From: an uncultured Actinomycetes bacterium
GTDB lineage: Bacteria > Actinomycetota > Thermoleophilia > Gaiellales > JAICJC01
Direction of reading: 5' to 3'
Assembly (NCBI GenBank): GCA_963805545.1
Contig: CAWDUU010000004.1
Coordinates: 13,255-77,254 of the forward strand
Length of the DNA: 64,000 nt
This document shows, piece by piece, positions 1 to 64,000 of this stretch. The notes under the pieces were generated by a model. That model did not search any database, was not told where the DNA came from, and saw nothing but the letters and a program-made list of their open reading frames with translations. Both the position numbers and the translations under genes were made by a program. Each line of letters begins with the position of its first letter. The first letter of the stretch is position 1.

Positions 1-211
1 CGATCGCGGCCACCGCGACCGCTGCGAGGAGCCGGCGGCGGGCCGTGCCGGTGTGGTGAACGTGCGCCATCAGGTGCCTCGTCTCGTCGGGTTGGTGGGG
101 TCAGCGCCTGGCGGCGTCGAGCGGTGCTCGCAGGAGCTTCTCATACCGGCCGGCCGCCCGGCCACGCGACGCGGCGCGAGTCCACCGCGTCGACTAGCGT
201 CCGGCCACTCC

Positions 212-778
212 ATGCAGGAGCAGCACCTGATCGAGACGAGATCGCCGGAATCCCGAGCCCTGGTCGAGCGGATCAAGGTGGCGACCAGGCTCTCGGCCAG
301 GCTCAGCGAGCACGGCATGGGCGACGACGAACTCCGGCGGACGTTTGAGGAGCTGATCGGAACGCCGGTCGGCGCCGGCTTCACCATGATCCCGCCGTTC
401 TACTCCGACTACGGCCTCAACATCACGGTCGGCAACGGCGTCTTCATCGGATCCGGGTGCGCGTTCACCGGGCACGCGCCCATCGCCATCGGAGATGCCG
501 TGATGATCGCCCACAAGGTCAACCTCGTGACGGCCGGCCATCCCGTCGAGCCCGAGAACCGGCGCCGCTACATCACCGCCGAGCCGATCACGGTCGAGTC
601 GGACGTGTGGATCGGCGTCGCCGCCACGGTCCTGCCGGGAGTGACGATCGGGGCGGGCTCGGTCGTCGCGGCCGGTGCCGTGGTGACGCACGACATCCCG
701 CCCGCGACCATGGTGGCGGGCGTCCCGGCCCGCGTCGTCAGGTACCTGTCGCTCAGCCGTGGCGCACAGCCCGGCTAG
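212..778 (+). CDS. Sugar O-acetyltransferase (maltose/galactoside acetyltransferase, left-handed beta-helix)
   Basis: PPFYSDYGLNI motif, hexapeptide repeats (VWIGVAATVLPGVTIGAGSVVAAGAVVTHD, VAGVPARV); start moved to ATG 212 within ORF 53..778. Confidence 0.85.
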   Translation: MQEQHLIETRSPESRALVERIKVATRLSARLSEHGMGDDELRRTFEELIGTPVGAGFTMIPPFYSDYGLNITVGNGVFIGSGCAFTGHAPIAIGDAVMIAHKVNLVTAGHPVEPENRRRYITAEPITVESDVWIGVAATVLPGVTIGAGSVVAAGAVVTHDIPPATMVAGVPARVVRYLSLSRGAQPG

Positions 779-837
779 ACGCGCGAGTGGACGCCGCCGC
801 TCTCGTCAGGCAACTCAACGAGCGTCAGCCAGGGGGC

Positions 838-859
838 GCTCCGAGGCCGTTCCGGACGC
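838..859 (+). repeat. 22-bp element GCTCCGAGGCCGTTCCGGACGC, inverted near-copy of 2088..2109
   Basis: 20/22 identity to the reverse complement of 2088..2109 (GTTCCGAGGCCGTTCCAGACGC); the pair flanks the sigma/anti-sigma genes. Confidence 0.55.
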
Positions 860-928
860 AGGACTGAGCGTGAGTCTCGGCCGAATCACACCACGTCTGC
901 GGCCCAACCCGCCCCCTACCTCGCTCGT

Positions 929-1513
929 CTAGGCCGAGCGCAGAACCACGCGCCCGCCCTCGGGCCCGCCGGCCTTCTCGAGCGTGACCCAGCAGGCGCC
1001 CCAGTGCATGCCGGCGGAGATCGCCGTGCGGACGGTCGCGGCGCCCGACGAGCTCGTGTTGAAGGTGACCGCGGAGACCCTGTCGCCCGAGACGTTGAAC
1101 CACATCTCGTAGTACCACCCGGGCCCGGCCGGGCGCAGGTTGTGCACCTTGACCAGCATCGGCCGCGTGCCCTGGTCGGCGGAGCCGAAGTCCACGGTGG
1201 CCGAGGCTCCGGCAGGGCCGGCGAGCGCCAGCGTCCGCTCGGCGTCGAACGGCGAGCCGTTGCCGCCGACGCCGATCAGGAGCGCCGCCGCGGCGGCCGC
1301 CGCCATGACCGCGACTCCGGCCGAGAGCCGGGCGAGCCGAACGCGGGGCAGCCGCCGCCGCCGCACGATCGTGACATCGGGGCGCCGGTCCGCGCCGGGC
1401 CCGCCGAGGGCGGCCTCGCGGGCGACGGCCTCCAGCCCGGGCGGCACGGCCACCGGGGCGTGCGCCGCGCGCAGCAGCTGCTCGACGCGGTCGAACTCGT
1501 CGTTGGCGCTCAT
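929..1513 (-). CDS. Anti-sigma factor, RskA/anti-sigma-K-like (one TM helix plus extracytoplasmic domain)
   Basis: ATGA overlap with upstream ECF sigma; TM segment; C-terminal NLRPAGPGWYYEMW...VTLE motif typical of RskA-type domains. Confidence 0.75.
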   Translation of the reverse strand: MSANDEFDRVEQLLRAAHAPVAVPPGLEAVAREAALGGPGADRRPDVTIVRRRRLPRVRLARLSAGVAVMAAAAAAALLIGVGGNGSPFDAERTLALAGPAGASATVDFGSADQGTRPMLVKVHNLRPAGPGWYYEMWFNVSGDRVSAVTFNTSSSGAATVRTAISAGMHWGACWVTLEKAGGPEGGRVVLRSA

Positions 1514-2067
1514 CGCATCACCCCCCGGTCATGGAGCACGCCCGCGAGCCGGGCGAGCGCGGTGCGGGTGCGCGTCTTCACCGTCCCGAGAGGCAGGCCC
1601 AGCCGCTGGGAGATCTCGCTCTGGGAGAGCCCGGAGTAGTAGGCGAGCTCGATGACGTCCCGCTCGCGCTCCGGAAGCGAGTCGACCGCGGCGTGCACCT
1701 CGAACGCCTCCATCTCGGCGATCGCCGTCGCCTCGGGAAGCGGGCCGTGGTCGGGAACGTCGGGCGCCTCGCCGACGACGAGCGGCACGCGCGCGCGGGC
1801 CGCGTCGACCGCGGCGTTGCGCGCGATCGCAAACAGCCAGGCCGAGGCGGTGCCGCGCTCGCGCCGGTAGCCGCGCGCCGCCCGCCACACCGCGGCGAAC
1901 GCCTCCTGCGAGACGTCGTCGGCCGCGTGGTGGTCGCGCAGCACCCGCTGGATGAGCGAATAGATCGCCCGGCTGTAACGCCGGTACAGGACTTCGAAGG
2001 CCTCGGAATCGCGCTCCGTTGCGACCTGTTCGAGCAGATCCTCGTCGGACAGGCCCCCCGATTCCAT
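1510..2067 (-). CDS. ECF RNA polymerase sigma factor (SigK-like)
   Basis: Region 2 (AFEVLYRRY, DDVSQEAF, WLFAIARNAAVD) and region 4 (LSQSEISQRLGLPLGTVKTR); TACCCT 7 nt before ATG 2067 supports a leaderless start. Confidence 0.9.
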   Translation of the reverse strand: MESGGLSDEDLLEQVATERDSEAFEVLYRRYSRAIYSLIQRVLRDHHAADDVSQEAFAAVWRAARGYRRERGTASAWLFAIARNAAVDAARARVPLVVGEAPDVPDHGPLPEATAIAEMEAFEVHAAVDSLPERERDVIELAYYSGLSQSEISQRLGLPLGTVKTRTRTALARLAGVLHDRGVMR

Positions 2068-2074
2068 GCGGCGG

Positions 2075-2110
2075 AGGGTACTTGATCGCGTCTGGAACGG
2101 CCTCGGAACG
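2075..2110 (-). promoter_or_regulatory. Promoter of ECF gene: CGTTCC-N5-CGTTCC direct repeat, then TACCCT -10
   Basis: Minus strand reads CGTTCCGAGGCCGTTCC-AGACGCGATCAAG-TACCCT-CCGCCGC-ATG. Confidence 0.5.
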
Positions 2111-2419
2111 GCGTAGGCGGCGGTCGTCATCTCAGGAGACATACGCCCGCCGTCTCGGACCGGTTTGTGACAACGGCCGATCCGAGGCAGCGCCGCCGGC
2201 GGCGGGCCTTCGCCGGTACACCGGAGACGCTGAACGACGCCGTCCCATAACGCCGAGGAGCAGTCATTCCGGCCCGGCAGCACCGCCTCGAATCAGCGAC
2301 ACTCTCCGCGCACCGCCGCGTGGGATCCACGCACCGGCCGGGGAGGAGGGTCGATCTCACGATGCGCGGTGCCGGCCGGGCGCGCGTCCCCCGAAACGGT
2401 ATTCGGCGAGCTGGGCGGC

Positions 2420-2836
2420 CTAGGGGAAGTCGGTGCCCATGTGGGCGTCGGCGGAGCCGATGCGAAGGCCTGCCGACATGAGATCGCGGATGCTCACGAT
2501 CCCCACGAGCTCGTCCCCGTCCATGACTGGGATGTGCCGGAAGCGCCGCTCGCTCATGATCTGGGCCGCCTCGCTCGGGGGGTGGTCGGGCGGGAGCGTC
2601 ACCGGGTCGGCGGTCATGTAGGACTGCACCTGGCCGACGTCCGGATGGCGGCTGTCGGCGATCGCGCGCAGCAGGTCGCGCTCGGTGAAGATGCCGACCA
2701 CCGCCCCGCCCTCGACGACGACGGCGGCGCCCACGTCCCGCTTGCGAAGCGCCCGAGCGGCCTCGCCCAGCGTCGCGGACGGCTCGATGGTCAGGACATC
2801 GCCGCTGCTCATGAAATCCCGCAGGGTGACGGCCAT
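2420..2836 (-). CDS. CBS-domain protein (tandem CBS pair)
   Basis: VGIFTERDLLRA and RHIPVMDGDELVGIVSIRDL; TAGGAT -10 7 nt upstream. Confidence 0.9.
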   Translation of the reverse strand: MAVTLRDFMSSGDVLTIEPSATLGEAARALRKRDVGAAVVVEGGAVVGIFTERDLLRAIADSRHPDVGQVQSYMTADPVTLPPDHPPSEAAQIMSERRFRHIPVMDGDELVGIVSIRDLMSAGLRIGSADAHMGTDFP

Positions 2837-2846
2837 CAGGGCAATC

Positions 2847-3176
2847 CTACTCGTTCGCGGAGGGCCGCAACCGCATCTCGAGGAAGAGTTCGGCGTCGAG
2901 GGCGTCGGCGATCCGCATCAGCGTGTCGAGCTTCGGCGGCCGTCCGCCCCGCTCCAGGCGCGCGATCGCCGACTGGGTCGTGCCGCACAGGATCGCGAGC
3001 TCCTGCTGTGACATCCCCCGCCGCAGCCGGTTCGCGGCGACCATGCGCCCGACCTCGGCGAAGCGCTGTTCGTGGTCGCCGCCGAGCGTCTCCGCGCGCT
3101 TGCGCAGTCCCTCGCGCATGCGCTCCAGCGACTGGGTCGTGAGCCGCCTGCGATGGGCATGAGGATGGCTTGCCAC
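2847..3176 (-). CDS. XRE-family helix-turn-helix transcriptional regulator
   Basis: RLRRGMSQQELAILCGTTQSAIARLERG; TACCAT 6 nt before GTG. Confidence 0.85.
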   Translation of the reverse strand: MASHPHAHRRRLTTQSLERMREGLRKRAETLGGDHEQRFAEVGRMVAANRLRRGMSQQELAILCGTTQSAIARLERGGRPPKLDTLMRIADALDAELFLEMRLRPSANE

Positions 3177-3269
3177 GACCGCATGGTATCGCGCACACGC
3201 TATCCTCGCCAGACGGCCGCGTCCCGGCGGGGCGCAACCCGGGCCGCGGATGCCCCGTCAGTTGCCTCG

Positions 3270-4499
3270 ATGCGGCGCGTCGCCATCACGGGGCTGGGGG
3301 CGGTGACCCCGGTCGGAAACGACCTGCAATCGACCTGGGACGCACTCGTCGCGGGCCGAAGCGGCGTGGACGTGATCCGGGCCTTCGACGCGACCGGGTT
3401 CCCGGTCAACATCGCCGCCGAGGTGAAGGACTTCGACGCGACGAAGGCGATGTCGGCCAAGGAGGTGCGGCGCACCTCCCACGACGTCCACTTCGCCGTC
3501 GCGGCGGCGATGGAGGCGGCCGCCGACGCCGAGCTCGTCGTCGACAAGCCGGCCCGGACGGGCGTCGTGATCGGGAGCGTGATGGGCGGCCTGCCCTACA
3601 CGCTCCAGCAGCAGCGGATCCTCGAGGAGCGCGGCTGGGAGCGGGTGTCGCCCCACTGGCTCCCGAACACGCTGGTCGACACGTCGACGAGCCACGTCGC
3701 GACGATGCTGGGCGCCCGGGGGATCAACTACGCGACCGAGTCGGCATGCGCGACCGGCACCCACGCCATCGGCGAGGCGGCCGCCGCGATCGCCCGCGAC
3801 CAGGCCGACGTCGTCCTGGCCGGCGCCACCGAGTCGTCGATGGTGCCGATCATCCTGGCCGGCTTCTGCGCGATGCGGGCGCTCGTGGACGGTCGCGACG
3901 ACCCGGCCGGCGCATCGCGGCCGTTCGACGCCACCCGGGCCGGCTTCGTCATGGCCGAGGGCGCGGCGGTGCTCGTGCTCGAGGAGCTGGAGCGGGCCCG
4001 GGCGCGCGGCGCGCGGATCTACGCCGAGCTCGCCGGCTACGGCGCGTCGAACGACGCCTACCACATCGCCACCCCCCACCCCGAGTCGATCGGCGTCATC
4101 GAGATGATGCGCGACGCGCTCGAACGGGCCGGGATGCGGCCCGACGAGATCGACTACGTGAACGCGCACGGGACGTCCACGCCCTACAACGACGCCGCCG
4201 AGACGCAGGCGATCAAGCAGGTGTTCGGCGACCACGCCTACAGGATGGCGATCTCGTCGAACAAGTCGATGATCGGGCATCTGTTCGGCGCGGCGGGGGC
4301 GGTCGAGGCGCTCGCCACCGCGCTCACGATCCATCACGGCGTCATCCCGCCCACCATCAACCTCCACCATCCCGACCCGGAGTGCGACCTCGACTACGTC
4401 CCGAACACCGCCCGGACGGCCGACGTGCGGACGGGGCTCTCGAACTCGATGGGGCTCGGCGGCCACAACGCCTGCCTGATCCTGCGCCGGGTGGAGTGA
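3270..4499 (+). CDS. fabF: Beta-ketoacyl-ACP synthase II
   Basis: RRVAITGLGAVTPVG, catalytic Cys in SACATGTHAIG, YVNAHGTSTPYND, GHLFGAAGAVE, SNSMGLGGHN. Confidence 0.92.
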   Translation: MRRVAITGLGAVTPVGNDLQSTWDALVAGRSGVDVIRAFDATGFPVNIAAEVKDFDATKAMSAKEVRRTSHDVHFAVAAAMEAAADAELVVDKPARTGVVIGSVMGGLPYTLQQQRILEERGWERVSPHWLPNTLVDTSTSHVATMLGARGINYATESACATGTHAIGEAAAAIARDQADVVLAGATESSMVPIILAGFCAMRALVDGRDDPAGASRPFDATRAGFVMAEGAAVLVLEELERARARGARIYAELAGYGASNDAYHIATPHPESIGVIEMMRDALERAGMRPDEIDYVNAHGTSTPYNDAAETQAIKQVFGDHAYRMAISSNKSMIGHLFGAAGAVEALATALTIHHGVIPPTINLHHPDPECDLDYVPNTARTADVRTGLSNSMGLGGHNACLILRRVE

Positions 4500-4503
4500 C
4501 GGC

Positions 4504-4938
4504 TCAGGCGGCGTCGGCCTGGAGGGCCGACATGCCGAAGAGGCCCGGCAGGTTGAGCAGGACGACCATGCGGTCGTCGACCTTTGCGATCGCCGTGACC
4601 GCGTCGGGGTCGGCGCTCGGCGTGACCTCGAGCTCGTCGGCGGACACCGTCCGCACCTCGTCCACGTCGTCGACGATGACGCCGACCGTGCCGGCCGGAG
4701 TCTCGGCGACCACCGTCTTCGGGTGCTCGCAGCCCTGGCCGGGAAGGCCCAGGCGGCCGGCGAGGTCGCAGACCGGGATGATCTTCCCGCGCAGGTTGAT
4801 CACGCCCTTCAGCCACGGCGTGTCTGAGGCCAGCGAGCGCGGCTCCGTGTGGCGGATGATCTCCTGCACCGTCGTGATCGGAAGCGCGTACTGCTCGCCG
4901 TGAAGCGAGAAGATGACGAGCTGTTGCGTGTCGCTCAT
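4504..4938 (-). CDS. cheW: CheW-like chemotaxis coupling protein (orphan)
   Basis: QLVIFSLHGEQYALPITTVQEII, GVINLRGKIIPVCDL, GVIVDDVDEV. Confidence 0.9.
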   Translation of the reverse strand: MSDTQQLVIFSLHGEQYALPITTVQEIIRHTEPRSLASDTPWLKGVINLRGKIIPVCDLAGRLGLPGQGCEHPKTVVAETPAGTVGVIVDDVDEVRTVSADELEVTPSADPDAVTAIAKVDDRMVVLLNLPGLFGMSALQADAA

Positions 4939-5014
4939 ACCCCTGTGATCGGCCGCCCGGGCACGGCCTCCCTCGCCGCTTCCGCGTAACCGCGCTGCGG
5001 GAAACCCGAAGCCC

Positions 5015-5641
5015 TCAGCCGAGGCCGGTGCGGCGCTCCGCGGCACGGCGCGGCGCGCGCGTGCTGAACACGGCGTCGATCAGGCCGTAGTCCTGGGCCT
5101 CCGCCGGCGTCATGAAGTTGTCGCGCTGCGTGTCGATGTGGATCTGGTCGACGGTCCTGCCCGTATCGTGGGCCATGAGCTCCTCCATCCGCCGCTGGAG
5201 CGCGAGGATCTCGCGGGCCCGGATCTCGACGTCGGTCGCCTGGCCCTCGAATCCGCTCGTGTGCCCCTGGTGGATCATGATCTTCGAGTTGGGGAGCGCC
5301 ATCCGCTTGCCCTTGGCCCCTCCGGCCAGGAGCGTCGCGCCCATCGACATCGCCATCCCGAAGCAGATCGTGGCGACGTCGCAGCGGATGTACTGCATCG
5401 CGTCGTAGATCGCGAGCCCCGCGTACACGTCGCCGCCCGGCGAGTTGATGTAGAGGGCGATGTCCTTGTCGGGCTCGTCGGACTCGAGGTGGATCATCTG
5501 GGCCACGATCAGGTTGGCGATCTCCGACGAGACCGGCGTCCCCAGGAAGACGATGCGGTCGTTCAGGAGCCGGGAGTAGATGTCGAACGAGCGCTCGCCG
5601 CGGGCGGTCTGCTCGACGACCATCGGGATCAGCGGTGACAT
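5015..5641 (-). CDS. clpP: ATP-dependent Clp protease proteolytic subunit
   Basis: [40 protein letters not shown] (catalytic Ser), KIMIHQ, RDNFM; GGAGG RBS. Confidence 0.95.
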
Positions 5642-5659
5642 GAGGCCTCCTTGGTATAG

Positions 5660-5704
5660 TGCAACCGATGAGTTGCGAGATACTAGCGCAACCTCACGGT
5701 TGCA
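5660..5704. promoter_or_regulatory. Two palindromic operators GCAACC-N4-(G/A)GTTGC in the clpP / SRPBCC-ArsR divergent region
   Basis: GCAACCGATGAGTTGC 5661..5676 and perfect GCAACCTCACGGTTGC 5688..5703; -10-like TATAGT (+) and TAGTAT (-) adjacent. Confidence 0.7.
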
Positions 5705-5720
5705 TATCCAGGAGGTACCC

Positions 5721-6140
5721 GTGTCCGACTCCGTGACCCGCGAGACCGTGCTCGACCTCGACCGCGACGACGCCTGGCACGCCGTCACCGACGCCGAGCA
5801 GCTCGAGCAGTGGCTGGCCGACGAGGTCGAGATCGACCTCGTCGAGGGCGGCGACCTGCGCGTCCGCTACGACGACGGGCGCGAGCGCCACGGGACGGTC
5901 GAGGAGGTGTCCGCGCCCGAGCGGGTCGTCTTCCGGTGGCATCCCGTGCCCGACGCCGACCTCGAGACGACCGTGCGGATCGAGCTCGAGCCGGCCGACG
6001 CGGGAACGCGGGTGATCGTGGTCGAGACCGGGTTCGACATCCTCCCGGTGGCGAGCGCGCAGGCCTGCGCCGCCGTCAACGCCTGGGCGTGGGAGGCGAG
6101 GCTCCAGGCCGCAGCCGGGCCGGTGATGATCGCGGCATGA
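5721..6140 (+). CDS. SRPBCC/AHSA1-domain protein
   Basis: [32 protein letters not shown]; GGAGG RBS before GTG 5721. Confidence 0.85.
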
Positions 6141-6460
6141 CCGCCGACGCCGTCGGCGCGACCTTCGCCGCGCTCGCCGACCCCACCCGCCGGCACGTCA
6201 TCGACCTCCTCGCCGACCGCGAGGTGGTCACCGCCAGCGAGCTCGCACGCGACCTGCCCATCACCCGGCAGGCCGTGTCGAAGCACCTCGCCACCCTGGC
6301 CGACGCAGGCCTCGTGACGGCGCAGCGGGCGGGCCGCGAGACCCGCTACCGGCTGACCCCGGCCCCGCTCACCGACGCGCGGCGCTGGATCGACGGCGTC
6401 GGCGCCGAGTGGGAGTCGCGCCTGGCGCGGCTGGCGGAGCACGCCAAACGAAGCCCGTAG
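6137..6460 (+). CDS. ArsR/SmtB-family transcriptional regulator
   Basis: FAALADPTRRHVIDLL, ITRQAVSKHLATLADAGLV, GRETRY; ATGA overlap. Confidence 0.9.
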   Translation: MTADAVGATFAALADPTRRHVIDLLADREVVTASELARDLPITRQAVSKHLATLADAGLVTAQRAGRETRYRLTPAPLTDARRWIDGVGAEWESRLARLAEHAKRSP

Positions 6461-6485
6461 CCGTGTGCGCGAGTATCCTGGCGGC

Positions 6486-7523
6486 ATGTCGACCGTGCGC
6501 CGGGCGAACCCGCTCATGAGCCAGGCCGAGGCGCGCGAGCTGGGCCTCGACCGCGAGCACCTGGTGGGCATGTACCGGGACATGCTCGCGACCCGGCTCA
6601 TCGAGGAGCGCGGCAACCTGCTCTTCAAGGCCGGCAAGCTGCCCGGGAGCTACTACACGGGGCGCGGGAACGAGGCCGCGTCGGTCGGCGTGGCAACCGC
6701 GATGGGGGGCCACGACGTCGCGTCGCCGCTCCACCGGAACCTGGGCGTGCACGTCGTACGCGGCATCCCGCCGGCCGCGATCTTCTGCCAGTTCATGGGC
6801 CGCGACGGCGGCGCCACGCGCGGGCGCGACTCCAACCTGCGCTCGAACGACTTCGGCCCCGGCAAGGGTCTTCTGGCCGGCGTGAGCCACCTGCCCGCCA
6901 TGATCCCGGTCATCACGGGGATCGCGCTCGCGTTCCAGCTGCGCCGTGAGGACCGGGTGGCGATCGGCTGGTGCGGCGACGGCGCGGCCGCGCGCGGCGA
7001 CATGCACGAGTCGATGAACCTGGCGGGCGTCCGCCGGCTGCCGATCGTCTACGTCATCGACAACAACCAGTACGCCTACTCGACGCCGAACCGGCTGTCG
7101 TTCGCCTGCGAGCACCTGGCCGACCGCGGCCCGGCGTACGGGTTCGAGGGCATCGTCGTCGACGGCACCGACGTCGTGACGGTGTTCCGCGAGGCGCAGC
7201 GGGCCATCGAGAAGGCCCGCGAGGGCGGCGGGCCGACGGTCATCGAGCTCATCACGCTGCGGATGGAGGGCCACGCCGTCCACGACGACGCCGGCTACGT
7301 GCCCCGCGAGCTCCTGGCCGAGTTCGGCGGCAAGGATCCGGTGGAGCGCTTCCGCACGTGGCTCGCCGAGGTCGAGGAGTGCTCCGAGGAGGAGTTCTCG
7401 GCCGTCGAGGACGAGGTGCGCGCCTGGATCGAGGCGGGCGTGCTCGAGGCCGAGACCAGCCCCCCGCCCGACCCGGCCGCCGTGCGGGAGGGCGTGTATG
7501 CCGGCGCCGAGCCGCTAGGCTGA
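6486..7523 (+). CDS. TPP-dependent 2-oxoacid dehydrogenase E1 alpha subunit
   Basis: GDGAAARGDMHESMNLA...NNQYAYST TPP motif, RMEGHAVHDD, DPVERF; TATCCT 6 nt before ATG 6486. Confidence 0.88.
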   Translation: MSTVRRANPLMSQAEARELGLDREHLVGMYRDMLATRLIEERGNLLFKAGKLPGSYYTGRGNEAASVGVATAMGGHDVASPLHRNLGVHVVRGIPPAAIFCQFMGRDGGATRGRDSNLRSNDFGPGKGLLAGVSHLPAMIPVITGIALAFQLRREDRVAIGWCGDGAAARGDMHESMNLAGVRRLPIVYVIDNNQYAYSTPNRLSFACEHLADRGPAYGFEGIVVDGTDVVTVFREAQRAIEKAREGGGPTVIELITLRMEGHAVHDDAGYVPRELLAEFGGKDPVERFRTWLAEVEECSEEEFSAVEDEVRAWIEAGVLEAETSPPPDPAAVREGVYAGAEPLG

Positions 7524-7529
7524 GGGGCC

Positions 7530-7799
7530 ATGAGCGAATTTCCCTTCGGCATGTTCGGAGATCCCGAGGAGCTTCAGAAGCAGATGGCCGCCTGGATGGA
7601 GCAGGCCCAGCAGGGCCAGCGCGTGGCGTTCGCCGACCAGGCGATCAACCTCGCGGTCGGCATGACGGTCGCCGCGATCGGGCGGCTCGACCTGAACGGC
7701 ACCGCCGACCAGCAGGCCGACCAGGTGCGCGACGCGATCCGGCTGATCTTCCCCGAGGCCGTCACCCTGGTGCGCGAGGCGCGCCAGGGGCTTTCGTAG
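7530..7799 (+). CDS. Small hypothetical helical protein
   Basis: 89-aa ORF with normal codon usage, in operon position after E1 alpha. Confidence 0.6.
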   Translation: MSEFPFGMFGDPEELQKQMAAWMEQAQQGQRVAFADQAINLAVGMTVAAIGRLDLNGTADQQADQVRDAIRLIFPEAVTLVREARQGLS

Positions 7800-7801
7800 C
7801 C

Positions 7802-8944
7802 CTAGGGCTCGACGAAGAGGGCGAGCGTGGCGGTGAAGCCGTGCAGGAAGCTGCGGCCGCCGACCGGGCCGATCTCGCCGGCGCAGAACATCCCGGCGAC
7901 AGGCGCGCCGCCCAGGGCGGCGGCGGTCGCGGAGGCGTCGTGGTCGGGCGTCCCGAAGAGCCCGGTGCCGCGCCCGTTGCAGGCGAAGAGGAGGCCGCCG
8001 CTCACGCGTCCGGGGAGGGCGATGCCGTCGTCGAGCGCGGCGCGCAGGCCGGCGTCTGCGGTGGAGGCGTCGCGGACGTGGAACCGGAACGTCTGCCCCA
8101 CGCGCGGCACGTCGCCGACCGCGATCGCCCCCGACTCGGGATCGCCGCCGAGGATGCCGCGGACGAGGTAGTCGTCGGGCCCGTAGTCGACGCGGTTCTC
8201 GTCGATCACGAGCCCGGCGAGGACTCCGCGCCGCGCCAGCTCGGCCTGCTCGGGGTCGAGCGAGCCGACGATCTCGACCAGCCGGCCGTAGGCGGGACGG
8301 CCGGCGAGCTCGTGGATGACGTTGGACTCGGCCCCGGTCACCACCATCTCGGGGCCGATCGGGGCGCATCCCTGCGAGACGAGCACCCGCAGCTCGACCG
8401 GCCCGGCCAGGTCGACGATCACCGCCCCCTCGCGGTGCACCTCCTCGCCGCAGAAGAGGACGTGCTCGCCGGCACCTCTCCCTCCCGAGGCCAGGCCGCC
8501 CACCGCGACCGGCGCGCCGGCGTCGTTCATGTCGTCGAGGAGCCGCTCGATCGGGAACGTGTACGGATCGGCGACGACCACCGCGGGCCCGGAGAACTCG
8601 ATCGTCTCGGAGTCGCCGGCTGAGAGGTGGCGGGCGCGCGCGGTTCCGGAGCCGAGCGAGGCGGCCAGGACGCTCACCGCCGGCCGGCCCTCGAACTCGT
8701 GGCCCGCGCCGATCACCGCCTCCGTGCTGGCGCCGATCAGGACGCCCGGATCGAGCTCGCCCCGCACCTCGGCGGCAACCCGCTCGGCTTCGGCCGCGTG
8801 CTCGGCAGAGACGAAGACGAACGCCACATCGGCGCGCGCCCCGGCGAGCTGTGCGCGCACCGCCGCGGCCGCCTCGGCGGCGCAGGCCCGCGCATCGGCG
8901 GCGAAGCCCGACGCGACGTCGACGGCGCAGCGGACGGCGGTCAC
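7802..8944 (-). CDS. FIST N/C-domain signal transduction protein
   Basis: VLVSQGCAPIG, LLFACNGRGTGLFG, AGMFCAGEIGPVGGRSFLHGFTA; GTGA overlap with OsmC gene. Confidence 0.88.
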   Translation of the reverse strand: MTAVRCAVDVASGFAADARACAAEAAAAVRAQLAGARADVAFVFVSAEHAAEAERVAAEVRGELDPGVLIGASTEAVIGAGHEFEGRPAVSVLAASLGSGTARARHLSAGDSETIEFSGPAVVVADPYTFPIERLLDDMNDAGAPVAVGGLASGGRGAGEHVLFCGEEVHREGAVIVDLAGPVELRVLVSQGCAPIGPEMVVTGAESNVIHELAGRPAYGRLVEIVGSLDPEQAELARRGVLAGLVIDENRVDYGPDDYLVRGILGGDPESGAIAVGDVPRVGQTFRFHVRDASTADAGLRAALDDGIALPGRVSGGLLFACNGRGTGLFGTPDHDASATAAALGGAPVAGMFCAGEIGPVGGRSFLHGFTATLALFVEP

Positions 8945-9381
8945 TCGATGACCCTCCAGTCGGTCGAGACCTCCGCGGTCGTCGAGGCCGAGATGAAGCA
9001 GTCGCGCTCGGCCTTCGGCGTGAGGTCGCGGGCCGCCTCGGCATGCCCGCCCGCCATCCGCACGTAGACGACCATCGCCACGGTCTGAAACGCGTACCGG
9101 CGGTCGGCGTTCCGGGCCAGCGACCCGGTCGCCTGCGAGCGGTAGCTCACGATCTCGAGGCCGTTGTGGGCGCAATGCGCGACGAACGACAGCATCGTGC
9201 ACGACTGGATCGACGCCAGGAAGAGATGCTCGGGGCTCCAGCCTGACTCGTCGCCGGCCGGGAAGTCGGGCGGCGGCACGACGGCGAGCGCCGGCCGGGC
9301 GCCCGAGGTGACCTCGGCTCGGCGGCCTCCGCGCCATTCCAGCTCCGCGTCGTACGTGAAGATCCGTGCGTCGAGCGCCAT
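8941..9381 (-). CDS. OsmC/Ohr-family protein
   Basis: WSPEHLFLASIQSCTMLSF and AERDCFISAS (two conserved Cys). Confidence 0.85.
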   Translation of the reverse strand: MALDARIFTYDAELEWRGGRRAEVTSGARPALAVVPPPDFPAGDESGWSPEHLFLASIQSCTMLSFVAHCAHNGLEIVSYRSQATGSLARNADRRYAFQTVAMVVYVRMAGGHAEAARDLTPKAERDCFISASTTAEVSTDWRVIE

Positions 9382-9476
9382 CCCCCTCCTTCAAGAGTGT
9401 GACTGAAGACTCCCACAACCGGGGGTCATCGGGTCATACCCGACCGTCCGATCTTGATACCGAAAGGGGGTCTCCA

Positions 9477-9635
9477 ATGAACGAGTTCGGGCCTGCTCCA
9501 TGCCGCGAGAGCGGCCAGGCGATGGCCGAATACGCGGTCACGCTCGGCGTCATCACATTGGCGGTCGTCGCCACGTTCGCGCTCCTCAGCGCGGGTGTCA
9601 TCGGCACCATGAGCTCCGTCATCGCCTCGCTCTAG
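9477..9635 (+). CDS. Flp family type IVb pilin
   Basis: ESGQ|AMAEYAVTLGVI prepilin cleavage motif (G|xxxEY) followed by a hydrophobic helix. Confidence 0.8.
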   Translation: MNEFGPAPCRESGQAMAEYAVTLGVITLAVVATFALLSAGVIGTMSSVIASL

Positions 9636-10423
9636 GGGCGAGCTTCTTCTCCCAGCACGGCGCTCACCTCTCCGGAGGTGACGTCGTGCCATGGTCCCGC
9701 ATGCCACGCGCGATCGGCGTAGCGCTCGCGCCGGAGCCCGTCCGCCAGCTCCCGCTCGCGCGCCGAGGGCGGCTCCTCGGCCGCGCCGTCGCCCGCGAAG
9801 GCGGCGATCACGGCCGCGCGGGCGTCGGCCATCGCGACTCCGAGGTTCGCGACCCGGTCGGGCCGGCTCCCGGCAGGCCGCGGGCGCCCGTCCAGGCTTC
9901 CTCCGCGCGGGCCGGCGAGGCAGGCGGCCAGCGCGTCCAGGTCGGCGTCGACCAGCAGGGTGCCGTGGACGAGCGTCGCCCGCCTCCCGCGATGGGCGGC
10001 GACGCCCGTCACCTTGCGACCGCCGACGCGCACGGTGCGCTCGTCGCGGGCCGCGTCGGCGCCGAGGGCGCGGCAGGCGGCCGCGATCCCGTCGAGGAGC
10101 GGAGCGTAGAGGTCGGGCACGCCCAGCGCCGCGTCGGGGTGGCCCGCCGGGACAGCGATCCCCGCGCACAGCGTGCCCGGGTCGAGATAGACGGCGCCGC
10201 CGCCGGTGAACCGGCGCCACACCCGGACGCCGCGAGCGGCGCAGGCCGCGCCGTCGACCTCCCAGTCGGCCCGCTGGAACCGGCCGATCACGACCGCGGG
10301 CCGCGTGTGCCACAGGACGAGGACCGGGATGTCCGGCTCGGCCCGCACGACGGCCTCGTCCAGCGCGAGCGCCGCGGCCGGGTCGACCAGACCGGCCGAG
10401 ACGACGCGGGCGCCCGCCGTCAA
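9632..10423 (-). CDS. Lipoate-protein ligase A family protein
   Basis: VVIGRFQ, RRFTGGGAVYLDPG, KVTGVA, HGTLLVDAD. Confidence 0.85.
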   Translation of the reverse strand: MTAGARVVSAGLVDPAAALALDEAVVRAEPDIPVLVLWHTRPAVVIGRFQRADWEVDGAACAARGVRVWRRFTGGGAVYLDPGTLCAGIAVPAGHPDAALGVPDLYAPLLDGIAAACRALGADAARDERTVRVGGRKVTGVAAHRGRRATLVHGTLLVDADLDALAACLAGPRGGSLDGRPRPAGSRPDRVANLGVAMADARAAVIAAFAGDGAAEEPPSARERELADGLRRERYADRAWHAGPWHDVTSGEVSAVLGEEARP

Positions 10424-11133
10424 CGCACCCGGATCCCGGCCCGCGCCAGCCTCACCGACGCCGAGGCCGGCGCGGACGCGTCGAGCGTCACCTCCTCGGG
10501 CAGCTCCGCCCGGGCCGCCTCCAGCTCGCGCCGCAGCGCCGGCGGGTCGCCCAGCCGGTCGAGCTCGGCGCGCGCGTCGGCGGCGTGCTCGGCCGCCGCC
10601 GATCCGGCCTCCGCCACCTCCTGGGCGGCTTCGCCGGCGGCGTCCGCCAGCGCGAGCGCCTCGCGGCGGGCGGCCTCGGGCCGGCCGTCCTGGCCACCCG
10701 GCGGGATCTCGACCGCAAACGGCGATCGCTCGACGGCCGCGGCCATCGCGTGCCGCTCGCGGTCGATCAGCTCACGCTGCCGGCGTGTGGCCAGCCGGGC
10801 CGACTCGACGCCGAGCCGGGCCGCCTCGGCGTCCTCGGCGCTCGGGCCGGGATCGGCCCCCGCCGCCTCGGCGATCTGCTCGAGCTCGAACGCCCGCTGC
10901 CACTCGGTGACCAGCGGCCCCTGGTCGACCCACTCCCGCTCCAGCTCCCGCGCGATCGGCTCGAGCGCCGCGCCGGCCCGCTCCATGGCCGTCGCCACCT
11001 CGGGCGCCGCCGCCAGGACCTCCTCGTCGCGGGCCAGCTCGGCCGCGAGCGTCTCGGCCCGGATCAGGCGCCGCTCCAGCGCCTCGACCCTGTCGGCCAG
11101 GGCCAGCAGCCGCTCCAGCTCAGCCGGCTTCAT
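10420..11133 (-). CDS. Hypothetical coiled-coil protein
   Basis: Ala/Glu/Arg-rich helical ORF with operonic overlaps on both sides. Confidence 0.6.
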   Translation of the reverse strand: MKPAELERLLALADRVEALERRLIRAETLAAELARDEEVLAAAPEVATAMERAGAALEPIARELEREWVDQGPLVTEWQRAFELEQIAEAAGADPGPSAEDAEAARLGVESARLATRRQRELIDRERHAMAAAVERSPFAVEIPPGGQDGRPEAARREALALADAAGEAAQEVAEAGSAAAEHAADARAELDRLGDPPALRRELEAARAELPEEVTLDASAPASASVRLARAGIRVR

Positions 11134-11884
11134 CGGGGAGTGGGCGCAGCCGCGGCCACGCCGCGAGCCGGCGCTCGAAGAGCGCGCCGAGCCGCGGCCC
11201 GAGTGCGACGCCGGCGGCGTCGAGGAAGCAGTACCCGCCGGGGATGCCGCTCGGCGGGTTGCCGATGCTGAGGGTGCCGGATGGATCCTGGTGGGCCCAC
11301 GCCCAGGCCCCCACCCCGGTCCCGATCAGCTCCAGGTAGCTCGTGACGAGGAACGCCCCGGCGTAGACCAGCGGCCGGCTGCCGCGCAGGGTGAACCGGA
11401 GCAGAAAGAGGTACATGATCGCGCCGAAGGCGTCGCGGCGCGGCGAGAGCAGGAGCCCCCACGCCGCCCACGCGCCGCAGACCGCGAGCGTGAACACGAT
11501 GAGCGGGCGCCGAAGGAGCGCGGCGACCTGCGAGCGTCCGATCGAGAGCGCAGCCAGGTAGACCAGGCCGTGCCCGGGCGGGACGTAGCTCGGCACGTTG
11601 TGGAGGCGGTAGGTGTAGTAGCCGAGGAAGGGCGAGGCCGTGTACTCGACACAGGTCGCAACGATGATCACGCCGACGACCTGGAGCCGCACCGAGCGCT
11701 TCTCGCCCCGCAGCAGGGCCACGAGCAGGGCCCACGTGACGAGCCCGACCAGCCGCTGGCGCCAGATGCCCGCGCCGGAGTCGGTGCCGGCGCCGAGCGC
11801 GATCCAGGCGAAGACGATCGCCGCGACGGAGAGCTCGCGCCGGGACGCGCGAGCTGCGGCGGCGATCTGGGCGCGGGTCGGCAC
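11120..11884 (-). CDS. Hypothetical integral membrane protein
   Basis: Multiple TM segments, RLHNVPSYVPPGHGLVY and WAW motifs; TACAGT 6 nt before GTG 11884. Confidence 0.7.
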   Translation of the reverse strand: MPTRAQIAAAARASRRELSVAAIVFAWIALGAGTDSGAGIWRQRLVGLVTWALLVALLRGEKRSVRLQVVGVIIVATCVEYTASPFLGYYTYRLHNVPSYVPPGHGLVYLAALSIGRSQVAALLRRPLIVFTLAVCGAWAAWGLLLSPRRDAFGAIMYLFLLRFTLRGSRPLVYAGAFLVTSYLELIGTGVGAWAWAHQDPSGTLSIGNPPSGIPGGYCFLDAAGVALGPRLGALFERRLAAWPRLRPLPDEAG

Positions 11885-11916
11885 GGTCGGACTGTATCGG
11901 CCTCGGGCCCCGGCGG

Positions 11917-12621
11917 TTACCTGCTCGCCAGCCCGCCGGCGGTCTCGCCGCCGTCGACGGTGATGACGGCGCCCGTCACGTACGACGCGTCGTCGGAGGC
12001 CAGGAAGGCGTAGACGGCCGCGATCTCGTCGGGGCGGGCGTGCCGCCTGAGCGGGATCTTGGCGTCGACCTGCGCCAGCATCTCGGGCGTGTACTCGGCC
12101 TCCTGCATCGGTGTCAGCACGTAGCCGGGGCAGACCGCGTTCACGCGCACCGAAGGCGCCCATTCGAGCGCGAGCGTGCGCGTGAGCTCGATCACGCCCG
12201 CCTTCGACGCGTTGTAGTCGGCATAGTGGGGATGGCCGACGTAGCCGTTCGTCGACGCGGTGTTCAGGATCACGCCGCCGCCGGCGGCGAGCATCGCCCG
12301 CCCGGCGGTCTGGGCGACGTTGAAGACGCCGAGCAGGTTCGTGTCGAGCACGCGCCGCCAGCGGCGCTCGTCGATCTCGAGCGCGGGGCCGCGCTCGCTC
12401 ACGCCCGCATTCGAGACGACCACGTCCACCCGGCCCAGCTCGGCGAAGGCGGCCCGCACGGCCGCGCCGTCGGACACGTCGACGCGCACGCCGTCCGGAC
12501 CGGGGTCGAGGTCGAGCACGACCACGTCGGAGCCCTCGGCCCGGAAGCGCTCCACGGTTGCGGCGCCGATCCCCCGCGCACCGCCGGTGACGACCACCCG
12601 CTTTGCTTCCAGACCGCGCAC
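11917..12621 (-). CDS. Short-chain dehydrogenase/reductase
   Basis: TGGARGIG, NAG, YNASK, VNAVCPG, ASYVTG. Confidence 0.9.
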   Translation of the reverse strand: MRGLEAKRVVVTGGARGIGAATVERFRAEGSDVVVLDLDPGPDGVRVDVSDGAAVRAAFAELGRVDVVVSNAGVSERGPALEIDERRWRRVLDTNLLGVFNVAQTAGRAMLAAGGGVILNTASTNGYVGHPHYADYNASKAGVIELTRTLALEWAPSVRVNAVCPGYVLTPMQEAEYTPEMLAQVDAKIPLRRHARPDEIAAVYAFLASDDASYVTGAVITVDGGETAGGLASR

Positions 12622-12645
12622 GGCCGGGAACGCTACCGTGCCGGC

Positions 12646-13530
12646 ATGGCCGAGCGGCAGATCGACGTGACCGCGATCGAGGTGCGGCGGGCGCTGGCCC
12701 GCACCTTCCACGGCGCGGAGTCGGAGTCGCACGCCTGGCAGGGCACCGTCGGCGTCGGCGACGCGGTCGTCTCGGTCGACGTCGTTCCGCGGGAGGGCGG
12801 CTCGATGGTGCACGCCCGCGCACGCTCGATCGAGTGCGACGCCCAGCCCGCGCGCCTGGCGCGCGTGCTGGCGAGCGAGAACGCGGAGCTCGTCCTCGGC
12901 CGGTTCGCCGCCCCCGGAGGCGCCGTCGACGTCGAGCACGCGATCCTGGCGGGCCCCACGATGGACGCGGTCGAGGTGCAGGCGTCGGTGTGGGCCGTCG
13001 GGTGGGCGGCCGCCTCGTTCGCCCCGCGGATGCGCGCGCTCGTCACCGAGGCCGTCCCGGTCCCGCCCCCGCCGCAGACGCCGGCCGCGAGGCTGCGCGA
13101 CTCCGCCGACCACGTCGAGTTCACGACCCGGCGCGTCCGCCAGCACCTCGACGCCCGCTACGGCGGCTTCGAGCATCACCCCGACTGGGGCTTCCACGGC
13201 GCGTTCGGGAGCGCCCGCGTCTTCGTCGAGGTGCTCCCCGTTCTCGACGACTCGACGGCCGTGCGCGTCTCCTCGCCGGTGCTGTCCCAGGTCGCGCTGT
13301 CGGACGGGCTCGCGCTGCGCCTGCTCGATCTGGCGAGCGAGCAGCCGTTCGGCGCCTTCGCCCATCTGGCCGCGCGTGACGAGGTCTGGCTCCAGCACGC
13401 GATCCTGGGCGACGATCTCGACCCGGTGGAGCTCGTGACGGCGATCGACGCCGTCGCGGCGGTGGCCGACGGCTGCGACGATGCGCTCGCCCGGGAGTTC
13501 GGCGGTTTGCGCTACGCCGACCTGGGGTAG
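12646..13530 (+). CDS. Protein with two YbjN/T3SS-chaperone-like domains (putative)
   Basis: Two similar halves (SENAELVLGRF...VEHAILAG and SEQPFGAF...LQHAILGDDLDPVEL...ADGCDDAL...FGG); TACCGT 6 nt before ATG. Confidence 0.6.
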   Translation: MAERQIDVTAIEVRRALARTFHGAESESHAWQGTVGVGDAVVSVDVVPREGGSMVHARARSIECDAQPARLARVLASENAELVLGRFAAPGGAVDVEHAILAGPTMDAVEVQASVWAVGWAAASFAPRMRALVTEAVPVPPPPQTPAARLRDSADHVEFTTRRVRQHLDARYGGFEHHPDWGFHGAFGSARVFVEVLPVLDDSTAVRVSSPVLSQVALSDGLALRLLDLASEQPFGAFAHLAARDEVWLQHAILGDDLDPVELVTAIDAVAAVADGCDDALAREFGGLRYADLG

Positions 13531-13569
13531 GCGCGCAGCATGGGCCGATCTGGGATGCTCACGCGTGCG

Positions 13570-13854
13570 ATGCCTTCAACCTCACGCCGAAACTGGACGT
13601 TCCTGACCAACCACGCCGCCGTGCTCGTCTGCATCGACCGCAACCCCGGCACGCGCATCGACGACGTCGCCGTCGAGATCGGGATCTCGCGCCGCGCCGC
13701 GCAGATGATCGTGAGCGATCTCGCCGAGGCCGGGTACATCGAGCGAACCCGGATCGGACGCCGGAACCACTACCGCGTCCGCGACGAGATGCCGCTGCGA
13801 AGGAAGCCGTTTCAGGAGAGCGACGTCCGCGCGCTCCTGACCCTTTTGAGGTAG
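13570..13854 (+). CDS. Winged-HTH (MarR/AsnC-like) regulator
   Basis: WTFLTNHAAVLVCI, IGISRRAAQMIVSDLAEAGYIERTRIGRRNHY. Confidence 0.8.
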   Translation: MPSTSRRNWTFLTNHAAVLVCIDRNPGTRIDDVAVEIGISRRAAQMIVSDLAEAGYIERTRIGRRNHYRVRDEMPLRRKPFQESDVRALLTLLR

Positions 13855-13869
13855 CTGCACACTTCACCC

Positions 13870-13897
13870 TAAAGGTGGAGCGGATCGACGCCGATAT
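13870..13897 (+). promoter_or_regulatory. Sigma-28/SigD/WhiG-type promoter TAAA-N16-GCCGATAT upstream of Flp pilin
   Basis: Exact match to the B. subtilis SigD consensus; followed by hairpin CTGCCGG-tgcact-CCGGCAG (13913..13932) and AAGGAGG RBS. Confidence 0.7.
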
Positions 13898-13957
13898 CTC
13901 AACCACTGTCCTCTGCCGGTGCACTCCGGCAGGTGTGGTCATCAAGGAGGCGATTCG

Positions 13958-14116
13958 GTGATCGAGTTCTTCAACCGGCTTCGTGACGAGAGTGGTCAGA
14001 CCATGGCTGAGTACGCCGTGGTTCTGGGCGTCATCACCATTGCGGTGGTCGTCACTCTGGGTCTGCTTTCGACGGCGATCCAGAACACGCTCAACAACGT
14101 CATCGCGTCTCTCTAG
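13958..14116 (+). CDS. Flp family type IVb pilin
   Basis: RDESGQ|TMAEYAVVLGVI; AAGGAGG RBS before GTG. Confidence 0.88.
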   Translation: MIEFFNRLRDESGQTMAEYAVVLGVITIAVVVTLGLLSTAIQNTLNNVIASL

Positions 14117-14181
14117 AGACGCGGCCGCGGCGGCCGGCGCGAGGGAAACCTCACGCCGGCCGCCGCGTTTAACGAACCGCC

Positions 14182-15630
14182 TCAGCCGATCAGCGGGACG
14201 CCGCCGGGAAACGTCCCGAGCGCCTGCACCGTGAGGCCCACGCCGAGCAGCGTGATGACGGCGGCGCTGAAGGTCGGCGCCGCCTGGACGAGCCGGCCGC
14301 TCGACGGCACCCGGTCGACCAGACGGCGCGCGTAGACCACCAGCATGCCGACGCCGGTGAGCGTCGCCGCGAGGCCGACGCTGAACGCCACCACGAGCAG
14401 CAGCCCGAACGCAACCCTGTGGACGGCGATCGCGCCGAGCATCACGACGAGCGCCGACGGGCACGGGAGGATGCCGCCGGAGATCCCGAGCGCCAGCATG
14501 CTGCGGACGGTGATCGCGCCGGGCGGTTCGTGGGTGTGGCCGCCCGGGCCGTGGTCGTGGTCGTGCGCATGGTCGTGGTCGTGGTGATGGTGATGATGCT
14601 GCACCGCCCGCAGCCGCCGGGCGCGGCGGATCAGGATCGAGCCGCCCATCGCGACGACGACCAGCCCCGAGACGACCGAGAGCCACGGATAGAGCGTCTC
14701 GGGCAGGATGTAGCTCGACAGGTAGAGCGTCACGATCCCGAGCGCGAAGATGGACGCGGTGTGGGTCACGGTCACCGTGAGCCCGAGGAAGGCCGCGTGC
14801 CGGGCGGTCCCGCGCGAGCCGACCAGGTACGCCGCCACGATCGACTTCCCGTGGCCGGGCGAGAGCGCGTGCACCGCGCCCCAGAACATCGCGATCGCGA
14901 CGGCGGCGAGGATGAAGCCGATCCCGAGGTCGCGGTGGGTGACGAGGTCGGTGAATGCGCCGCCCGAGACGGCGACGCTCGCGCCGCCGCTCCCGTGCGG
15001 GGCGCCGACCGAGACGCTCGCGCCGCTCCCGTACCGGTAGCCGAAGGTGGCCGTGCGGACGTCGAGCGGCGTCGAGAGCATCCCCGACGGGTAGTGGCGC
15101 AGCATGTCCGACACGTCGTGGGTCGCGGCCGACGACCGGGTGAGGACGGCGCCGGGTGCCGCCCGCATCACGATCTCCTTCCACCCCACCCGGTCGCCGA
15201 AGGTGTCGTCCGCGAACGTCGCGGTGAACGGCCCGCCGCCGGCGACGCGGGCGGTGAGCGGCACGGTCACGCGCATGCAGTCGAGCCCGCCCTGGCCCTT
15301 CCGCAGGGTCGCCGTCACGTGGACCGCGTCGGGCACGAGCGGCACCGCCCTGCCGTCGACGGTCAGGTGGAGCCGCCGCGCGAACGTCTCGACGTGCGCG
15401 GCCGCCCAGGCCCGTGCCCGCTCGGGCGTCGGCCCTCCGCCGAGCGCCTGGAACGTCGGGATCTCGGCCTCGTCGAGCACGAACGTGACCTTGACCGAGC
15501 CCTTCTCGAGCTCGACCAGGCTGTAGCGGTTGACGGTGAAGTTCCCGAGCGGATGGGCCTGCGCGATCGCCGGCGCCGCCGCCGCGAGGACGGCGACGCC
15601 GGCGAGCACGGCCGCGAGGCGGCGGATCAT
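14182..15630 (-). CDS. Ni/Co transporter (NicO/RcnA/HoxN family) with extracytoplasmic N-terminal domain
   Basis: Signal ending AHPLGN, GAVHALSPGHGKS, His-rich loop HHHHHHDHDHAHDHDH, GILPCPSALVV. Confidence 0.85.
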   Translation of the reverse strand: MIRRLAAVLAGVAVLAAAAPAIAQAHPLGNFTVNRYSLVELEKGSVKVTFVLDEAEIPTFQALGGGPTPERARAWAAAHVETFARRLHLTVDGRAVPLVPDAVHVTATLRKGQGGLDCMRVTVPLTARVAGGGPFTATFADDTFGDRVGWKEIVMRAAPGAVLTRSSAATHDVSDMLRHYPSGMLSTPLDVRTATFGYRYGSGASVSVGAPHGSGGASVAVSGGAFTDLVTHRDLGIGFILAAVAIAMFWGAVHALSPGHGKSIVAAYLVGSRGTARHAAFLGLTVTVTHTASIFALGIVTLYLSSYILPETLYPWLSVVSGLVVVAMGGSILIRRARRLRAVQHHHHHHDHDHAHDHDHGPGGHTHEPPGAITVRSMLALGISGGILPCPSALVVMLGAIAVHRVAFGLLLVVAFSVGLAATLTGVGMLVVYARRLVDRVPSSGRLVQAAPTFSAAVITLLGVGLTVQALGTFPGGVPLIG

Positions 15631-16961
15631 CGCCCGGCCTCCCGCAGGAGCCGGCGGGCGGCGGGCGCGTAGCGGAGCGAGAAGCCGGGGTTCAGGCGCA
15701 GGGCGGCGCGCAGGTCGCGCGTCGCCGCGGCGGTCATCCCGAGCGCCGCCTCGATGGCGCCCCGGTGGAAGAGGAAGTTCGAGTCGCGCGTCCCGAGCCG
15801 GAGCGCCCGGTCCGAGGCCGCGAGCGCCGCCCGGGAGCGGCCCGCCTTGAAGAGCGTCCAGGCGAGCGCGTCCTCGACCGTCACGCTCGGCTGGATTCTC
15901 ACCAGCGCGCGCATGCGGTCGAGCGCGGCGGCGACGTCTCCGCCGTGGTCGTCGTCGAAGAGCGCGAGCTCGACGTCCACGTTCACGCCGTTTGCGGCAT
16001 AGAGCCGCTCCTCGGCCCGGACGAGCGCGTACTGGCGCCTCGCCGCCGCGGGCTCCCCGGCCGCGCGGTACACGTCGCCGAGCGCGATCACGTAGGCCGG
16101 CAGCGGATAGCGCGCCACGACTGCCCGGTAGCCGGCGGCGGCCGCGCGGTAGTCGCCGCGGGCCGCCGCCAGCTTCGCCCGGGCTGCCCGGGCGTGCAGG
16201 AACCCGGGATAGGCATGAAGAGCGGTGCGGTAGCTCCGCTCCGCCTCGGCGTAGCGGCCATGGTTGAAGTCGAGGTTCCCGAGATAGAGGTACGCCCAGG
16301 CCGTGTTCTCGCCGGCCGGCGCGCCCGACTGGGTGGCCTGGACGAGCGCCCGGCGGGCCGCGGCCGTGCGGCCGTGGAGCTCGAGGTAGTAGGACGCGCG
16401 CGAGTAGGACGCGAGGTCGGGGCGCTGGTCGAGCAGCCGCTCGATCGCGGTGCGGGCGGCGCCGTAGCGGCCCAGCTCGACGTTCGCATCGACGACGACG
16501 CCCATCGCAAACGGGCCGGCCGGGTCGATCGCCAGCGCCCGCCGGCCGAGCGCGAGCGCACCGGTGAAGTCGTGCCGGGAGAGGGCGAGCGAGCCCTGGC
16601 CGGCGAGCGCCGTGAAGTCGCGCGGCGCGAGCGCAAGCGCATGGCGGAAGAGCGCATCGGCGCGCGTGTACCAGGTGGGATCGCCGTCCTCGCGGGCCAT
16701 CTGGAGCTCGGCGAGGGCCAGGTTGTCGGCGGCCTGCGCGGAGCCCGGCTTGGCCGCCGCCTCGGCCCGGTAGCGGGCGACGAGCTGCGGGGTCGTGAGC
16801 GTGCGGGGGGCCGCGTCGGCGTACGGGATCGCCGCGGCCGCCACGTGCGGGCGCGGCGCGGCCGGGCTGCCGCCACGAAGCACGACTGCCGCCGCCGCGA
16901 CGGCGGCGAGGGCCGGGAGGCCCAGGATGAGCGGGGAGAGCTTTCGGCGTGCGATCAGCAT
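15627..16961 (-). CDS. Exported/membrane-anchored tetratricopeptide-repeat protein
   Basis: N-terminal TM, repeated TPR helices, DALAWTLFKAG. Confidence 0.8.
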   Translation of the reverse strand: MLIARRKLSPLILGLPALAAVAAAAVVLRGGSPAAPRPHVAAAAIPYADAAPRTLTTPQLVARYRAEAAAKPGSAQAADNLALAELQMAREDGDPTWYTRADALFRHALALAPRDFTALAGQGSLALSRHDFTGALALGRRALAIDPAGPFAMGVVVDANVELGRYGAARTAIERLLDQRPDLASYSRASYYLELHGRTAAARRALVQATQSGAPAGENTAWAYLYLGNLDFNHGRYAEAERSYRTALHAYPGFLHARAARAKLAAARGDYRAAAAGYRAVVARYPLPAYVIALGDVYRAAGEPAAARRQYALVRAEERLYAANGVNVDVELALFDDDHGGDVAAALDRMRALVRIQPSVTVEDALAWTLFKAGRSRAALAASDRALRLGTRDSNFLFHRGAIEAALGMTAAATRDLRAALRLNPGFSLRYAPAARRLLREAGR

Positions 16962-16981
16962 GATGTGTGAGGCGATGAGCC

Positions 16982-17013
16982 CCCGGGGCCCGGCGGGAGG
17001 GCCGGGCCCCGGG
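16982..17013 (-). terminator. Perfect 13-bp GC stem-loop between DUF4331 and TPR genes
   Basis: CCCGGGGCCCGGC-gggagg-GCCGGGCCCCGGG; no U-tract. Confidence 0.55.
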
Positions 17014-17024
17014 AGCGCCCGGTG

Positions 17025-18362
17025 CTACGGCGTCGGCACCTGGTGGATGCCGACCGTCCCGGACTGGGCCTCCGCCAGGTACGGGAACACCGTGTCGAAC
17101 GACTCGTCGTTTCGCTGCACGCCGTCGGACGCCGAGTTGGCGATGGCGGGGGTGTCGGTGGCACCCGCCAGGGCGCGAAGCTCGATGTCGGTGACGTCGT
17201 CCAGCGGCCGGCGGCCGTTGGGGAATCCGGCGGTGTCGCCGCCGAGGACGCCCAGCGGGCTCTCGTGCCCGATGGCCGCCGGGTCGATGCCGGTGTTCAG
17301 GCGCAGCATGTCGGCGTGCACCTTGCCGGTGAAGTTGAGGCCGGGCAGGCCGGTCTCGAGGATCGCCAGGATGTCGTTGCGCGGGGTGTGCGTGTCACCC
17401 AGTGCAGCGGCGAGCTGGGGGGCCTTGAAGAACTGGTCGAACTGGCCGTCCCGGTTCGGGTCGACGTGGTTCCAGCGGTCCTTCTGCCCCAGCGGGATCA
17501 GCACCTCGTTCACGAGCGGGTTGCCGAGGCGCTCGATCTGCACCCAGCTGCCGCGGCCGGCGCCCGTGAGCTCGTTCGTGAAGGACTGCCGCTCGGTCTC
17601 GGCGTACATGCCGATCGTCGGGTGGCCCTTCTTGACGAGCTTGGACTTCGGGATCTGGAGGGCGATCGCCTGGACGTTCATCCCGCCGAGCGTGTCCTTG
17701 GCCACGCCCTTGGGCTTCACATGGAGGCTGTCGCCGATGTCGCCGAGCCCGAGGAAGAACGGGTCGTCGGACTGGCCCGCCCACACCTTCCCGCCGTGGC
17801 CGGCGAGGGGCTTCACGCCCAGCTTGACGAGCTGGGGATAGTTGGGCATCGAGGCCGGGCCGACGTTGTTCGGCACCGTCTTCAGGTTCCTGGCCAGATG
17901 CACCGTGCCGGCCGGCTTGCCCCTCTTGCCGAAGGTCAGCCGGTCGACCGAGTAGGTCTGGTAGACGTTCAGGCCCGGGTCGGAGAGCGACGTGACCGGG
18001 TTGCCCGGGATGTTGTAGAGGAACGTGCCCCTGTTGCGCACGTGCGTCCGGAACACCACGCGGTAGGCGATGTCGGTGCGGGCGTCGCCGTTCCGGTCGA
18101 TATTGAACTGGTAGCGGACGTGCTGTCCGAACCCGTAGTAGTTGGGGGCGTCACCGGGGTTCTCGAGCGGATTGGCCGTCATGACCAGGTTGATCTTGCT
18201 CGGATCCTTCTGATCGACCCACATGAACGTGTCCGCGAGGTCGGCCACCGGATCGTTCGAGATCAGCGGGGCCTCGCGGTGGCTCGACGCGGCTGCGGGG
18301 GAGGCGGTCATCGCCGCCGCCGCAAGGCCGGTGAGCCCGAGGGTGACTACGCGCTTCAGCAT
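17025..18362 (-). CDS. Secreted DUF4331-domain protein
   Basis: Signal peptide then SSHREAP, GQSDDPFF, QIERLGNPLVNEVLIP, GFPNGRRPLDDVTDI. Confidence 0.88.
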   Translation of the reverse strand: MLKRVVTLGLTGLAAAAMTASPAAASSHREAPLISNDPVADLADTFMWVDQKDPSKINLVMTANPLENPGDAPNYYGFGQHVRYQFNIDRNGDARTDIAYRVVFRTHVRNRGTFLYNIPGNPVTSLSDPGLNVYQTYSVDRLTFGKRGKPAGTVHLARNLKTVPNNVGPASMPNYPQLVKLGVKPLAGHGGKVWAGQSDDPFFLGLGDIGDSLHVKPKGVAKDTLGGMNVQAIALQIPKSKLVKKGHPTIGMYAETERQSFTNELTGAGRGSWVQIERLGNPLVNEVLIPLGQKDRWNHVDPNRDGQFDQFFKAPQLAAALGDTHTPRNDILAILETGLPGLNFTGKVHADMLRLNTGIDPAAIGHESPLGVLGGDTAGFPNGRRPLDDVTDIELRALAGATDTPAIANSASDGVQRNDESFDTVFPYLAEAQSGTVGIHQVPTP

Positions 18363-18419
18363 CGGAGACGTGTGTCCTTTCGTTCGAAGGGGGACGGAGA
18401 GGCCTCGTCGATGCCGGCT

Positions 18420-18446
18420 ATTCGGCCCGTCCCCGGAAACGGTTCG
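18420..18446 (-). promoter_or_regulatory. ECF (SigK-like) promoter CGAACC-N15-CCGAAT
   Basis: Minus strand CGAACC-GTTTCCGGGGACGGG-CCGAAT; resembles the mycobacterial SigK consensus CCATCC-N15-CCGAA. Confidence 0.55.
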
Positions 18447-18479
18447 GACACCCGCCGGGGCTGCTATCGTCACCGCCGC

Positions 18480-18647
18480 ATGAGCGCGGGCCGAGCGGCA
18501 ATGTGGATCATCGCGTCGGGCATCGCCCTGGCCGGGGTCGTCGTGTTCGCCGTGAACGGCCTCGACGGCATCCCGGGCGAGTGGTGGGGCGTCGCGGTCG
18601 GGGCGCTCCTGTGCGCGACGGCCTTCGGGCTGGGCTACGCCGAGTAG
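18480..18647 (+). CDS. Small two-TM membrane protein
   Basis: 55-aa hydrophobic ORF MSAGRAAMWIIASGIALAGVV... Confidence 0.55.
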   Translation: MSAGRAAMWIIASGIALAGVVVFAVNGLDGIPGEWWGVAVGALLCATAFGLGYAE

Positions 18648-18651
18648 CGCC

Positions 18652-18684
18652 GTAACGATCCCGGAACGCCCGCTCCGGGATACT
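18652..18684 (+). promoter_or_regulatory. Direct-repeat operator GTAACG-N5-GGAACG plus -10 (GATACT), site A
   Basis: Near-identical to 31482..31513 on the minus strand; 9 nt before ATG 18694. Confidence 0.65.
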
Positions 18685-18693
18685 TCCCGGTAG

Positions 18694-19899
18694 ATGCCGC
18701 GGAGGACATCTGAGACGTGGATCGTGTGGGCGATCGTCGGGATCGTCGTCGCGATCGACGCCGGCGCGGTCGTGCTCGGCATCCTCGACCGCGACGCCCA
18801 GTCGCTCGCCGCGACGATCATGTTCTCGCCGACGACGATCGGCTTTGCGGCCTTCGGAGCGCTGATCGTCTGGAGGCACCGGGCGCACTCCATCGGCTGG
18901 CTCTTCGTCGCCGTGGCGTTCTTCTTCTCGACGTGCCACAACCTGGCGCAGAACTACGCCGTCTACACGCTGGTCGTCGATCCCGGGTCGCTGCCCGCAG
19001 GGAAGGCCGCGTTCTGGCTCGCCTCGGGGGCCCTCGACACGGTCTACGTCGGCGCGATGCTGCTGCTGCTCCTGCTCTTCCCCGACGGCCGGCCGCTCAC
19101 CCCGCGCTGGCGGCCGGTGGTGGGTGCGGCGATTCTGGGGTCGGCCTGCGGGCTGAGCCAGGGCGCTCTCGACTTCACCAGCGAGCCGCCGCTCCAGGCG
19201 GTTCACAATCCGCTGGCGGTCTCCGGGGGCCTCGAGACGGCGTTCGAGGCGATGCGGGCGGTTGGACTGCCGCTCACGATCCTCGCGCTCCTCGGCGGCG
19301 TCGCCGCGATGGTGGTGCGGTTCCGCCGCTCGGCCGGCGTCGAGCGCCAGCAGATGAAGTGGGTGGTCGCCGGGGTCCTCATCTGGACGGCGCTCTTCAC
19401 GGCGAGCGTCGCACTCTCCGCCGCAGGCGCCGGCGGGCTCCAGAGCTTCTCGTTCCTGCTCTCGATCGTCCTCTTCCCCGCGGTGATGGGGCTCGCCATC
19501 CTGCGCTACCGCCTCTACGACATCGACGTCGTGATCCGAAGGACGCTGGTCTACACCTGCCTCGTCGCCATCCTGGGAGGCATCTATCTCAGCGGGATCG
19601 CGCTGCTCGGCTCGCTCTCGCTGTCGGTCACCGGGCAGTCCGGCGAGGTCGCGGTCACGGTGACGACGCTCGTCGTGGCGCTCGCCTTCCAGCCCCTGCG
19701 GCGGCGAATCCAGCGGGCGATCGACCGCCGCTTCTCACGCCGCACCGTCGACGCCGAGACCGCGATGCGGGCCTTCTCCGGGCGGCTGCGCGAGGAGGTG
19801 GATCTCGACGCCCTCTGCGGCGAGCTGCTGGGCGTCGTCGAGCACACCTTCCAGCCCCGCCACGCGAGCGTGTGGCTCAGGCCGCCGGAGCAGGCGTGA
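18694..19899 (+). CDS. Stand-alone multi-TM sensor-like protein ending in a truncated GAF-like segment (paralog A)
   Basis: About 9-10 TMs, FPDGRP, QQMKW, RYRLYDIDVVIRRTLVY, FQPLRRRIQRAIDRRF, REEVDLDALCGEL...ASVWLRP. Confidence 0.75.
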   Translation: MPRRTSETWIVWAIVGIVVAIDAGAVVLGILDRDAQSLAATIMFSPTTIGFAAFGALIVWRHRAHSIGWLFVAVAFFFSTCHNLAQNYAVYTLVVDPGSLPAGKAAFWLASGALDTVYVGAMLLLLLLFPDGRPLTPRWRPVVGAAILGSACGLSQGALDFTSEPPLQAVHNPLAVSGGLETAFEAMRAVGLPLTILALLGGVAAMVVRFRRSAGVERQQMKWVVAGVLIWTALFTASVALSAAGAGGLQSFSFLLSIVLFPAVMGLAILRYRLYDIDVVIRRTLVYTCLVAILGGIYLSGIALLGSLSLSVTGQSGEVAVTVTTLVVALAFQPLRRRIQRAIDRRFSRRTVDAETAMRAFSGRLREEVDLDALCGELLGVVEHTFQPRHASVWLRPPEQA

Positions 19900-21076
19900 C
19901 GGCCTCCGCGACCAGTTCTGCCGGATGGACGATGCGCAGGTCGGCGCGCCCCAGGCGCCGAAGCGCCGCCTGAAGCTGGACGGCACAGCCGGGGTTGGCG
20001 GTCGCGATCATGTCGGGCTCGGCGGCCAGGATGGCGCGCGCCTTGCGCTCGCCCAGCTCGCGCGCGGTCCGGGGCTGGACGAGGTTGTAGATCCCCGCCG
20101 ACCCGCAGCACGTTCCCGCGTCCTCGATCTCGACGAGCTCGACGCCGGGGATGGCGCGCAGCAGCCCGCGCGGCTGTGCGGCAACGCCCTGGGCGTGGTT
20201 CAGGTGGCAGGCGTCCTGGTAGACGACGCGGGTCGGCTGGAGCGGCCCGCGGGCTGCGACCGGCCCGAGCTCGGCGAGGAGCTCCGTGACGTCGCGTACG
20301 GCCGCGGCGAAGCGGTGCGCCTCCTCCGTCCCGAGCAGCTCGCCGTAGCCCTTCATCGCCGAGCCGCATCCGGCCGCCGTGACGACGATCCGGTCGTGGC
20401 CCGCGAACGCGGCGACCGTCGCGGCCGCCCGCCGGCGCGCCTCCCGCTCGCGGCCCGCATGGAGCGCGAGGGCGCCGCAGCATCCCTGGCGGGGCGGCAC
20501 GACGACCTCGCACCCGTCTGCCGCCAGCGCCTGCGCCGCCGCCCGGTTCACGCGGCCGAAGAGCGCGCGCTGGACGCAGCCCTCGAGCAGGGCGGCCGTC
20601 ATCCGCCGCTCGCCGCGGGCCGGCGTCGTGCGGTCGGGCGCGGCGCGCAGGTCGGCCGGCCGGACGCGCGGGGCGAGCGCAAACGGCCGGATGCCGAGCG
20701 CGAGCGGCCACGAGAGCGCGCGCAGGAGCCGCGGCCTCGGCACCGTGGCGAAGATCGCCGTGTCGAGCGCGCGGGCCCACGGGCTCCGCGGCGCCCGCTC
20801 CCGCCGCTCGGCCCGGGTGCGCTCGATCAGGACGTCGTAGCGGACGCCGCTCGGACAGGCCGGGACGCACGCCATGCAGCCCAGGCAGCGGTCGAAGTGG
20901 CGCGCCGCGGACGGGCCCCACTCCAGCTCGCCGCTCTCCAGAAGCGACATGAGGTGGATGCGGCCGCGGGGCGAGTCGGACTCGTCGCCCCACAGCCCGT
21001 ACGTCGGGCATGCCGGAAGGCAGAACCCGCAGTGGACGCAGGTGTCGAGCAGCTCCCGGGTCGAGGCCTCAGCCAC
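19877..21076 (-). CDS. glcF: Glycolate oxidase iron-sulfur subunit
   Basis: CVHCGFCLPACP and CLGCMACVPACP ferredoxin motifs, two CCG domains, YQDACHL. Confidence 0.85.
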   Translation of the reverse strand: MAEASTRELLDTCVHCGFCLPACPTYGLWGDESDSPRGRIHLMSLLESGELEWGPSAARHFDRCLGCMACVPACPSGVRYDVLIERTRAERRERAPRSPWARALDTAIFATVPRPRLLRALSWPLALGIRPFALAPRVRPADLRAAPDRTTPARGERRMTAALLEGCVQRALFGRVNRAAAQALAADGCEVVVPPRQGCCGALALHAGREREARRRAAATVAAFAGHDRIVVTAAGCGSAMKGYGELLGTEEAHRFAAAVRDVTELLAELGPVAARGPLQPTRVVYQDACHLNHAQGVAAQPRGLLRAIPGVELVEIEDAGTCCGSAGIYNLVQPRTARELGERKARAILAAEPDMIATANPGCAVQLQAALRRLGRADLRIVHPAELVAEAVTPAPAA

Positions 21077-21836
21077 CGAACGCCTCGATTACCCGCTGCT
21101 CGAGCTGCAACACAGGGGCCTGGCCCCGTTGTTGCACGTCGGCGTGGAGGAGGCCGCGGGCCAGGCGGCCGACGATGCGCGTCGCGCCCGCCGTGCGCAG
21201 GTCGTCGATCGCCGCGGGGACGCCGGCGGGGAGCGAGCGGTGGGCGGGCAGGCCGGCGGCCAGCTCCCGGTGCCCGGCCCAGAGCTCCTCGTCGTCCACA
21301 ACGATCTCGCCGCCGACCAGCGCCTGGGCCTGCTGGGCGAGCTCGGCCGCGGCCGGGCTCTCGAAGCGGACGAGCATGTGGCCCGGCGGCCAGGCGTACT
21401 CGACGCAGGCCGGAGCGAGCGGCTCAAGCACGAGCGGGTCGCAGGGATCGGCCACGACCGTGCATGTCGCCGCCGGCAGCGGATGGAGGCGAACGCAGAC
21501 GCGCTCGATCGATCCCAGCCGCCCTTCGGAGCCGACGACGAGCCGCGGCAGGTCGTACCCGGCGACGTTCTTCACCACGCGGCCGCCGCCGTGGACGACC
21601 GAGCCGTCGCCGAGCCGGAGCGCCACCCCGAGCAGCAGGTCGCGGGGCGGGCCGTAGCCGTGGGAGCGCGGTCCCGTCACGGCCGCCGAGAACGCGTCGG
21701 CGACGGCCAGGCGCTCGGCCCCCGGCGGGTCGAGGGCCAGCATCTGGCCCCGCTCGGCCAGCGTCCCGCCCAGGTCGCCCAGGGTGACCGCGCCGCCGAC
21801 GACCGCGGTCAGGTCGCCGGGCTCATGCTCGATCAG
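21069..21836 (-). CDS. glcE: Glycolate oxidase FAD-binding subunit (probable CTG start)
   Basis: EHEPGDLTAVV, RDLLLG, GGRVVKNVAGYDLPRLVVGSEGRLG; no canonical start at the expected N-terminus, CTGA overlap with glcD stop. Confidence 0.75.
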   Translation of the reverse strand: MIEHEPGDLTAVVGGAVTLGDLGGTLAERGQMLALDPPGAERLAVADAFSAAVTGPRSHGYGPPRDLLLGVALRLGDGSVVHGGGRVVKNVAGYDLPRLVVGSEGRLGSIERVCVRLHPLPAATCTVVADPCDPLVLEPLAPACVEYAWPPGHMLVRFESPAAAELAQQAQALVGGEIVVDDEELWAGHRELAAGLPAHRSLPAGVPAAIDDLRTAGATRIVGRLARGLLHADVQQRGQAPVLQLEQRVIEAFGG

Positions 21837-23266
21837 AAGCGTTCCGCCACCCCCTCGCGCTCCAGCGGATGGCGCCGGTACGGCCCCGGCACCTCGCCGC
21901 AGAGCCGGGGCGTCGGCAGGAGCTTCCCCGGGTTGCAGAGCCCCTCCGGATCGAACGCCGCGCGCAGCCTGCCCATCGCCGCGAGGTCGCCCTCCGAGAA
22001 CATCCACGGCATCGAGCACACCTTGTCGACGCCGATCCCGTGCTCGCCGGTGAGCGATCCGCCCGCCTCGACGCACGCCTCGAGGATCTCGGCGGCCAGC
22101 TTCTCGGCCCGCTCCGCCTCGCCCTCGACGGCCGCGTCGTAGAGCACCAGCGGGTGCAGGTTGCCGTCGCCGGCGTGGAAGACGTTCCCCACGCGCAGGC
22201 CGTACCGGCCGGAGAGCTCCGCGATCCGGCGCAGCGTCTGCGGCAGGCGCGTGCGCGGGACGACGCCGTCCTGCACGTAGTAGTCGGGGCTCACCCGGCC
22301 CATCGCGGCGAAGGCGGCCTTGCGCCCGTACCAGAGCGTGGCCCGCTCGCGGTCGTCGCCGGCCACCCGCACCTCGGAGGCCCCGCCCGCCGCGCACAGC
22401 TCCTCGACCCGCCCCAGGCTGAGCGCGACCTCGGCCGCCGGGCCGTCGAGCTCGACGAGCAGCACGGCCCCGGCGTCGCGCGGCAGCCCCGCGTGGACGG
22501 CGTCCTCGGCGGCCTGGATCGTGAGCGCGTCCATCATCTCGACGGCCGCGGGGACGATGCCGGCGCCGATGATCGCCGAGACGACCTCGCCGGCGGCGTC
22601 GGTCGACGGGAACGCGGCGAGCAGGGTCTCGACCCGCTGCGGCCGCGGGACCACCCGGACGACGATCTCGGTTGCGATCCCGAGCGTGCCCTCCGACCCG
22701 ACGAAGACCCCGGCCAGGTCGAGCCCGTCGTCGCGGCCGAGCCGCACGGCCTCGCCGTCGGCCAGCACGACCAGGAGCTCGAGCACGTGGGTCGAGGTGA
22801 AGCCGTACTTGAGGCAGTGCGCACCGCCCGAGTTCTCGGCCACGTTGCCGCCGATCGTGCACACCTGCTGGCTCGAGGGGTCGGGCGCGTAGAAGAGGCC
22901 GTGGGCGGCGACCGCGCGGGTCACGTCGAGGTTCGTGACCCCCGGCTGCACGCGCACCCGCCGGTTGGGGACGTCCACATCCAGCACGCGGTTCATCCGG
23001 GCGAGGCCGATCACGATGCCCTCCGCGACCGGCACCGCGCCGCCGGAGAGGCCGGTGCCCGCCCCCCGGGCGACGAACGGGGCCCCGTGCCCGCGGCATA
23101 CCCGGACGGCCGCCTGCACCTCCTCGGTGGTGCGAGGCAGGACGACGGCCTGCGGCACGGCCCGGTGGCCCGTCAGGCCGTCGCATTCGTACGTCCGCAG
23201 CTCGGCCGGCTCCGAGACGACGGCGTCCGAGCCGAGCGCGCGCTCCAGGTCGGCGACCAGGGTCAC
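21833..23266 (-). CDS. glcD: Glycolate oxidase FAD-linked subunit
   Basis: RGAGTGLSGGA, PDPSSQQVCTIGGNVAENSGG, FHAGDGNLHP, GEHGIG, LCNPGK. Confidence 0.9.
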   Translation of the reverse strand: MTLVADLERALGSDAVVSEPAELRTYECDGLTGHRAVPQAVVLPRTTEEVQAAVRVCRGHGAPFVARGAGTGLSGGAVPVAEGIVIGLARMNRVLDVDVPNRRVRVQPGVTNLDVTRAVAAHGLFYAPDPSSQQVCTIGGNVAENSGGAHCLKYGFTSTHVLELLVVLADGEAVRLGRDDGLDLAGVFVGSEGTLGIATEIVVRVVPRPQRVETLLAAFPSTDAAGEVVSAIIGAGIVPAAVEMMDALTIQAAEDAVHAGLPRDAGAVLLVELDGPAAEVALSLGRVEELCAAGGASEVRVAGDDRERATLWYGRKAAFAAMGRVSPDYYVQDGVVPRTRLPQTLRRIAELSGRYGLRVGNVFHAGDGNLHPLVLYDAAVEGEAERAEKLAAEILEACVEAGGSLTGEHGIGVDKVCSMPWMFSEGDLAAMGRLRAAFDPEGLCNPGKLLPTPRLCGEVPGPYRRHPLEREGVAERF

Positions 23267-23275
23267 GCGCTCAGA

Positions 23276-24445
23276 CTAGAGCAGCGTGTCGCCGACGTAC
23301 CCGCCGGCCCGGCAGCCGGGCGGCACCGCGAAGACCGCGCTTCCGGTGTGGACGAGGTACTCGCCCAGGAGGTCGTGCTCGGCGAGCCGGTGCTGGATCG
23401 GGACGAACTGGCGGCGCGGGTCGCGCTGGAACGCGGCGAAGAAGAGGCCGGCGTCGAGCTTCCCGCCGGGCATGAGCCCGTCGTCGAACGAGTAGCCGCG
23501 GCGCAGGATCCGCTCGGCCTCGCTGCCCGCGGCGCGCGGGTTGGCCAGCATGATGTGGCTGTGGCGCGGCTCAAGCGCCGGCACGACCGGCGTGAACTCC
23601 GAGCGGGCGCCGAACGGCGCGCCCGACACCTTGCGCCGGCCGACGTCGGTCTCCTGCTCGTCCAGGTCGCTCGCGTCCCAGCGCTCGATGCGGATGCGGA
23701 TGCGGCGGGTGACCAGGTAGGTGCCGCCCCGCATCCACGCCGGCTCGTCGCCGCTTGCGACCCACACGTTGCGGCGCATCGCGGCGGCGTCGGAGGCGTC
23801 GAGGTTGTTGGTCCCGTCCTTGAAGCCCATCAGGTTCCGGCCGGTGCGGCCGTCCGGGGCGGAGTCGAACCCCGCCTGCGACCAGCGCCCCGCCGCGACG
23901 CCGCGCCCGATTCGCGCGAGCGTGCGGACGGCATGGAACGCGACCTGCGGGTCGTCGGCGCAGGCCTGCACGGCGAGGTCTCCGCCGCTCCGGGCCGCAT
24001 CGAGCCGGTCGCCGCGGAACGCGGGCAGGGCGGCGAGCGCCGCCGGCCGCTCGGCCCGCAGGCCGAACCGGCCGTCGAAGAGCGACGGCCCGAGCCCGAT
24101 CGTCACCGTGAGGCGCGACGCCGGAAGGCCGTACGCCTCGCCCGTGTCAACCGGAGCCGAGGCCGGGTCGCCGCCGACAGGGCCGACGGGATCGCCGGCG
24201 CACATCCGCGCGGCGGCGTCCGACCAGGCGCGCAGGAGCGCCGCGAGATCCGCCCGCGACCCGGAGACGTCGAAGGCCGCAAACCGCAGGTGCGCCTGGA
24301 GCGGCGTCGTGATGCCGCCCTGGTGGCGGCCGTGGAACGGGAGGCGCGCGCCCCGGGAGGCACCGGCGGCCGGCGTCGTTCCGGCGATCACACCGCCGGC
24401 GGCCAAGCCGGCGCTCGCGAGCAACCTTCGTCGCGTCGTGCCCAC
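23276..24445 (-). CDS. Tat-exported Dyp-type (EfeB-like) heme peroxidase
   Basis: TRRRLL Tat signal, GFKDGT, HSH...ILRRGYSF, FAAFQRD. Confidence 0.88.
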   Translation of the reverse strand: MGTTRRRLLASAGLAAGGVIAGTTPAAGASRGARLPFHGRHQGGITTPLQAHLRFAAFDVSGSRADLAALLRAWSDAAARMCAGDPVGPVGGDPASAPVDTGEAYGLPASRLTVTIGLGPSLFDGRFGLRAERPAALAALPAFRGDRLDAARSGGDLAVQACADDPQVAFHAVRTLARIGRGVAAGRWSQAGFDSAPDGRTGRNLMGFKDGTNNLDASDAAAMRRNVWVASGDEPAWMRGGTYLVTRRIRIRIERWDASDLDEQETDVGRRKVSGAPFGARSEFTPVVPALEPRHSHIMLANPRAAGSEAERILRRGYSFDDGLMPGGKLDAGLFFAAFQRDPRRQFVPIQHRLAEHDLLGEYLVHTGSAVFAVPPGCRAGGYVGDTLL

Positions 24446-24454
24446 GCGCAGACT

Positions 24455-26986
24455 TTACGCCATCAGCTGCTTCATGACCATCTGGAGCAGGCCGCCGTCG
24501 CGGTACACCTTGACGTCGGCCGGCGCGTCGAGCCGGGCGAGGCACGTGAACGAGCGCGCGCCGCCGTCCACCTCGACCGTGACATGCGAGCCGACGTCGA
24601 GCTCGGCCAGCCCGCGGATGGTGTACGTCTCGGTGCCGTCGAGCCCGAGGCTCGCGGCCGACTCACCCTCGGCGAACTGGAGCGGGATCACCCCGAGCGC
24701 GACCAGGTTCGAGCGGTGGATGCGCTCGTAGCTCTCGGCGATCACAGCCCGCACGCCGAGCAGCGCCGAGCCCTTGGCGGCCCAGTCGCGGGAGCTGCCC
24801 GAGCCGTACTCGCGGCCGGCGATGACGACCAGCGGCACGCCCTCGGCGCGGTAGCGCTCGGCGGCGTCGTAGATCGTCGTTTCCTCGCCCGACGGCAGGT
24901 GGCGGGTGAAGCCGCCCTCGCGCTCGACGAGCGCGTTTCGCAGCCGGATGTTCGCGAACGTGCCCCGCACCATCACCTCGTGGTTTCCGCGCCGGGCGCC
25001 GTAGGAGTTGAAGTCGCGCGGCTCGACGCCGTGCTCGACCAGCCACCGCCCGGCCGGCGTCCCGGGCGCGAACGCCCCGGCCGGCGAGATGTGGTCGGTC
25101 GTGACCGAGTCGCCGAGGAGCGCGAGGACGCGCGCATCCACGATGTCCGACAGGTCGGCGTCGTGCGCGAAGAAGGCCGCCTCGCGCACGTAGGTCGAGT
25201 CCGGGTCCCAGGCGTAGAGCTCGCCCTCGGGCACCGGCAGGCCACGCCACCGCTCGTCGCCCTCGAAGATGCGGCCGTACTCGTCGGTGAAGAGGTCGGG
25301 CGAGAACGACGCGGCCAGGGCGTCGCTCACCTCGTCCGCGGTCGGCCACACGTCGCGCAGGAAGACCGGCCCGTCGGTGCCCTCGCCGAGCGGCTCGGTG
25401 GTGAGGTCGGCGTTCACCGTACCGGCGAGCGCATAGGCCACCACGAGTGGCGGCGACGCGAGGTAGTTGGCGCGCACCGCCGGGTGGATGCGGGCTTCGA
25501 AGTTGCGGTTCCCCGAGAGCACGGCGGCGACCTTCAGGTCGTCGCGCTCGATGGCGCCGGCCACCTCGTCGGGCAGCGGGCCCGAGTTCCCGATGCAGGT
25601 CGTGCACCCGAACCCGACCAGGTTGAAGCCGAGCGCCTCGAGCGGCTCCATGAGCGCAGCCTTGCGCAGGTAGCCGATCACGACGCGCGAGCCCGGAGCC
25701 AGGCTGGTCTTCACCCAGGGCTTCGTCGTGAGGCCGCGCTCGACCGCCTTTCGGGCCACCAGGCCCGCGGCGATCATGAGCGCGGGATTCGACGTGTTCG
25801 TGCACGAGGTGATCGCCGAGATCACCACCGACCCGTCGCCGAGGCCGGCGCCGTTCCGGCCGGCCCCGAACGCGTCGGCGAAGCTGTCGCCCACGCGCGG
25901 TAGCGGCACCCGGTCCTGCGGCCGGCGGGGGCCGGCCAGGCTCGGCTCGACGGCCGAGAGGTCGAAGTCGAGCGTCTCGGTGTAGGCCGGCTCGGCCTCG
26001 GAGCCGGTGTGGAAGAGGCCCTGCTCCTTCGTGTAGCGCTCGACCAGCTCGACGTGCTCGGGCGCGCGGCCGGTGTCGCGCAGGTAGCGCAGCGTCTCGC
26101 CGTCGACCGGGAAGGTCGAGGCGGTGGCCCCGAACTCCGGCGACATGTTCGAGATCGTGGCCCGGTCGGCCACGGTCAGCGAGCCGAGGCCGGGTCCGAA
26201 GAACTCGATGAACTTGCCGACCACGCCGTGCTTTCGCAGCCGCTCGGTCATCGTGAGCACGAGGTCGGTGGCCGTGACACCGCTCTGGAGCGCGCCCGAG
26301 AGCCGCACGCCGACCACCTGGGGGGCGGTCATGTAGATCGGCTGGCCGAGCATCACGGCCTCGGCCTCGATGCCGCCGACACCCCAGCCGAGCACGCCGA
26401 GCGCGTTGATCATCGTCGTGTGCGAGTCGGTTCCCACCAGCGTGTCGGGCATCGCGACCCCGTCGCGCACCGTCACGACGGAGCCCAGGTACTCCAGGTT
26501 CACCTGGTGGACGATCCCCATCCCCGGAGGGACGACCCGGAAGTTCCCGAACGCGCCCTGGGCCCAGCGCAGGAGCGCGTAGCGCTCGCCGTTCCGCGCG
26601 TACTCGTGCTCGATGTTGCGCTCGTAGGCGGCGCCGTTTCCGAACGCGTCCACCTGCACCGAGTGGTCGATCACGAGGTCGACCGGCACCTGCGGGTCGA
26701 CGCGGGACGGGTCGCCGCCGCGGCGCGCGACCGCCGAGCGGAGCGCGGCCAGGTCGACGACGGCCGGGACGCCGGTCAGGTCCTGCATGATCACCCGGGC
26801 GGGCATGAACGCGAGCTGTGCGCCCTCGGCCGGCGCCGGCCAGTTGGCAAGCGCCTGGACGTCCGCGTCGGTCACGTGCTCGGTCCCCCGGCGGCGCACC
26901 AGGTTCTCGAGGAGGATGCAGACGGTGTAGGGCAGCCGTGACGGGTCCGCCACTGAGTCGATGCGATGGATCACCTCGTCCGCCAC
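24455..26986 (-). CDS. acnA: Aconitate hydratase A
   Basis: [53 protein letters not shown]; TAGGCT 7 nt before GTG. Confidence 0.95.
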
Positions 26987-27009
26987 GCCCCGCAGCCTAG
27001 CCGCGGGGA

Positions 27010-28440
27010 CTACTTCAATACGCTGCGGAGCGCCGCCTGCGCCGCGTACCAGCCGCACATCCCGTGGACGCCGCCGCCCGGGGGCGTCGAGGACGAGCAG
27101 AGGAAGATGCCGGGGTCGGGGGTCGCGTGCGGCACGGGCCGAAGCGCGGGCCGGGCCAGGAGCTGGCGCAGGTCGGCGAGGCCGCCGTTGATGTCGCCAC
27201 CGACGTAGTTCGGGTTCTTCGCCTCGACGTCCGCCGGACCCATCGTGTGCCGCGCCGCGACCACGTCGCGGAAGCCGGGCGCGAACCGCTCGATCTGGCG
27301 CTCGATCGCCGCGGTCATGTCGGCATCGGAGCCGTTCGGAACGTGGCAGTACGCCCACAGCGTGTGCGACCCGGCCGGAGCGCGGGCCGGGTCGAAGAGG
27401 CTCGGCTGGGCGACGAGGACGTAGGGCCTCGCCGGCGTCCGGCCCGCCGCCACCTGGGCCTCCGACGCGGCCAGCTCGGCCATGGTGCCGCCGACGTGCA
27501 CGGTGCCGGCCCGGCGGCAGCCCTCCGCCGTCCACGGCACCGGCTCGTGCAGCGCGTAATCCACCTTGAAGACGCCCGGCCCGTACCGGAACCGCTCGAG
27601 CGCGCGCCGGTAGCGCCCCGAGAAGCGCCCGTCCGCGATCCGGAGCAGCGCCCGCGGCGTCACGTCGAGCAGCACGGCCCGGGCCGGCGGCAGCTCCCGC
27701 AGCGACGTGACGGGGCGGCCGGTCTCGATCTCGCCGCCCAGCGCGCGAAGGAGCGACGCCATGGAGCCGGAGACGGCGCGCGACCCGCCGGCGGCGACTG
27801 GCCAGCCGACGGCGTGCGCGAGCATGACGAGCAGGAGCGCGAACGCCCCCGTCCCGGGTGCCGTGAGCGGCCGCATCGAGTGGGCGGCGTTCCCGGCCAG
27901 GAGCGCTCGGGCCGGGTCGCCGCCGAAGCGGCGCCGGGTGAGGCCCGAGACGGAGCGCAGGCCGAGCGCGGCGAACCGGGCCGCCGGCAGCGGGTGGCGC
28001 GGAGGACGCAGCGGGGGTCCGAGCAGGAGGCCCGCCAGCTCGTCCCAGTCGCGGACGAGCGGGCCCAGCAGCCGCTCGTAGGCGCGGCCGTCGGCGCCCA
28101 GGCCCGCGGCCGTCTCGGCCAGCGAGCGGTGCAGCGCCACCGCCCGGCCGCCGTCGAGCGGGTGCGCCAGCGGCAGGTCGGGGTGGACGACCTCCAGGCC
28201 GTGCTCGGCGAGCGGCAGCGACGAGAGGAACGGCGAACCCAGCAGCAGCGGATGGACAGCCGAGCAGACGTCGTGCAGGTGGCCCGGGAGCGTGAGCTCC
28301 TCGGTGCGGGTGCCGCCTCCGATCGTGGCCTCTCCCTCGATCACCCGCACCGACCGCCCGGCCTGCGCGAGCGCGATCGCCGCGGCCAGGCCGTTCGGCC
28401 CCGATCCGACGACGATCGCGTCGAGCGCTTCCTCAGGCAC
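27010..28440 (-). CDS. Phytoene-dehydrogenase-like NAD(P)/FAD oxidoreductase
   Basis: [49 protein letters not shown]. Confidence 0.88.
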
Positions 28441-29167
28441 GCCGGAACGGCCTGGTCATGAGCCTCATCGGCGCCATGGCCGTGTACATACCCGACCGGA
28501 TCCCCGCGTTGTGCCACACGTTCCCGGCCTTCCCCCACTGGCGGCGGCGGTCGACGCACACCGCCTCGGTGGTCACCTCGCCCTCGACGCCGAACGCCGC
28601 GGCCAGCGACCGGAGCGTGTGCGCCCAGTGGCGGTCCTCCTGGCTGTGGCCGCCGAGGGTCATCCCCATCTCGTAGAGCGGGTCGGACGCCCGCATGAGG
28701 ACGTGCGCCTGGGCGGCCGTCACGCCGCCGTCGTCGAACGCGCTGAAGGTGATCCAGCCGGCGAACATGTGCCCCTCCGGCGTCATGAGCGTGAACGACT
28801 CCTCGTCGGCGTAGAGCACGAGCACGCCGGTCGAGAGCTTGAGCCGGCCCGGCATGGTCAGGTCGAGCACCGCCACCTCGCCGGGCGCGATGCCGGCCAG
28901 CGGCGCGAAGAAGCGGTTGCCCTTCGGCCAGAAGCTGGGGAAGTCGCGCTTCCACACCTCGATGACCTCGGCCGGCCCCACGTCGGCCCCCTCGAGCCGG
29001 ATGCGGTACGTCTTCTGCCACATCCGGCCGAACCCCTGCACCGGCGAGGTCGGGCGGCGCCCGGCCACGTTGATCCCCGACGACCCGGGCTCGACGCCGG
29101 TCACTTCGAGATGGACGACCGGCTTCGCCCAGGCGTCGCCGTCGCGCTGTGCGCGCTCATCGGACAT
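28433..29167 (-). CDS. Hypothetical protein (DUF1990-like fold suspected), last gene of the partner-switching operon
   Basis: Ordered 244-aa ORF (FTLMTPEGHMFAGWITF); operonic position. Confidence 0.6.
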   Translation of the reverse strand: MSDERAQRDGDAWAKPVVHLEVTGVEPGSSGINVAGRRPTSPVQGFGRMWQKTYRIRLEGADVGPAEVIEVWKRDFPSFWPKGNRFFAPLAGIAPGEVAVLDLTMPGRLKLSTGVLVLYADEESFTLMTPEGHMFAGWITFSAFDDGGVTAAQAHVLMRASDPLYEMGMTLGGHSQEDRHWAHTLRSLAAAFGVEGEVTTEAVCVDRRRQWGKAGNVWHNAGIRSGMYTAMAPMRLMTRPFRRA

Positions 29168-29185
29168 GGTCTCGTTCCTTTCTGG

Positions 29186-29539
29186 TCAGGCGGCCGCGGC
29201 GATCGCCTCGGACTCGCTCCCGTGGATCGCGATCGCCTCGTCCAGCCGCGTCAGCTGGAAGATCTGGCGGTAGTGCTCGGTCAGGCCGAACGCCATGAGC
29301 CGCTGCTTCTGGCGGTTGGCGCGAACGAGCAGGGTGACGAGCAGGCCGATCCCGCTCGAGTTCATGTACTCGAGGTCTGAGAAGTTGAGGACGACCCAGC
29401 GGGTGTGGTCGCCGCTGGCGCGCCCGTAGGCGTCCATCAGCACTCCCTCGCTGGCGGCCGTCACCTCGCCGGCGATGTCGATCACGCTCGCGCGGTCGCT
29501 CGGCGTCCGCACCGTCATCGAAACCGTGGTCTCGGTCAT
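29186..29539 (-). CDS. STAS-domain anti-anti-sigma factor
   Basis: LNFSDLEYMNSSGIGLLV phosphorylatable-Ser motif, IFQLTRL. Confidence 0.9.
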   Translation of the reverse strand: MTETTVSMTVRTPSDRASVIDIAGEVTAASEGVLMDAYGRASGDHTRWVVLNFSDLEYMNSSGIGLLVTLLVRANRQKQRLMAFGLTEHYRQIFQLTRLDEAIAIHGSESEAIAAAA

Positions 29540-29883
29540 CTCGTGCTCCCCTCCGGGGCGGGCGCCCCAGCCTCGATGGTCATGAAGTCGGACAGGCGGG
29601 TGATCTCGAAGATCTCCCGGTAGTGGGCGGTGAGGCCGCGGGCCGTCACGGGCACGCCGGCCCCCCGGGCCCGGCCCAGGAGCCCGACGATGAGCGCGAT
29701 GCCGGTCGAATTGATGTACGGCACCGCCGTGAAATCGAGCGTGAGCGACGCGGCGCCGGCGGCTGCCGCCTCGCTGTAGGCCCGGTCGAGGGCCGCCCCG
29801 GCGTCGCGGTCGACGTCGCCGGTCAGCAGAAGCGTCGCAGCGCCGCCGCTCACGTCCACCTTCACCTCAAGCGCGGTCGTCAT
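29536..29883 (-). CDS. STAS-domain anti-anti-sigma factor
   Basis: LDFTAVPYINSTGIALIV, IFEITRL. Confidence 0.9.
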   Translation of the reverse strand: MTTALEVKVDVSGGAATLLLTGDVDRDAGAALDRAYSEAAAAGAASLTLDFTAVPYINSTGIALIVGLLGRARGAGVPVTARGLTAHYREIFEITRLSDFMTIEAGAPAPEGSTR

Positions 29884-31472
29884 CTCGGTCTCCTTCCAGG
29901 CGCATCACGAGCCGGGTGGTGTGGTGCTCGTCGTCGCCGAGCACGTCCAGGTCGTCCACCATGTTCCGGATCAGGAAGAGCCCCCAGCCGCGCGGCGTCT
30001 GCTCGCCGGCGAGCTTGGCGTCGATGTCCGGCTCGGGGGCGTCGGGCATCGGCCGCGCCGAGCCCCGGTCGGTGACATCGACGCGGAGCGCGTCCGCGGT
30101 CGCGGACGAGCCGGATGTCGACCGGCAGCTCGGGCCGGAACCCGTTGCCGTGCTCCATCGCGTTCATGACCGCCTCGGCGACGGCCGTCTTCATCCGCTC
30201 GAGCCGGGCGCCGGACAGGCCGGCCGCCGCGAGCGCCGGCTCGAGCCGGCGGATCGCCTCGCGCTCGTTCCCGGGCTCGCTCGCAACCGAGACCTCGGCC
30301 AGGGCAGCGGCGGGGCCCGCCTCGCGGCGGATCGCGACGAGCGTGATGTCGTCCTCCTGCTCGGCACCGGGCGCGGCGAACGCGCCGAGCGCGGCGATCA
30401 GCGTCCCCAGGAGCGCCTCGCCCGCCCGCCCGCCCGCCTCGGCCATGACGGCCGCCAGGCGGTCGCCGCCGAACATCTGCCGGTCGGCGTCGTGCGCCTC
30501 GGTCACCCCGTCGGAGTAGAGCAGGAGGTGCGCGCCGGGATCGAGGACGGCCTCGGTCTCCTCGTAGGTCATGCCCGGCATGAGCCCGAGCGGCATCCCG
30601 CGCGCCATGTGCTCGGTGACGATGCCCGCGGAGGCCACCATCGGCAGGTTGTGGCCGGCGTTTGCGAACACCAGCCGGCCCGTGTCGAGCTCGAGCACGC
30701 CGTAGAGGCAGGTCACGAACATGTTCTGCGGGATGTCGGGGACGAGGTGCTCGTTCACCCGCTCGAGCACCGCGCCGGGCTCGACCAGTCGCTGGGCTGA
30801 GGCGCGAAGCACGCTCCGCGTGGCGGCCATCACGAGGGCCGCCGGGACGCCCTTGTCGGTCACGTCGCCGACCACGATCCCGAGCCGGCCGTCGGGCAGG
30901 TCGATGAAGTCGTAGAAGTCGCCGCCCACCTCCCGGGCCGGCCGGTAGTCGGCTGCGACGCTCCACCCCGCGGCCTCCGGCAGCGAACGCGGCAGGAAGT
31001 TCTGCTGGATGAGGCGGGCGACGGCGAGCTCCTGCTCGATCCGCTCCCTGCTTCGGATCTCGGCCTCCTGCTCGCGCACGAGCTGGCCGACACGGACGGC
31101 CGGGGCGGCCTGCGCGGCCAGGCTCTCGAGCAGGCGGCGGTCGTCGCCGGAGTACTCCTGGTCGGAGAGCCGCGGCCCGAGGTTGAGAAGCCCGATCAGC
31201 TCGCCCTGGGTCACGAGGGGGACGACCAGCTTCACGCCCGCCGCCCGCATGGCGTCGAGGGCCGGCGACTCGAGCTCGAGCGCCTCGATGTCGACGGCGC
31301 CGGCCGCGCTCTGGAAGAACGGGATGATGGGGTCGTTCGGCGCGATGTCGACCGGCATGGAGCTCGGCGCGAGCGCGCGCGGTGGCGGCTCCTCGGCCAC
31401 CGAGGCGGCGACGGCCGGAGCGATGCGCCCGCGGGAGACGATGCGGCGAAGGCTGTGGGCAACCGAGCTCAT
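29867..31472 (-). CDS. Half-GAF + PP2C/SpoIIE phosphatase + RsbW-like HATPase fusion; apparent frameshift near 30104
   Basis: VPLVTQGELIGLLNLG...LAAQAA, EVGGDFYD, GDVTDKG, YSDGVTEA, DDITL, AVAEAVMNAMEHGN; HATPase C-terminus (RVDVTDRG, GWGLFLIRNMVD) continues in another frame to stop 29867. Confidence 0.85.
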
Positions 31473-32626
31473 GACAGACCCGTTGTACCGGGCGGGCGTT
31501 CCGGGTTCGTTACGGGCCGCAGCCAGACTCCGGCATGGGCCGGCTGCACCGTGCCGGCGATGGTCTGGAGGAGCTCGCCGCACAGCGCGTCGAGGTCGAG
31601 CTGCTCTCGCGCGCGGGCGCTGAACGCGGCCACCGCACCCTGCGCGTCGTACCCCGAGCGGAAGAAGCGCCTGTCCACCGTTCGCTGGATCCGCCGCCGG
31701 AGCGGCTGGAAGGCGGCCGCCACCGCGAGCGTCGAGACCGTGACGGCGACCGTCCCCGACGAGCCCGAGACGGTGCGCAGGAGCGCGCCGACCAGCGTCA
31801 CGCCGCCGAGATAGACGCCCGCGAGCACCGCGACCAGCATCGCGTAGACGAGCGTCTTTCGGATGATCACGTCGACGTCGTAGAGCCGGTAGCGCAGCAT
31901 GGCGAGGCCGACCGAGAGCGGGAGCAGCGCGTAATCGAGCGCGTACAGGGCCTCGCGGGGCGAGACGATCGAGATCACAAAGAAGCCCACGAAGGCGGCA
32001 CAGGCCGCGAAGACGCACTCGCGGATCTGGAGGCGCTGGGTCGCCGCGGCGCGCCGGTAGCGAAGGACCGCCGAGGCCAGGCCCGCCGCGATCAGGGCGG
32101 CGACGAGCACCCCGGTCGCGACGACGAGCGGCTGCGGAGGCGAGCCGGAGACGCCCGCGAACGCCGCGATCCACACGATCGCGGCGATGTCGGCGCGGAG
32201 AAGCAGCCGCCATCGCGGCCCCGGCGGCCGGCCGTCCGGGAAGAGCAGCGGGACCAGGAGCGCGTACGCGGCGAGCCCGGACACCCATGTCCAGCTGGAG
32301 AGCCAGTCGGCGACGGCCGCGCCGGGTGCCCCGCTCGGGTGCCTGTCGCCCGCCCACCCGGCGTAGACGCCGGTCGAGACGGCGACCGCGACCAGCACCG
32401 GGGCGGCGCAGAAGATCCATCCGATCGGATTCCGCGGCTCGCGGCGTGCGATCAGGACGCCCAGCGTGGCCATTCCCTGCATCACCGCGCCGAAGAGCAG
32501 GGCATCGAGGACGTTTGCGACGGCCAGGCCGGCCTCCGTGCCGACGAAGATGCCGGTGGCCAGGAGCAGGCCAAGCGTCGCGAACCAGGCCGCCGCCGCG
32601 AGCCGCGGCGTGGAGCGGCCGCTCAC
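31469..32626 (-). CDS. Stand-alone multi-TM sensor-like protein ending in truncated GAF-like segment (paralog B)
   Basis: NPIGW, FPDGRPPGPRWR, RYRLYDVDVIIRKTLVY, REQLDLDALCGEL...AGVWLRP; ATGA overlap with phosphatase gene. Confidence 0.75.
   Translation of the reverse strand: MSGRSTPRLAAAAWFATLGLLLATGIFVGTEAGLAVANVLDALLFGAVMQGMATLGVLIARREPRNPIGWIFCAAPVLVAVAVSTGVYAGWAGDRHPSGAPGAAVADWLSSWTWVSGLAAYALLVPLLFPDGRPPGPRWRLLLRADIAAIVWIAAFAGVSGSPPQPLVVATGVLVAALIAAGLASAVLRYRRAAATQRLQIRECVFAACAAFVGFFVISIVSPREALYALDYALLPLSVGLAMLRYRLYDVDVIIRKTLVYAMLVAVLAGVYLGGVTLVGALLRTVSGSSGTVAVTVSTLAVAAAFQPLRRRIQRTVDRRFFRSGYDAQGAVAAFSARAREQLDLDALCGELLQTIAGTVQPAHAGVWLRPVTNPERPPGTTGLS
31482..31513 (-). promoter_or_regulatory. 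Direct-repeat operator GTAACG-N5-GGAACG plus -10-like TACAAC, site B, inside the 3' end of paralog B
   Basis: CGTAACGAACCCGGAACGCCCGC matches site A CGTAACGATCCCGGAACGCCCGC at 22/23; 9 nt before phosphatase ATG. Confidence 0.65.
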
Positions 32627-33864
32627 CGTCCCGCCTCCGGCAACCGCAGCCAGAGCGAGACGTGCGCCGGCTGGAGCGTCTCGCGGACGACGTCGAGCAC
32701 CTCGCCGCTCACGGTCTCGATGTCCACCTGCTCCCGCAGCCGCCCGCTGAACGACTCAAGCGTGCGGGCCGCGTCGTAGCGGCCGCGGTAGAAGCGGTGG
32801 TCGACCGCCCGCTGGATGCGCACCCGGAGGGGCTGAAACGCCGCGGCGACCGCCAGGGTCGAGACCGTGACGCCGATCGCGCCCGACCCACCCGTGATGC
32901 TCCGCAGGGCGCCCCCGACCAGGGTCACGCCACCGAGATACAGCGTCGCCAGAACCGCGACGAGCACCGCGTAGACCAGCGTCCGCCTGATGATGACGTC
33001 GATCTCGTAGAGGCGGTAGCGGAGCACCGCGAACACGATCGCGATCGGTATCAGCGCGAAGCTGAGCAGCGCGAACGTCTGGGCGGCGACGAGCCAGCCG
33101 GGCGGATCCTGCGCCGACGGATCGAGCAGCGGAGAGAGCGGCTCGACGACGGCATAGGTGGAGGCCACCGCGGCCGCCGCCGCGGCCAGCCATTTCAACT
33201 GCTGGCGCTGGGCGCCTCGTGCGCCGCGGAAGCGTACGACCAGGCTCGCGGCCGACGCCACCATCATCGCGGGAACGACCAGGATCGAGAGTCTGGCGGC
33301 ATCGAGCACCGATCGCAGGGAGTCGATTCCGGCGGGGTTCCGGACGTGCGGGTATCCGGCGTCGCTGAGCGGCCCGGGGGCGAACGTCACGCAGAGGAGG
33401 CCGACCACGATCGCCGCGGCGCTCGTCCATGCCACGTACCGCCAGCGCCGGCCCGGGAGATGGCCGTCGGGGAAGAGGAGTATCAGGAACGTCCCGGTAA
33501 GCCCGACGGCCGGCAGCCAGAATCCCTCGCCCACGACCGCGACGGCGATGGCGCCGGGAAGGTCGTGGTGCAGCTTGATCGCGTAGTCGGAGTAGGACGT
33601 GCCGAGCGCCAGCCCCCACGCCACTCCGATCGCGAGCAGGAGCCAGCCGATCGGGTTCTCCGGCCGGCGAGCGGCCAGGAGCCAGCCCGCGGCGGGGTAG
33701 GTGAACATCGCGAGGACGAAGGCGATCCCCGCCCAGGCCCCGCCGCCGGACCAGCTGCCGGACTGCACGGCGTCGCGGGCCAGGACGCCGAAGACCACGG
33801 AGAACGCGCACATCGCGGCGCACACCGCGAAGATGGCCGTCGCCAGGCTGCGCCGGGCCCTCAC
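32623..33864 (-). CDS. Stand-alone multi-TM sensor-like protein ending in truncated GAF-like segment (paralog C)
   Basis: NPIGW, FPDGHLPGRRWR, QQLKW, RYRLYEIDVIIRRTLVY, REQVDIETVSGEV...VSLWLR; GGAGG RBS before GTG 33864 (alternative ATG 33945). Confidence 0.75.
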   Translation of the reverse strand: MRARRSLATAIFAVCAAMCAFSVVFGVLARDAVQSGSWSGGGAWAGIAFVLAMFTYPAAGWLLAARRPENPIGWLLLAIGVAWGLALGTSYSDYAIKLHHDLPGAIAVAVVGEGFWLPAVGLTGTFLILLFPDGHLPGRRWRYVAWTSAAAIVVGLLCVTFAPGPLSDAGYPHVRNPAGIDSLRSVLDAARLSILVVPAMMVASAASLVVRFRGARGAQRQQLKWLAAAAAAVASTYAVVEPLSPLLDPSAQDPPGWLVAAQTFALLSFALIPIAIVFAVLRYRLYEIDVIIRRTLVYAVLVAVLATLYLGGVTLVGGALRSITGGSGAIGVTVSTLAVAAAFQPLRVRIQRAVDHRFYRGRYDAARTLESFSGRLREQVDIETVSGEVLDVVRETLQPAHVSLWLRLPEAGR

Positions 33865-33986
33865 CGCTCCGCCTCCGGCGAGGTCGGCCGGGGCGGCGCG
33901 ACGGATGACCGGCTGGCGTTCGGGCAGCTCATCGACGTTCAGCATCTTCCATCTCGGCCACGGGGGCAACACGCTGCATTGGCCGA

Positions 33987-34018
33987 ATCCTCGCCCGCCA
34001 CCGTCCTGGGAACGTTAC
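33987..34018 (-). promoter_or_regulatory. Direct-repeat operator GTAACG-N5-AGGACG plus -10 GAGGAT, site C, in the divergent region next to the SARP gene
   Basis: Same repeat spacing and 9-nt gap to the -10 as site B; overlapping GGAACG repeats on the plus strand. Confidence 0.55.
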
Positions 34019-34067
34019 GGAACGAGCGGCACCCGACTCGATCGTCACGCTCTGCCATACTCGCCCC

Positions 34068-36788
34068 ATGGCGCTTCGCATCGACGTGCTCGGGACGCCC
34101 CGCATCGAGGTGGACCGCGAGCCGCTGCGCGTCGACACGCGCAAGGCGGTCGCGCTGCTCGCGTATCTGTCGGTGACCGGCGGCCCGCAGGCGCGCGAGC
34201 TGCTCGTCGACCTGCTCTGGCCCGACACCGATCCCGACCGCGGAAGGGCGGCGCTGCGACGCACGCTCTCGGCGCTGCGCTCGGCGCTCGGCGGGCGCTG
34301 GGTCACGGTCAGCCGGGCGGCGGTGGGTCTCGACATCGAGCCGGGCGCGGTGGACGTCGACCGCTTCCGCGCCCTCGTCGCCGCGGCCGGGAACGGGCCG
34401 GGAGCCGTGAAACCGCTCTCGGACGCGGTCGCGCTTCACCGCGGCGACCTCCTGGCCGGCTTCGGGCTGCGTGACAGCGTCCGCTTCGACGACTGGCAGC
34501 GCGACACGGCGGCGGAGCTGCGGACCGAGCTCGAGCGCGCGCTCGACCGGCTCGTGGCGGCGATCGAGGCGAGCGGCCGGCCGGACGACGCCATCCCCCA
34601 CGCCCGGCGCCGGCTGGGCCTCGATCCGCTGCACGAGCCGGCGCACCGGACGCTCATCCGCCTCTGCGCCGGGAGCGGCCACCGGGCGGAGGCGCTCAGC
34701 CAGTACCGGGAGTGCGTGCGCGTGCTCGACCGCGAGCTCGGCGTCCGGCCGCTGGCCGAGACGACCGACCTCTACAACGCCGTGAACGAGGGCCGGATCC
34801 TCGTTGCAGACCCGCCCGTGCCCGCCGCGGAGCCCGTCACGCCGCAGGTGGCCGCCCGGCCGCTGGTCGGGCGGGAGCGGGAGTGGCGGGCGCTTCTCGC
34901 CGAGCACGGGGCATGCGTGACGGACGGCCGGCTCGTCGTCATCGAGGGGGAGGCGGGCGTCGGCAAGACCCGGCTCGGCGAGGAGCTGGCGGCGGCCGCC
35001 CGCGCGGGCGGGACCGTCGCCGCCGTCGCCCGGTCCTACGAGGGCGAGTCCGGGATCGCGTTCGGGCTCGTGGCGGCCGCGCTGCGGGCCGCGCTCGAGG
35101 CGGCCGGCGAGGAGCCGCTGACGGCCGTCCCCCCGCACTGGCGAGCCGAGGCCGCCCGGCTCGTGCCGGAGATCGGCGGCGGCGAGGCTCCGGCCGTCGC
35201 GGACAGCGCCGCCGCCCAGCAGCGGCTGTCAGAGGGGCTCGCCCACGTCCTGGCGGCGCTCGTCGCCGACCGGCCGCCCGGGCTCCTCTTCCTGGACGAC
35301 CTGCACTCCGCCGACCCTGCGTCGCTCGCGATGGTGGGCTACCTCGTCCGCCGGCTTGCCGGGCGGCCGATGCTCGTCGCCGCCGCGTGGCGCTCCGAGG
35401 AGATCGGCCCCGACCACAACGTCCTGCGGCGCTCGGCCGATCGCGTGATCCGGCTCGGCCGGCTGACCCGCGCCGACGTCGCCGAGCTGGCCGCCGCCGC
35501 GGGGATGGCCGCGCGCGCACCCGAGCTCTTCGACGAGACGGAGGGGCTGCCGCTCTTCGTCGTCGAGTACCTGGCGGCGCTCCGCGACCCCGCGCAGGAC
35601 GGCGGGCTTCCGGTCGGCGTCCGCGAGCTCCTCGCGGCGCGGCTGGACGGGATCGGCGAGACCTCGGCGCAGCTCCTCAGCGCAGCGGCGGTGATCGGGC
35701 GCACGTTCGACGTCGACACCGTGCGCGCGGCCGCAGGCAGGGGCGAGGACGAGACCGCGGCCGGCCTGGAGGAGCTCACCAGGCGGGGCCTCCTCGTCGA
35801 GCGCGACGCGGGGTACGAGTTCTCGCACGACAAGCTCCTCGCCGTGGCCTACGAGCGCGCCGGGCTGGCCCGGCGCCGGCTGCTTCATCGCCGTGTCGCC
35901 GAGACGCTCACGGCCGGGCACGCCGACCCCGCGCTCGTCGCCCGCCACCTCCTGGCCGCCGGGCTGGAAGCGGATGCGGCCGAGGCCTTCCGCCGGGCGG
36001 GCGACCGCGCGCGCGGTGTCTACGCCCACCGGGAGGCGCTCGACGCGTACCGCTCCGCCATCGGCCTGGGGCACGAGCAACCGGCGCTCCTGCACGAGGC
36101 GATCGGCGACCTGCACACGCTCCGGGGCGAGTACGCGGCGGCGCTCTCGGCCTACGAGGCGGCGGCCGCACTCGGCGAGCCGGACGCCGTCGCCGGGATC
36201 GAGCACAAGCTCGGCAGGGTGCACGACCGCCGTGGCGACCCCGAGCTCGCCGACGTGCACCTGCTCGAGGCGCTCCGGCTCGGCGGCGAGTCGGCACGCG
36301 TCCAGGCCGACCGCAGCCTGGCGGCCCACCGCCGCGGCGACGCCGCCGCCGCGGCCGAGCTCGCCCGCAGGTCGCTCGAGCTCGGCGAGGCGGCGAACGA
36401 TCCGGAGGCCGTGGCCCGGGCGTGCAACATCCTCGGGATGCTGACCGGGTCGCGCGAGCACCTGGAGCGCAGCGTCGAGCTGGCCGGGTCGCTGCCCGAC
36501 CGAACCGTGCTCGTGGCCGCGCTCAACAACCTCGCGCTCGCATGCGGCCGGACGGGCGAGACGGACGCCGCCATCGAGCACACGACCCGCGCGCTCGACC
36601 TCTGCTCCGAGCAGGGCGACCGCCACCGGGAGGCGGCCCTGCACAACAACCTGGCCGACCTCTTGCACCGGGCCGGCCGGGAGGGCGAGTCGATGGAGCA
36701 GCTGAAGCGGGCCGTTGCGATCTTCGCCGAGGTCGGCGCCGGCGACGCCGGCATGCAGCCCGAGGTGTGGAAGCTGGTGGAATGGTGA
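34068..36788 (+). CDS. AfsR/SARP-type regulator: wHTH-BTAD + AAA ATPase + TPR
   Basis: LLAYL, LLWPD, GDLLAGF...FDDW, LDPLHEPAHRTLI, GEAGVGKTRL P-loop, LDDLH, TPRs; CATACT 6 nt before ATG. Confidence 0.9.
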   Translation: MALRIDVLGTPRIEVDREPLRVDTRKAVALLAYLSVTGGPQARELLVDLLWPDTDPDRGRAALRRTLSALRSALGGRWVTVSRAAVGLDIEPGAVDVDRFRALVAAAGNGPGAVKPLSDAVALHRGDLLAGFGLRDSVRFDDWQRDTAAELRTELERALDRLVAAIEASGRPDDAIPHARRRLGLDPLHEPAHRTLIRLCAGSGHRAEALSQYRECVRVLDRELGVRPLAETTDLYNAVNEGRILVADPPVPAAEPVTPQVAARPLVGREREWRALLAEHGACVTDGRLVVIEGEAGVGKTRLGEELAAAARAGGTVAAVARSYEGESGIAFGLVAAALRAALEAAGEEPLTAVPPHWRAEAARLVPEIGGGEAPAVADSAAAQQRLSEGLAHVLAALVADRPPGLLFLDDLHSADPASLAMVGYLVRRLAGRPMLVAAAWRSEEIGPDHNVLRRSADRVIRLGRLTRADVAELAAAAGMAARAPELFDETEGLPLFVVEYLAALRDPAQDGGLPVGVRELLAARLDGIGETSAQLLSAAAVIGRTFDVDTVRAAAGRGEDETAAGLEELTRRGLLVERDAGYEFSHDKLLAVAYERAGLARRRLLHRRVAETLTAGHADPALVARHLLAAGLEADAAEAFRRAGDRARGVYAHREALDAYRSAIGLGHEQPALLHEAIGDLHTLRGEYAAALSAYEAAAALGEPDAVAGIEHKLGRVHDRRGDPELADVHLLEALRLGGESARVQADRSLAAHRRGDAAAAAELARRSLELGEAANDPEAVARACNILGMLTGSREHLERSVELAGSLPDRTVLVAALNNLALACGRTGETDAAIEHTTRALDLCSEQGDRHREAALHNNLADLLHRAGREGESMEQLKRAVAIFAEVGAGDAGMQPEVWKLVEW

Positions 36789-37072
36789 ACGGCTCGCGCG
36801 TGCCCCTTCCGCCCGAGGTGGAGGCGCCGTTCGAGGTGTACGTGAACGGCCTGCTTCAGACCGAGGGCGCCGACTTCGTGCTCGACGGGCGCGAGCTGGT
36901 CTTCGCGGCCGAGCTGGCGCCGCCGGCCCGCGACACGGCCAGGAGCCTCTTCCGGGGGTTCTTCTTCGGCCGCTACAAGCCCGAGCACGTGGTCGACGTC
37001 GCCTACCAGGCCGGCGGGCGCGGCCACGTCGTGAGCGGGCTTCCGATCAGGCGGCCGGAAGCCGCTAGATGA
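36782..37072 (+). CDS. Small hypothetical protein
   Basis: Ordered ORF (FEVYVNGLLQTEGADF) overlapping the SARP stop. Confidence 0.6.
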   Translation: MVNGSRVPLPPEVEAPFEVYVNGLLQTEGADFVLDGRELVFAAELAPPARDTARSLFRGFFFGRYKPEHVVDVAYQAGGRGHVVSGLPIRRPEAAR

Positions 37073-37319
37073 TGTGCTTGCCCTGCCAGAGCCACGTCTC
37101 GAGGATCGCAAAGACGGTGATCAGGCAGACGGCGATGATGTGGCCGCCGCGCGAGCGGGGCGTCATGAAGTAGCCGAACACGGCGACCAGGAGCGCGATG
37201 ATGCCCATGTAGATCGGGCGCGTCCACGTCCCCGCGACGGCGATCACGATCGCCCCGGCGTTGATGACCGCCACCGCGTCGTCGCGGAACGACTCCTGCT
37301 CGGGGATGTACTCTCGCAT
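37065..37319 (-). CDS. Small membrane protein (three TM)
   Basis: Hydrophobic 84-aa ORF MREYIPEQESFRDDAV... Confidence 0.65.
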   Translation of the reverse strand: MREYIPEQESFRDDAVAVINAGAIVIAVAGTWTRPIYMGIIALLVAVFGYFMTPRSRGGHIIAVCLITVFAILETWLWQGKHII

Positions 37320-37336
37320 CGGCCGGGAGTTTACCG

Positions 37337-37810
37337 ATAGCCCAGACGAGAGGGACAACCGAGCTGCGCCGGGCGGGCGTCGCGCACACGCTGATGAGCT
37401 ACGCCTACCGCCGGGGCGGCGGAGCCGAGCAGGCGGCCGACGACCTCGGCGTCGAACGGGCCCGGATGTTCAAGAGCCTCGTCGCCCGCGCCGGCGCCGA
37501 GCTCGTGTTCGCGCTCGTGCCGGCGACGTCGGAGCTGTCGCTCAAGAAGCTCGCGGCCGCGGCCGGCGTGAAGCACGCCGAGATGGCCGACCCCCGCGAC
37601 GCCGAGCGCGCCACCGGCTACCAGGTGGGCGGGATGAGCCCGCTGGGCTCGCGCCGGCCGATGCCGGTCTACCTCGACCGAAGCGGCGAGGCGTTCGACC
37701 TGATCTGCCTGAACGCCGGTGGCCGCGGGCAGATCGTCGAGGTGCCGACGGCGAAGCTCGTGGAGCTGGTCGGCGCCCGGCTCGCCGACCTGGCAGCGGT
37801 CAGATCGTGA
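37337..37810 (+). CDS. ybaK: YbaK/EbsC aminoacyl-tRNA deacylase (start uncertain: ATA 37337 or ATG 37394)
   Basis: MFKSLV, MADPRDAERATGYQVGGMSPLG, LNAGGRG; the in-frame upstream sequence AQTRGTTELRRAGVAHTL looks like the normal N-terminus. Confidence 0.8.
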   Translation: MAQTRGTTELRRAGVAHTLMSYAYRRGGGAEQAADDLGVERARMFKSLVARAGAELVFALVPATSELSLKKLAAAAGVKHAEMADPRDAERATGYQVGGMSPLGSRRPMPVYLDRSGEAFDLICLNAGGRGQIVEVPTAKLVELVGARLADLAAVRS

Positions 37811-39572
37811 ACGCGACCGACCCCGTGGTGAACTCGGTCGCGGTCGTGGCGATGATCTGGGCCGTGTAGGTGCCGTGCGTCGCAGGCAGCTTGTTGTCCT
37901 GCATCTCGCCCCACCGCTTCAGCACCGGCCCGGCCGGATGGTCGGCGTTGTCGAGGTTCTTCACGATCGCACCGGACGCGTCCCGGATCACGATCCTGAC
38001 CGCGGCGTCCTTGTTCAGGTCGAAGCTGATGGTGACGCACGGCGACACCGGCGAGACCTGCGCCGCGAGGTTCGCGACCGTGAGCACGTTCGGAGTCACG
38101 GGCGCCGTGGCGCCCGTGCGGATCACGGTGTGCCCCGCGGAGCTCCGGGCCCGCACCGCGACGCGCAGGGTCGAGCCCAGGTCGCTCGGCATGACGACGT
38201 AGGTCGAGGCGGTGGAGCCGGAGATGAGCTTGCATCCCAGGCCGAACGCATTACAGCGCTGCCACTGATCCGTTACGACGGGAGCCGGGACGCCTGCCCA
38301 CATCCCGTTGTCCACCGACAACACCTGCCCCACCTGCGCGAATCCGGCCACCTGCGGCTGGACGTCGGCGGCCGGAGCGATGCCCATCGCCGGTGCCGGC
38401 GCCGCGAGCGCGACGGCCAGGTCGGCGCCCACCGGGTTGAACGACTTCGTGCGCGTGAGGAGCGTGAACGGGTCGCTGCCCTGGCCCAGGTTCCAGCGCG
38501 CCCACGAGAGCCCGTAGCGGGTCATGACGGAGAGCAGGTGGTGCTGGAACTCGATGACGCCCGTGTCGGCGGTCTGCGCGCCCCACTCGCCGACGACCAG
38601 CGGGATCCCGAGCCGGCGCGTGCGGTTCACCGCCGACTCGAGGTTCGCGGCGAGCGCGTCCTCGGAGCCGTGGTAGTCGAGGAAGTTCTGGTTGTGGGTG
38701 GCGTCCCAGGACGGCGCCCACCCCTCCTGGTCGGGCGTGAACCCCGACCCGTAGAGGCCGTTGTAGTAGTCGTGCAGGTCGAGGACGAGGTTCGTCATCG
38801 GCCCGAACCTGGCGAAGTCGGCGTTCTCGAGCCCGTTGTCGCCGCCGCCGCGCAGCATGAAGAAGACGGCCCGCTCGGGATCGCGCAGCCGGATCGCGTT
38901 CACGATCGGCGCCTCCCACGAGATCACGGCCTGCGTGGACGCGTGGGTCTCGCCCAGGTTCCCGACCATCGGCTCGTTCAGGACCTCGTAGCCGACGACG
39001 TTGGCGTGCGAGCCGTAGCGGCTCACCATCATCCGCACGAACGCGAGGTAGTCCTGGCGACCGGCGGCGTCGGTCCACCAGTCGCCCATCGCCTGCTTCA
39101 CCCCCTCGCCGGTCCTGGGGTAGAGCCCGGGTCGGACGTCGTTGTAGAACCAGCCCGGGATGCCCGTCTCGCCGGTGCCGAAGTAGGGCGACCACTTGTA
39201 CTGGTGGAAGTCGATGAGGACGTTCACCCCGTGGGCCTCGTACCACGACACCTGATCGTCGAGCCGCTGAAGGTAGGTCTGGTTCCAGGTGTGGACGCCG
39301 CCGACGGGCGCCGTGTCCTCCACCGTGCTCCACGGGGCCAGGATGCGCACGAAGTTCGATCCCAGGGTGAGCGCCATCCCGTTCGACTGCACGCCGGCGC
39401 CGCCCTGCTGGTTCACGCCGCGCAGCACGATCGGGAGCCCGTTCTGGTCGGTGAAGCCGACCCCCTGGACGTGCACCCACGGCGGAACGATCGCCGCGGA
39501 GCCGATCGACGGGACGACGAGCATGGAAAGGGCGAGAGCGCCCGTTGAGATGAGCGTCCGAAAGGAGAGCAT
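37800..39572 (-). CDS. Secreted glycoside hydrolase family 5 with Ig-like and FlgD-Ig-like C-terminal domains
   Basis: Signal peptide, LIDFHQ, YEVLNEP acid/base, VGEWG nucleophile; QPQVAG...DQWQRC Ig-like module; ISFDL...IVIRDASGAIVK FlgD-like. Confidence 0.82.
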   Translation of the reverse strand: MLSFRTLISTGALALSMLVVPSIGSAAIVPPWVHVQGVGFTDQNGLPIVLRGVNQQGGAGVQSNGMALTLGSNFVRILAPWSTVEDTAPVGGVHTWNQTYLQRLDDQVSWYEAHGVNVLIDFHQYKWSPYFGTGETGIPGWFYNDVRPGLYPRTGEGVKQAMGDWWTDAAGRQDYLAFVRMMVSRYGSHANVVGYEVLNEPMVGNLGETHASTQAVISWEAPIVNAIRLRDPERAVFFMLRGGGDNGLENADFARFGPMTNLVLDLHDYYNGLYGSGFTPDQEGWAPSWDATHNQNFLDYHGSEDALAANLESAVNRTRRLGIPLVVGEWGAQTADTGVIEFQHHLLSVMTRYGLSWARWNLGQGSDPFTLLTRTKSFNPVGADLAVALAAPAPAMGIAPAADVQPQVAGFAQVGQVLSVDNGMWAGVPAPVVTDQWQRCNAFGLGCKLISGSTASTYVVMPSDLGSTLRVAVRARSSAGHTVIRTGATAPVTPNVLTVANLAAQVSPVSPCVTISFDLNKDAAVRIVIRDASGAIVKNLDNADHPAGPVLKRWGEMQDNKLPATHGTYTAQIIATTATEFTTGSVAFTI

Positions 39573-39661
39573 CCGACCCCCGGTGACGTTGCGGTTCCGG
39601 GCGGGGTATCGGGCGCGGCCCGGCGGCCGGCGCTACTCCTTCTGCGGTAATCGCCCTCCCG

Positions 39662-40648
39662 CTATCCGTACCGCTCGCCTGCCACAGCAGACAGCTTCTC
39701 GATCGAATGCGTGGCCTGGAGCGTGCGGACGGTGCCCGACTTCGAGCGCATGACGAGCGAGGACGTGAGCGCCCCTCCGGAGCGGTATCGCACCCCGCGG
39801 AGCAGGTCGCCGTCGGTGACCCCGGTGGCGGCGAAGAAGACGTTCTCGCCCCGGATCAGGTCGTCGGTGGTGAGCACGCGCTCGAGGTCGTAGCCGGCGT
39901 CGCGGGCGGCCTGCTCCTCGTCCTCGTTCCGCGGCCACAGCCGGCCCATGAACTGGCCGCCGAGGCACTTGAAGGCCGCGGCGGCGAGCACGCCCTCCGG
40001 CGTCCCGCCGATCCCCCACAGGAGGTCGATTCCGGTTTCGGGGCTCGCGGCCATCATCGCCCCGGCCACGTCGCCGTGCGGGATGAAGCGGATGCGGGCG
40101 CCGGCGGTGCGGATGCGCTTCACCATCTCGTCGTGGCGGGGGCGGTCGAGGATCACGACCATCAGGTCGCGCACCCGGCTCTTCCGCGCTCTGGCGACCG
40201 TCTCGAGCGTCTCCTCGATCGGCGCGTGCATGTCGAGCTCCTCGTCGATGTCCGCGCCGCAGGCCAGCTTCTCCATGTAGAAGACCGGCCCCGGGTCGAA
40301 CATCGTGCCCGATTCGGCGGCCGCGACGACGGCGAGCGCGTTCGGCTGGCCGCGGGCGACCAGCTCGGTGCCCTCGAGCGGGTCGACGGCGACGTCCACG
40401 CTCACGCCCGACCCGGTGCCGATCCGCTCCCCGTTGAAGAGCATCGGCGCCTCGTCCTTCTCGCCCTCGCCGATCACGACCACGCCGTCCATCTCGACGG
40501 TCGCCAGCATGTGGCGCATCGCGTCGACGGCGGCCTGGTCGGCCGCCTCCTTGTCGCCGAAGCCGACCCAGCGCGCCGACGCCAGCGCGGCCGCCTCGGT
40601 CACGCGGACGAGCTCGAGCGCGAGGTTGCGGTCGGGGGCTTCCGGCAT
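39662..40648 (-). CDS. glpX: Class II fructose-1,6-bisphosphatase
   Basis: [49 protein letters not shown]. Confidence 0.95.
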
Positions 40649-40663
40649 CGCGCGAGAGGATAC

Positions 40664-41287
40664 CTACACGCGGACCGGGGCGACCTCCTCGATCAGCTCG
40701 TAGGTCGTGTCCAGCCCGATCGAGGCCACGTGCGGTGCGAGGGCGTCGAGCATCTCCTGGCGTCCCGACCCGGCCGAGTCGCGGAAGGCCCGCATGTCGG
40801 CCACCCGAACGATGCCGAGCTGGATCGTGTGGTCCGCGTCCGTCTCGTCCCTGAGCAGCATGAACTCGAGGCCCGCCGGCGGCCCGCCCATTCGCTCGTT
40901 GAACTGCCGGCCCGTGTCCATGTAGGCGTCGAACGAGCCGGGCTTCAGCATCCGCTCGGTGAGCAGGACGCCCTTCTGGTTCCCCGTCGCCCCGCCGTCC
41001 TCGTGGACGGCGACGTCGAAGAGCCCCGAGACGAGCGTCTCGGCGATGTGAGGCGCCATCCGGTCGTGCCGGGCACGCTCGGACGGCTCGAGGTCGGCCT
41101 GGAGCCGCGCGGCCTCGTCGTCGGACACGTCAAAGAGGCCGATGATCGTGATCTGGTCGGGGTCGGCCGCGTCGCGCATCACGTAGGCGCCGGCAAACCC
41201 GGCCGGCCATTCGTCGGGCTCCCAGGCCTTGCGGAAGTCGTCGTAGTGGCCCGCGTTCAGCCGGCGGGCGGTGAAGACAGCCTTCAT
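40664..41287 (-). CDS. Hypothetical protein with two tandem alpha+beta (ABM-like) repeats
   Basis: ARRLNAGHYDDFRKAW...MRDAADPDQI versus ERMLKPGSFDAY...LRDETDADHTI. Confidence 0.6.
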   Translation of the reverse strand: MKAVFTARRLNAGHYDDFRKAWEPDEWPAGFAGAYVMRDAADPDQITIIGLFDVSDDEAARLQADLEPSERARHDRMAPHIAETLVSGLFDVAVHEDGGATGNQKGVLLTERMLKPGSFDAYMDTGRQFNERMGGPPAGLEFMLLRDETDADHTIQLGIVRVADMRAFRDSAGSGRQEMLDALAPHVASIGLDTTYELIEEVAPVRV

Positions 41288-41323
41288 CGAGACCCCCAAT
41301 CGTGGCGTTTGCAACCTGCCACT

Positions 41324-42238
41324 CTAGGCACGGGTGAGCCGGTTTGCAAGGCCGCTCACCAGCTCTTTTCGGAGCAGCGGCTCGACCCATCGCTGGGGGA
41401 TCGCGTCGGCTCCGAAGCGGGCTCCGGCCAGCGCGCCCGTCACCGCGGCGTTCGTGTCGGCGTCGCCGCCCAGGTTGACGGCGAAGACCACCGCCGGCTC
41501 GAACGCGTCGTGCCCGAACGCCGCCGCGAACGCGATCCGAAGGGTCGTCAGGACGTAGCCCCGCTGCTCCTGCGCTGCGGCGGCCAGCTCGGCCTCCTCG
41601 CCGGCGATCGCCGCGTCGGTCACGCGGGCGATCTCCGAGGTCGACCTGGGCGGCCTACGGCCCTGGATCAGGGCTGCCACCGTCAGGTTGAACCAGGCGC
41701 AGGCGTCGCCTGCCAGCGGGTCGTGGTGGGTGAGGCCGGAGTCGATCCTGGAGATGCGCTCGACGGCGCCCGGGTCGCCGCGGTAGCGGATCGCGATCGG
41801 CACGGTGCGCATGAGCGAGCCGTTGCCGGCGCTCCTGCCCTCGGCGGCGTGGTGGGCGGCGGCCGCCGCGCGCGCCTCCGCCGGGGAGCGCGACCGGCGC
41901 AGGGCGGCTGCCACCGTCGCGCCGATGTCCTTCGGCCGCGACCGCGCCCAGAGCGTGTAGCGGCCGAAGACGTCGTCCACGTCGTAGCGGCCCTGGTCGG
42001 CCATGCTGGCGGCGAGCTCGACCGCCATCGCGGTGTCGTCGGTCCACTCGCCCAGCTCCCACATGCCCGATGCAACCATGTCGCGCAGCGGCCCGCCGTA
42101 GCGGCTCGTGATCTGGTCGGGATGCAGCCACTCGACCGCCGCGCCGAGCGCGTCACCGACCGCAAGGCCGAGCATCGCCCCGCGGGCGCGGTCGTGGAGG
42201 CCCGGCGGCTCGCGGCGCCGGATCACGCCGCCTGGCAC
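41324..42238 (-). CDS. ADP-ribosylglycohydrolase family protein
   Basis: GLAVGDALG, WTDDT, AGNGSLMR, LTHHDP, GGDADTNAAVTGALAGA. Confidence 0.9.
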   Translation of the reverse strand: MPGGVIRRREPPGLHDRARGAMLGLAVGDALGAAVEWLHPDQITSRYGGPLRDMVASGMWELGEWTDDTAMAVELAASMADQGRYDVDDVFGRYTLWARSRPKDIGATVAAALRRSRSPAEARAAAAAHHAAEGRSAGNGSLMRTVPIAIRYRGDPGAVERISRIDSGLTHHDPLAGDACAWFNLTVAALIQGRRPPRSTSEIARVTDAAIAGEEAELAAAAQEQRGYVLTTLRIAFAAAFGHDAFEPAVVFAVNLGGDADTNAAVTGALAGARFGADAIPQRWVEPLLRKELVSGLANRLTRA

Positions 42239-42900
42239 CGCGGGCAGTGGTATGTGCGGCGGGCGTGCTCGCCCTGCACCGCGCTTCGGATCGGGGTGCG
42301 GCAGCGGGGGCAGGGACGGCCGGTGCGGCGATAGACGTGCATCGGCAGGCGGCCGGTCACGCCCCGGCGAAGCTGGCGGCGGGCGGTCGCGGCCAGCTCG
42401 AGCAGTTGCCGGTCGGAGAGCGCCGACGCCGCCTGGAACGGGCTCTGGCGCCGCTCCCAGAGCGTCTCGGACTTGACGATGTTGCCGATCCCGGCGAGCA
42501 CGCGCTGGTCGAGCAGGAGCTCGCCCACCGGCCGGTCGACCGCCCGCGCCCGGCGCAGGTAGGCGGCGGCGTCGAAGCGCCCATGGAGCAGGTCGGGGCC
42601 GAGCCGGAGCTGCGGCGGACGGCCGGCCAGCTCGACCCGCCCGGCGATGACGAGGTCGCCGGCGGCGGTGCGAAGCACGTTCGGCCCGCGCCCCTCCCCG
42701 CGCCGGCGCAGGCGCACGCTCCCGTGCAGGCCAAGGTGGGCGTGGAGGCAGCGGCCGTCCTCGATGTGGACGAGCAGGTGCTTCCCCCGCGCCTCGACGC
42801 CGGCGACGACGGCGCCCTCCAGCGGCCCTCCGTCGACCCGGGCGCCCACGAGCGGCCGCAGCCGCCGCGCTGCGCGTTCCAGCGAGTGTCCCTCGGGCAT
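42223..42900 (-). CDS. nei: Fpg/Nei-family DNA glycosylase/AP lyase
   Basis: MPEGH N-terminus, RGKHLL, LDQRVLAGIGNIVKSE H2TH, CPRC...CPRCQ Zn finger; TAGGCT -10. Confidence 0.88.
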   Translation of the reverse strand: MPEGHSLERAARRLRPLVGARVDGGPLEGAVVAGVEARGKHLLVHIEDGRCLHAHLGLHGSVRLRRRGEGRGPNVLRTAAGDLVIAGRVELAGRPPQLRLGPDLLHGRFDAAAYLRRARAVDRPVGELLLDQRVLAGIGNIVKSETLWERRQSPFQAASALSDRQLLELAATARRQLRRGVTGRLPMHVYRRTGRPCPRCRTPIRSAVQGEHARRTYHCPRCQAA

Positions 42901-42910
42901 TTCGGGGAGC

Positions 42911-45900
42911 CTACGCTCGCAGCACAAGCTTGCGGTGCCCCTGGAGGAAGCCGTGCTCCAGGAGCAGCTCCTCGGCCCGGGTGCCGCCGATGGGCTCGCC
43001 GTCCACGCGCTCCGGGGCGAGCCGCCGCACGCGGCCCGACTCGACCAGGCCGGCCAGCGCGGCGATCGCCGGCTCGATCAGGTCGGGCTCGATCGTGACG
43101 AGGCCGCGCCCGCCGCGCTCGACGTACAGGGCCGGCTTCCCGCCCGCCAGGACGACCCAGGCGCCGGCGATCCGTGCCAGCTTGCGGCTCGCGTCCGGCC
43201 ACGGAAGCGCCGCCCCGTACGGGTTGGCCGGGTCGACGGCGGCCAGCACGACCGGTGCTGTCGCCGGGTCAGCCTCGCGCACGTCGCGCAGCCGCTCGAC
43301 GGCGGTCGTGACGGCGAACTGGGCGCCTCCCAGGCCCTCGACGAAGTAACCGCGCTGGGCCCGGCCGGCCTCCTCCATCAGCCGCAGCTCGCCGTAGACG
43401 GCCGAGAACCCGCCGGGGATGCCCTCGGCGAGGACGCCGGCCCGGGTGACCACGCCGTGCCGGTCGAGCAGCGTCTCTGCCAGGGCGCGGGCCCGCTCAC
43501 GCGGCGCCGGGGCCGGCTGGAGCAGGCCCTCGACCAGCGACCAGCGCCCGCGGGCGGCGGGGAGCGACGCCGTCGGCTTCGCTCGCCGCCCGGCCCGTCC
43601 CGGCCGCAGCTCGTCCACCGACCGCAGCGTCGCGCCGCTGCGGAGCGGCTGCCACGCGTCGTTGGTCACGGCCCCTTCCCACACGAGGCTCCAGAGCTCG
43701 GCGAGCGTCTCGCGCTCGGAGAGCGCGACCGCGGCCACGACGTCGGCGAAGAACATCGCCCCGCGACTGTGCAGGGCGTCGATGATCGGATGTGACACTT
43801 CCGATGCGTTACCTGGTAACGCCACGAGGCGGGCGTCCGAGCGCGGGTGGAGGGCGACGCGGCCGCGGCCGGCGCCGATCCAGACGACCTCGCCGCCGGC
43901 CGTCAGCTCGTCGAGCATCGCCGGCGTGTAGCCCGGCACGCGCAGGGGCAGGACGTCGGACTCCCACGCCTCGACCGGGAGCGCGATGCCCTGGAGCTGG
44001 GCGACCGTGTCGCGCAGGCGGTCGATGCCGCGGCCCTGGTCGCGGCCGATCCCCTGCCACGCCGGAAGGAAGCGGGCCAGCGCCTCGGGCTCGACGGGCT
44101 CGACGGCCCGGCGCACGGCCGCCAGCGTCCGCCGGCGGACGCGGCGAAGGACGTCCGGAGCGACCCATTCCGTGCCCGCGCCGCCCGGCCGGAACTCGCC
44201 CTCCAGCAGCTGCCCCTCGGCCGCCAGGTCGCGCAGGACGCCGCTCACGTCGACCCCCCAGCGGGCCGAGAGCTCCTCGGCGGTGAACGGCCCGTGCGAG
44301 CGGGCGTAGCGCCCGACCAGGCGTCGCAGCGCCCCGTCGACGGGATCGAGGAAGGCCGCCGGAAGGCCGACCGGCGGCACCGCCCCCAGCGCATCGCGGT
44401 AGAGGCCGGCATCCTCGGCGGCGATCAGCCGCTCCCCGCCCGCGACCCGGACCCAGGCCGCCCGCCGGGCCGCCACCAGATCGTCGATCCCCGACGCGCC
44501 GCGGGCCGCCAACTCGTCGCGCGACAGGTCGCCCAGCCGGCGCAGCAGGTCGTGGGTGCGGTCGAGGTCGAGCGAGCGGCCCTCGCCCTGGAGCTCGGCC
44601 TGGACGTCGCGGATCGCGTCGCCGTCGAGCAGCTCGCGCAGGTCGTCGCTTCGCAGCAGCTCGGCGAGCAGGGCGCGGTCGAGCTGGAGCGCCTGCGCCC
44701 GCCGCTCGGCCGCCGGCGCGTCGCCCTCGTACATGTAGGTGGCGATGTAGTCGAAGAGGAGCGAGGACGCGAAGGGCGAGGGCACCGCCGACTCGACCTC
44801 GACCAGCCGCACCTCGCCGCCTGCGATCGCGCGCAGGAGGCCCTTCAGCGCCGGAACCTCGAACACGTCGGAGAGCACCTCGCGGTAGGTCTCGAGCAGG
44901 ATCGGGAACGAGCCGTACTTCTGCGCGACCTGCTGGAGGTCGTGGGCCTTCAGCCGCTGCTGCCAGAGCGGCGTTCGCTGACCGGGCCGGCGGCGCGGGA
45001 TGAGGAGCGCGCGGGCGGCGTTCTCGCGAAACCGGGCCGCGAAGAGCGGGCTCTCGGAGACGCGGTCGATCAGGAGGTCGTCCAGGTCGTCCGGCGGGAT
45101 CGCGATCAGGTCGACGGGCGGCGGAGTGTCGGAGTCGGGCAGCCGGATGGCGATGCCGTCGTCGGCCCACAGCGACTCGACCTCGATGCCGAGCGCCTCG
45201 CTCATCCGCCGCTCGACGGCGAGCGCCCACGGCGCGTGGACGCGGCCGCCGAACGGCGAGAGCACGCAGATCCGCCAGTCGCCGATCTCGTCGCGGAAGC
45301 GCTCGACGACGACGGTGCGGTCGGACGGGATCACGCCGGTGGCGGCCTCCTGGTCGTCGAGATAGTTGGCGAGGTTGGTCGCGGCCAGCTCGTCGAGGTC
45401 GCCAAAGCGGCGGGTACGGGCCGCCTCGCCCACCGCCCGGCCGAGCTCGTAGGGCCGTCCGACCCCGTCGCCCTTCCAGAACGGCATCCGGCCCGGCACG
45501 CCCGGCGCCGGCGACACCAGCACCCGGTCGCGGGTGATCTGCTCGATCCGCCACGACGTCGCCCCGAGCTGGAAGACCTCGCCCGAGCGGGCCTCGTAGA
45601 CCATCTCCTCGTCGAGCTCGCCCACCCTTGCGCCGGAGTCGGCCAGGAAGACGCCGTAGAGCCCCCTGTCCGGGATCGTCCCGCCCGACGTGACGGCCAG
45701 CCGGCGGGCGTCGTCGCGCCCGCGGACGACGCCGGCGGCCCGGTCCCAGACCACCCGCGGCCGAAGCTCCGCGAACTCGTCGGACGGATAGCGCCCGGCC
45801 AGCATGTCGAGCACGCCCTCGAGCTGCGTGCGGCTCAGATCCGAGTAGGGCGCCGCCCGCGTGACCATCGCGTGCAGGTCGTCGACCGTCCAGTCGTCCA

Positions 45901-47146
45901 TCACCGTGGTCGCGACGAGCTGCTGGGCGAGCACGTCGAGCGGCTGGCGCGGGACGCGGGTGTGCTCGATCGCGCCCTCGCGCATCCGGCCGACGACGAC
46001 GGCCGTCTCGAGCAGGTCGCCGCGGTACTTCGGGAAGAAGCGGCCGTTCGAGGCGGCGTCGACGTGATGGCCGGCCCGCCCGACCCGCTGGAGGCCGGCG
46101 GCCACCGACTTCGGCGACTCCACCTGCACGACGAGGTCGATCGCGCCCATGTCGATCCCGAGCTCGAGCGACGAGGTGGCGACGAGCGCCGGCAGCCGTC
46201 CGGTCTTCAGCATCTCCTCGATCTCGAGCCGCTGCTCGCGGGCTATCGAGCCGTGGTGGGCGCGCGCGATCTCCTCCTCGGCGAGGTCGTTCAGGCGGTG
46301 GGCGACGCGCTCGGCCGCACGGCGGCTGTTCACGAAGACGAGGGTCGAGCGGTGGGCGCGAACGAGCTCGAGCAGGCGCGGGTAGATCGCGGGCCAGATC
46401 GACTGGCGCGGCTCGCCGTCGGCGGCCGGGGCGCCGCCCAGCTCACGCATGTCGGGGACGGGAACGACGACCTCCAGGTCGAGCGGCTTGCGATGGCCGG
46501 CATCGACGATCTCGACCGGGCGGTCGCCGCCCAGGAAGCGCGCGATCTCGTCGAGCGGCCGCTGGGTCGCCGAGAGCCCGATCCGCTGCGGATCGCCGCC
46601 GGTCAGGTGGGCCAGCCGCTCGAGCGAGAGCGCCAGATGCGTGCCGCGCTTCCCGCCGGCCAGCGCGTGGATCTCGTCGACGATGACGGTCTGGACGCCG
46701 GCCAGCATCTCGCGCGCCGACGAGGTCAGGATCAGGTAGAGCGACTCGGGCGTCGTGATCAGGATGTCGGGCGGCCGGCGCCGCATCGCCGCCCGCTCGC
46801 GCTGGGGCGTGTCGCCGCTTCGCACCGCCACCTCGACCGCGCGCGGGGTCTCGATGCCGTGCAGCGGCGCGCGCAGGTTCCGCTCGACGTCGTGGTTCAG
46901 AGCCTTGAGCGGGCTGACGTAGAGCACGCGGGTGCCGCGCTCGGCCGGGTCGCGCACCAGCCCGTCGATGGCCGTCAGGAAGGCGGCGAGCGTCTTGCCC
47001 GAGCCGGTCGGCGCCAGAACCAGGGTGTGCTTTCCGGCGGCGATCGGCGGCCAGCCCCTGGCCTGGGCCGGAGTGGGCCGCTCGAAGCTCCGCCGGAACC
47101 AGTCCGCGACGGGCGGGGAGAAGCTTCGGAGCGGTTCGGCGGCCAC
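42911..47146 (-). CDS. lhr: Lhr-family DEAD/H helicase with C-terminal glycosylase-like region
   Basis: APTGSGKT, DEIH, SAT, HHGS, QRVGRAGH, DPANPYG, YFVEGLGGAQFA. Confidence 0.93.
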   Translation of the reverse strand: MAAEPLRSFSPPVADWFRRSFERPTPAQARGWPPIAAGKHTLVLAPTGSGKTLAAFLTAIDGLVRDPAERGTRVLYVSPLKALNHDVERNLRAPLHGIETPRAVEVAVRSGDTPQRERAAMRRRPPDILITTPESLYLILTSSAREMLAGVQTVIVDEIHALAGGKRGTHLALSLERLAHLTGGDPQRIGLSATQRPLDEIARFLGGDRPVEIVDAGHRKPLDLEVVVPVPDMRELGGAPAADGEPRQSIWPAIYPRLLELVRAHRSTLVFVNSRRAAERVAHRLNDLAEEEIARAHHGSIAREQRLEIEEMLKTGRLPALVATSSLELGIDMGAIDLVVQVESPKSVAAGLQRVGRAGHHVDAASNGRFFPKYRGDLLETAVVVGRMREGAIEHTRVPRQPLDVLAQQLVATTVMDDWTVDDLHAMVTRAAPYSDLSRTQLEGVLDMLAGRYPSDEFAELRPRVVWDRAAGVVRGRDDARRLAVTSGGTIPDRGLYGVFLADSGARVGELDEEMVYEARSGEVFQLGATSWRIEQITRDRVLVSPAPGVPGRMPFWKGDGVGRPYELGRAVGEAARTRRFGDLDELAATNLANYLDDQEAATGVIPSDRTVVVERFRDEIGDWRICVLSPFGGRVHAPWALAVERRMSEALGIEVESLWADDGIAIRLPDSDTPPPVDLIAIPPDDLDDLLIDRVSESPLFAARFRENAARALLIPRRRPGQRTPLWQQRLKAHDLQQVAQKYGSFPILLETYREVLSDVFEVPALKGLLRAIAGGEVRLVEVESAVPSPFASSLLFDYIATYMYEGDAPAAERRAQALQLDRALLAELLRSDDLRELLDGDAIRDVQAELQGEGRSLDLDRTHDLLRRLGDLSRDELAARGASGIDDLVAARRAAWVRVAGGERLIAAEDAGLYRDALGAVPPVGLPAAFLDPVDGALRRLVGRYARSHGPFTAEELSARWGVDVSGVLRDLAAEGQLLEGEFRPGGAGTEWVAPDVLRRVRRRTLAAVRRAVEPVEPEALARFLPAWQGIGRDQGRGIDRLRDTVAQLQGIALPVEAWESDVLPLRVPGYTPAMLDELTAGGEVVWIGAGRGRVALHPRSDARLVALPGNASEVSHPIIDALHSRGAMFFADVVAAVALSERETLAELWSLVWEGAVTNDAWQPLRSGATLRSVDELRPGRAGRRAKPTASLPAARGRWSLVEGLLQPAPAPRERARALAETLLDRHGVVTRAGVLAEGIPGGFSAVYGELRLMEEAGRAQRGYFVEGLGGAQFAVTTAVERLRDVREADPATAPVVLAAVDPANPYGAALPWPDASRKLARIAGAWVVLAGGKPALYVERGGRGLVTIEPDLIEPAIAALAGLVESGRVRRLAPERVDGEPIGGTRAEELLLEHGFLQGHRKLVLRA

Positions 47147-47165
47147 CCCCGAAGCCTACAGACGC

Positions 47166-47192
47166 AACAGCGGGGTCAGACCCGTGTTTTCA
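47166..47192 (-). repeat. REP-like palindrome TGAAAACACGGGTCTGACCCCGCTGTT
   Basis: Intergenic hairpin resembling the 54351..54428 units. Confidence 0.5.
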
Positions 47193-47194
47193 GG

Positions 47195-48010
47195 TCAGCC
47201 GCCCGCGACGTCGCGGCGCACGAAGACCATGTACGCGCCGATCCCGGCAGGCACCGCGTAGAGGGCGCACACCCAGACGGCGCGAAGGATCGGCGCCCAG
47301 TCGGTCGGCGTGCGGAAGAACCCCTGCCACGCCTGGAACTGGGTGGTGAGCAGGTACGGATCGGTGCCCGAGAGGCCGGGCAGGATGCCGACGAGCTGCA
47401 TGAGGAGCGCGAACATCAGCGTGCCGACCACTGCCGCCGCGCTGTTGCGGGTGAGCGCCGAGAGCAGCAGGCCGATGCAGACGACCGCGGCCACGGGGAT
47501 CATGTAGACCGCGAAGCTGGCCGCAACCAGCCCCAGCGCGTGGCCGGCCGCGACGCGCGTCCCGGAGAGGCTCGTGAGCCCGTTGAAGCCCGACTTGGCC
47601 GTCCCCGCGACCACCGCGACCGAGCCCATCAGGACGAGCGCGAGCAGCGCGTACGTGGCGGCCGCGAGCAGCTTGCCGGCGAAAACCTGGCCTCTGTCGA
47701 GCGACCGCGTGAGGATCGTCTTCAGCGTCCCGTTGTGATCCTCGGCCGCGATGATGTCGCCCGCCACGAGCGCGGTCACCAGCGGGAAGAGCCACACCGA
47801 CGAGAAGAGCAGGAGCACGAGCGGGATTGCGAGGCCCGACTCGCGGACGTACCGGCCGAACGCCACGTCGTTCGGCGAGCCGCTCTGGAGTGAGAGCGCC
47901 GTCACGAAGATCAGCGGCACCGCGGCGGCCGCTCCGAGTCCGAGGTACGTCCGCTTCTGGGAGACCAGCTTGCGAAGCTCCCAGCGGTAGGCGGTGAGGA
48001 ACGTCGGCAT
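47195..48010 (-). CDS. ABC-2 type transporter permease
   Basis: RWELRKL, AGDIIAAEDHNGTLKTILTR, six TMs. Confidence 0.85.
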   Translation of the reverse strand: MPTFLTAYRWELRKLVSQKRTYLGLGAAAAVPLIFVTALSLQSGSPNDVAFGRYVRESGLAIPLVLLLFSSVWLFPLVTALVAGDIIAAEDHNGTLKTILTRSLDRGQVFAGKLLAAATYALLALVLMGSVAVVAGTAKSGFNGLTSLSGTRVAAGHALGLVAASFAVYMIPVAAVVCIGLLLSALTRNSAAAVVGTLMFALLMQLVGILPGLSGTDPYLLTTQFQAWQGFFRTPTDWAPILRAVWVCALYAVPAGIGAYMVFVRRDVAGG

Positions 48011-48975
48011 CAGGCCACCTCCTCCGCGAGCGGCTCGGCCGGAACCTCCGGCGCCGCGGCGTCCCGCTCGGTGAGCTCGAAGAAGAGCTGCTCCAGCGTC
48101 GCCTGCTGCGGGATCAGCGCGCGCACGCCGATCCGGCGCCGGCCGAGCGTGATCATGAACCGCTCGAGCTGCTCCTCGTCGGCGCTGAACCTGATCTCCC
48201 CGTCCTCCCGGGCGAGGTCGGCGAGCTCGAACTCGGCCGCGGTGCGGTGCGCGGCGTCGATGTCGGACGCTCGCAGGCGATACCACGTCCCTGTCGACCG
48301 GGTGAGGCTGGCGACGTCGCCCTCGTACAGGATCCGGCCGCGGTTGATGATGGCGACGCGGTTGCAGAGCTCCTCGACGTCGGCCATCTGATGGCTCGAG
48401 AGCAGCACCGTCATCCCCTCGGCCGAGAGCCGATGGATGAGCGTCTTCATGTCTCGCATCCCGGCCGGGTCGAGGCCGGTATGGGGCTCGTCCAGGATGA
48501 GCAGGCGCGGGCGGCGCAGGAGCGAGGCGGCGATGCCGAGGCGCTGGCGCATGCCGTGCGAGTAGCCGCCGACGCGGTCGCCGGCCCGGTCGGTGAGCTC
48601 CACCGTGTCGAGCACCTCGCCGATCCGGGCCGCGGCCCCGCCGCCGTCGAAGGCCGCGAGCAGCTCGAGGTTCTTGCGGCCGGTCAGGTAGGGGTAGAAC
48701 TGCGGCGCCTCGACGAACCCGGCCACGCCGTCAAGCGCCCGCCGGCCGAGCCGGATCGGGTCGCGGCCGAAGAGGCGCGCCTCGCCCTCGGTGGGGGCGA
48801 TGAGGCCGAGCAGCATCCGAAGCGACGTCGTCTTGCCGGCCCCGTTCGGCCCCAGGAAGCCGTACACGTCGCCGGCGTCGACCGCGAGATCGACACCGGC
48901 GACGGCCAGGAGCTTCCCGTAGCGCTTGACGAGGCCGCGAGCCTCGACGGGCCGGTCGTGCGGCGGCTGCTGCAT
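48010..48975 (-). CDS. ABC transporter ATP-binding protein
   Basis: GPNGAGKTT, YSHGMRQRLG, LILDEP, LLSSH. Confidence 0.92.
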   Translation of the reverse strand: MQQPPHDRPVEARGLVKRYGKLLAVAGVDLAVDAGDVYGFLGPNGAGKTTSLRMLLGLIAPTEGEARLFGRDPIRLGRRALDGVAGFVEAPQFYPYLTGRKNLELLAAFDGGGAAARIGEVLDTVELTDRAGDRVGGYSHGMRQRLGIAASLLRRPRLLILDEPHTGLDPAGMRDMKTLIHRLSAEGMTVLLSSHQMADVEELCNRVAIINRGRILYEGDVASLTRSTGTWYRLRASDIDAAHRTAAEFELADLAREDGEIRFSADEEQLERFMITLGRRRIGVRALIPQQATLEQLFFELTERDAAAPEVPAEPLAEEVA

Positions 48976-50147
48976 CAGCCGAGCGCGCGTGCCGCCGCCT
49001 CCGCCGCGGCCGCGGGGAGCGATCCGACGAGCGTGTAGCGCACGCCGCCGCGGTCGAACTGGATCGCCGTCCCCAGCGCCGTGGCCAGCTCGTGGCCGGA
49101 CGCGCCGTTGATCGAGATGGTCGGGAGCGACCCCAGCGGACCCGCGTCCTTCCGGGTGCCGGCCTGCTGCTCGACGAGCACGATCGCGCCCAGGCCGTGG
49201 CCGTACACCACCATGGCGGCCGGGCTGCCTGCGCCGTCGATCAGGCGGACGTCCTGACGCGGCACGCCGACGAGCGAGGGCGGCGCGTCCAGCGCGAACG
49301 GGACCGCCGCTGCGACGGCACCCGGCCCGGAGGCCTCGGCCTGCTGCCGGGAGCCGGCGGGCGCGGCCGGCGGGTGCGGCGCGTGCACCCGGACGATCTT
49401 CGCCCCCGGGGCGAGGTGCACCGTCAGGTCACCGGCCGGCACGCCGCCGAACGCGATGTCGGTGACGGTCAGCGCCAGCACGGGGCTGGAGTCGCCCTGG
49501 CTCAGCACCGCCACCTTGAGCGGCACCGCCCGGTTGGCGTCGAACGCGAGCTCCACGGCGCCGAGCAGGCCGCCGTCGTGCTTCGGCGAGACCCGGACGG
49601 TGTAGCTCGGCTGCCCGGCAACGTCGCCGGGGATCGCACCCGAGAGGAGGACGTGCCCGGCGAGCTTGTCGAGCGTGTCCTGGATCCGCGCGACCGGGGG
49701 CACGCCGTGGCTCACGTCGCCGGTGTGCTGCATCGAGCCGCCGTGCTTCGGAACGGCCATCTTGTAGGCGGTGTTCGCCGCGACGTCGTAGACGATCACG
49801 CTGTGCCCGTCGAACCCGATCTCGGTGTCGCCGTTCTCGGCCTGGAGCTCGATCCGCACCTTCCCGTCCCCTGCCCACAGCCGCCCGGTCGCGCCGGAGA
49901 GCAGCGGCTGGGCCGCGCCGGGCAGCGCGCCGGAGGGAAAGAGATGGTTCGAGAACCGGATGCGGGCGCTTACGCCGGTTGCGGGCGAGCCCGAGAGCGA
50001 ATGGTGGATCGCCGCCGCGAGCGTGCGCTTCGGCGGCGTGGGGCCGGATCGGCTCGCGAGCGCGACGCTCGCCGCCACCGCGACGGCGACGATCAACGCC
50101 CCGGCGATGGCGAGTCTGGTGCTGGATGCTCGGCGCAGGATGTTCAC
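48975..50147 (-). CDS. Extracytoplasmic LolA-like (lipoprotein-sorting fold) protein
   Basis: N-terminal TM, GRLWAGDGKVRIEL, VIVYD, GDVAGQPSYTVRVSP, LAFDANRAVPLKV. Confidence 0.65.
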   Translation of the reverse strand: MNILRRASSTRLAIAGALIVAVAVAASVALASRSGPTPPKRTLAAAIHHSLSGSPATGVSARIRFSNHLFPSGALPGAAQPLLSGATGRLWAGDGKVRIELQAENGDTEIGFDGHSVIVYDVAANTAYKMAVPKHGGSMQHTGDVSHGVPPVARIQDTLDKLAGHVLLSGAIPGDVAGQPSYTVRVSPKHDGGLLGAVELAFDANRAVPLKVAVLSQGDSSPVLALTVTDIAFGGVPAGDLTVHLAPGAKIVRVHAPHPPAAPAGSRQQAEASGPGAVAAAVPFALDAPPSLVGVPRQDVRLIDGAGSPAAMVVYGHGLGAIVLVEQQAGTRKDAGPLGSLPTISINGASGHELATALGTAIQFDRGGVRYTLVGSLPAAAAEAAARALG

Positions 50148-51559
50148 GGGTGCCTCCTCGAAGTTGCCCCTGCATCGTGCCCCGAGGGCCCTGAGAGCGG
50201 CATGAGAGCCGGAAGCTCGATCGCGAAGCGCGGCCCGGCGATGGCGAGCCCGCCGCCGTGGCGCTCGGCGGCCGCCCTCACCAGCGAGAGGCCGAGGCCG
50301 GAGCCGCCGGAGCCGCCGGCGTTCGCGCCGCGCCAGAACCGCCCGGTCGCCGCCTCGGCCGCCTCCGGCGCGATCCCCGCACCCTCGTCCGTCACCGACA
50401 GCACGACCGTGCCGGGCGCCGTCTCGACCCCGATCCGGACGAGCCCGCCGGGCGGGCCGTACGCGCGGGCGTTCTCGACGAGGTTTCGAAGCGCCCGCTC
50501 CAGCGATCCGCGGTCGCCGCGCACGAGGCCGGGCCCGTCGGCCTCGACGAGCAGGGCGGGGTCCCCGGCCGCGGTTTCGCGGGCCAGCTCCTCCAGCGAC
50601 ACCTCGCCCTCGGGCACCTCCCGGGCGTCCTCACGGGCCAGCGCGAGCAGGTCGTCGAGGAGCGCGCTCAGGCGCTCGACGTCGGCGTGGAGGTCGGAGA
50701 GCGCCTCGGCGTCGCCGCCGTGGTCGGCGAGGTACGCGGCGTTCCCGCGGAGCGCCGTCACCGGGTTTCGCAGCTCGTGCGAGGCGTCGGCGACGAACCG
50801 CCGCTCCGCCTCCCGCGCCTCCTCGAGAGCCGCGAGCATGCGGTTCAGCGTCTCGGTCAGCCGTGCGACCTCGCCGGCGGTGTGGGAATCGCCCGCCGGG
50901 AGCCGAAGCGACGCGTCGCCGGTCCGCTCGATGACCGCCGCTCCGCTCGTCAGGTCGTCGAGGGGGCGCAGGGCGCGCCGGGCGAGGACGAGCGAGAGCG
51001 GGAAGGCCAGGGCCGCGGCGAGGAGCGCGCCGCCGACGATCAGCCGGCGCGACTGCCGCAGCGTGTCGGTCACGTCGTCGGTCGAGGCCGCGACGATGAC
51101 AGCCCCGGCGCCGGCCGGCCCTCCCAGATCGGGCAGTGGCGCGACGTAGACCCGCACCTCGCCGCCGCCCAGATGGGCGTCGGCGTAGCTGCTGCGGCCA
51201 TGGTTGACGGCCGCCGCCACCAGCCCGCCCACCGGGACGGTCCGGCCGTGGAGGCCCAGCGAGCGCGCGACGATACGGCGGCGGCGGTCGACCACCTCGA
51301 CGTCGACGAGCCGCGGCCCGGCCGACACGTCGAGCATGCCCGGGGATGTCAGGAGCGCGGGCGCGGTGGCGCTTATCTGGGCGATCTCGACCGCCCGCTC
51401 GTGCAGTGTCGAATCGAGGGTGTCGTGCAGGTGGCGCGAGAGCAGAAGCTGGACGCCGGCGCCGAGCACCGACACGGCGACGACGATCGCCGCGGCCGCG
51501 CCGAGGGCGACGCGGACCCGCAGCGACCCTCTGCGGCCCCGCATCCCGGCTGCGATCAC
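50144..51559 (-). CDS. Sensor histidine kinase (HAMP, HisKA, HATPase; MprB-like)
   Basis: RFVADASHELRNP, RNLVENARAY, VTDEGAGI, GSGLGLS; GTGA overlap with the regulator. Confidence 0.9.
   Translation of the reverse strand: MIAAGMRGRRGSLRVRVALGAAAAIVVAVSVLGAGVQLLLSRHLHDTLDSTLHERAVEIAQISATAPALLTSPGMLDVSAGPRLVDVEVVDRRRRIVARSLGLHGRTVPVGGLVAAAVNHGRSSYADAHLGGGEVRVYVAPLPDLGGPAGAGAVIVAASTDDVTDTLRQSRRLIVGGALLAAALAFPLSLVLARRALRPLDDLTSGAAVIERTGDASLRLPAGDSHTAGEVARLTETLNRMLAALEEAREAERRFVADASHELRNPVTALRGNAAYLADHGGDAEALSDLHADVERLSALLDDLLALAREDAREVPEGEVSLEELARETAAGDPALLVEADGPGLVRGDRGSLERALRNLVENARAYGPPGGLVRIGVETAPGTVVLSVTDEGAGIAPEAAEAATGRFWRGANAGGSGGSGLGLSLVRAAAERHGGGLAIAGPRFAIELPALMPLSGPSGHDAGATSRRHP
50174..50207 (-). 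promoter_or_regulatory. MprA-like box TCTCAT-N5-TCTCAG plus -10 CACGAT upstream of the LolA-like/ABC operon
   Basis: 11-bp period direct repeat matching the mycobacterial MprA box; embedded in the kinase 3' end. Confidence 0.7.
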
Positions 51560-52227
51560 GGTCCGAGCACGTAGCCGGAGCCGCGCACCGTGTGGATCAC
51601 GGGCGGGTCGCCGAGCTTCTGGCGCAGATACGCCACGTACCGGTCGACGACGTTGTCGCTCGCCCCGCGGCCGTCCGCCCACACCGCCGCGAGGGCGGCG
51701 CGGCGGGTGACGACACGCCCGGCCCGGCGGATCAGGAGCTCGAGCAGGTCGGCCTCGCGGGCGGTGAGCCGGATCGAACGGCCGCCGCGCTGGACGATCC
51801 TGAGCGCCGGGTCGAGGACGAGGTCGCCGTGGGCGCGCCCGTCGGCCGGGCGCACGCGGCGCAGAAGCGCGCGCACCCGGGCCGCGAGCTCGCTCAGCGC
51901 AAACGGCTTCACGAGGTAATCGTCGGCCCCGGCGTCGAGCCCCGCCACGCGGTCGCGGACGCCGTCGCGGGCGGTCAGCATGAGGATCGGCGTCGCGACG
52001 CCCCGCGAGCGGAGTCGCCGTGCAACCGCCAGGCCGTCAAGACCCGGCATCGCCACGTCGAGCACGATCGCGTCGGGAGCCTCGGCTTCGACGCGTGCGA
52101 GCGCCGTCCCGCCGTCGGCGACGGCGACGACGGCGTAGCCCTCGGCCGAGAGCGTCCGCTCGAGCATCCTCCGCACGGGGGCGTCGTCCTCGACCACAAG
52201 CACGCTGGCGGACCGGGCGCCTGCCAT
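51556..52227 (-). CDS. OmpR-family response regulator (MprA-like)
   Basis: LVVEDD, LDVAMPG, MLTARD, DDYLVKPF, HTVRGSGY; CATAGT 6 nt before ATG. Confidence 0.92.
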   Translation of the reverse strand: MAGARSASVLVVEDDAPVRRMLERTLSAEGYAVVAVADGGTALARVEAEAPDAIVLDVAMPGLDGLAVARRLRSRGVATPILMLTARDGVRDRVAGLDAGADDYLVKPFALSELAARVRALLRRVRPADGRAHGDLVLDPALRIVQRGGRSIRLTAREADLLELLIRRAGRVVTRRAALAAVWADGRGASDNVVDRYVAYLRQKLGDPPVIHTVRGSGYVLGP

Positions 52228-52233
52228 GCCGCC

Positions 52234-52266
52234 ACTATGCGCACGGCGCGTGAGAGCAGCGTGAGA
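52234..52266 (-). promoter_or_regulatory. MprA-like autoregulatory box TCTCAC-N5-TCTCAC plus -10 CATAGT
   Basis: Same architecture as 50174..50207. Confidence 0.72.
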
Positions 52267-52339
52267 GCGGTGGCCTTCCCAACATTGCAGAAAGCTTGCT
52301 TTTCCCGCGCACCGGGGCGGCGGGGGCCATACTTCGAGA

Positions 52340-53023
52340 GTGAGCGAGCGGCGCATCGGCAGGGCGGCGTTCCTGTCCGTCGTCGGACTGGGCGGCCTCG
52401 GGCTGCTCGCCGGCGGCCGCATCTCGGGTGCCCTCTCCCGGCCGCTCGGCGCAGCGGGCGGCGTCGTCCCGCAGGGGCTGAAGGACATCCTGCCGATCGG
52501 CGGCTGGCGGATCTACGCGATCAACCCGCCGTGGCCCGAGTTCCACCCGGCGAAGTACCGGCTCGAGATCGGCGGTCACGTGCGAAACCCGGTCTCGCTG
52601 AGCTGGGACGAGCTGACGGCCCTGCCGTCGGCGCGGCAGACGACCGACTTCCACTGCGTCACCGGCTGGACGGTGGGCGGCGTCCGCTGGCAGGGGGTGC
52701 GCCTCCAGACCCTGTGGGACATGGTGCAGCCGCTCCCCGAGGCCCGCTACGCCAACTTCGTCTCGCTGGAGGATCCGTACGTCGACACGCTCTCGCTGCG
52801 GCAGACCACGCTCCCGAGCGTCATGCTTGCCCACCACATGGACGGCGCCCCGCTCACCCGCGCGCACGGCGCGCCGCTTCGGCTCGTGATCCCCGAGATG
52901 TACGGCTACAAGGGCGTGAAATGGCTCTCGCGGATCGAGCTCGTGCCGAAGCTCGTGCCCGGCTTCTGGGAGCAGAACGGCTACGACATCGACGCCTGGG
53001 TTGGCCGCTCCAACGGCTACTGA
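52340..53023 (+). CDS. Molybdopterin-dependent oxidoreductase (MsrP/sulfite-oxidase family)
   Basis: DFHCVTGW, HGAPLRLVIPEMYGYKGVKWL, GFWEQNGY; N-terminal TM. Confidence 0.88.
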   Translation: MSERRIGRAAFLSVVGLGGLGLLAGGRISGALSRPLGAAGGVVPQGLKDILPIGGWRIYAINPPWPEFHPAKYRLEIGGHVRNPVSLSWDELTALPSARQTTDFHCVTGWTVGGVRWQGVRLQTLWDMVQPLPEARYANFVSLEDPYVDTLSLRQTTLPSVMLAHHMDGAPLTRAHGAPLRLVIPEMYGYKGVKWLSRIELVPKLVPGFWEQNGYDIDAWVGRSNGY

Positions 53024-53633
53024 ATACATCCGCCGGTTCAGCCGCGCGGAGCGGACGGCCCACTGGGCCGTGGCGTCGACGTTTCTCGTCATGACGGCGA
53101 CGGGCCTCATCCTCTACCTGCCGATGTTCGCCGCCCTGGCCGCCGACCGGATGCTGTGGAAGAGCCTGCACGTGGGCGCGGCGATCGGCTTCTGGGCCGG
53201 GCTCGTGGCGGTCGTCGCCGCGAGCCCGCGCAGGCTGGCCCGGACAGCGGGAGAGCTCGACCGCTTCGACGACGACGACCGCGCCTGGCTGGCATGGGCC
53301 GTCCGCAGGCGCGGGCCGGAGCCCCCGGCCGGCCGCTTCAACGCCGGGCAGAAGCTGAACTCGGCGGTGATCGCCGGCCTGGCGGTCGTCTTCACGGTCT
53401 CGGGCGTCCTCATCCTGCTCCAGGAGTCAGACAAGACGTTCCGCGGGGCGACGAGCGCGATCCTCGTCCATGACTGGGCGACCTGGCTCGCGGTGCCGCT
53501 CGTCGCCGGCCACATCTACCTGGCGACGCTGAACGCGAGCACGCGCCACTCCCTGCGCGGGATCACGGTCGGGACGGTGCGGCGCGACTGGGCCCGGCGG
53601 CACCATCCGAAGTGGGAGGCCGAGTGCGAGTGA
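53001..53633 (+). CDS. Cytochrome b (FdnI/formate dehydrogenase gamma-like) membrane subunit
   Basis: RFSRAERTAHW, GRFNAGQKLN, HIY...SLRGITVG. Confidence 0.85.
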   Translation: MAAPTATEYIRRFSRAERTAHWAVASTFLVMTATGLILYLPMFAALAADRMLWKSLHVGAAIGFWAGLVAVVAASPRRLARTAGELDRFDDDDRAWLAWAVRRRGPEPPAGRFNAGQKLNSAVIAGLAVVFTVSGVLILLQESDKTFRGATSAILVHDWATWLAVPLVAGHIYLATLNASTRHSLRGITVGTVRRDWARRHHPKWEAECE

Positions 53634-54354
53634 CGGTGCTGGGCTCCTCGGGAGCCTGGCCCATCCCCCGGCTCGGCTGCGACTGCCCGCAGTGCACCTC
53701 GCCCGACCCGCGTGACCGCCGTCTGCGTGCCTCGCTCCTGCTCGACGGCCGGGTGCTGGTCGACGCCGGCCCGGACGCCTACCAGCAGCTGCTCGCCGCC
53801 GAGGCCGTGCCCGACCAGGTGCTCCTCACCCACCATCACCACGACCACGTGCTCGGCCTGCACGCGCTCGCCAAGCTGGGCCGCATCCCGCTTCACTGCA
53901 CGAAGGAGTGCGAGCAGGGGGTGCGTGTGATCTTCCCGCGGCTCGACTTCCGGGTGATGCAGGTAACGCCCGGCGTCCCGGTCGAGCTCGGCCACGGCCT
54001 GCGCGCGCAGGCCTTCGACGTCGAGCACAGCGGCAACACCCGCACGGTCGCCTACCGGTTCACGGGGCCGGACGGCGAGTCGCTCGTCTACGCGCCCGAC
54101 CTGGCCGGGCCGCCCGGCTCGAAGCTGGCGCGCGGCCCCGACCTCCTGATGCTCGGCGCCGCGACCCGCGACCGGCCGGCGAAGGACCACATGCCGATGA
54201 CGGAGTCGATCGCCAGCGCCCGACAAGCTCAAGCCCGGCCCGGACACTCTTCACGCACATCGGCCACCGCATCGGCACCCACGCCGAGCTGGAGGCGTGG
54301 GTGCCGGAGGGGTTCGGCATCGCCTACGACGGGCTCGAGCTGCAGCTCGGCTGA
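53624..54354 (+). CDS. Metallo-beta-lactamase-fold hydrolase (PhnP-like); apparent frameshift near 54220-54240
   Basis: GCDCPQC, DAGPD, THHHHDHVLG, VEH; the natural C-terminus LFTHIGH...IAYDGL lies in another frame ending 54354. Confidence 0.8.
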
Positions 54355-54428
54355 AACATCGGGGCCTGTCGCCGGTGTTTCACGGAGGTCTGAAACACCG
54401 GGGCCTGTCGCCGGTGTTTCACGGAGGT
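54351..54428. repeat. Two tandem 39-bp palindromic units CTGAAACAYCGGGGCCTGTCGCCGGTGTTTCACGGAGGT
   Basis: 38/39 identical units; each forms TGAAACACCGG/CCGGTGTTTCA hairpin; between convergent genes. Confidence 0.9.
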
Positions 54429-54432
54429 CGGT

Positions 54433-54987
54433 CTAGAACAGACGCTCTCCGCTCTCCATGTCGAGCAGCCACCGCTTCACGTCGAGCCCGCCGCCGTAGC
54501 CGCCCAGGCCGCCGCCGGTGCGAAGCACCCGGTGGCAGGGGACGACGATCGGCACCGGGTTCCGGGCCATGGCCTGGCCGGCCGCCCGGACTGCGCGCGG
54601 GCTGCCCGCGGCCGCCGCCAGCTCGGCGTAGGTCAGCACCTTCCCGAACGGGATCGCGTAGCAGGCCTCGCGGGCCTTCAGGTGAAACCCGTGCGAGAGC
54701 TGCCAGTCGACCGGCATCGAGAACTCGTGCCGGCGGCCCTCGAAGTACTCGTCGAGCTCGCGGCGCACGCTGTCAAGGCGAGCCGGCGCCTCGAGGACGC
54801 GCGGCGACACCCGGTCTGCCAGCTCCTGGAGGACGTCGTCAACCGCCTCGCCCTCGAACGCCAGCCTGACGATCCCGGCGCCCGTGACGGCGGCGGTCAG
54901 GTGGCCGAACGGCGAGTCCACACCGGCGTAGGCCACATCGATCAGCCCCTCGGCCGCAGCCCGGCGGGCGAATTCGGCCGTGTTCAT
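54433..54987 (-). CDS. ogt: Methylated-DNA--protein-cysteine methyltransferase
   Basis: IPFGKVLTY, RAVRAAG, NPVPIVVPCHRV, GYGGGLDVKRWLL. Confidence 0.92.
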   Translation of the reverse strand: MNTAEFARRAAAEGLIDVAYAGVDSPFGHLTAAVTGAGIVRLAFEGEAVDDVLQELADRVSPRVLEAPARLDSVRRELDEYFEGRRHEFSMPVDWQLSHGFHLKAREACYAIPFGKVLTYAELAAAAGSPRAVRAAGQAMARNPVPIVVPCHRVLRTGGGLGGYGGGLDVKRWLLDMESGERLF

Positions 54988-55448
54988 CGCACCCACTCCC
55001 TTCGCACCGAGGCCAGGCCCGCGCGCACGTTCTGGCGGGCGGCGTCCTCGGAGCACTCGATCACTCGTCCAATCGCGGCGTAGTCCAGGTCGGCCGCGAA
55101 CCGCAGCGTCACCGCGGCCCGCTGCTTCCCCGGAAGCCGCCGCACCGCCCGCCACAGCTCCGGGTCGGGACGCTCCGCGGGCGGCGCGGGCCGCTCGGGA
55201 ACCTCCTCGACCGGCAGCGGCCGGCGGCCCGCCGCGCGGTGGGCGTCAAGCGCCTTCCGCTCGGCGATGCGAAGCAGCCAGCCCCGCAGGTTGGTCTGGT
55301 GGCGCAGGCCGGGATAGGCCCGAAGCGCCGAGAGCATCGTCTCCTGCCAGCAGTCGTCCGCGTCAAATGGCCCCACACGGGCGGCCAGGAACCGATGAAC
55401 GTCGGAGCCGTGCTCGTCGAGGAGCATCTGGAACGGTGGCAGCTTCAT
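54984..55448 (-). CDS. ECF sigma factor co-transcribed with ogt
   Basis: ADDCWQETMLSALRAYP, WLLRIAERKALD, LPGKQRAAV, SEDAARQNVRAGL; ATGA overlap. Confidence 0.85.
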   Translation of the reverse strand: MKLPPFQMLLDEHGSDVHRFLAARVGPFDADDCWQETMLSALRAYPGLRHQTNLRGWLLRIAERKALDAHRAAGRRPLPVEEVPERPAPPAERPDPELWRAVRRLPGKQRAAVTLRFAADLDYAAIGRVIECSEDAARQNVRAGLASVRREWVR

Positions 55449-55496
55449 GTCAGAGAAACGCCGCGAGCGCCCGCGGCGTGAGATCGGCTGGATCGC

Positions 55497-56534
55497 CTAC
55501 GCCGGCTGGAGCTCGGGCGCGTGCCGGCGCTCCCACTCCTCGGCGTCCGGGCTGAAGTAGACGAGCCGGGTCTTCTTCCACTCCTTCGTGGAGTAGAGGA
55601 CGATCCGCTCGTCGAGGCCCGTCTCCTCGGCGATCGCGTCGAGCACCGCCTCGCACTCGGCCCGGTCACGGCCGTGGGTCATCGAGAACAGGTTGTACGG
55701 CCAGTCCGGGTACGTCGGCCGCTGGTAGCAGTGCGAGACGCCGCGGAAGGCGGCCATCCGCTTGCCCATCTCGTCGACACGCTCCTCGGGCACCTTCCAG
55801 ACGCCCATCCCGTTGGCCGTGAACCCGGCCGAGCGGTGGTAGAGGACGGCCGCGAAGCGGCGCATCTGGCCGGTCTCCTGAAGCTCGGCCGCCTTGGCGA
55901 GGAGCTCGGGGACGGTGAACCCGTGCCGGGCCGCGGGGCCCGCGAACGGCTCGGACAGCGGCCGCAGGTCGGCCTGGAGCGCCCGCACCGCGGCGATGTC
56001 GCGCTCGTCCAGCGACTCGGGCGCCGGCGCCTCGCGCACCGGCTCGGCGCGGACGCGCTTGGCCGCGGGGTCGCGGCCGCCGACCATGTCGAGGTCGACG
56101 CCGATCTTGAAGAAGCGCAGCGCCGGAAGCGGCCTGATCGCCTCGACCCGGGCCATCTCGCCCAGAAGCTCGACGCTGCGGTCGAGCCCCAGCCGCGACG
56201 TCGGCGGGACGCCGAGCGTGAACCAGATGTTGTATTCGTGCTTTCGCTCGTAGTTGTGCGTGACGCCGGGATGCGTCGAGATCACCCCGGCCGCCTCGTC
56301 GGCCCGCTCGGCGGGCGCGCGGGCGGCGACGAGCATCGAGCGGTAGCCCAGCTTGCGGGTGTCGAAGATCGCCGAGACCTGGCGGATGATGCGCTCGCCG
56401 CGCAGCCGCTGCACGCGCTCCAGCACCTCGTCCTCGCCCATGCCCAGCCGCTCGCCGATGGCGGCGTAGGGCCGCTCGACGAGCGGGAATTCGTTCTGGA
56501 TCAGATCGCACAGGCGCTTGTCGGCGGCGTCCAT
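55497..56534 (-). CDS. ahbAB: Siroheme decarboxylase AhbA-AhbB (NirDL/GH-like) fusion, Lrp/AsnC fold
   Basis: IQNEFPLVERPYAAIG, HPGVTHNYER, NGMGVW, VSHCYQRPTYPDWPYNLFSMTHG. Confidence 0.85.
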   Translation of the reverse strand: MDAADKRLCDLIQNEFPLVERPYAAIGERLGMGEDEVLERVQRLRGERIIRQVSAIFDTRKLGYRSMLVAARAPAERADEAAGVISTHPGVTHNYERKHEYNIWFTLGVPPTSRLGLDRSVELLGEMARVEAIRPLPALRFFKIGVDLDMVGGRDPAAKRVRAEPVREAPAPESLDERDIAAVRALQADLRPLSEPFAGPAARHGFTVPELLAKAAELQETGQMRRFAAVLYHRSAGFTANGMGVWKVPEERVDEMGKRMAAFRGVSHCYQRPTYPDWPYNLFSMTHGRDRAECEAVLDAIAEETGLDERIVLYSTKEWKKTRLVYFSPDAEEWERRHAPELQPA

Positions 56535-56559
56535 CTCGCACGAAGGATACGCTCGGGGG

Positions 56560-56865
56560 ATGAGAGCCGCCTCCGTTTCGCTCGTGGCCGCCTCTCTCGC
56601 CCTGGCTCCGGCCTGCGGCGGCGGCGGGTCGAGCGCGGCCGACGCGCACTTCGTCTTCGAGCAGAACTGCGCCGCCTGCCACTCGCTGAGCGCCGGGAAG
56701 CCGTCGCCCAATGCCGACGCCGCCAACCTGGCCGAGGTGCGCCCGACCCGCGAGGAGGTGCGGCGGGCGATCATCGACGGCCGCCCGGGCATGCCGAAGG
56801 GCCTCGTCGGCGGGGACGACGTCGACCGGGTCGCCGACTACGTCGTCCAGAAGACGGCCGGGTGA
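56560..56865 (+). CDS. Cytochrome c lipoprotein
   Basis: Lipobox-like LAPAC, CAACH heme motif, GMP axial Met. Confidence 0.85.
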   Translation: MRAASVSLVAASLALAPACGGGGSSAADAHFVFEQNCAACHSLSAGKPSPNADAANLAEVRPTREEVRRAIIDGRPGMPKGLVGGDDVDRVADYVVQKTAG

Positions 56866-57695
56866 GCGCGCTTCCCCCCGGGCTCGACGCGGCCGCGGTG
56901 CGCGCCGTGGCGATGGATCTCGACCGCACGATCCTGCCCGACACGCTGGAGTTCACGCCGGCGCTCGTCCGTGCGGTCGGCCGGGCCCGCGGCTCCGGGA
57001 TCGAGGCCATCGTGGCCACCGGGCGCATGTTCGCGTCGGCCCGCCCCTACGCCCTTCAGCTCGGCGTCACCGCGCCGGTCATCTGCTACCAGGGCGCGCT
57101 CGTCGCCGACCCCGCGACCGGCGAGTGGCTCCTTCACCGGCCGATGGACGTGGCGCTCGCGCACGAGGTGATCGAGGCGGTCTCGGCCGCCGGCTTCCAC
57201 ATGAACGTGTACGTCGACGACCGGCTCTTCGTCGAGGAGCTGAACGACGAGGCGGTCACCTACGCCGGGCACGCCCGGCTCGAGGCGCACGCCGTCGGCG
57301 ACCTCCTGGCGTGGCTCGACCGGCCGACCACGAAGATCGTCGTCGTCGGCGAGCCCGAGGCGCTCGACGGGCTCCAGGACGACCTCCGGGCCCAGTTCGA
57401 CGGCCGCGCCTTCATCGCCAAGTCCCTGCCGATCTTCCTCGAGCTGGCGCTGCCCGGGGTGAGCAAGGGCGCCGCGCTCGAGTACGTCTGCGGGCGGCTC
57501 GGGATCGATCCGGCGGCCGTCGTGGCCTTCGGCGACGGCGCGAACGACGTCGAGCTGCTCGAGACCGCGGGCCTCGGCGTGGCCGTCGCCGACGCCGACG
57601 CCGCCCTCGGCCCGGTCGCCGGCTGGACGGTGCCGGGCGTGGACGACGACGGGGTCGCGGGCTTCCTGGACGCGTTAGTAGACTCACGGCCCTGA
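56862..57695 (+). CDS. Cof-type HAD hydrolase
   Basis: MDLDRT, VATGR, SKG, FGDGANDVELL. Confidence 0.88.
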   Translation: MSALPPGLDAAAVRAVAMDLDRTILPDTLEFTPALVRAVGRARGSGIEAIVATGRMFASARPYALQLGVTAPVICYQGALVADPATGEWLLHRPMDVALAHEVIEAVSAAGFHMNVYVDDRLFVEELNDEAVTYAGHARLEAHAVGDLLAWLDRPTTKIVVVGEPEALDGLQDDLRAQFDGRAFIAKSLPIFLELALPGVSKGAALEYVCGRLGIDPAAVVAFGDGANDVELLETAGLGVAVADADAALGPVAGWTVPGVDDDGVAGFLDALVDSRP

Positions 57696-58984
57696 TGCTG
57701 GACGTCGGGCAGATCCGGGCCGATCCGGACGGCACCAAGCGGGCGCTCGCCCGCCGCGGCGAGGAGGCGGTGCGCGACGTCGACCTGGTGATCGAGGCCG
57801 ACGCGCGCCGGCGTGAGGTGCTGGCCCGGGTCGAGGCGGCCCGCGCCGACCGAAACGCCGCCGCCAAGGCGATCGCCGAGGCCAAGCAGCGCGGCGAGGA
57901 CGCCGCCGCCGAGATCGCCCGCCAGGGCGAGCTGAAGGAGCGCCAGTCGGCCGACGAGGCGGCGCTCGCCGAGGCCGACGAGGCGCTCGGCGAGCTCATG
58001 CTCCGCGTGCCCAACATCCCCCACCCCTCGGCGCCGGCGGGCGCGGCCGAGGAGGACGCCGAGATCCTGCGCGTCCACGGCAAGCCGCCCGAGTTCGGGT
58101 TCGAGCCGCGCGACCACCTCGACCTGGCCGGGCCGGAGGGCCTCGGCCTGATCGACCCGGAGTCGGCCGCGCGCGTCTCGGGGAGCCGCTTCCACTACCT
58201 GAAGGGCGACCTGGTGCGGCTGGAGTTCGCGCTCGTCCAGTGGGGGCTTGCGAAGCTCGCCGACAAGGGCTTCGTGCCGGTCATCCCGCCCGTGCTCGTG
58301 AAACGCGAGGCGATGGTCGGCACCGGCTTCTTCCCCGAGGCCGAGGCGCAGGTGTACGCGCTCGGCTCCGACGACCTCTACCTGGTCGGCACCGCCGAGG
58401 TGCCGCTGGCCTCGATGCACGGCGGCGAGACGCTGGCCGAGGCCGACCTGCCGCTTCGCTACGTCGGCTTCTCGACCTGCTTCCGGCGCGAGGCCGGCGC
58501 GGCCGGCAAGGACACGCGCGGCATCTTCCGCGTCCACCAGTTCGACAAGCTCGAGCTCTTCAGCTACTGCCACCCCGACGACTCCTGGAACGAGCACGAA
58601 CGCCTGCTCGCCATCGAGGAGGAGATCGCCCAGGATCTCGGCTTCCACTACCAGGTGGTCGACATCCCCGCCGGCGACCTGGGCGCGTCCGCCGCGCGCA
58701 AGTACGACATCGAGGTATGGCTGCCCGGCCAGGAGCGCTACCGGGAACTGACCTCCTGCTCCAACTGCACCGACTACCAGGCCCGCCGGCTCAACACCCG
58801 ATTCCGCCCCGACGACGGCGGAAAGCCGCAGTTCGTCCACATGCTGAACGGCACCGCCATCACCTCGTCCCGCACCCTGCTCGCGCTCATCGAGTACGGC
58901 CAGCAGGCCGACGGCACGGTCGTCTTGCCCGACGTCCTGCGGCCGTACGGCGCGCCCGAAGCGCTCCAGGCGCCCGCGGCCTAG
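57695..58984 (+). CDS. serS: Seryl-tRNA synthetase
   Basis: LVGTAEVPL, FRREAG, RVHQFDKLE, ELTSCSNCTDYQARRL, MLNGT. Confidence 0.97.
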   Translation: MLDVGQIRADPDGTKRALARRGEEAVRDVDLVIEADARRREVLARVEAARADRNAAAKAIAEAKQRGEDAAAEIARQGELKERQSADEAALAEADEALGELMLRVPNIPHPSAPAGAAEEDAEILRVHGKPPEFGFEPRDHLDLAGPEGLGLIDPESAARVSGSRFHYLKGDLVRLEFALVQWGLAKLADKGFVPVIPPVLVKREAMVGTGFFPEAEAQVYALGSDDLYLVGTAEVPLASMHGGETLAEADLPLRYVGFSTCFRREAGAAGKDTRGIFRVHQFDKLELFSYCHPDDSWNEHERLLAIEEEIAQDLGFHYQVVDIPAGDLGASAARKYDIEVWLPGQERYRELTSCSNCTDYQARRLNTRFRPDDGGKPQFVHMLNGTAITSSRTLLALIEYGQQADGTVVLPDVLRPYGAPEALQAPAA

Positions 58985-59062
58985 CGGCCGTTCGCGGGGG
59001 AAGACGCCGGGCACCACGTGCGTCTTCTCACTATCGCGAAGCCGATGGGCAAGGAGGTCACG

Positions 59063-59851
59063 ATGGCGCGCAGGAACACCGACGGCACGGCACGTCCCAG
59101 GCTCGACCCGCCGACGGTCGACGACTCCGGATGGCTCGAGTTCGAGCTGCCTGACACGGCCGGCGAGCGGGACCAGTCGGTTCGGGCATCGATCCAGAAC
59201 GTCCACCGCCAGGCGTACACCGACCTCGCCCTCTTCGGCCGCTTCCGGTGGGCGGGCTACTCATCGGTGCAGAGCAAGCTGCGGATCGCCGCCGAGGCGC
59301 TTCAGAACGGCGCGCGGCGCCGGGCCGAGGAGCTCGTTCACGAGGCGCAGGCCACCTACCGGGAGCAGCTGGCGGCCCAGCGCAAGGTCTGGTACCTGGC
59401 AGGCGTCGCGCTCGGCATCGGCCTGCTGGCAATCCTCCAGTTCACGCTCCAGCGCTCCATCGACTCGCTGGGCGGCGTCATCACCGAGCAGTTCGCACTC
59501 CAGATCGTCGTCTTCGCCGGCATGGGCACGCTCGCAAGCGTCCTGACGCGGCTGAACCAGTTCCACATCGACGTCTACGCGACGCGCTCGCTCGTGATCA
59601 TCTCCGGCGCCTCCCGGCCGCTGGTCGCGGCGTTCGCCGCCTTTGCGACCTACACGATCTTCCGCAGCAACATCGAGCCGATCACGATCAACGGGACCGA
59701 TCTCTCGAACGTCAACGACGCTGCGTACGTCTACCTGACGGCCGCCTTCCTGTGCGGGTTCTCCGAGCGGTTCGGCAAGGACGTCATCGACAAGGCCGCC
59801 ACCGCCCTCGGCGGCGGGTCGCCGACACTGACGCCCCTCCCCGGCGCCTGA
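59063..59851 (+). CDS. Hypothetical membrane protein with C-terminal GFSER motif
   Basis: Soluble helical N-terminus, four TMs, AFLCGFSERF. Confidence 0.65.
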   Translation: MARRNTDGTARPRLDPPTVDDSGWLEFELPDTAGERDQSVRASIQNVHRQAYTDLALFGRFRWAGYSSVQSKLRIAAEALQNGARRRAEELVHEAQATYREQLAAQRKVWYLAGVALGIGLLAILQFTLQRSIDSLGGVITEQFALQIVVFAGMGTLASVLTRLNQFHIDVYATRSLVIISGASRPLVAAFAAFATYTIFRSNIEPITINGTDLSNVNDAAYVYLTAAFLCGFSERFGKDVIDKAATALGGGSPTLTPLPGA

Positions 59852-59912
59852 GACACTTCGGATTCCGACATAGGTTGCGCCCCGCCGGGAATGCGGGTAC
59901 CGTCGAAAGAGG

Positions 59913-61721
59913 ATGGTGGGGGTGGCACGTACATGCGCGCTGGTGGTCGCTGCGGCGGCGCTGCTGCTCGTGCCCGCGCCCGCCGGCGCCACGATCGCGA
60001 CCCGCCCGCTCGACACGTGGCAGACGAACGGGCGGGTGAACGCCATCCTCCAGATCGGCGGCATCACGTACGTCGGCGGCAAGTTCACGCAGATCTCGGA
60101 TCACAGCGGCAACACCCGCCCCGTCTCCAACCTGGCGGCGTTCAACGCCTCCGGGAACCCGACGTCGTGGGCGCCGGCCGCCAGCGGCACCGTCAAGGCG
60201 ATCGCGCCGGGCGCCGGCGGCACCATCATCGTCGGCGGGAGCTTCACCAAGATCGACGGCAAGGGCCGAAACCACGTCGCCGAGATCGACTCGAACGGCA
60301 CGCTCATCCCGAAGGCCACCTGGGCCGGCGCCGCGAACGGCGACGTCCAGGCGCTGGCCGTGCAGGGATCGCGGCTCTACCTCGGCGGCACGTTCAGCCT
60401 GGTGGAGGGAGCGTCGCGAAGCTTCCTGGCGGCCGTCTCGCTTTCGGACGGGAGCCTTGACGCGGGCTGGACGCCGACGGTCGACGGCCGCGTCGACGGC
60501 CTGGCCGCGAACGGCTCTCGCGTCGTCGCGGGCGGCTTCTTCACGACCGTGAACGGTGTCGGCCAGGCCAGCCTGGCGGCGCTCGATCCGGTCACGGGCG
60601 ACTTCCAGAGCGGGTGGAACCTGCACAGGAGCTCGCCGGTGGTGGCGATGGCCGAGCGGGGCGACGGCTCGATCTACGCCGGGACGGGCAACAACCGGCT
60701 GACGGCGTTCGACGCCTCGGGCGTGACGACATGGCAGATCGGGTTCGACGGCAACGTCCAGGCGATCGCCGTGTCCGACGGCGAGGTCGTGGCCGGCGGG
60801 CACTTCGACAACCTGTGCGACCTCGGGACGAACTGCACAAACCCAATCGTTCGCCGCCATATCGCCGCCCTCGACCCCGCAAACGGCAACCTCGACACCG
60901 GTTGGGCGCCGAGCGTCAACAGCGACCTCGGCGTCTTCGCGCTGGCCGACACCTCGGCCGGGCTCGCCGTCGGGGGCGACTTCACCAAGATCGGCGGCGT
61001 CGACCAGGCCCACCTGGCGTGGATGGCAACCGGCAGCTCGGTTCCGGTCGACTCGGCACCGCCAACGATCACGTTCGCACCGGCCGCGATCCTGCGCAAG
61101 GCGACGACGATCAGCCACGGCCGCATCCCGATGCTCGTGCGCTGGGCCGCGACCGATCCCAGCGGCGTGTGCAGCTACCACGTCGAGCGCAGCGTCGCCG
61201 GCGATCCGTGGACGACCGTCGCGTTGAAGAAGCCGACCTCGCGCTCGAAGCAGATCTCCCCCAGGCCGTCGGCGGCGAGCATCCGCTACCGCGTCTCGGC
61301 GACCGACTGCGTCGGCAACACGTCGAGCTTCACGACCGGCCCGGCCGGCGTGCTCTCGGCCGTGCAGGACACGAGCGGCCGGATCTCCTACACCCGCGCC
61401 TGGAAGCGCGCCTCGGCCGGACAGGCCTACGGCAACACGATCCACGTCGTGAGCCGGGCCGGAGCGACGGCCAGGTTCACGTTCACCGGCCGGCAGGTGG
61501 CATGGGCGGCCTCGCGGCTGCCGGGCCGCGGCGTCGCCCGCATCTACCTGGACGGCGAGCGGGTGGCGACGGTGAACCTGCACAGCTCGACGAAGATGCA
61601 CCGCCGGATCGTGTTCGCCCGCGTCTGGTCGAACTCGGCGGAGCATCGGCTCACGATCGTCTGCGCCGGCACGGCCGGCCACCCGAAGGTCGACGTTGAC
61701 GCGATCCTGACCGTGCGCTGA
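59913..61721 (+). CDS. Secreted beta-propeller protein with Fn3-like and jelly-roll C-terminal domains
   Basis: Signal peptide; repeats xVxAL...YVGGxF...LAAxD...W; terminal VDVDAI; TTGCGC-N17-TACCGT promoter. Confidence 0.7.
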   Translation: MVGVARTCALVVAAAALLLVPAPAGATIATRPLDTWQTNGRVNAILQIGGITYVGGKFTQISDHSGNTRPVSNLAAFNASGNPTSWAPAASGTVKAIAPGAGGTIIVGGSFTKIDGKGRNHVAEIDSNGTLIPKATWAGAANGDVQALAVQGSRLYLGGTFSLVEGASRSFLAAVSLSDGSLDAGWTPTVDGRVDGLAANGSRVVAGGFFTTVNGVGQASLAALDPVTGDFQSGWNLHRSSPVVAMAERGDGSIYAGTGNNRLTAFDASGVTTWQIGFDGNVQAIAVSDGEVVAGGHFDNLCDLGTNCTNPIVRRHIAALDPANGNLDTGWAPSVNSDLGVFALADTSAGLAVGGDFTKIGGVDQAHLAWMATGSSVPVDSAPPTITFAPAAILRKATTISHGRIPMLVRWAATDPSGVCSYHVERSVAGDPWTTVALKKPTSRSKQISPRPSAASIRYRVSATDCVGNTSSFTTGPAGVLSAVQDTSGRISYTRAWKRASAGQAYGNTIHVVSRAGATARFTFTGRQVAWAASRLPGRGVARIYLDGERVATVNLHSSTKMHRRIVFARVWSNSAEHRLTIVCAGTAGHPKVDVDAILTVR

Positions 61722-61818
61722 CGCGCGGAGCAGGCCCGATCGGCGTGCGGGTTTCCACGCCGGCCGATTCGGTGCGGACGCCGATGCGCCCGCCCCGACC
61801 GGCGGCGATGCTGACATC

Positions 61819-62481
61819 GTGGCTGCTCGCGTCGACCTGTACTGGCTGCCGCTCGGAGCCGGCGGTCGCTCCGTTCGGCTCAACGGCCGCGTCTTCGAGG
61901 CGTGCGGCGCCCGCCTCGCACACCGCAGGCCACGTGACCTCTACCACTCGGCGCTCGAGGGCGCCCTGCCGGACGTCGGGCCGTTCGTCGTCGAGATGAC
62001 ACCTGTGCCGCGCGGCGATGGGGGGAGCCGGGGCGTGGTGGCCGGAGGCCCGGTCGGCGCGCGCTGGGCCGGTCGGATGCGGATCTTCCGCTACGAGGTG
62101 CGCCGCTGGCCCGGCGGGGCGATCCCCGACGTCGCCGAGGCGGTCGAGAGCCCACGCCGGCTGTCCGAGGACGCGGTGATCGTTCGCCGGATCTGGGACC
62201 TCGCGCCGGCGCTCCCACCGTTCGTCTGGGGGCGGGACGAACTGCATGCGGGCGACATGTGGAACTCGAACTCCGTGATCGCGTGGCTGATCGCCCGGAG
62301 CGGCCTCGCGGCGGAGGCGATCCACCCTCCGGAAGGCGGCCGCGCGCCCGGCTGGAGCGCCGGAGTCGCGGCGGCCCGCGGCTGCAATCCGCCCCGGACC
62401 CGGGAGACAGTGAGCGGAGCCGCAGGTGCTATCTTCGAGCCACCGGCGGGGTGGCGGAGCGGCCGAACGCACCGGTCTTGA
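61819..62481 (+). CDS. Hypothetical protein (actinobacterial family); 3' end runs into the tRNA
   Basis: DLYWLPLGAGG, DLYHSALE, YEVRRWPGG, MWNSNSVIAWL; last about 12 codons overlap tRNA. Confidence 0.65.
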   Translation: MAARVDLYWLPLGAGGRSVRLNGRVFEACGARLAHRRPRDLYHSALEGALPDVGPFVVEMTPVPRGDGGSRGVVAGGPVGARWAGRMRIFRYEVRRWPGGAIPDVAEAVESPRRLSEDAVIVRRIWDLAPALPPFVWGRDELHAGDMWNSNSVIAWLIARSGLAAEAIHPPEGGRAPGWSAGVAAARGCNPPRTRETVSGAAGAIFEPPAGWRSGRTHRS

Positions 62482-62534
62482 AAACCGGCATCGGGGGTTC
62501 ACCTCGATCGTGGGTTCGAATCCCACCCCCGCCG
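62445..62534 (+). tRNA. tRNA-Ser(UGA)
   Basis: Acceptor GGCGGGG/CCCCGCC, anticodon arm CCGGT-CTTGAAA-ACCGG, long variable arm, GTGGG-TTCGAAT-CCCAC, discriminator G; no encoded CCA. Confidence 0.95.
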
Positions 62535-62753
62535 CTCGGCGAGCCAGATCCGGCGTGGTTGAGCGGTTTCCGCGCTTCTGTGGACGCGCTTGCAGGCGGC
62601 GCGGACGTCCGTCCAAGTCCGCTGCAGTCCGCTGTTTTCAAACCCGGGGGGCGCAGCCGGGGCGCAAGCCGAGGGACAGCGTCGCTGCTCGGCCTCTGCC
62701 ATCGACCGGGGCCAAGCCGTAAGCTCGCGGTGGCCGCCGACGACGATCTCTAT

Positions 62754-63434
62754 ATGACGACACTGAACCCCACCCAAGCGCTGTGCCCGCTGTGCGGCAC
62801 ACGAAGCGAGCAGGTCGTGATCGGGAGCTCGAGCAGCTTCGGTAGTCCGGATCTCGACCTACGGCCGCCCGAACTCGTTCGCAGCACGATCCCATTCTGG
62901 ATCGCGACCTGCCCAGGCTGTGGGGTCGTGGCCGGCGCCGGGCTCAAGCTTGACCCGGCGCCGGAGCATCGTGAGGCGTTGAACGCGCTGCTGACGACAA
63001 CGGCCTACACAGATGCTGGCCCAGACCACCTCCCGGACCTGGCACGCGACTTCCTCCGCCACTCGCTCGTACTGGAGACACGGGGCAATCACGGTGGCGG
63101 GGGGTGGTCGACGCTTCATGCCGCTTGGGCATGCGACGACTCGGAGGTGCACGCTGGCGCGCGTGAATGTCGCCTGCTCGCAGTTGCGCGGTTCGAGGCG
63201 TGTGCCACACGCGGCGAGCGGTTTGCAGAGGACACACCCTCAGAAAGGATGGTGGTGGCCGACTCGCTGCGTCGTGCTGGTCGCCACACCGATGCCGTCC
63301 GCGCTTGCGATGCCGGCCTCTGCGCCGACCCCAGTTCCGACCTCGAGCGGCTCCTTAGGTTCGTGCGCGAACTCTGCCAAGAACGAGATACGAGCCGTCA
63401 CACCATCGAGGAGGCCGGCATTGGACCTGGCTGA
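62754..63434 (+). CDS. DUF2225-like Zn-binding protein with TPR-like helices
   Basis: CPLCG...PDLDLRP...CPGCG, LHAAWACDD, helical C-terminus. Confidence 0.65.
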   Translation: MTTLNPTQALCPLCGTRSEQVVIGSSSSFGSPDLDLRPPELVRSTIPFWIATCPGCGVVAGAGLKLDPAPEHREALNALLTTTAYTDAGPDHLPDLARDFLRHSLVLETRGNHGGGGWSTLHAAWACDDSEVHAGARECRLLAVARFEACATRGERFAEDTPSERMVVADSLRRAGRHTDAVRACDAGLCADPSSDLERLLRFVRELCQERDTSRHTIEEAGIGPG

Positions 63435-64000
63435 ATGGTCGATCGCCGAGGTCGACGAGGAATGCGCGGCTCCCCACCGGGAGTACAAACGTCGGCTCGA
63501 GAAGGCGTACTCCGCCTACTTCGCTGCCCATCCGAGCCTCGCAGGCAAGCACCGCTTCAAGGCCGCCTCGATCGAAGCGGCACTCCCAGAGGGATTCGCC
63601 GGACTGACGTCAGAGATCCCACCGCGACTGCTGCACCGACACCACCTCTCCGGCGGGTCGAGCCAGGTAGTCGCCCTCGGCATGCTCGGCGCGGCTGCGC
63701 GGATCGACCCCACCCTCCGATGGCTCACAACAGCTCTTCAACTACCCGCGCTCTCGAAGCCAATTCCAAGCGTCCAGTTCGAATACGAAGTTGACGCTGC
63801 GCTGCTCGGAGAACGCCCGCGGGTCACCACGCTCGATACCCGAGTGGACGATGCCGACGCCGTTCTCTGCATCGAGGCGAAACTGTGGGAGGAAGGTCTC
63901 GGTACGTGCAGCTGCGGAGAGCAGCGAGCTGCGATGTCCGACTGCTCCCCCCTGGTCCTCAACCGCGCCGCCTACTGGACGACGTCGACAACAGTGTTCG
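63421..64000 (+). CDS. Putative PD-(D/E)XK restriction-type endonuclease (PGN_0703-like), truncated by window end
   Basis: Not in the ORF track; GAGGAGG RBS then TTG 63421; own translation gives HLSGGSSQVVA, FEYEV..LLGE, TTLD...CIEAKLWEEGLGTCSC. Confidence 0.65.
   Translation, partial: MDLAEWSIAEVDEECAAPHREYKRRLEKAYSAYFAAHPSLAGKHRFKAASIEAALPEGFAGLTSEIPPRLLHRHHLSGGSSQVVALGMLGAAARIDPTLRWLTTALQLPALSKPIPSVQFEYEVDAALLGERPRVTTLDTRVDDADAVLCIEAKLWEEGLGTCSCGEQRAAMSDCSPLVLNRAAYWTTSTTVF

Follow-up and report, generated by a model that had tools for sequence, protein, structure and literature searches.

The window analysed here, a stretch of 64,000 nucleotides, carries two groups of genes preceded by copies of the same short repeated element (Table 1). 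In the first, the gene of a polytopic membrane protein (sensor A) follows a small hydrophobic ORF; in the second, the gene of a large AfsR-like SARP diverges from a series of reverse-strand genes, in which two sensor paralogs (sensors C and B') are followed by a phosphatase fusion and by four further proteins.

Sensor A has no kinase part and is, as judged from homology, related to the sensor module found at the N-terminus of HisKA_3 histidine kinases, a full-length kinase homolog with HisKA_3 and HATPase_c being present in the genome G012; such sensor modules form tandem arrays of 2-5 paralogs. The small 2-TM ORF, past whose stop (18647) the putative operator A starts after 4 nt, is all that was kept of a longer reading frame (17022-18647, +), which is mostly spurious because the real gene there encodes a DUF4331 protein on the - strand.

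On the reverse strand, the reading frame of sensor B' overlaps both that of sensor C (start/stop) and that of the phosphatase (ATGA at 31469-31472, the coding frame switching at about 31470-31520), and by virtue of these overlaps sensor B' would be translationally coupled to both neighbours. The phosphatase matches SpoIIE (7e-54), HATPase_c_2 (3e-9) and the C-terminal half only of GAF (7e-8) in Pfam, and the two STAS proteins match the anti-sigma-factor-antagonist model; the operon has the components of a partner-switching module, SpoIIE and the RsbW-like HATPase_c_2 being joined in one protein. The gene order after the phosphatase is identical in two genomes of other families (G047 and G282).

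Table 1. Features of the two regions, in window coordinates; operators, -10-like hexamers and promoters are predicted elements.
Feature	Coordinates	Strand	Description and basis
Small 2-TM ORF	18501..18647	+	48 aa, hydrophobic, alternative start 18480; frame-specific GC3 0.9-1.0 over 18470-18650; translation
Operator A	18651..18668	+	CGTAACG (18651-18657) and CGGAACG (18662-18668), spacer ATCC; matrix scan
Core site A	18652-18668	+	GTAACGATCCCGGAACG
-10-like hexamer A	18679..18684	+	GATACT, 9 nt before ATG at 18694
Sensor A	18694..19899	+	401 aa, polytopic; GC3 0.95, translation, paralogs
Remaining operon	27010..29883	-	four genes (next four lines); Pfam, NCBIfam
FAD/amine-oxidase-like protein	27010-28440	-	
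Conserved unknown protein	28433-29167	-	244 aa
STAS protein	29186-29539	-	Pfam, NCBIfam
STAS protein	29536-29883	-	Pfam, NCBIfam
Phosphatase	29880..31472	-	GAF-SpoIIE(PP2C)-HATPase_c_2 phosphatase / anti-sigma-kinase-like fusion, 530 aa; Pfam
Sensor B'	31469..32626	-	385-aa paralog, not preceded by an operator; translation, paralogs
-10-like hexamer B	31482..31487	-	TACAAC, 9 nt before phosphatase ATG (31472)
Operator B	31497..31514	-	CGTAACG-AACC-CGGAACG
Core site B	31497-31513	-	GTAACGAACCCGGAACG
Sensor C	32623..33972	-	449-aa paralog, start GTG 33972 or ATG 33945; translation, paralogs
-10-like hexamer C	33987..33992	-	GAGGAT (orthologs: GATGAT or GACACT)
Operator C	34002..34019	-	CGTAACG-TTCC-CAGGACG, 48 nt upstream of SARP ATG, directed away from SARP
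Core site C	34002-34018	-	GTAACGTTCCCAGGACG
Probable SARP promoter	34033..34061	+	CCGACT-N17-CATACT, 6 nt before ATG, leaderless
Large AfsR-like SARP	34068..36788	+	906 aa; SARP domain at the N-terminus (putative winged helix and BTAD), AAA_16/NOD, TPR

Anatomy and distribution of the repeat element

The pattern GTAACG-N5-RGRACG, searched in the whole genome (3.86 Mb, 72% GC), occurs exactly four times, and three of these matches fall inside the window, where 0.01 would be expected (100 dinucleotide shuffles). The three are those from which a sequence-only reading had proposed a shared regulon, and the coordinates and strands that it gave are all correct; its count of 22 out of 23 nt common to sites A and B is also essentially right, the identity amounting to 23 of 24 nt, from CC through GCCCGC. 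Site B does lie ahead of the phosphatase gene, as that reading held, but not in an intergenic region: it falls within the final 15 codons of sensor B' (31469-32626, -), and the tail encoded there (VTNPERPPGTTGLS) is not conserved in the sensor paralogs. When the genome is scanned with a position-weight matrix, operator A is its top site (32.3 bits), B and C score 29.7 and 27.2 bits, and the next best site only 16.7. The fourth exact match (C1:857646) is taken as a chance occurrence, since it overlaps a stop codon at a binding-protein/permease junction (read from translation only) and no -10 was found at the proper spacing; a fourth sensor paralog, on contig C3, is preceded by a variant box, GTAACG-GTGCC-GTAACC-N10-TAGCAT-N6-ATG.

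The full element, as derived from 61 sites fetched from relatives, is YCGTAACG-WTYY-CGGRACG, i.e., a direct repeat of two heptamers, 4 nt apart, with an 11-bp period. Positions left free by the search pattern are still conserved among these sites (all 61 have C at -1, Y at -2 and T or A at +7, and 58 of them C at +10) and the flanking sequence varies, hence the delimitation to two heptamers and the WTYY spacer. Downstream of the second heptamer, an nAnnnT hexamer is found after 9-10 nt in 47 of 63 unique sites, and the more permissive nAnnn[TC] at the same offset in 61 of the 63, with none at offsets 4-8; the distance of 9-10 nt claimed for the window holds at all three sites (10 nt to GATACT at A, 9 to TACAAC at B, 9 to GAGGAT or 10 to AGGATT at C). 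The predicted -10 of site B, TACAAC, is devoid of the final T. The start codon often stands 6-9 nt beyond the -10-like hexamer, and since an ATG or GTG comes 6-7 nt past it in about half of the unique sites (32/63), this short gap suggests that many of the transcripts would be leaderless.

According to published rules, SARP operators consist of two or more heptameric direct repeats spaced by 4 nt, the 3' repeat lying 8 bp from the -10 (PMC10936776, PMC5930380), and the afs box of AfsR spans -40 to -19, overlapping the -35 (PMC10936776). The element follows the repeat rule, including the 11-bp period, and agrees with the earlier likening to SARP operators; the distance separating the heptamer end and the predicted -10 is 1-2 bp above the published value, and, counted in 11-bp repeat units, the gap becomes 5-6 nt, as at afsS.

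An order-wide survey covered 301 genomes of uncultured soil actinobacteria, all metagenome-assembled: the refined 18-nt pattern is present in 57, against one match in total for the reversed control, with 3-9 promoters bearing the element per genome. When the ORFs following the 61 fetched sites are clustered, the sensor family accounts for 25 and the phosphatase for 13, while 8 code for small membrane proteins of the DUF6220-like kind and 4 for small proteins that are secreted; such sites also precede a lipoprotein gene and an ABC/MacB operon. Operators before sensor A, the phosphatase and upstream of the SARP are all kept in relatives: orthologous operator A sites occur in L081, L101, L106, L107 and L117, while before the phosphatase gene the operator is likewise embedded in 13 relatives and in another family (G047), and TACAAC or TAAAAC precedes almost all the fetched phosphatase orthologs. 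The proposal of a shared regulon has thus withstood both the genome-wide count and the comparison with orthologs.

The divergent SARP and its association with the element

The protein encoded at 34068-36788 has, to judge from its domain matches, the architecture of a large AfsR-like SARP with a NOD/NB-ARC-type ATPase and TPR. Its BTAD is matched by Pfam PF03704 over the cut-off (E 4e-22, residues 95-239) and is a high-confidence region of the predicted model; its C-terminal part contains AAA_16 (residues 265-437, E 1e-22) and TPR_12/TPR_1 (817-886). In the N-terminus, no match to Pfam Trans_reg_C was obtained even at E<=1; this region is modelled as three strands and three helices, which fits a winged helix, with a pLDDT of just 40-66, and the putative recognition helix is invariant among SARP orthologs. 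Residues 5-241 align with residues 13-252 of EmbR 2FEZ (E 7e-6) and residues 2-313 with the NCBIfam AfsR model (E 6e-17, below the model cut-off); the top Foldseek matches are the SARP domains of AfsR (8K60/8HVR) and EmbR, over 255-264 columns and with a TM of only 0.43-0.46. Identity as an AfsR ortholog was rejected, given about 29% identity over the SARP domain and 60.9 bits against the cut-off of 1430 of the NF053617 equivalog. The probable promoter of the SARP gene includes a lone heptamer-like CGTCACG (34043-34049), and in the alignment of SARP intergenic regions the CATACT/CATGCT and CGTCACG/CGTTACG blocks are conserved.

Next to SARP orthologs (identity down to 50%), a copy of the motif directed away from the gene lies 35-174 nt upstream in 34 of the 39 genomes tabulated, which represent four families, and in the intergenic alignment of 17 orthologous loci operator C is the most conserved block; the sensor/phosphatase locus adjoining the SARP is seen again in families f2 and f3. 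Across the 301 genomes, motif and SARP ortholog are both present in 51, the SARP alone in 2 (G109 and G285, judged by the strict pattern), the motif alone in 6 and neither in 242 (Fisher p=2.6e-48, with genomes counted as independent despite kinship). Five of the six genomes with a motif and no SARP detected, in a search that scored 3 candidates per genome, are fragmented or incomplete, the sixth (G193) being 93% complete. The distribution of both is patchy inside genera g3, g12, g17 and g27, and in the near-complete SARP-less genomes G012 (98%) and G013 (91%) no typical site was found. The motif also co-occurs with the sensors and the phosphatase, and co-occurrence alone therefore does not single out the SARP.

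Candidate readers of the element

Given its conservation across the whole order, the two-part signal is very probably the binding site of the adjacent AfsR-like activator, and would define a small regulon. From adjacency and co-occurrence we infer that the candidate SARP, rather than another OmpR-type winged-helix protein, binds it and that the effect is activating. According to the complete explanation, which we consider probable, a 22-bp class-II-type box (CGTAACG and CGGRACG, with about 4 nt of weaker conservation behind each) would stand in for the -35 element in a set of promoters; with transcription starts placed by geometry about 7 nt after the -10, it would span roughly -40 to -19. The most likely binder is the divergently encoded large SARP: two SARP domains would lie next to each other, on the two repeats, and would either recruit the RNA polymerase carrying the housekeeping sigma factor or adapt it, in the way established for AfsR at afsS. 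The regulon would comprise sensor A and an operon whose extent, likewise deduced from the sequence, would run from sensor C through sensor B', the phosphatase, the two STAS proteins and the unknown 244-aa protein to the FAD oxidoreductase; operator B, in the 3' tail of sensor B', would provide a second, internal promoter for the phosphatase, and the fourth sensor paralog on contig C3, with its variant box, is a probable further member.

OmpR-family regulators, too, bind direct repeats with an 11-bp period abutting the -10. The reader of a real promoter element might then be an OmpR/PhoB-type winged-helix protein, such as a GlnR-like orphan response regulator or any of this genome's 17 Trans_reg_C proteins, with the SARP merely co-regulated or neighbouring: GTAAC-N6-GGAAC resembles the GlnR a/b sites gTnAc-n6-GaAAC (PMC10235972), and the predicted winged helix of the SARP itself escapes recognition by Pfam. 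We hold this to be rather unlikely, in that the genome has only 3-4 sites, all at sensor/phosphatase genes and none at nitrogen-metabolism or other genes, while the box follows the SARP ortholog patchily within genera and adjoins it in most of the tabulated genomes; moreover, the sole OmpR-type regulator of the window is 17 kb away, and the conserved SARP/sensor/phosphatase locus of other families showed no response-regulator gene.

Partner-switching modules, which are often autoregulated, usually control a sigma factor, and GGAAC and GTAACG are presumably similar to known ECF -35 motifs. A regulon encoding a PP2C with an RsbW-like HATPase_c_2 and two STAS proteins might be served by an alternative-sigma promoter, with GTAACG or GGAAC as the -35 (ECF or SigB/SigF-type). 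The geometry makes this very improbable: GTAACG lies 20-21 nt and GGRACG 9-10 nt from the -10-like hexamer, against 15-19 nt in promoters of the sigma-70 family, conservation is absent at 16-17 nt beyond GGRACG (<0.3 bits at positions 33-38), the start codon comes no more than about 25 nt past the box, and two equally conserved repeats with an 11-bp period typify a dimeric activator and not a -35; in addition, the conserved locus contains no sigma factor gene, and none cognate to the module was identified.

That the element is a remnant of sensor duplication, or at site B a coding constraint on the sensor tail, is scarcely credible, for although the sensors are paralogs and site B is translated as a tail (VT.PERP.GTTG) seen again in relatives, the identical 18 nt stand in non-coding contexts and before unrelated families (DUF6220, small secreted, lipoprotein, ABC/MacB operon), the box is invariant where its flanks have completely diverged, and duplication remnants would not keep a constant distance to the -10 hexamer and the start codon.

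Beyond the proposed activation of these promoters by the SARP, the locus may, quite tentatively, be read as a self-contained signalling island in which kinase-less TM sensors, the GAF-PP2C-RsbW-like fusion and two STAS proteins feed a STAND-type SARP instead of a sigma factor, and the SARP activates the genes of its own input, acting through leaderless, -35-less promoters, one of which within the C-terminal coding tail of a sensor. If true, partner switching would here be connected in a new way to an activator of transcription, order-wide in uncultured soil actinobacteria.

Comparison with known operators and regulators

The element is a well-supported case of an operator type already known, next to a regulator of AfsR-like architecture, and differs in the sequence of the repeats, the targets and the host lineage. 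AfsR of Streptomyces coelicolor (cryo-EM 8K60/8HVR; PMC10936776), which is both a top fold match and the best named sequence-family match of the N-terminal 260-313 residues, is likewise a large SARP of the SARP-NOD(AAA_16)-TPR type, and its afs box in front of afsS is likewise 22 bp long, with two 11-bp direct repeats over the -35; it stops some 6 nt short of a weak -10 and has the span deduced here. In contrast to AfsR, besides the low identity and bit score given above, the repeats described here read CGTAACG/CGGRACG, genes for sensors, the phosphatase and membrane proteins take the place of afsS or pho genes as targets, many of the target mRNAs are predicted to be leaderless and the host belongs to an uncultured Thermoleophilia/Gaiellales-type lineage. 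The operators of the PimR/SanG/PolR type (CGGCAAG, 4-bp spacers; PMC5930380) share with ours heptamers 4 nt apart, a functional unit of 22 nt, the requirement for at least two repeats and the position adjoining the regulator gene. They differ from it in heptamer sequence, and the main operator of PimR, which has a single target gene as opposed to several promoters per genome here, is made of three repeats that lie clear of the -35.

EmbR of Mycobacterium tuberculosis is under the control of PknH phosphorylation, and is not known to have a comparably well-defined repeat operator. Among solved structures it comes closest in sequence (2FEZ), and is also a SARP-domain regulator controlling cell-envelope genes and not antibiotic clusters, its C-terminus bearing an FHA domain instead of NOD-TPR. 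Finally, GlnR boxes (gTnAc-n6-GaAAC) and PHO boxes, of the actinobacterial OmpR family, are direct repeats with an 11-bp period read by winged helices in the -35 region, and a single GlnR a-b box resembles GTAAC-N6-GGAAC; unlike them, our element occurs as one 22-bp box per promoter, at no nitrogen or phosphate genes, its invariant C at -1, CG at +10/+11 and G at +5/+16 are missing from the GlnR consensus, and its distribution tracks the SARP and not a core regulator.

The box and its occurrences in the source genome

On re-reading of the sequence, the three matches to GTAACG-N5-RGRACG (sites A, B and C) are found exactly at the coordinates and on the strands assigned to them in the sequence-only reading; three matches in the window compare with 0.01 expected from shuffles. 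In the source assembly (14 contigs, 3.86 Mb, 72% GC, the window being C4:13255-77254) a genome-wide scan for the motif, put forward in the same reading as a check, recovered four exact matches, three of them inside the window. The fourth (C1:857646) lies on the stop codon of a putative substrate-binding-protein gene, 7 nt before the next start, at a binding-protein/permease junction read from translation only; in view of this position and of the absence of a -10 at the right spacing it was rejected as a chance match, and a single chance match is about what base composition predicts. When a position-weight matrix built from the sites of relatives was scanned over the source genome, the three sites scored 27-32 bits, the runner-up 16.7 bits and site D, a variant box on contig C3, 13 bits; the runner-up (C1:1052231), which is the best sub-threshold candidate, adjoins an excisionase-like gene in an apparent mobile element and was rejected.

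Sites and genes in the window (gene map based on third-position GC profiles, GC3, and Pfam searches)
Feature	Coordinates	Strand	Sequence or basis
Site A	18652-18668	+	GTAACGATCCCGGAACG
Site B	31497-31513	-	GTAACGAACCCGGAACG
Site C	34002-34018	-	GTAACGTTCCCAGGACG
DUF4331 gene	17025 to ~18400	-	Pfam E 3e-116 (17022-18953 region)
Sensor A	18694-19899	+	GC3/Pfam map
GAF-SpoIIE-HATPase_c_2 phosphatase	29880-31472	-	GC3/Pfam map
Sensor B'	31469-32626	-	GC3/Pfam map
Sensor C	32623-33972	-	GC3/Pfam map
SARP (906 aa; BTAD + AAA_16 + TPR)	34068-36788	+ (divergent)	GC3/Pfam map

Among 61 sites fetched from 18 genomes of the same genus, the positions left free in the search pattern are nearly invariant: -1 is C, -2 is C or T and +7 is T or A in all 61, +8 and +9 are, with hardly an exception, pyrimidines, and +10 is C in 58, the sequence flanking the box being unconstrained. 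The element is therefore composed of the heptamers CGTAACG and CGGRACG around WTYY, with an 11-bp period. Downstream of it, 47 of 63 unique sites have a hexamer nAnnnT at offset 9 or 10, and 61 have nAnnn[TC] there; no such hexamer is present at offsets 4-8 in any of the 63, and a start codon follows 6-7 nt past the hexamer in 32. The box is almost certainly a genuine conserved promoter element; judged from their sequence, the boxes look like promoters devoid of a -35 element, many of which would give rise to leaderless mRNAs.

In the targets of SARPs, direct repeats are spaced 11 or 22 bp apart and a distance of 8 bp separates the 3' repeat from the -10; the afs box consists of two 11-bp repeats (-40 to -19) overlapping a poor -35, each protomer touches the first 8 bp of a repeat, and region 4 of sigma rests on the SARP and not on DNA (PMC10936776). 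SARP operators have also been described as 22-nt units made of two heptamers with 4-nt spacers, at least two repeats being required (PMC5930380). The present box fits these rules; counted in 11-bp units from the C at -1, the gap between box and -10 is 5-6 nt, as in afsS. The distance from heptamer to hexamer (9-10 nt) exceeds the published 8 bp by 1-2 bp.

Association of the box with the SARP

The divergently encoded AfsR-like protein aligns with EmbR over residues 5-241 and with the NCBIfam AfsR model over residues 2-313, the latter at a score far under the equivalog cut-off; its N-terminus gave no match to Pfam Trans_reg_C. For residues 1-260, modelled with AlphaFold, the PDB structures that match best are EmbR and the SARP domains of AfsR in two transcription initiation complexes (8K60, 8HVR); since the confidence of this model is moderate (mean pLDDT 67, high in the BTAD region and low in the winged helix), the fold search backs family membership only loosely. 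Orthologs share the putative recognition helix, RGRAALRRTLSxLRxAL, without variation, and the box is likewise invariant.

The box is conserved in the orthologs, as the proposed regulon would have it: SARP genes whose products share 50-88% identity carry an upstream, outward-pointing copy, and an intergenic alignment of 17 loci contains no fully conserved block other than the box; conservation within sub-groups is seen for the -10 of the divergent gene and for that of the SARP itself (CATACT/CATGCT). A divergent copy lies 35-174 nt (mostly 47-56 nt) upstream of the SARP start in 34 of 39 tabulated genomes. The refined pattern CGTAACGNWYYCRGRACG matches 57 of the 301 genomes surveyed in the order, its reversed control yielding one match in total; SARP orthologs (at least 48% identity) occur in at least 53, the best three candidates per genome having been scored, so that some may have been missed. 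On this basis the two-by-two table of motif against SARP reads 51/2/6/242 (Fisher p = 2.6e-48, by a test that ignores phylogeny), and the patchy distribution inside the genera g3, g12, g17 and g27 implies several independent gains or losses. The sensors, too, co-occur with the motif, so that the SARP is not singled out by co-occurrence alone; it was the only protein with a recognisable DNA-binding domain to be found among the products of the locus genes examined.

A less probable alternative is that another OmpR-type regulator reads the box, the source genome encoding 17 of them and the motif resembling a GlnR a-b box; it accords poorly with a regulon that is tiny and non-metabolic and with a box that tracks the SARP. 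The sole Trans_reg_C (OmpR-type) regulator within the window is encoded at 51565-51783 (-). A promoter for an alternative sigma factor (ECF or SigB-type) is excluded because the spacings are unsuitable and no conserved element is found 16-17 nt after either repeat; a duplication remnant or a coding constraint is ruled out by the presence of the box in non-coding contexts, in front of unrelated genes and between diverged flanks. The interpretation of the box as a SARP operator, advanced in the sequence-only reading, is supported, at the level of sequence analysis, by these comparisons; we infer that the SARP quite probably binds the box and activates from it.

A lone heptamer-like CGTCACG (34043-34049; reverse complement CGTGACG) is located in the spacer of the putative promoter of the SARP gene, and could be an autoregulatory half-site; in orthologous loci of relatives it reads CGTTACG or CGTTGCG, and in this genome and one sequence of the L013-L020 group its start is 30 nt from the first heptamer of operator C. 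The SARP orthologs of G003, G005, G010, G023, G035, G095, G109 and G259 are split or contain in-frame stops, which may represent assembly indels or genuine pseudogenes.

Genes associated with the box

The tightly packed genes of the - strand, in the order sensor C, sensor B', phosphatase, STAS, STAS, a conserved unknown 244-aa gene and an FAD oxidoreductase, are probably co-transcribed. Site B is not intergenic: the final 15 codons of sensor B' contain it. The tail encoded over it, VTNPERPPGTTGLS, is missing from the paralogs A and C, and the TGA of sensor B' overlaps the ATG of the phosphatase. In relatives, the phosphatase site is always inside the 3' end of the preceding sensor gene, with TACAAC or TAAAAC as -10, an example of a predicted regulated promoter written into a coding tail. 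Pfam GAF models cover only the C-terminal half of the domain (phosphatase residues 66-126); as the phosphatase start adjoins the end of sensor B', its N-terminus may be a truncated or split GAF.

At site A, a hairpin (ATCCCGG...CCGGGAT) is present in sensor-A orthologs only and is not general. Upstream of this site, the long + strand ORF 17022-18647 (541 aa) was rejected as a gene; since DUF4331 on the - strand is the real gene, most of the ORF is its antisense shadow, with the exception of the last ~50 codons, a separate small 2-TM gene ending at 18647. Close to site C there is an ATG (33979, -) exactly 7 nt downstream of the -10, the place of the presumptive leaderless start in relatives; it is not in the reading frame of sensor C, and the ORF that begins with it has just 16 codons (end 33929-33931). 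Closer relatives carry at this position a small secreted-protein gene, which the source genome lacks; the ORF may be what is left of that gene, encode a leader peptide, or result from a frameshift or an assembly error.

With the exception of a few singletons, the genes downstream of the relatives' sites fall into few families: sensors (25 sites), the phosphatase (13), a DUF6220-like 4-TM small protein (8) and a small secreted, C-terminally anchored protein (4). The source genome's counterpart of one target in a relative (L077-like, C3:670174) was rejected as a target, having no box upstream, and the target is thus species-specific. Sensor paralogs, in arrays of 2-5, also flank the SARP in other families of the order; behind the array, G047 and G282 both have the phosphatase, two STAS genes and the unknown 244-aa protein, and G047 the FAD oxidoreductase as well. 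In G226, from a different family (L150, C1:1320100-1329000, 87-4537), the SARP-adjacent box heads an operon encoding a 132-aa protein, an ABC ATPase, an 854-aa MacB/FtsX-type permease and a 229-aa protein; beyond it are another box and four sensor paralogs in tandem.

Nearly all that is known of SARPs concerns the activation of antibiotic clusters in Streptomyces. Here, from comparative genomics alone, an operator, a promoter architecture and a regulon of 3-9 promoters are putatively assigned to an AfsR-like SARP of an uncultured Thermoleophilia/Gaiellales-type lineage, with a target set unusual for a SARP: membrane sensors, a partner-switching phosphatase, small envelope proteins and, in some relatives, a MacB-type ABC exporter. 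This points to a role of large SARPs in signal-transduction or envelope circuits, far beyond secondary metabolism, and a precise 22-bp sequence is now available as a candidate SARP binding site. The locus sequence is found in DNA metagenomes of soil, wetland and rice paddy, and in none of the RNA runs.

Sensors A, B' and C are mutual paralogs. The relative G012 encodes a HisKA_3 histidine kinase to whose N-terminal transmembrane module they are homologous, without a kinase part of their own. In G012, which has neither SARP nor box, the sole sensor homolog is this full-length 729-aa HisKA_3/HATPase_c kinase (L124, C7, 1243-3432), and the stand-alone sensors may therefore have arisen from kinases of this type that lost their kinase half. 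A fourth paralog, on contig C3, is preceded by GTAACG-GTGCC-GTAACC-N10-TAGCAT-N6-ATG (site D, C3:503085-503142); the TAA within its GTAACG is the stop codon of the preceding gene, which looks Lrp/AsnC-like by its translation.

Follow-up and report, generated by a model that had tools for sequence, protein, structure and literature searches.

A GAF domain divided between the genes of membrane sensors and of a PP2C phosphatase-kinase in an uncultured member of the Gaiellales

In the 64,000-nucleotide stretch of DNA analysed here (the window), a GAF domain is divided between genes for polytopic membrane sensors, which end with its first helix and strand, and the gene of a phosphatase-kinase, which carries its remainder. 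This division is a stable one and not an artefact: it is old, has been conserved and occurs widely, so that docking of the sensors on the phosphatase is probable. With somewhat better than even confidence, the locus is taken to encode a partner-switching type module, the input GAF domain of which is distributed over two genes and is completed, on the phosphatase, by the sensor tail.

Locus organization

All genes of the module lie on the minus strand except that of sensor C, and a regulator gene diverges from them. The domains and operators listed are predictions from sequence.

18651..18668, plus strand: SARP-type operator upstream of sensor C (CGTAACG-ATCC-CGGAACG, then GATACT and ATG)
18694..19899, plus strand: sensor C, stand-alone truncated multi-TM sensor (GAF alpha1-beta1 tail at 19798-19881)
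28433..29167, minus strand: 244-aa conserved protein, syntenic 3' of the STAS genes, no Pfam match
29186..29539, minus strand: STAS gene 2, RsbV-like, NSSG motif (PF01740, E 9e-12)
29536..29883, minus strand: STAS gene 1, RsbV-like, NSTG motif (PF13466, E 4e-12)
29867..31472, minus strand: phosphatase-kinase gene (ATG at 31472, frame-corrected stop 29867)
29867-30284, minus strand: its HATPase_c_2 domain
30094..30100, minus strand: extra base, frame shift inside the RsbW-like kinase domain
30324-30896, minus strand: its SpoIIE/PP2C domain
to about 30903, minus strand: its linker helix
31083-31349, minus strand: its part-GAF core and the start of the linker helix
31350-31472, minus strand: its leader (residues 1-41)
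31482..31514, minus strand: predicted internal promoter of the phosphatase gene (operator 31497-31514, -10-like hexamer 31482-31487)
31469..32626, minus strand: sensor B, truncated multi-TM sensor (GAF alpha1-beta1 tail LDLDALCGELLQTIAGTVQPAHAGVWLR at 31517-31600)
32623..33972, minus strand: sensor A, truncated multi-TM sensor (tail at 32644-32727)
34002..34019, minus strand: SARP-type operator upstream of sensor A (CGTAACG-TTCC-CAGGACG; 25.8 bits)
34068..36788, plus strand: AfsR-like large SARP regulator, divergent (BTAD, AAA_16/NOD, TPR)

The stop codon of sensor A overlaps the GTG start of sensor B (GTGA), and the TGA of sensor B overlaps the ATG of the phosphatase gene (ATGA, 31469-31472). 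Sensor A starts at 33972 or 33945, in either case beyond the end of the locus as originally delimited, while the first position then assigned to it, 29867, falls on the stop codon of the phosphatase-kinase gene after correction of the frame. Sensor C is convergent with a glcF-like gene and, therefore, has no downstream partner.

Membrane sensors and their tails

Two tandem multi-TM proteins (sensors A and B) and the paralogue at 18694..19899 (sensor C) had been recognized as ending just after a shared motif; this proved correct, and a fourth paralogue, sensor D, is found on contig C3 (approx. 501884-503110). In all four the chain ends a few residues past ...QPxHxxVWLR, the C-termini being ...QPAHVSLWLRLPEAGR for sensor A, ...QPAHAGVWLRPVTNPERPPGTTGLS for sensor B, ...QPRHASVWLRPPEQA for sensor C and ...QPASAGLWIRDDPPDRS for sensor D, each followed by a stop. 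Hydropathy indicates approximately 8-10 hydrophobic segments apiece in sensors A, B and C. Among distinct sensor tails of related loci, 157 of 162 contain P-x(4-6)-W-[LIVM] and the open reading frame ends at a median of 6 residues past it, so that the truncation point is non-random. A search with sensor B returned 3,824 representative clusters at E <= 1e-30. Tandem sensor-sensor fusions also occur (P0129, P0142, P0205), every unit having its own tail; a tail can, therefore, lack the GAF remainder behind it.

One GAF domain in two genes

On the phosphatase-kinase, Pfam detects the C-terminal part of a GAF domain only (residues 66-126; GAF_2 91-135/136, GAF_3 69-127/129). Its N-terminus alone matches PF01590 over positions 78-132 (32.4 bits), and with PF01590, PF13185 and PF13492 taken together only profile positions 69-135 are covered, and the sheet falls short of the five to six strands, with alpha1 and beta1, of a complete GAF domain. 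When sensor tail and phosphatase N-terminus from the window are joined, the chimera, instead, matches PF01590 from 1 to 132 (38.4 bits), as do the fused homologues P0272, P0284, P0275 and P0356, in which the match begins at the tail helix. Thus, TM-GAF-PP2C fusions hold the two pieces as the start and the end of one GAF domain, as had been anticipated.

The AlphaFold2 model of the phosphatase alone shows a disordered leader and, with pLDDT of 84-96 across residues 41-153, one hairpin and a short strand. The core alone would thus be an open two-strand sheet corresponding to approximately half of a GAF domain, not the complete domain that might have been found there; Foldseek aligned it with GAF targets at TM 0.32-0.42 over 72-96 columns. 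In a Kribbella read-through chain, which is a natural, in-frame, single chain with its natural linker and serves as a proxy for two chains, the tail helix and strand are modelled with pLDDT of 85-93, and the strand from the sensor is placed within the core sheet, all other strands of which come from the core, as expected of a shared sheet. Against the same single GAF structures this model reached TM 0.58-0.67, with the caveat that the priors of AlphaFold2 may finish a familiar fold. Tail and phosphatase N-terminus together are, therefore, predicted to give both the whole profile and the fold of a GAF domain. The split set out in the original prediction stands on the fused homologues and the chimera; its view that the phosphatase opens at DIAPNDP does not, the 41-residue leader (MSSVAHSLRRIVSRGR...) preceding that motif.

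Age, spread and co-occurrence

More than 100 phosphatase orthologues of 528-545 aa were found at 67-96% identity, with the whole N-terminus covered, and synteny is retained at 68% identity. A metagenome contig 92% identical to the window has the ATGA junction intact and no indels. No fused locus was present among the 79 analysable species-level GTDB loci, which come from Thermoleophilia, Actinomycetes (including three Kribbella isolates) and Chloroflexota. Two reading frames, rather than a continuous one, are kept in reads and in relatives, and none of the three outcomes named originally as refuting the idea was obtained. A sensor abuts the phosphatase in 35 of these loci, one small gene lies between them in 27, and in 14 there is no sensor inside 4 kb of the phosphatase; in one genome lacking an abutting sensor (G081) the nearest is approximately 5 kb downstream. 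Fused forms are found at three or more separate places within the split clade and have arisen at least three times.

The suggested survey of co-occurrence gave a strict association. Among 121 genomes of the class the phosphatase is present in three, and truncated sensors (4-6 each) in those three only, i.e. in 3/3 genomes with the phosphatase versus 0/118 without. Five further genomes have exactly one phosphatase each, beside which the three Kribbella isolates among them have 4-7 sensors arrayed, and across loci the arrays comprise 2-7 sensors per phosphatase; this genome has four sensors in all. Interchangeable sensors, as initially envisaged, fit these arrays, the strict co-occurrence and the common operator described below.

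Predicted promoters and regulator

The phosphatase gene apparently has its own SARP-type promoter, lying inside the last codons of sensor B. The operator CGTAACG-AACC-CGGAACG (31497-31514) is followed by a -10-like TACAAC (31482-31487) 9 nt before the ATG, and the same DNA encodes the non-conserved end of sensor B (VTNPER...). In its general form the element reads CGTAACG-N4-CGGAACG, 8-10 nt, a TA-rich hexamer, 7-10 nt and a start codon, an arrangement that would conform to the rule for SARP-dependent promoters (PMC10936776). The operator is common to all four sensor units and the phosphatase; the copy of sensor C is the top match of a genome-wide PWM scan (29.8 bits), and that of sensor D reads CGTAACG-GTGC-CGTAACC. 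The divergent AfsR-like regulator, with synteny repeated in the related loci L001 and L002, is the probable ligand of these operators and probably co-activates the sensor and phosphatase units.

The promoter element of the phosphatase is conserved and is found even where no sensor abuts. The overlap noted originally is real, but it is probably incidental and need not mean translational coupling, a predicted promoter of its own being available to the phosphatase.

Phosphatase, kinase and STAS components

The expectation of PP2C and RsbW-like domains followed by two STAS genes agrees with the Pfam matches, with a frameshift in the kinase domain as assembled. PF07228 (SpoIIE/PP2C) covers residues 193-383 (profile 1-191/192, E 7e-54), and D185, D188, D203, D206, D321, D374 and D375 are invariant in 12 orthologues; the full profile and the conserved metal-binding aspartates indicate a PP2C/SpoIIE phosphatase. 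PF13581 (HATPase_c_2) matches residues 397-472 (profile 2-77/127), the rest lying in another frame, while the fused homologue P0272 matches profile positions 6-125. The open reading frame as assembled ends at 29880 and the corrected one at 29867. Contigs of related strains have one base fewer at 30094/30098, and the 1-bp frameshift is probably an assembly error; as it stands, the interrupted kinase domain is a counterpoint to the module reading.

Both downstream products match PF01740 and PF13466 and read YINSTGIA and YMNSSGIG, the profiles and the DSSG-like phosphorylatable-serine motif suggesting anti-anti-sigma proteins of the STAS/RsbV type. Neither the operon nor the flanking DNA that was inspected (about 27000-37000 and 18600-26000) contained the gene of a sigma factor on which partner switching could act, and no other output target is encoded nearby. 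A sigma-70 family gene lies 3 kb downstream in L001 and is absent in L002.

Proposed mechanism and alternatives

In the mechanism that we infer, each of sensors A, B, C and D is a polytopic protein whose cytoplasmic end consists of a juxtamembrane helix, a second helix and GAF alpha1-beta1 (...QPxHxxVWLR). The phosphatase-kinase opens with a short basic peptide that is conserved, behind which approximately 25 disordered residues act as a spacer before the GAF remainder (alpha2, a short strand, alpha3, a beta hairpin and alpha5), the final helix of which continues as the linker into the PP2C and then the RsbW-like kinase domain. The tail strand would enter the sheet that the part-GAF leaves open, an insertion made within one covalent chain in the fused homologues; docking would bring the phosphatase to the membrane, the linker helix would relay the state of the sensor to the PP2C domain, and PP2C and kinase domains would set the phosphorylation of the two STAS proteins. 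Paralogous sensors (four here, up to seven elsewhere) would share one socket and provide alternative or combined inputs. The stronger proposal, that up to seven sensor plugs compete or combine for one GAF socket and that completion is itself the signalling event, is tentative, at just under an even chance. As counterpoints to docking, with 4-7 sensors per phosphatase most tails would be unpaired at any moment, and tails might pair with each other, given the tandem sensor-sensor fusions; the loci with no sensor near the phosphatase and the lack of a nearby output target also count against the module as proposed.

A less likely, but still substantial, alternative accepts the split without docking in trans: the tails would oligomerise the sensors, the part-GAF would be a vestigial dimerisation element or linker cap working alone, and sensors and phosphatase would be linked only by shared regulation or an indirect signal. 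The tandem fusions with one tail per unit, the 4-7 to 1 excess of sensors, the phosphatases not adjacent to any sensor and the confident modelling of the isolated core agree with it, and the common SARP operator could alone account for the co-occurrence. It does not sit well with three or more origins of fusions exactly at the tail-core junction, each rebuilding a full-length GAF domain, with the retention of the beta1 motif in 97% of the tails, with the strictness of the co-occurrence or with a core that, alone, is modelled as an open half of a GAF domain.

Two other readings are far less probable. Recoding, by which stop read-through or a -1 frameshift would complete the GAF domain covalently in some molecules, is very improbable. 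In 10 of the 35 abutting loci the genes are in frame with a single TAG or TAA between them, and the phosphatase reading frame of the window stays open over a long stretch 5' of the ATG, but the 10:25 ratio of same-frame to other-frame junctions is that expected by chance, a TAG in the phosphatase frame right before the ATG occurs in some Gaiellales relatives (L001, L009), and Rfam gave no match above family thresholds. The conservation of nucleotides at the junction is explained by the promoter, copies of which also precede sensors, as well as phosphatases that no sensor abuts. Even more improbable, if slightly, is that sensor B and the phosphatase were formerly one gene, recently broken by a frameshift or by an assembly error. 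The 1-bp indel in the kinase domain of the same gene and a frameshift of its own in a relative of the same MAG series (L020) would agree with this; it is already contradicted by the identical start and leader in more than 100 orthologues and isolate genomes, by the termination of sensors A, C and D and of the 157/162 related tails at the same point, and by other-strain contigs without an indel at the junction.

Significance

Sensory domains are usually taken as indivisible, and the usual question is how a signal passes from domain to domain within a protein. Here one part of the domain belongs to a membrane protein and the other to a soluble enzyme, an arrangement that is stable in two phyla and has several alternative donors of the missing piece. 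If confirmed, docking would represent a simple way for many sensors to be wired to a single output and would offer a natural model of how completing a domain can regulate it, and it would make sense of a membrane protein family (approximately 400 aa; the 3,824 clusters above) that is very large and unannotated. The plug-and-socket arrangement, if true, would be a natural, conserved case of fragment complementation in bacterial signalling, spanning two phyla. Its presence in cultured Kribbella strains opens the system to direct testing. For annotation the case is cautionary: a GAF domain is routinely ascribed to the phosphatase, and the sensors are left unlabelled.

Relation to known systems

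The closest relatives are the fused TM-sensor-GAF-SpoIIE-HATPase_c_2 proteins P0272, P0284 and P0356 (P0272, from an Actinomycetota MAG, has 919 aa and is annotated as 'SpoIIE family protein phosphatase'), which share the membrane domain, the tail motif QPARVSVWLR, the GAF core (DIAPNDP...GELIGLLNLGPRLS...) and the PP2C and RsbW-like domains, with approximately 50% identity over the junction. They are, however, single polypeptides with 11-24 residues from beta1 to the core, whereas here two genes are separated by a predicted promoter and the leader. Mycobacterium tuberculosis Rv1364c, a multidomain PAS-PP2C-RsbW-STAS protein, likewise has an actinobacterial PP2C and RsbW-like kinase on one polypeptide, but its PAS sensor is complete and its STAS domain is fused, in contrast to the incomplete sensor domain and the separate STAS proteins found here. 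Completion of one chain's sheet by another chain's strand is found in the donor-strand complementation of chaperone-usher pili and in engineered split proteins, an analogy without homology, strand exchange being here a conjecture.

Bacillus subtilis RsbU/RsbV/RsbW also comprise a PP2C phosphatase, an RsbW-type kinase and STAS substrates; here phosphatase and kinase are fused with no sigma factor gene nearby, and the input, rather than RsbT binding, would be a membrane sensor providing part of the regulatory domain. The linker coiled-coil model for activation of PP2C phosphatases (PMC12143880) has an N-terminal regulatory domain joined to PP2C via a long helix, for which residues 109-152 are the modelled counterpart. 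Streptomyces SARP/AfsR promoters (PMC10936776) serve antibiotic genes, in contrast to those of a signalling module with one copy within a coding region.

Finally, PrsK (TIGR02916) and actinobacterial TM-GAF-like-HisKA_3 kinases resemble the sensors in their polytopic N-terminus and in the juxtamembrane helices leading into the start of a GAF domain, but in them the GAF-like domain is whole and is accompanied by a histidine kinase. Identity with PrsK was rejected, the weak matches (profile 182-348; 18.1 and 28.2 bits) being far under the curated 300-bit cutoff. An example of a TM-GAF-like-HisKA_3 kinase from the class is found at L086.

Organization of the module

At a G+C content of 73%, most of the ORFs listed for the window are spurious. 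The genes of the module and the predicted operators of the SARP-type (double heptamers) are the following.

Features of the module in the window and, for the last entry, on contig C3 of the same genome
18651-18668, +, operator before sensor C
18694-19899, +, sensor C, stand-alone, convergent with a glcF-like gene
28433-29167, -, conserved 244-aa protein
29186-29539, -, STAS gene
29536-29883, -, STAS gene
ATG start at 31472, -, phosphatase-kinase
31469-32626, -, sensor B, truncated multi-TM sensor
31497-31514, -, operator before the phosphatase
32623-33972, -, sensor A, truncated multi-TM sensor
34002-34019, -, operator before sensor A
34068-36788, divergent from sensor A, AfsR-like BTAD-AAA_16-TPR regulator
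C3, about 503142, -, operator before sensor D (CGTAACG-GTGC-CGTAACC)

Sensors A, B and C and a fourth paralogue, D, located on contig C3 when the whole genome was examined, contain about 8-10 hydrophobic segments each, give no match in a Pfam search and all end 5-15 residues past the ...QPxHxxVWLR motif of their tail. The stop codon of sensor A overlaps the start of sensor B (GTGA), and that of sensor B the start of the phosphatase (ATGA). The phosphatase, the single one of the part-GAF kind in the whole genome, is recognized by Pfam as the end part only of a GAF domain (profile positions about 69-135), followed by full SpoIIE/PP2C and HATPase_c_2 domains. The original observation of truncated sensors accompanied by a phosphatase carrying the GAF remainder is thus confirmed, with two corrections. 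The phosphatase does contain the GAF part, or core, but does not open directly at DIAPNDP, being preceded by a 41-residue leader. No other half-GAF partner exists in the genome: the SpoIIE gene on contig C12, considered for this role, encodes three complete GAF domains.

Both domains expected downstream of the GAF part, PP2C and RsbW-like, were found, but the latter is frameshifted in this assembly. One extra base at about 30094-30100 (-) changes the frame, so that '...PVDIRLVRD' runs on in another frame as 'ADALRVDVTDRGS...RLEGDRDDDRA*', with its end at 29867. Metagenome contigs of closely related strains have one base fewer exactly at this point, and in L020, a relative belonging to the same MAG series, the phosphatase gene carries a different frameshift elsewhere. 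From these comparisons the frameshift is probably an assembly indel, a genuine strain-specific lesion being the other possibility. The serine motif is retained in both STAS proteins, and no sigma factor gene was found in the operon or in the flanks examined. The 244-aa protein, which has no Pfam or NCBIfam match, invariably follows the second STAS gene (as in the related loci L001 and L002) and could be part of the output.

Conservation of the split

The start and leader of the phosphatase are conserved, because more than 100 orthologues (528-545 aa, 67-96% identity) fully cover its N-terminal 190 residues. The gene order (divergent AfsR-like regulator, sensor(s), phosphatase-kinase, two STAS genes and a 245-aa protein) is kept in loci at 68-69% identity. 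Relatives are encoded in at least 583 stretches of the GTDB species genomes; of the best 80 loci, 79 could be analysed, and these represent Gaiellales, Solirubrobacterales, Thermoleophilaceae, Kribbella isolates, Nocardioides, Marmoricola, Ktedonobacterales and Limnocylindria. Within these 79 loci a sensor abuts the phosphatase in 35, is separated from it by one small gene in 27, lies farther away in 3 and is absent within 4 kb in 14. The P-x(4-6)-W-[LIVM] motif is kept in 157 of 162 distinct tails from the same loci, the ORF ending a median of 6 residues later. A search with sensor B of 1.84 billion representative proteins yielded 3,824 matches at E ≤ 1e-30; of the best 150, nearly all measure 375-440 aa and share the end point.

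An artefactual origin of the split, in the form of a recent frameshift or an assembly error, is very improbable: the contig of a 92%-identical strain covers 31330-31516 with zero indels and retains the ATGA, an identical contig covers 31291-31476, and no fused sensor-phosphatase gene occurs in the 79 analysable loci (from the best 80 of at least 583). By these comparisons the separation of sensor and phosphatase is not an artefact.

In some lineages another gene separates the truncated sensors from the phosphatase. In L011:3351-3938, L014:3378-3938 and L023:3357-3914 it is a bare class III nucleotide cyclase domain (185-195 aa, PF00211) without a sensor domain of its own; in L017:3550-3990, L024:3444-3890 and L028:3511-3963 it encodes an SRPBCC/polyketide-cyclase-like protein (146-150 aa, PF10604) and is itself preceded by an operator copy.

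The junction: promoter or recoding

At 31497-31514 (-) the element CGTAACG-N4-C(C/G)GGA(A)CG is conserved across phyla whatever the frame of the sensor, being read as RNDSRT in Kribbella and VTNPER in Gaiellales. This frame-independent conservation (of CGTAACG-N4-CGGA(A)CG) led at first to the suspicion of an RNA motif or recoding signal. Rfam gave nothing above its family thresholds for the element. In about 70 of 83 loci it occurs some 25-45 nt ahead of the phosphatase start, with or without an abutting sensor, and it also precedes the sensor that opens an array. An RNA motif was rejected, since the same element precedes sensors A, C and D and phosphatases without an abutting sensor, and a SARP-type promoter fits better. 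Production of a fused sensor-phosphatase by read-through or frameshifting is likewise highly unlikely. At L029, L034, L047 (Kribbella), L055, L062, L069, L074 and L080 the two genes do share a frame, with a single TAG/TAA followed by AAAGG and ATG; however, the ratio of same to other frame at abutting loci is 10:25, equal to chance, so that read-through is not indicated.

The layout (two heptamer repeats with an 11-bp period, then 8-10 nt, a TA-rich hexamer, another 7-10 nt and the start codon) agrees with the rule published for SARP-dependent promoters (PMC10936776). A promoter of its own and a near-leaderless transcript are therefore probable for the phosphatase. The ATGA overlap, although present, is then probably not the coupling originally proposed, and the non-conserved last 15 residues of sensor B would simply be the predicted promoter translated. 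A genome-wide weight-matrix scan placed the three window sites on top (25.8-29.8 bits; next match, 17.6). The operators of A, C, D and the phosphatase, each a pair of CG(T/G)AACG-like repeats with an 11-bp period, are the sole strong sites in the 3.86-Mb genome, which predicts a small regulon of the adjacent AfsR-like regulator. Through this one predicted regulon, sensors C and D, which stand alone, would be linked to the phosphatase.

Two gene products, one GAF domain

Fused homologues were recovered only with a padded chimeric query, of a length excluding proteins of about 530 aa. They (P0272, 919 aa; P0284; P0356; P0275, PAS domain inserted) share membrane domain, tail, core, PP2C and kinase, with about 50% identity across the junction, and only 11-24 residues separate WLR from DIAPNDP. 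Pfam GAF models cover them from the tail helix onward (profile positions 1-132). A chimera of the window tail and phosphatase N-terminus matches PF01590 over 1-132 (38.4 bits), and the phosphatase N-terminus alone over 78-132 (32.4 bits). The sensors also weakly match the stretch of PrsK (TIGR02916) that joins its membrane domain to its GAF. The alignment to fused TM-GAF-SpoIIE proteins thus bore out the expectation: judged by homology, the sensor tail supplies the beginning of a GAF domain and the phosphatase N-terminus its remainder.

Structure models were obtained with AlphaFold2. The last sensor and the phosphatase share a frame, interrupted by one stop codon, in Kribbella and in seven further lineages, and a single read-through chain from Kribbella sp. 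VKM Ac-2569 (tail, stop, leader, core, linker helix), folded with an alignment restricted to split-type sequences (A5), served as proxy for the putative complex. The tail forms a helix (49-64) and a strand (69-73, VSLWL) with pLDDT 85-93, residues 79-124 (tail extension and leader) are disordered, and the core reaches pLDDT 90-96. As the core contributes all remaining strands, the tail strand has to pair with the core sheet, a pairing deduced from DSSP strings and Foldseek coverage. Residues of the predicted tail-core interface are nearly invariant. Foldseek matched the chain to GAF domains over about 200 columns (TM 0.58-0.67 to single GAF structures). Phosphatase residues 1-153 of the window, folded alone with 63 orthologues, gave a disordered leader and a core of helix, short strand, helix, hairpin and long helix, whose best matches are still GAF domains but over only 72-96 columns (TM 0.32-0.42). 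The TM values were 0.32 for the phosphatase alone versus 0.60 for the read-through chain with 5w10_B, and 0.42 versus 0.58 with 2vzw_A. The comparison indicates that the phosphatase N-terminus is not a complete GAF by itself, as had been anticipated, and that the leader does not replace the absent portion; its role as a built-in α1-β1 substitute was rejected, given its disorder in both models.

The leader begins (window 31427-31472, phosphatase residues 1-16, and orthologues) with the conserved basic peptide M-x-x-L-T-R-x-F-R-R-x-L-x-R-R, after which comes a variable spacer rich in Ala, Pro and Glu. MAFFT repeatedly placed the leader against the juxtamembrane FxPLRRRIQ segment of the sensors. 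Contact with the membrane or with the sensor is a possible role for the leader.

Co-occurrence and proposed mechanism

Co-occurrence, for which a survey had been suggested, was found: part-GAF phosphatases are present in 3 of 121 genomes sampled across the class, and truncated sensors in the same three only, at 4-6 per genome. Eight other genomes with weak matches have one long TM-GAF-like-HisKA_3 kinase or its remnant. Five further genomes have exactly one part-GAF phosphatase each. Three of these, the Kribbella isolates, carry a tandem array of 4-7 sensors directly upstream of the phosphatase, and all high-scoring truncated sensors of Kribbella lie within that array.

Membrane-sensor-GAF-PP2C proteins, PP2C-RsbW fusions, STAS partner switching and SARP promoters are already known. 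No description was found of a natural, conserved GAF split between two genes (a full-text literature search on split GAF domains brought up engineered phytochrome reporters and unrelated work only), nor of arrays of alternative donors of a missing GAF piece.

On balance, we lean towards docking of the sensor tail on the phosphatase in trans. The α1-β1 tail would complete the part-GAF, tethering the phosphatase to the membrane, and the state of the sensor would reach PP2C via the long linker helix, a route suggested for phosphatases of the RsbU type (PMC12143880). The phosphorylation state of the two STAS proteins would then be determined by PP2C together with the RsbW-like kinase fused to it. 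Co-regulation of sensors and phosphatase without docking, for which the shared predicted operators could speak, appears less likely. In a maximum-likelihood tree of the core-PP2C region, fused forms occupy at least three separate positions within the split clade; thus, the two genes were joined repeatedly at exactly this junction, a classic sign of products acting together.

Three long matches of sensor B, considered as candidate GAF fusions, proved instead to be sensor-sensor tandems (P0129, 929 aa; P0142, 954 aa; P0205, 630 aa), in which each of the two truncated sensors has its own ...WLR tail. Their architecture suggests that the sensors act as dimers or pairs; more speculatively, this would be compatible with a 2:2 complex in which the phosphatase is a dimer as well.
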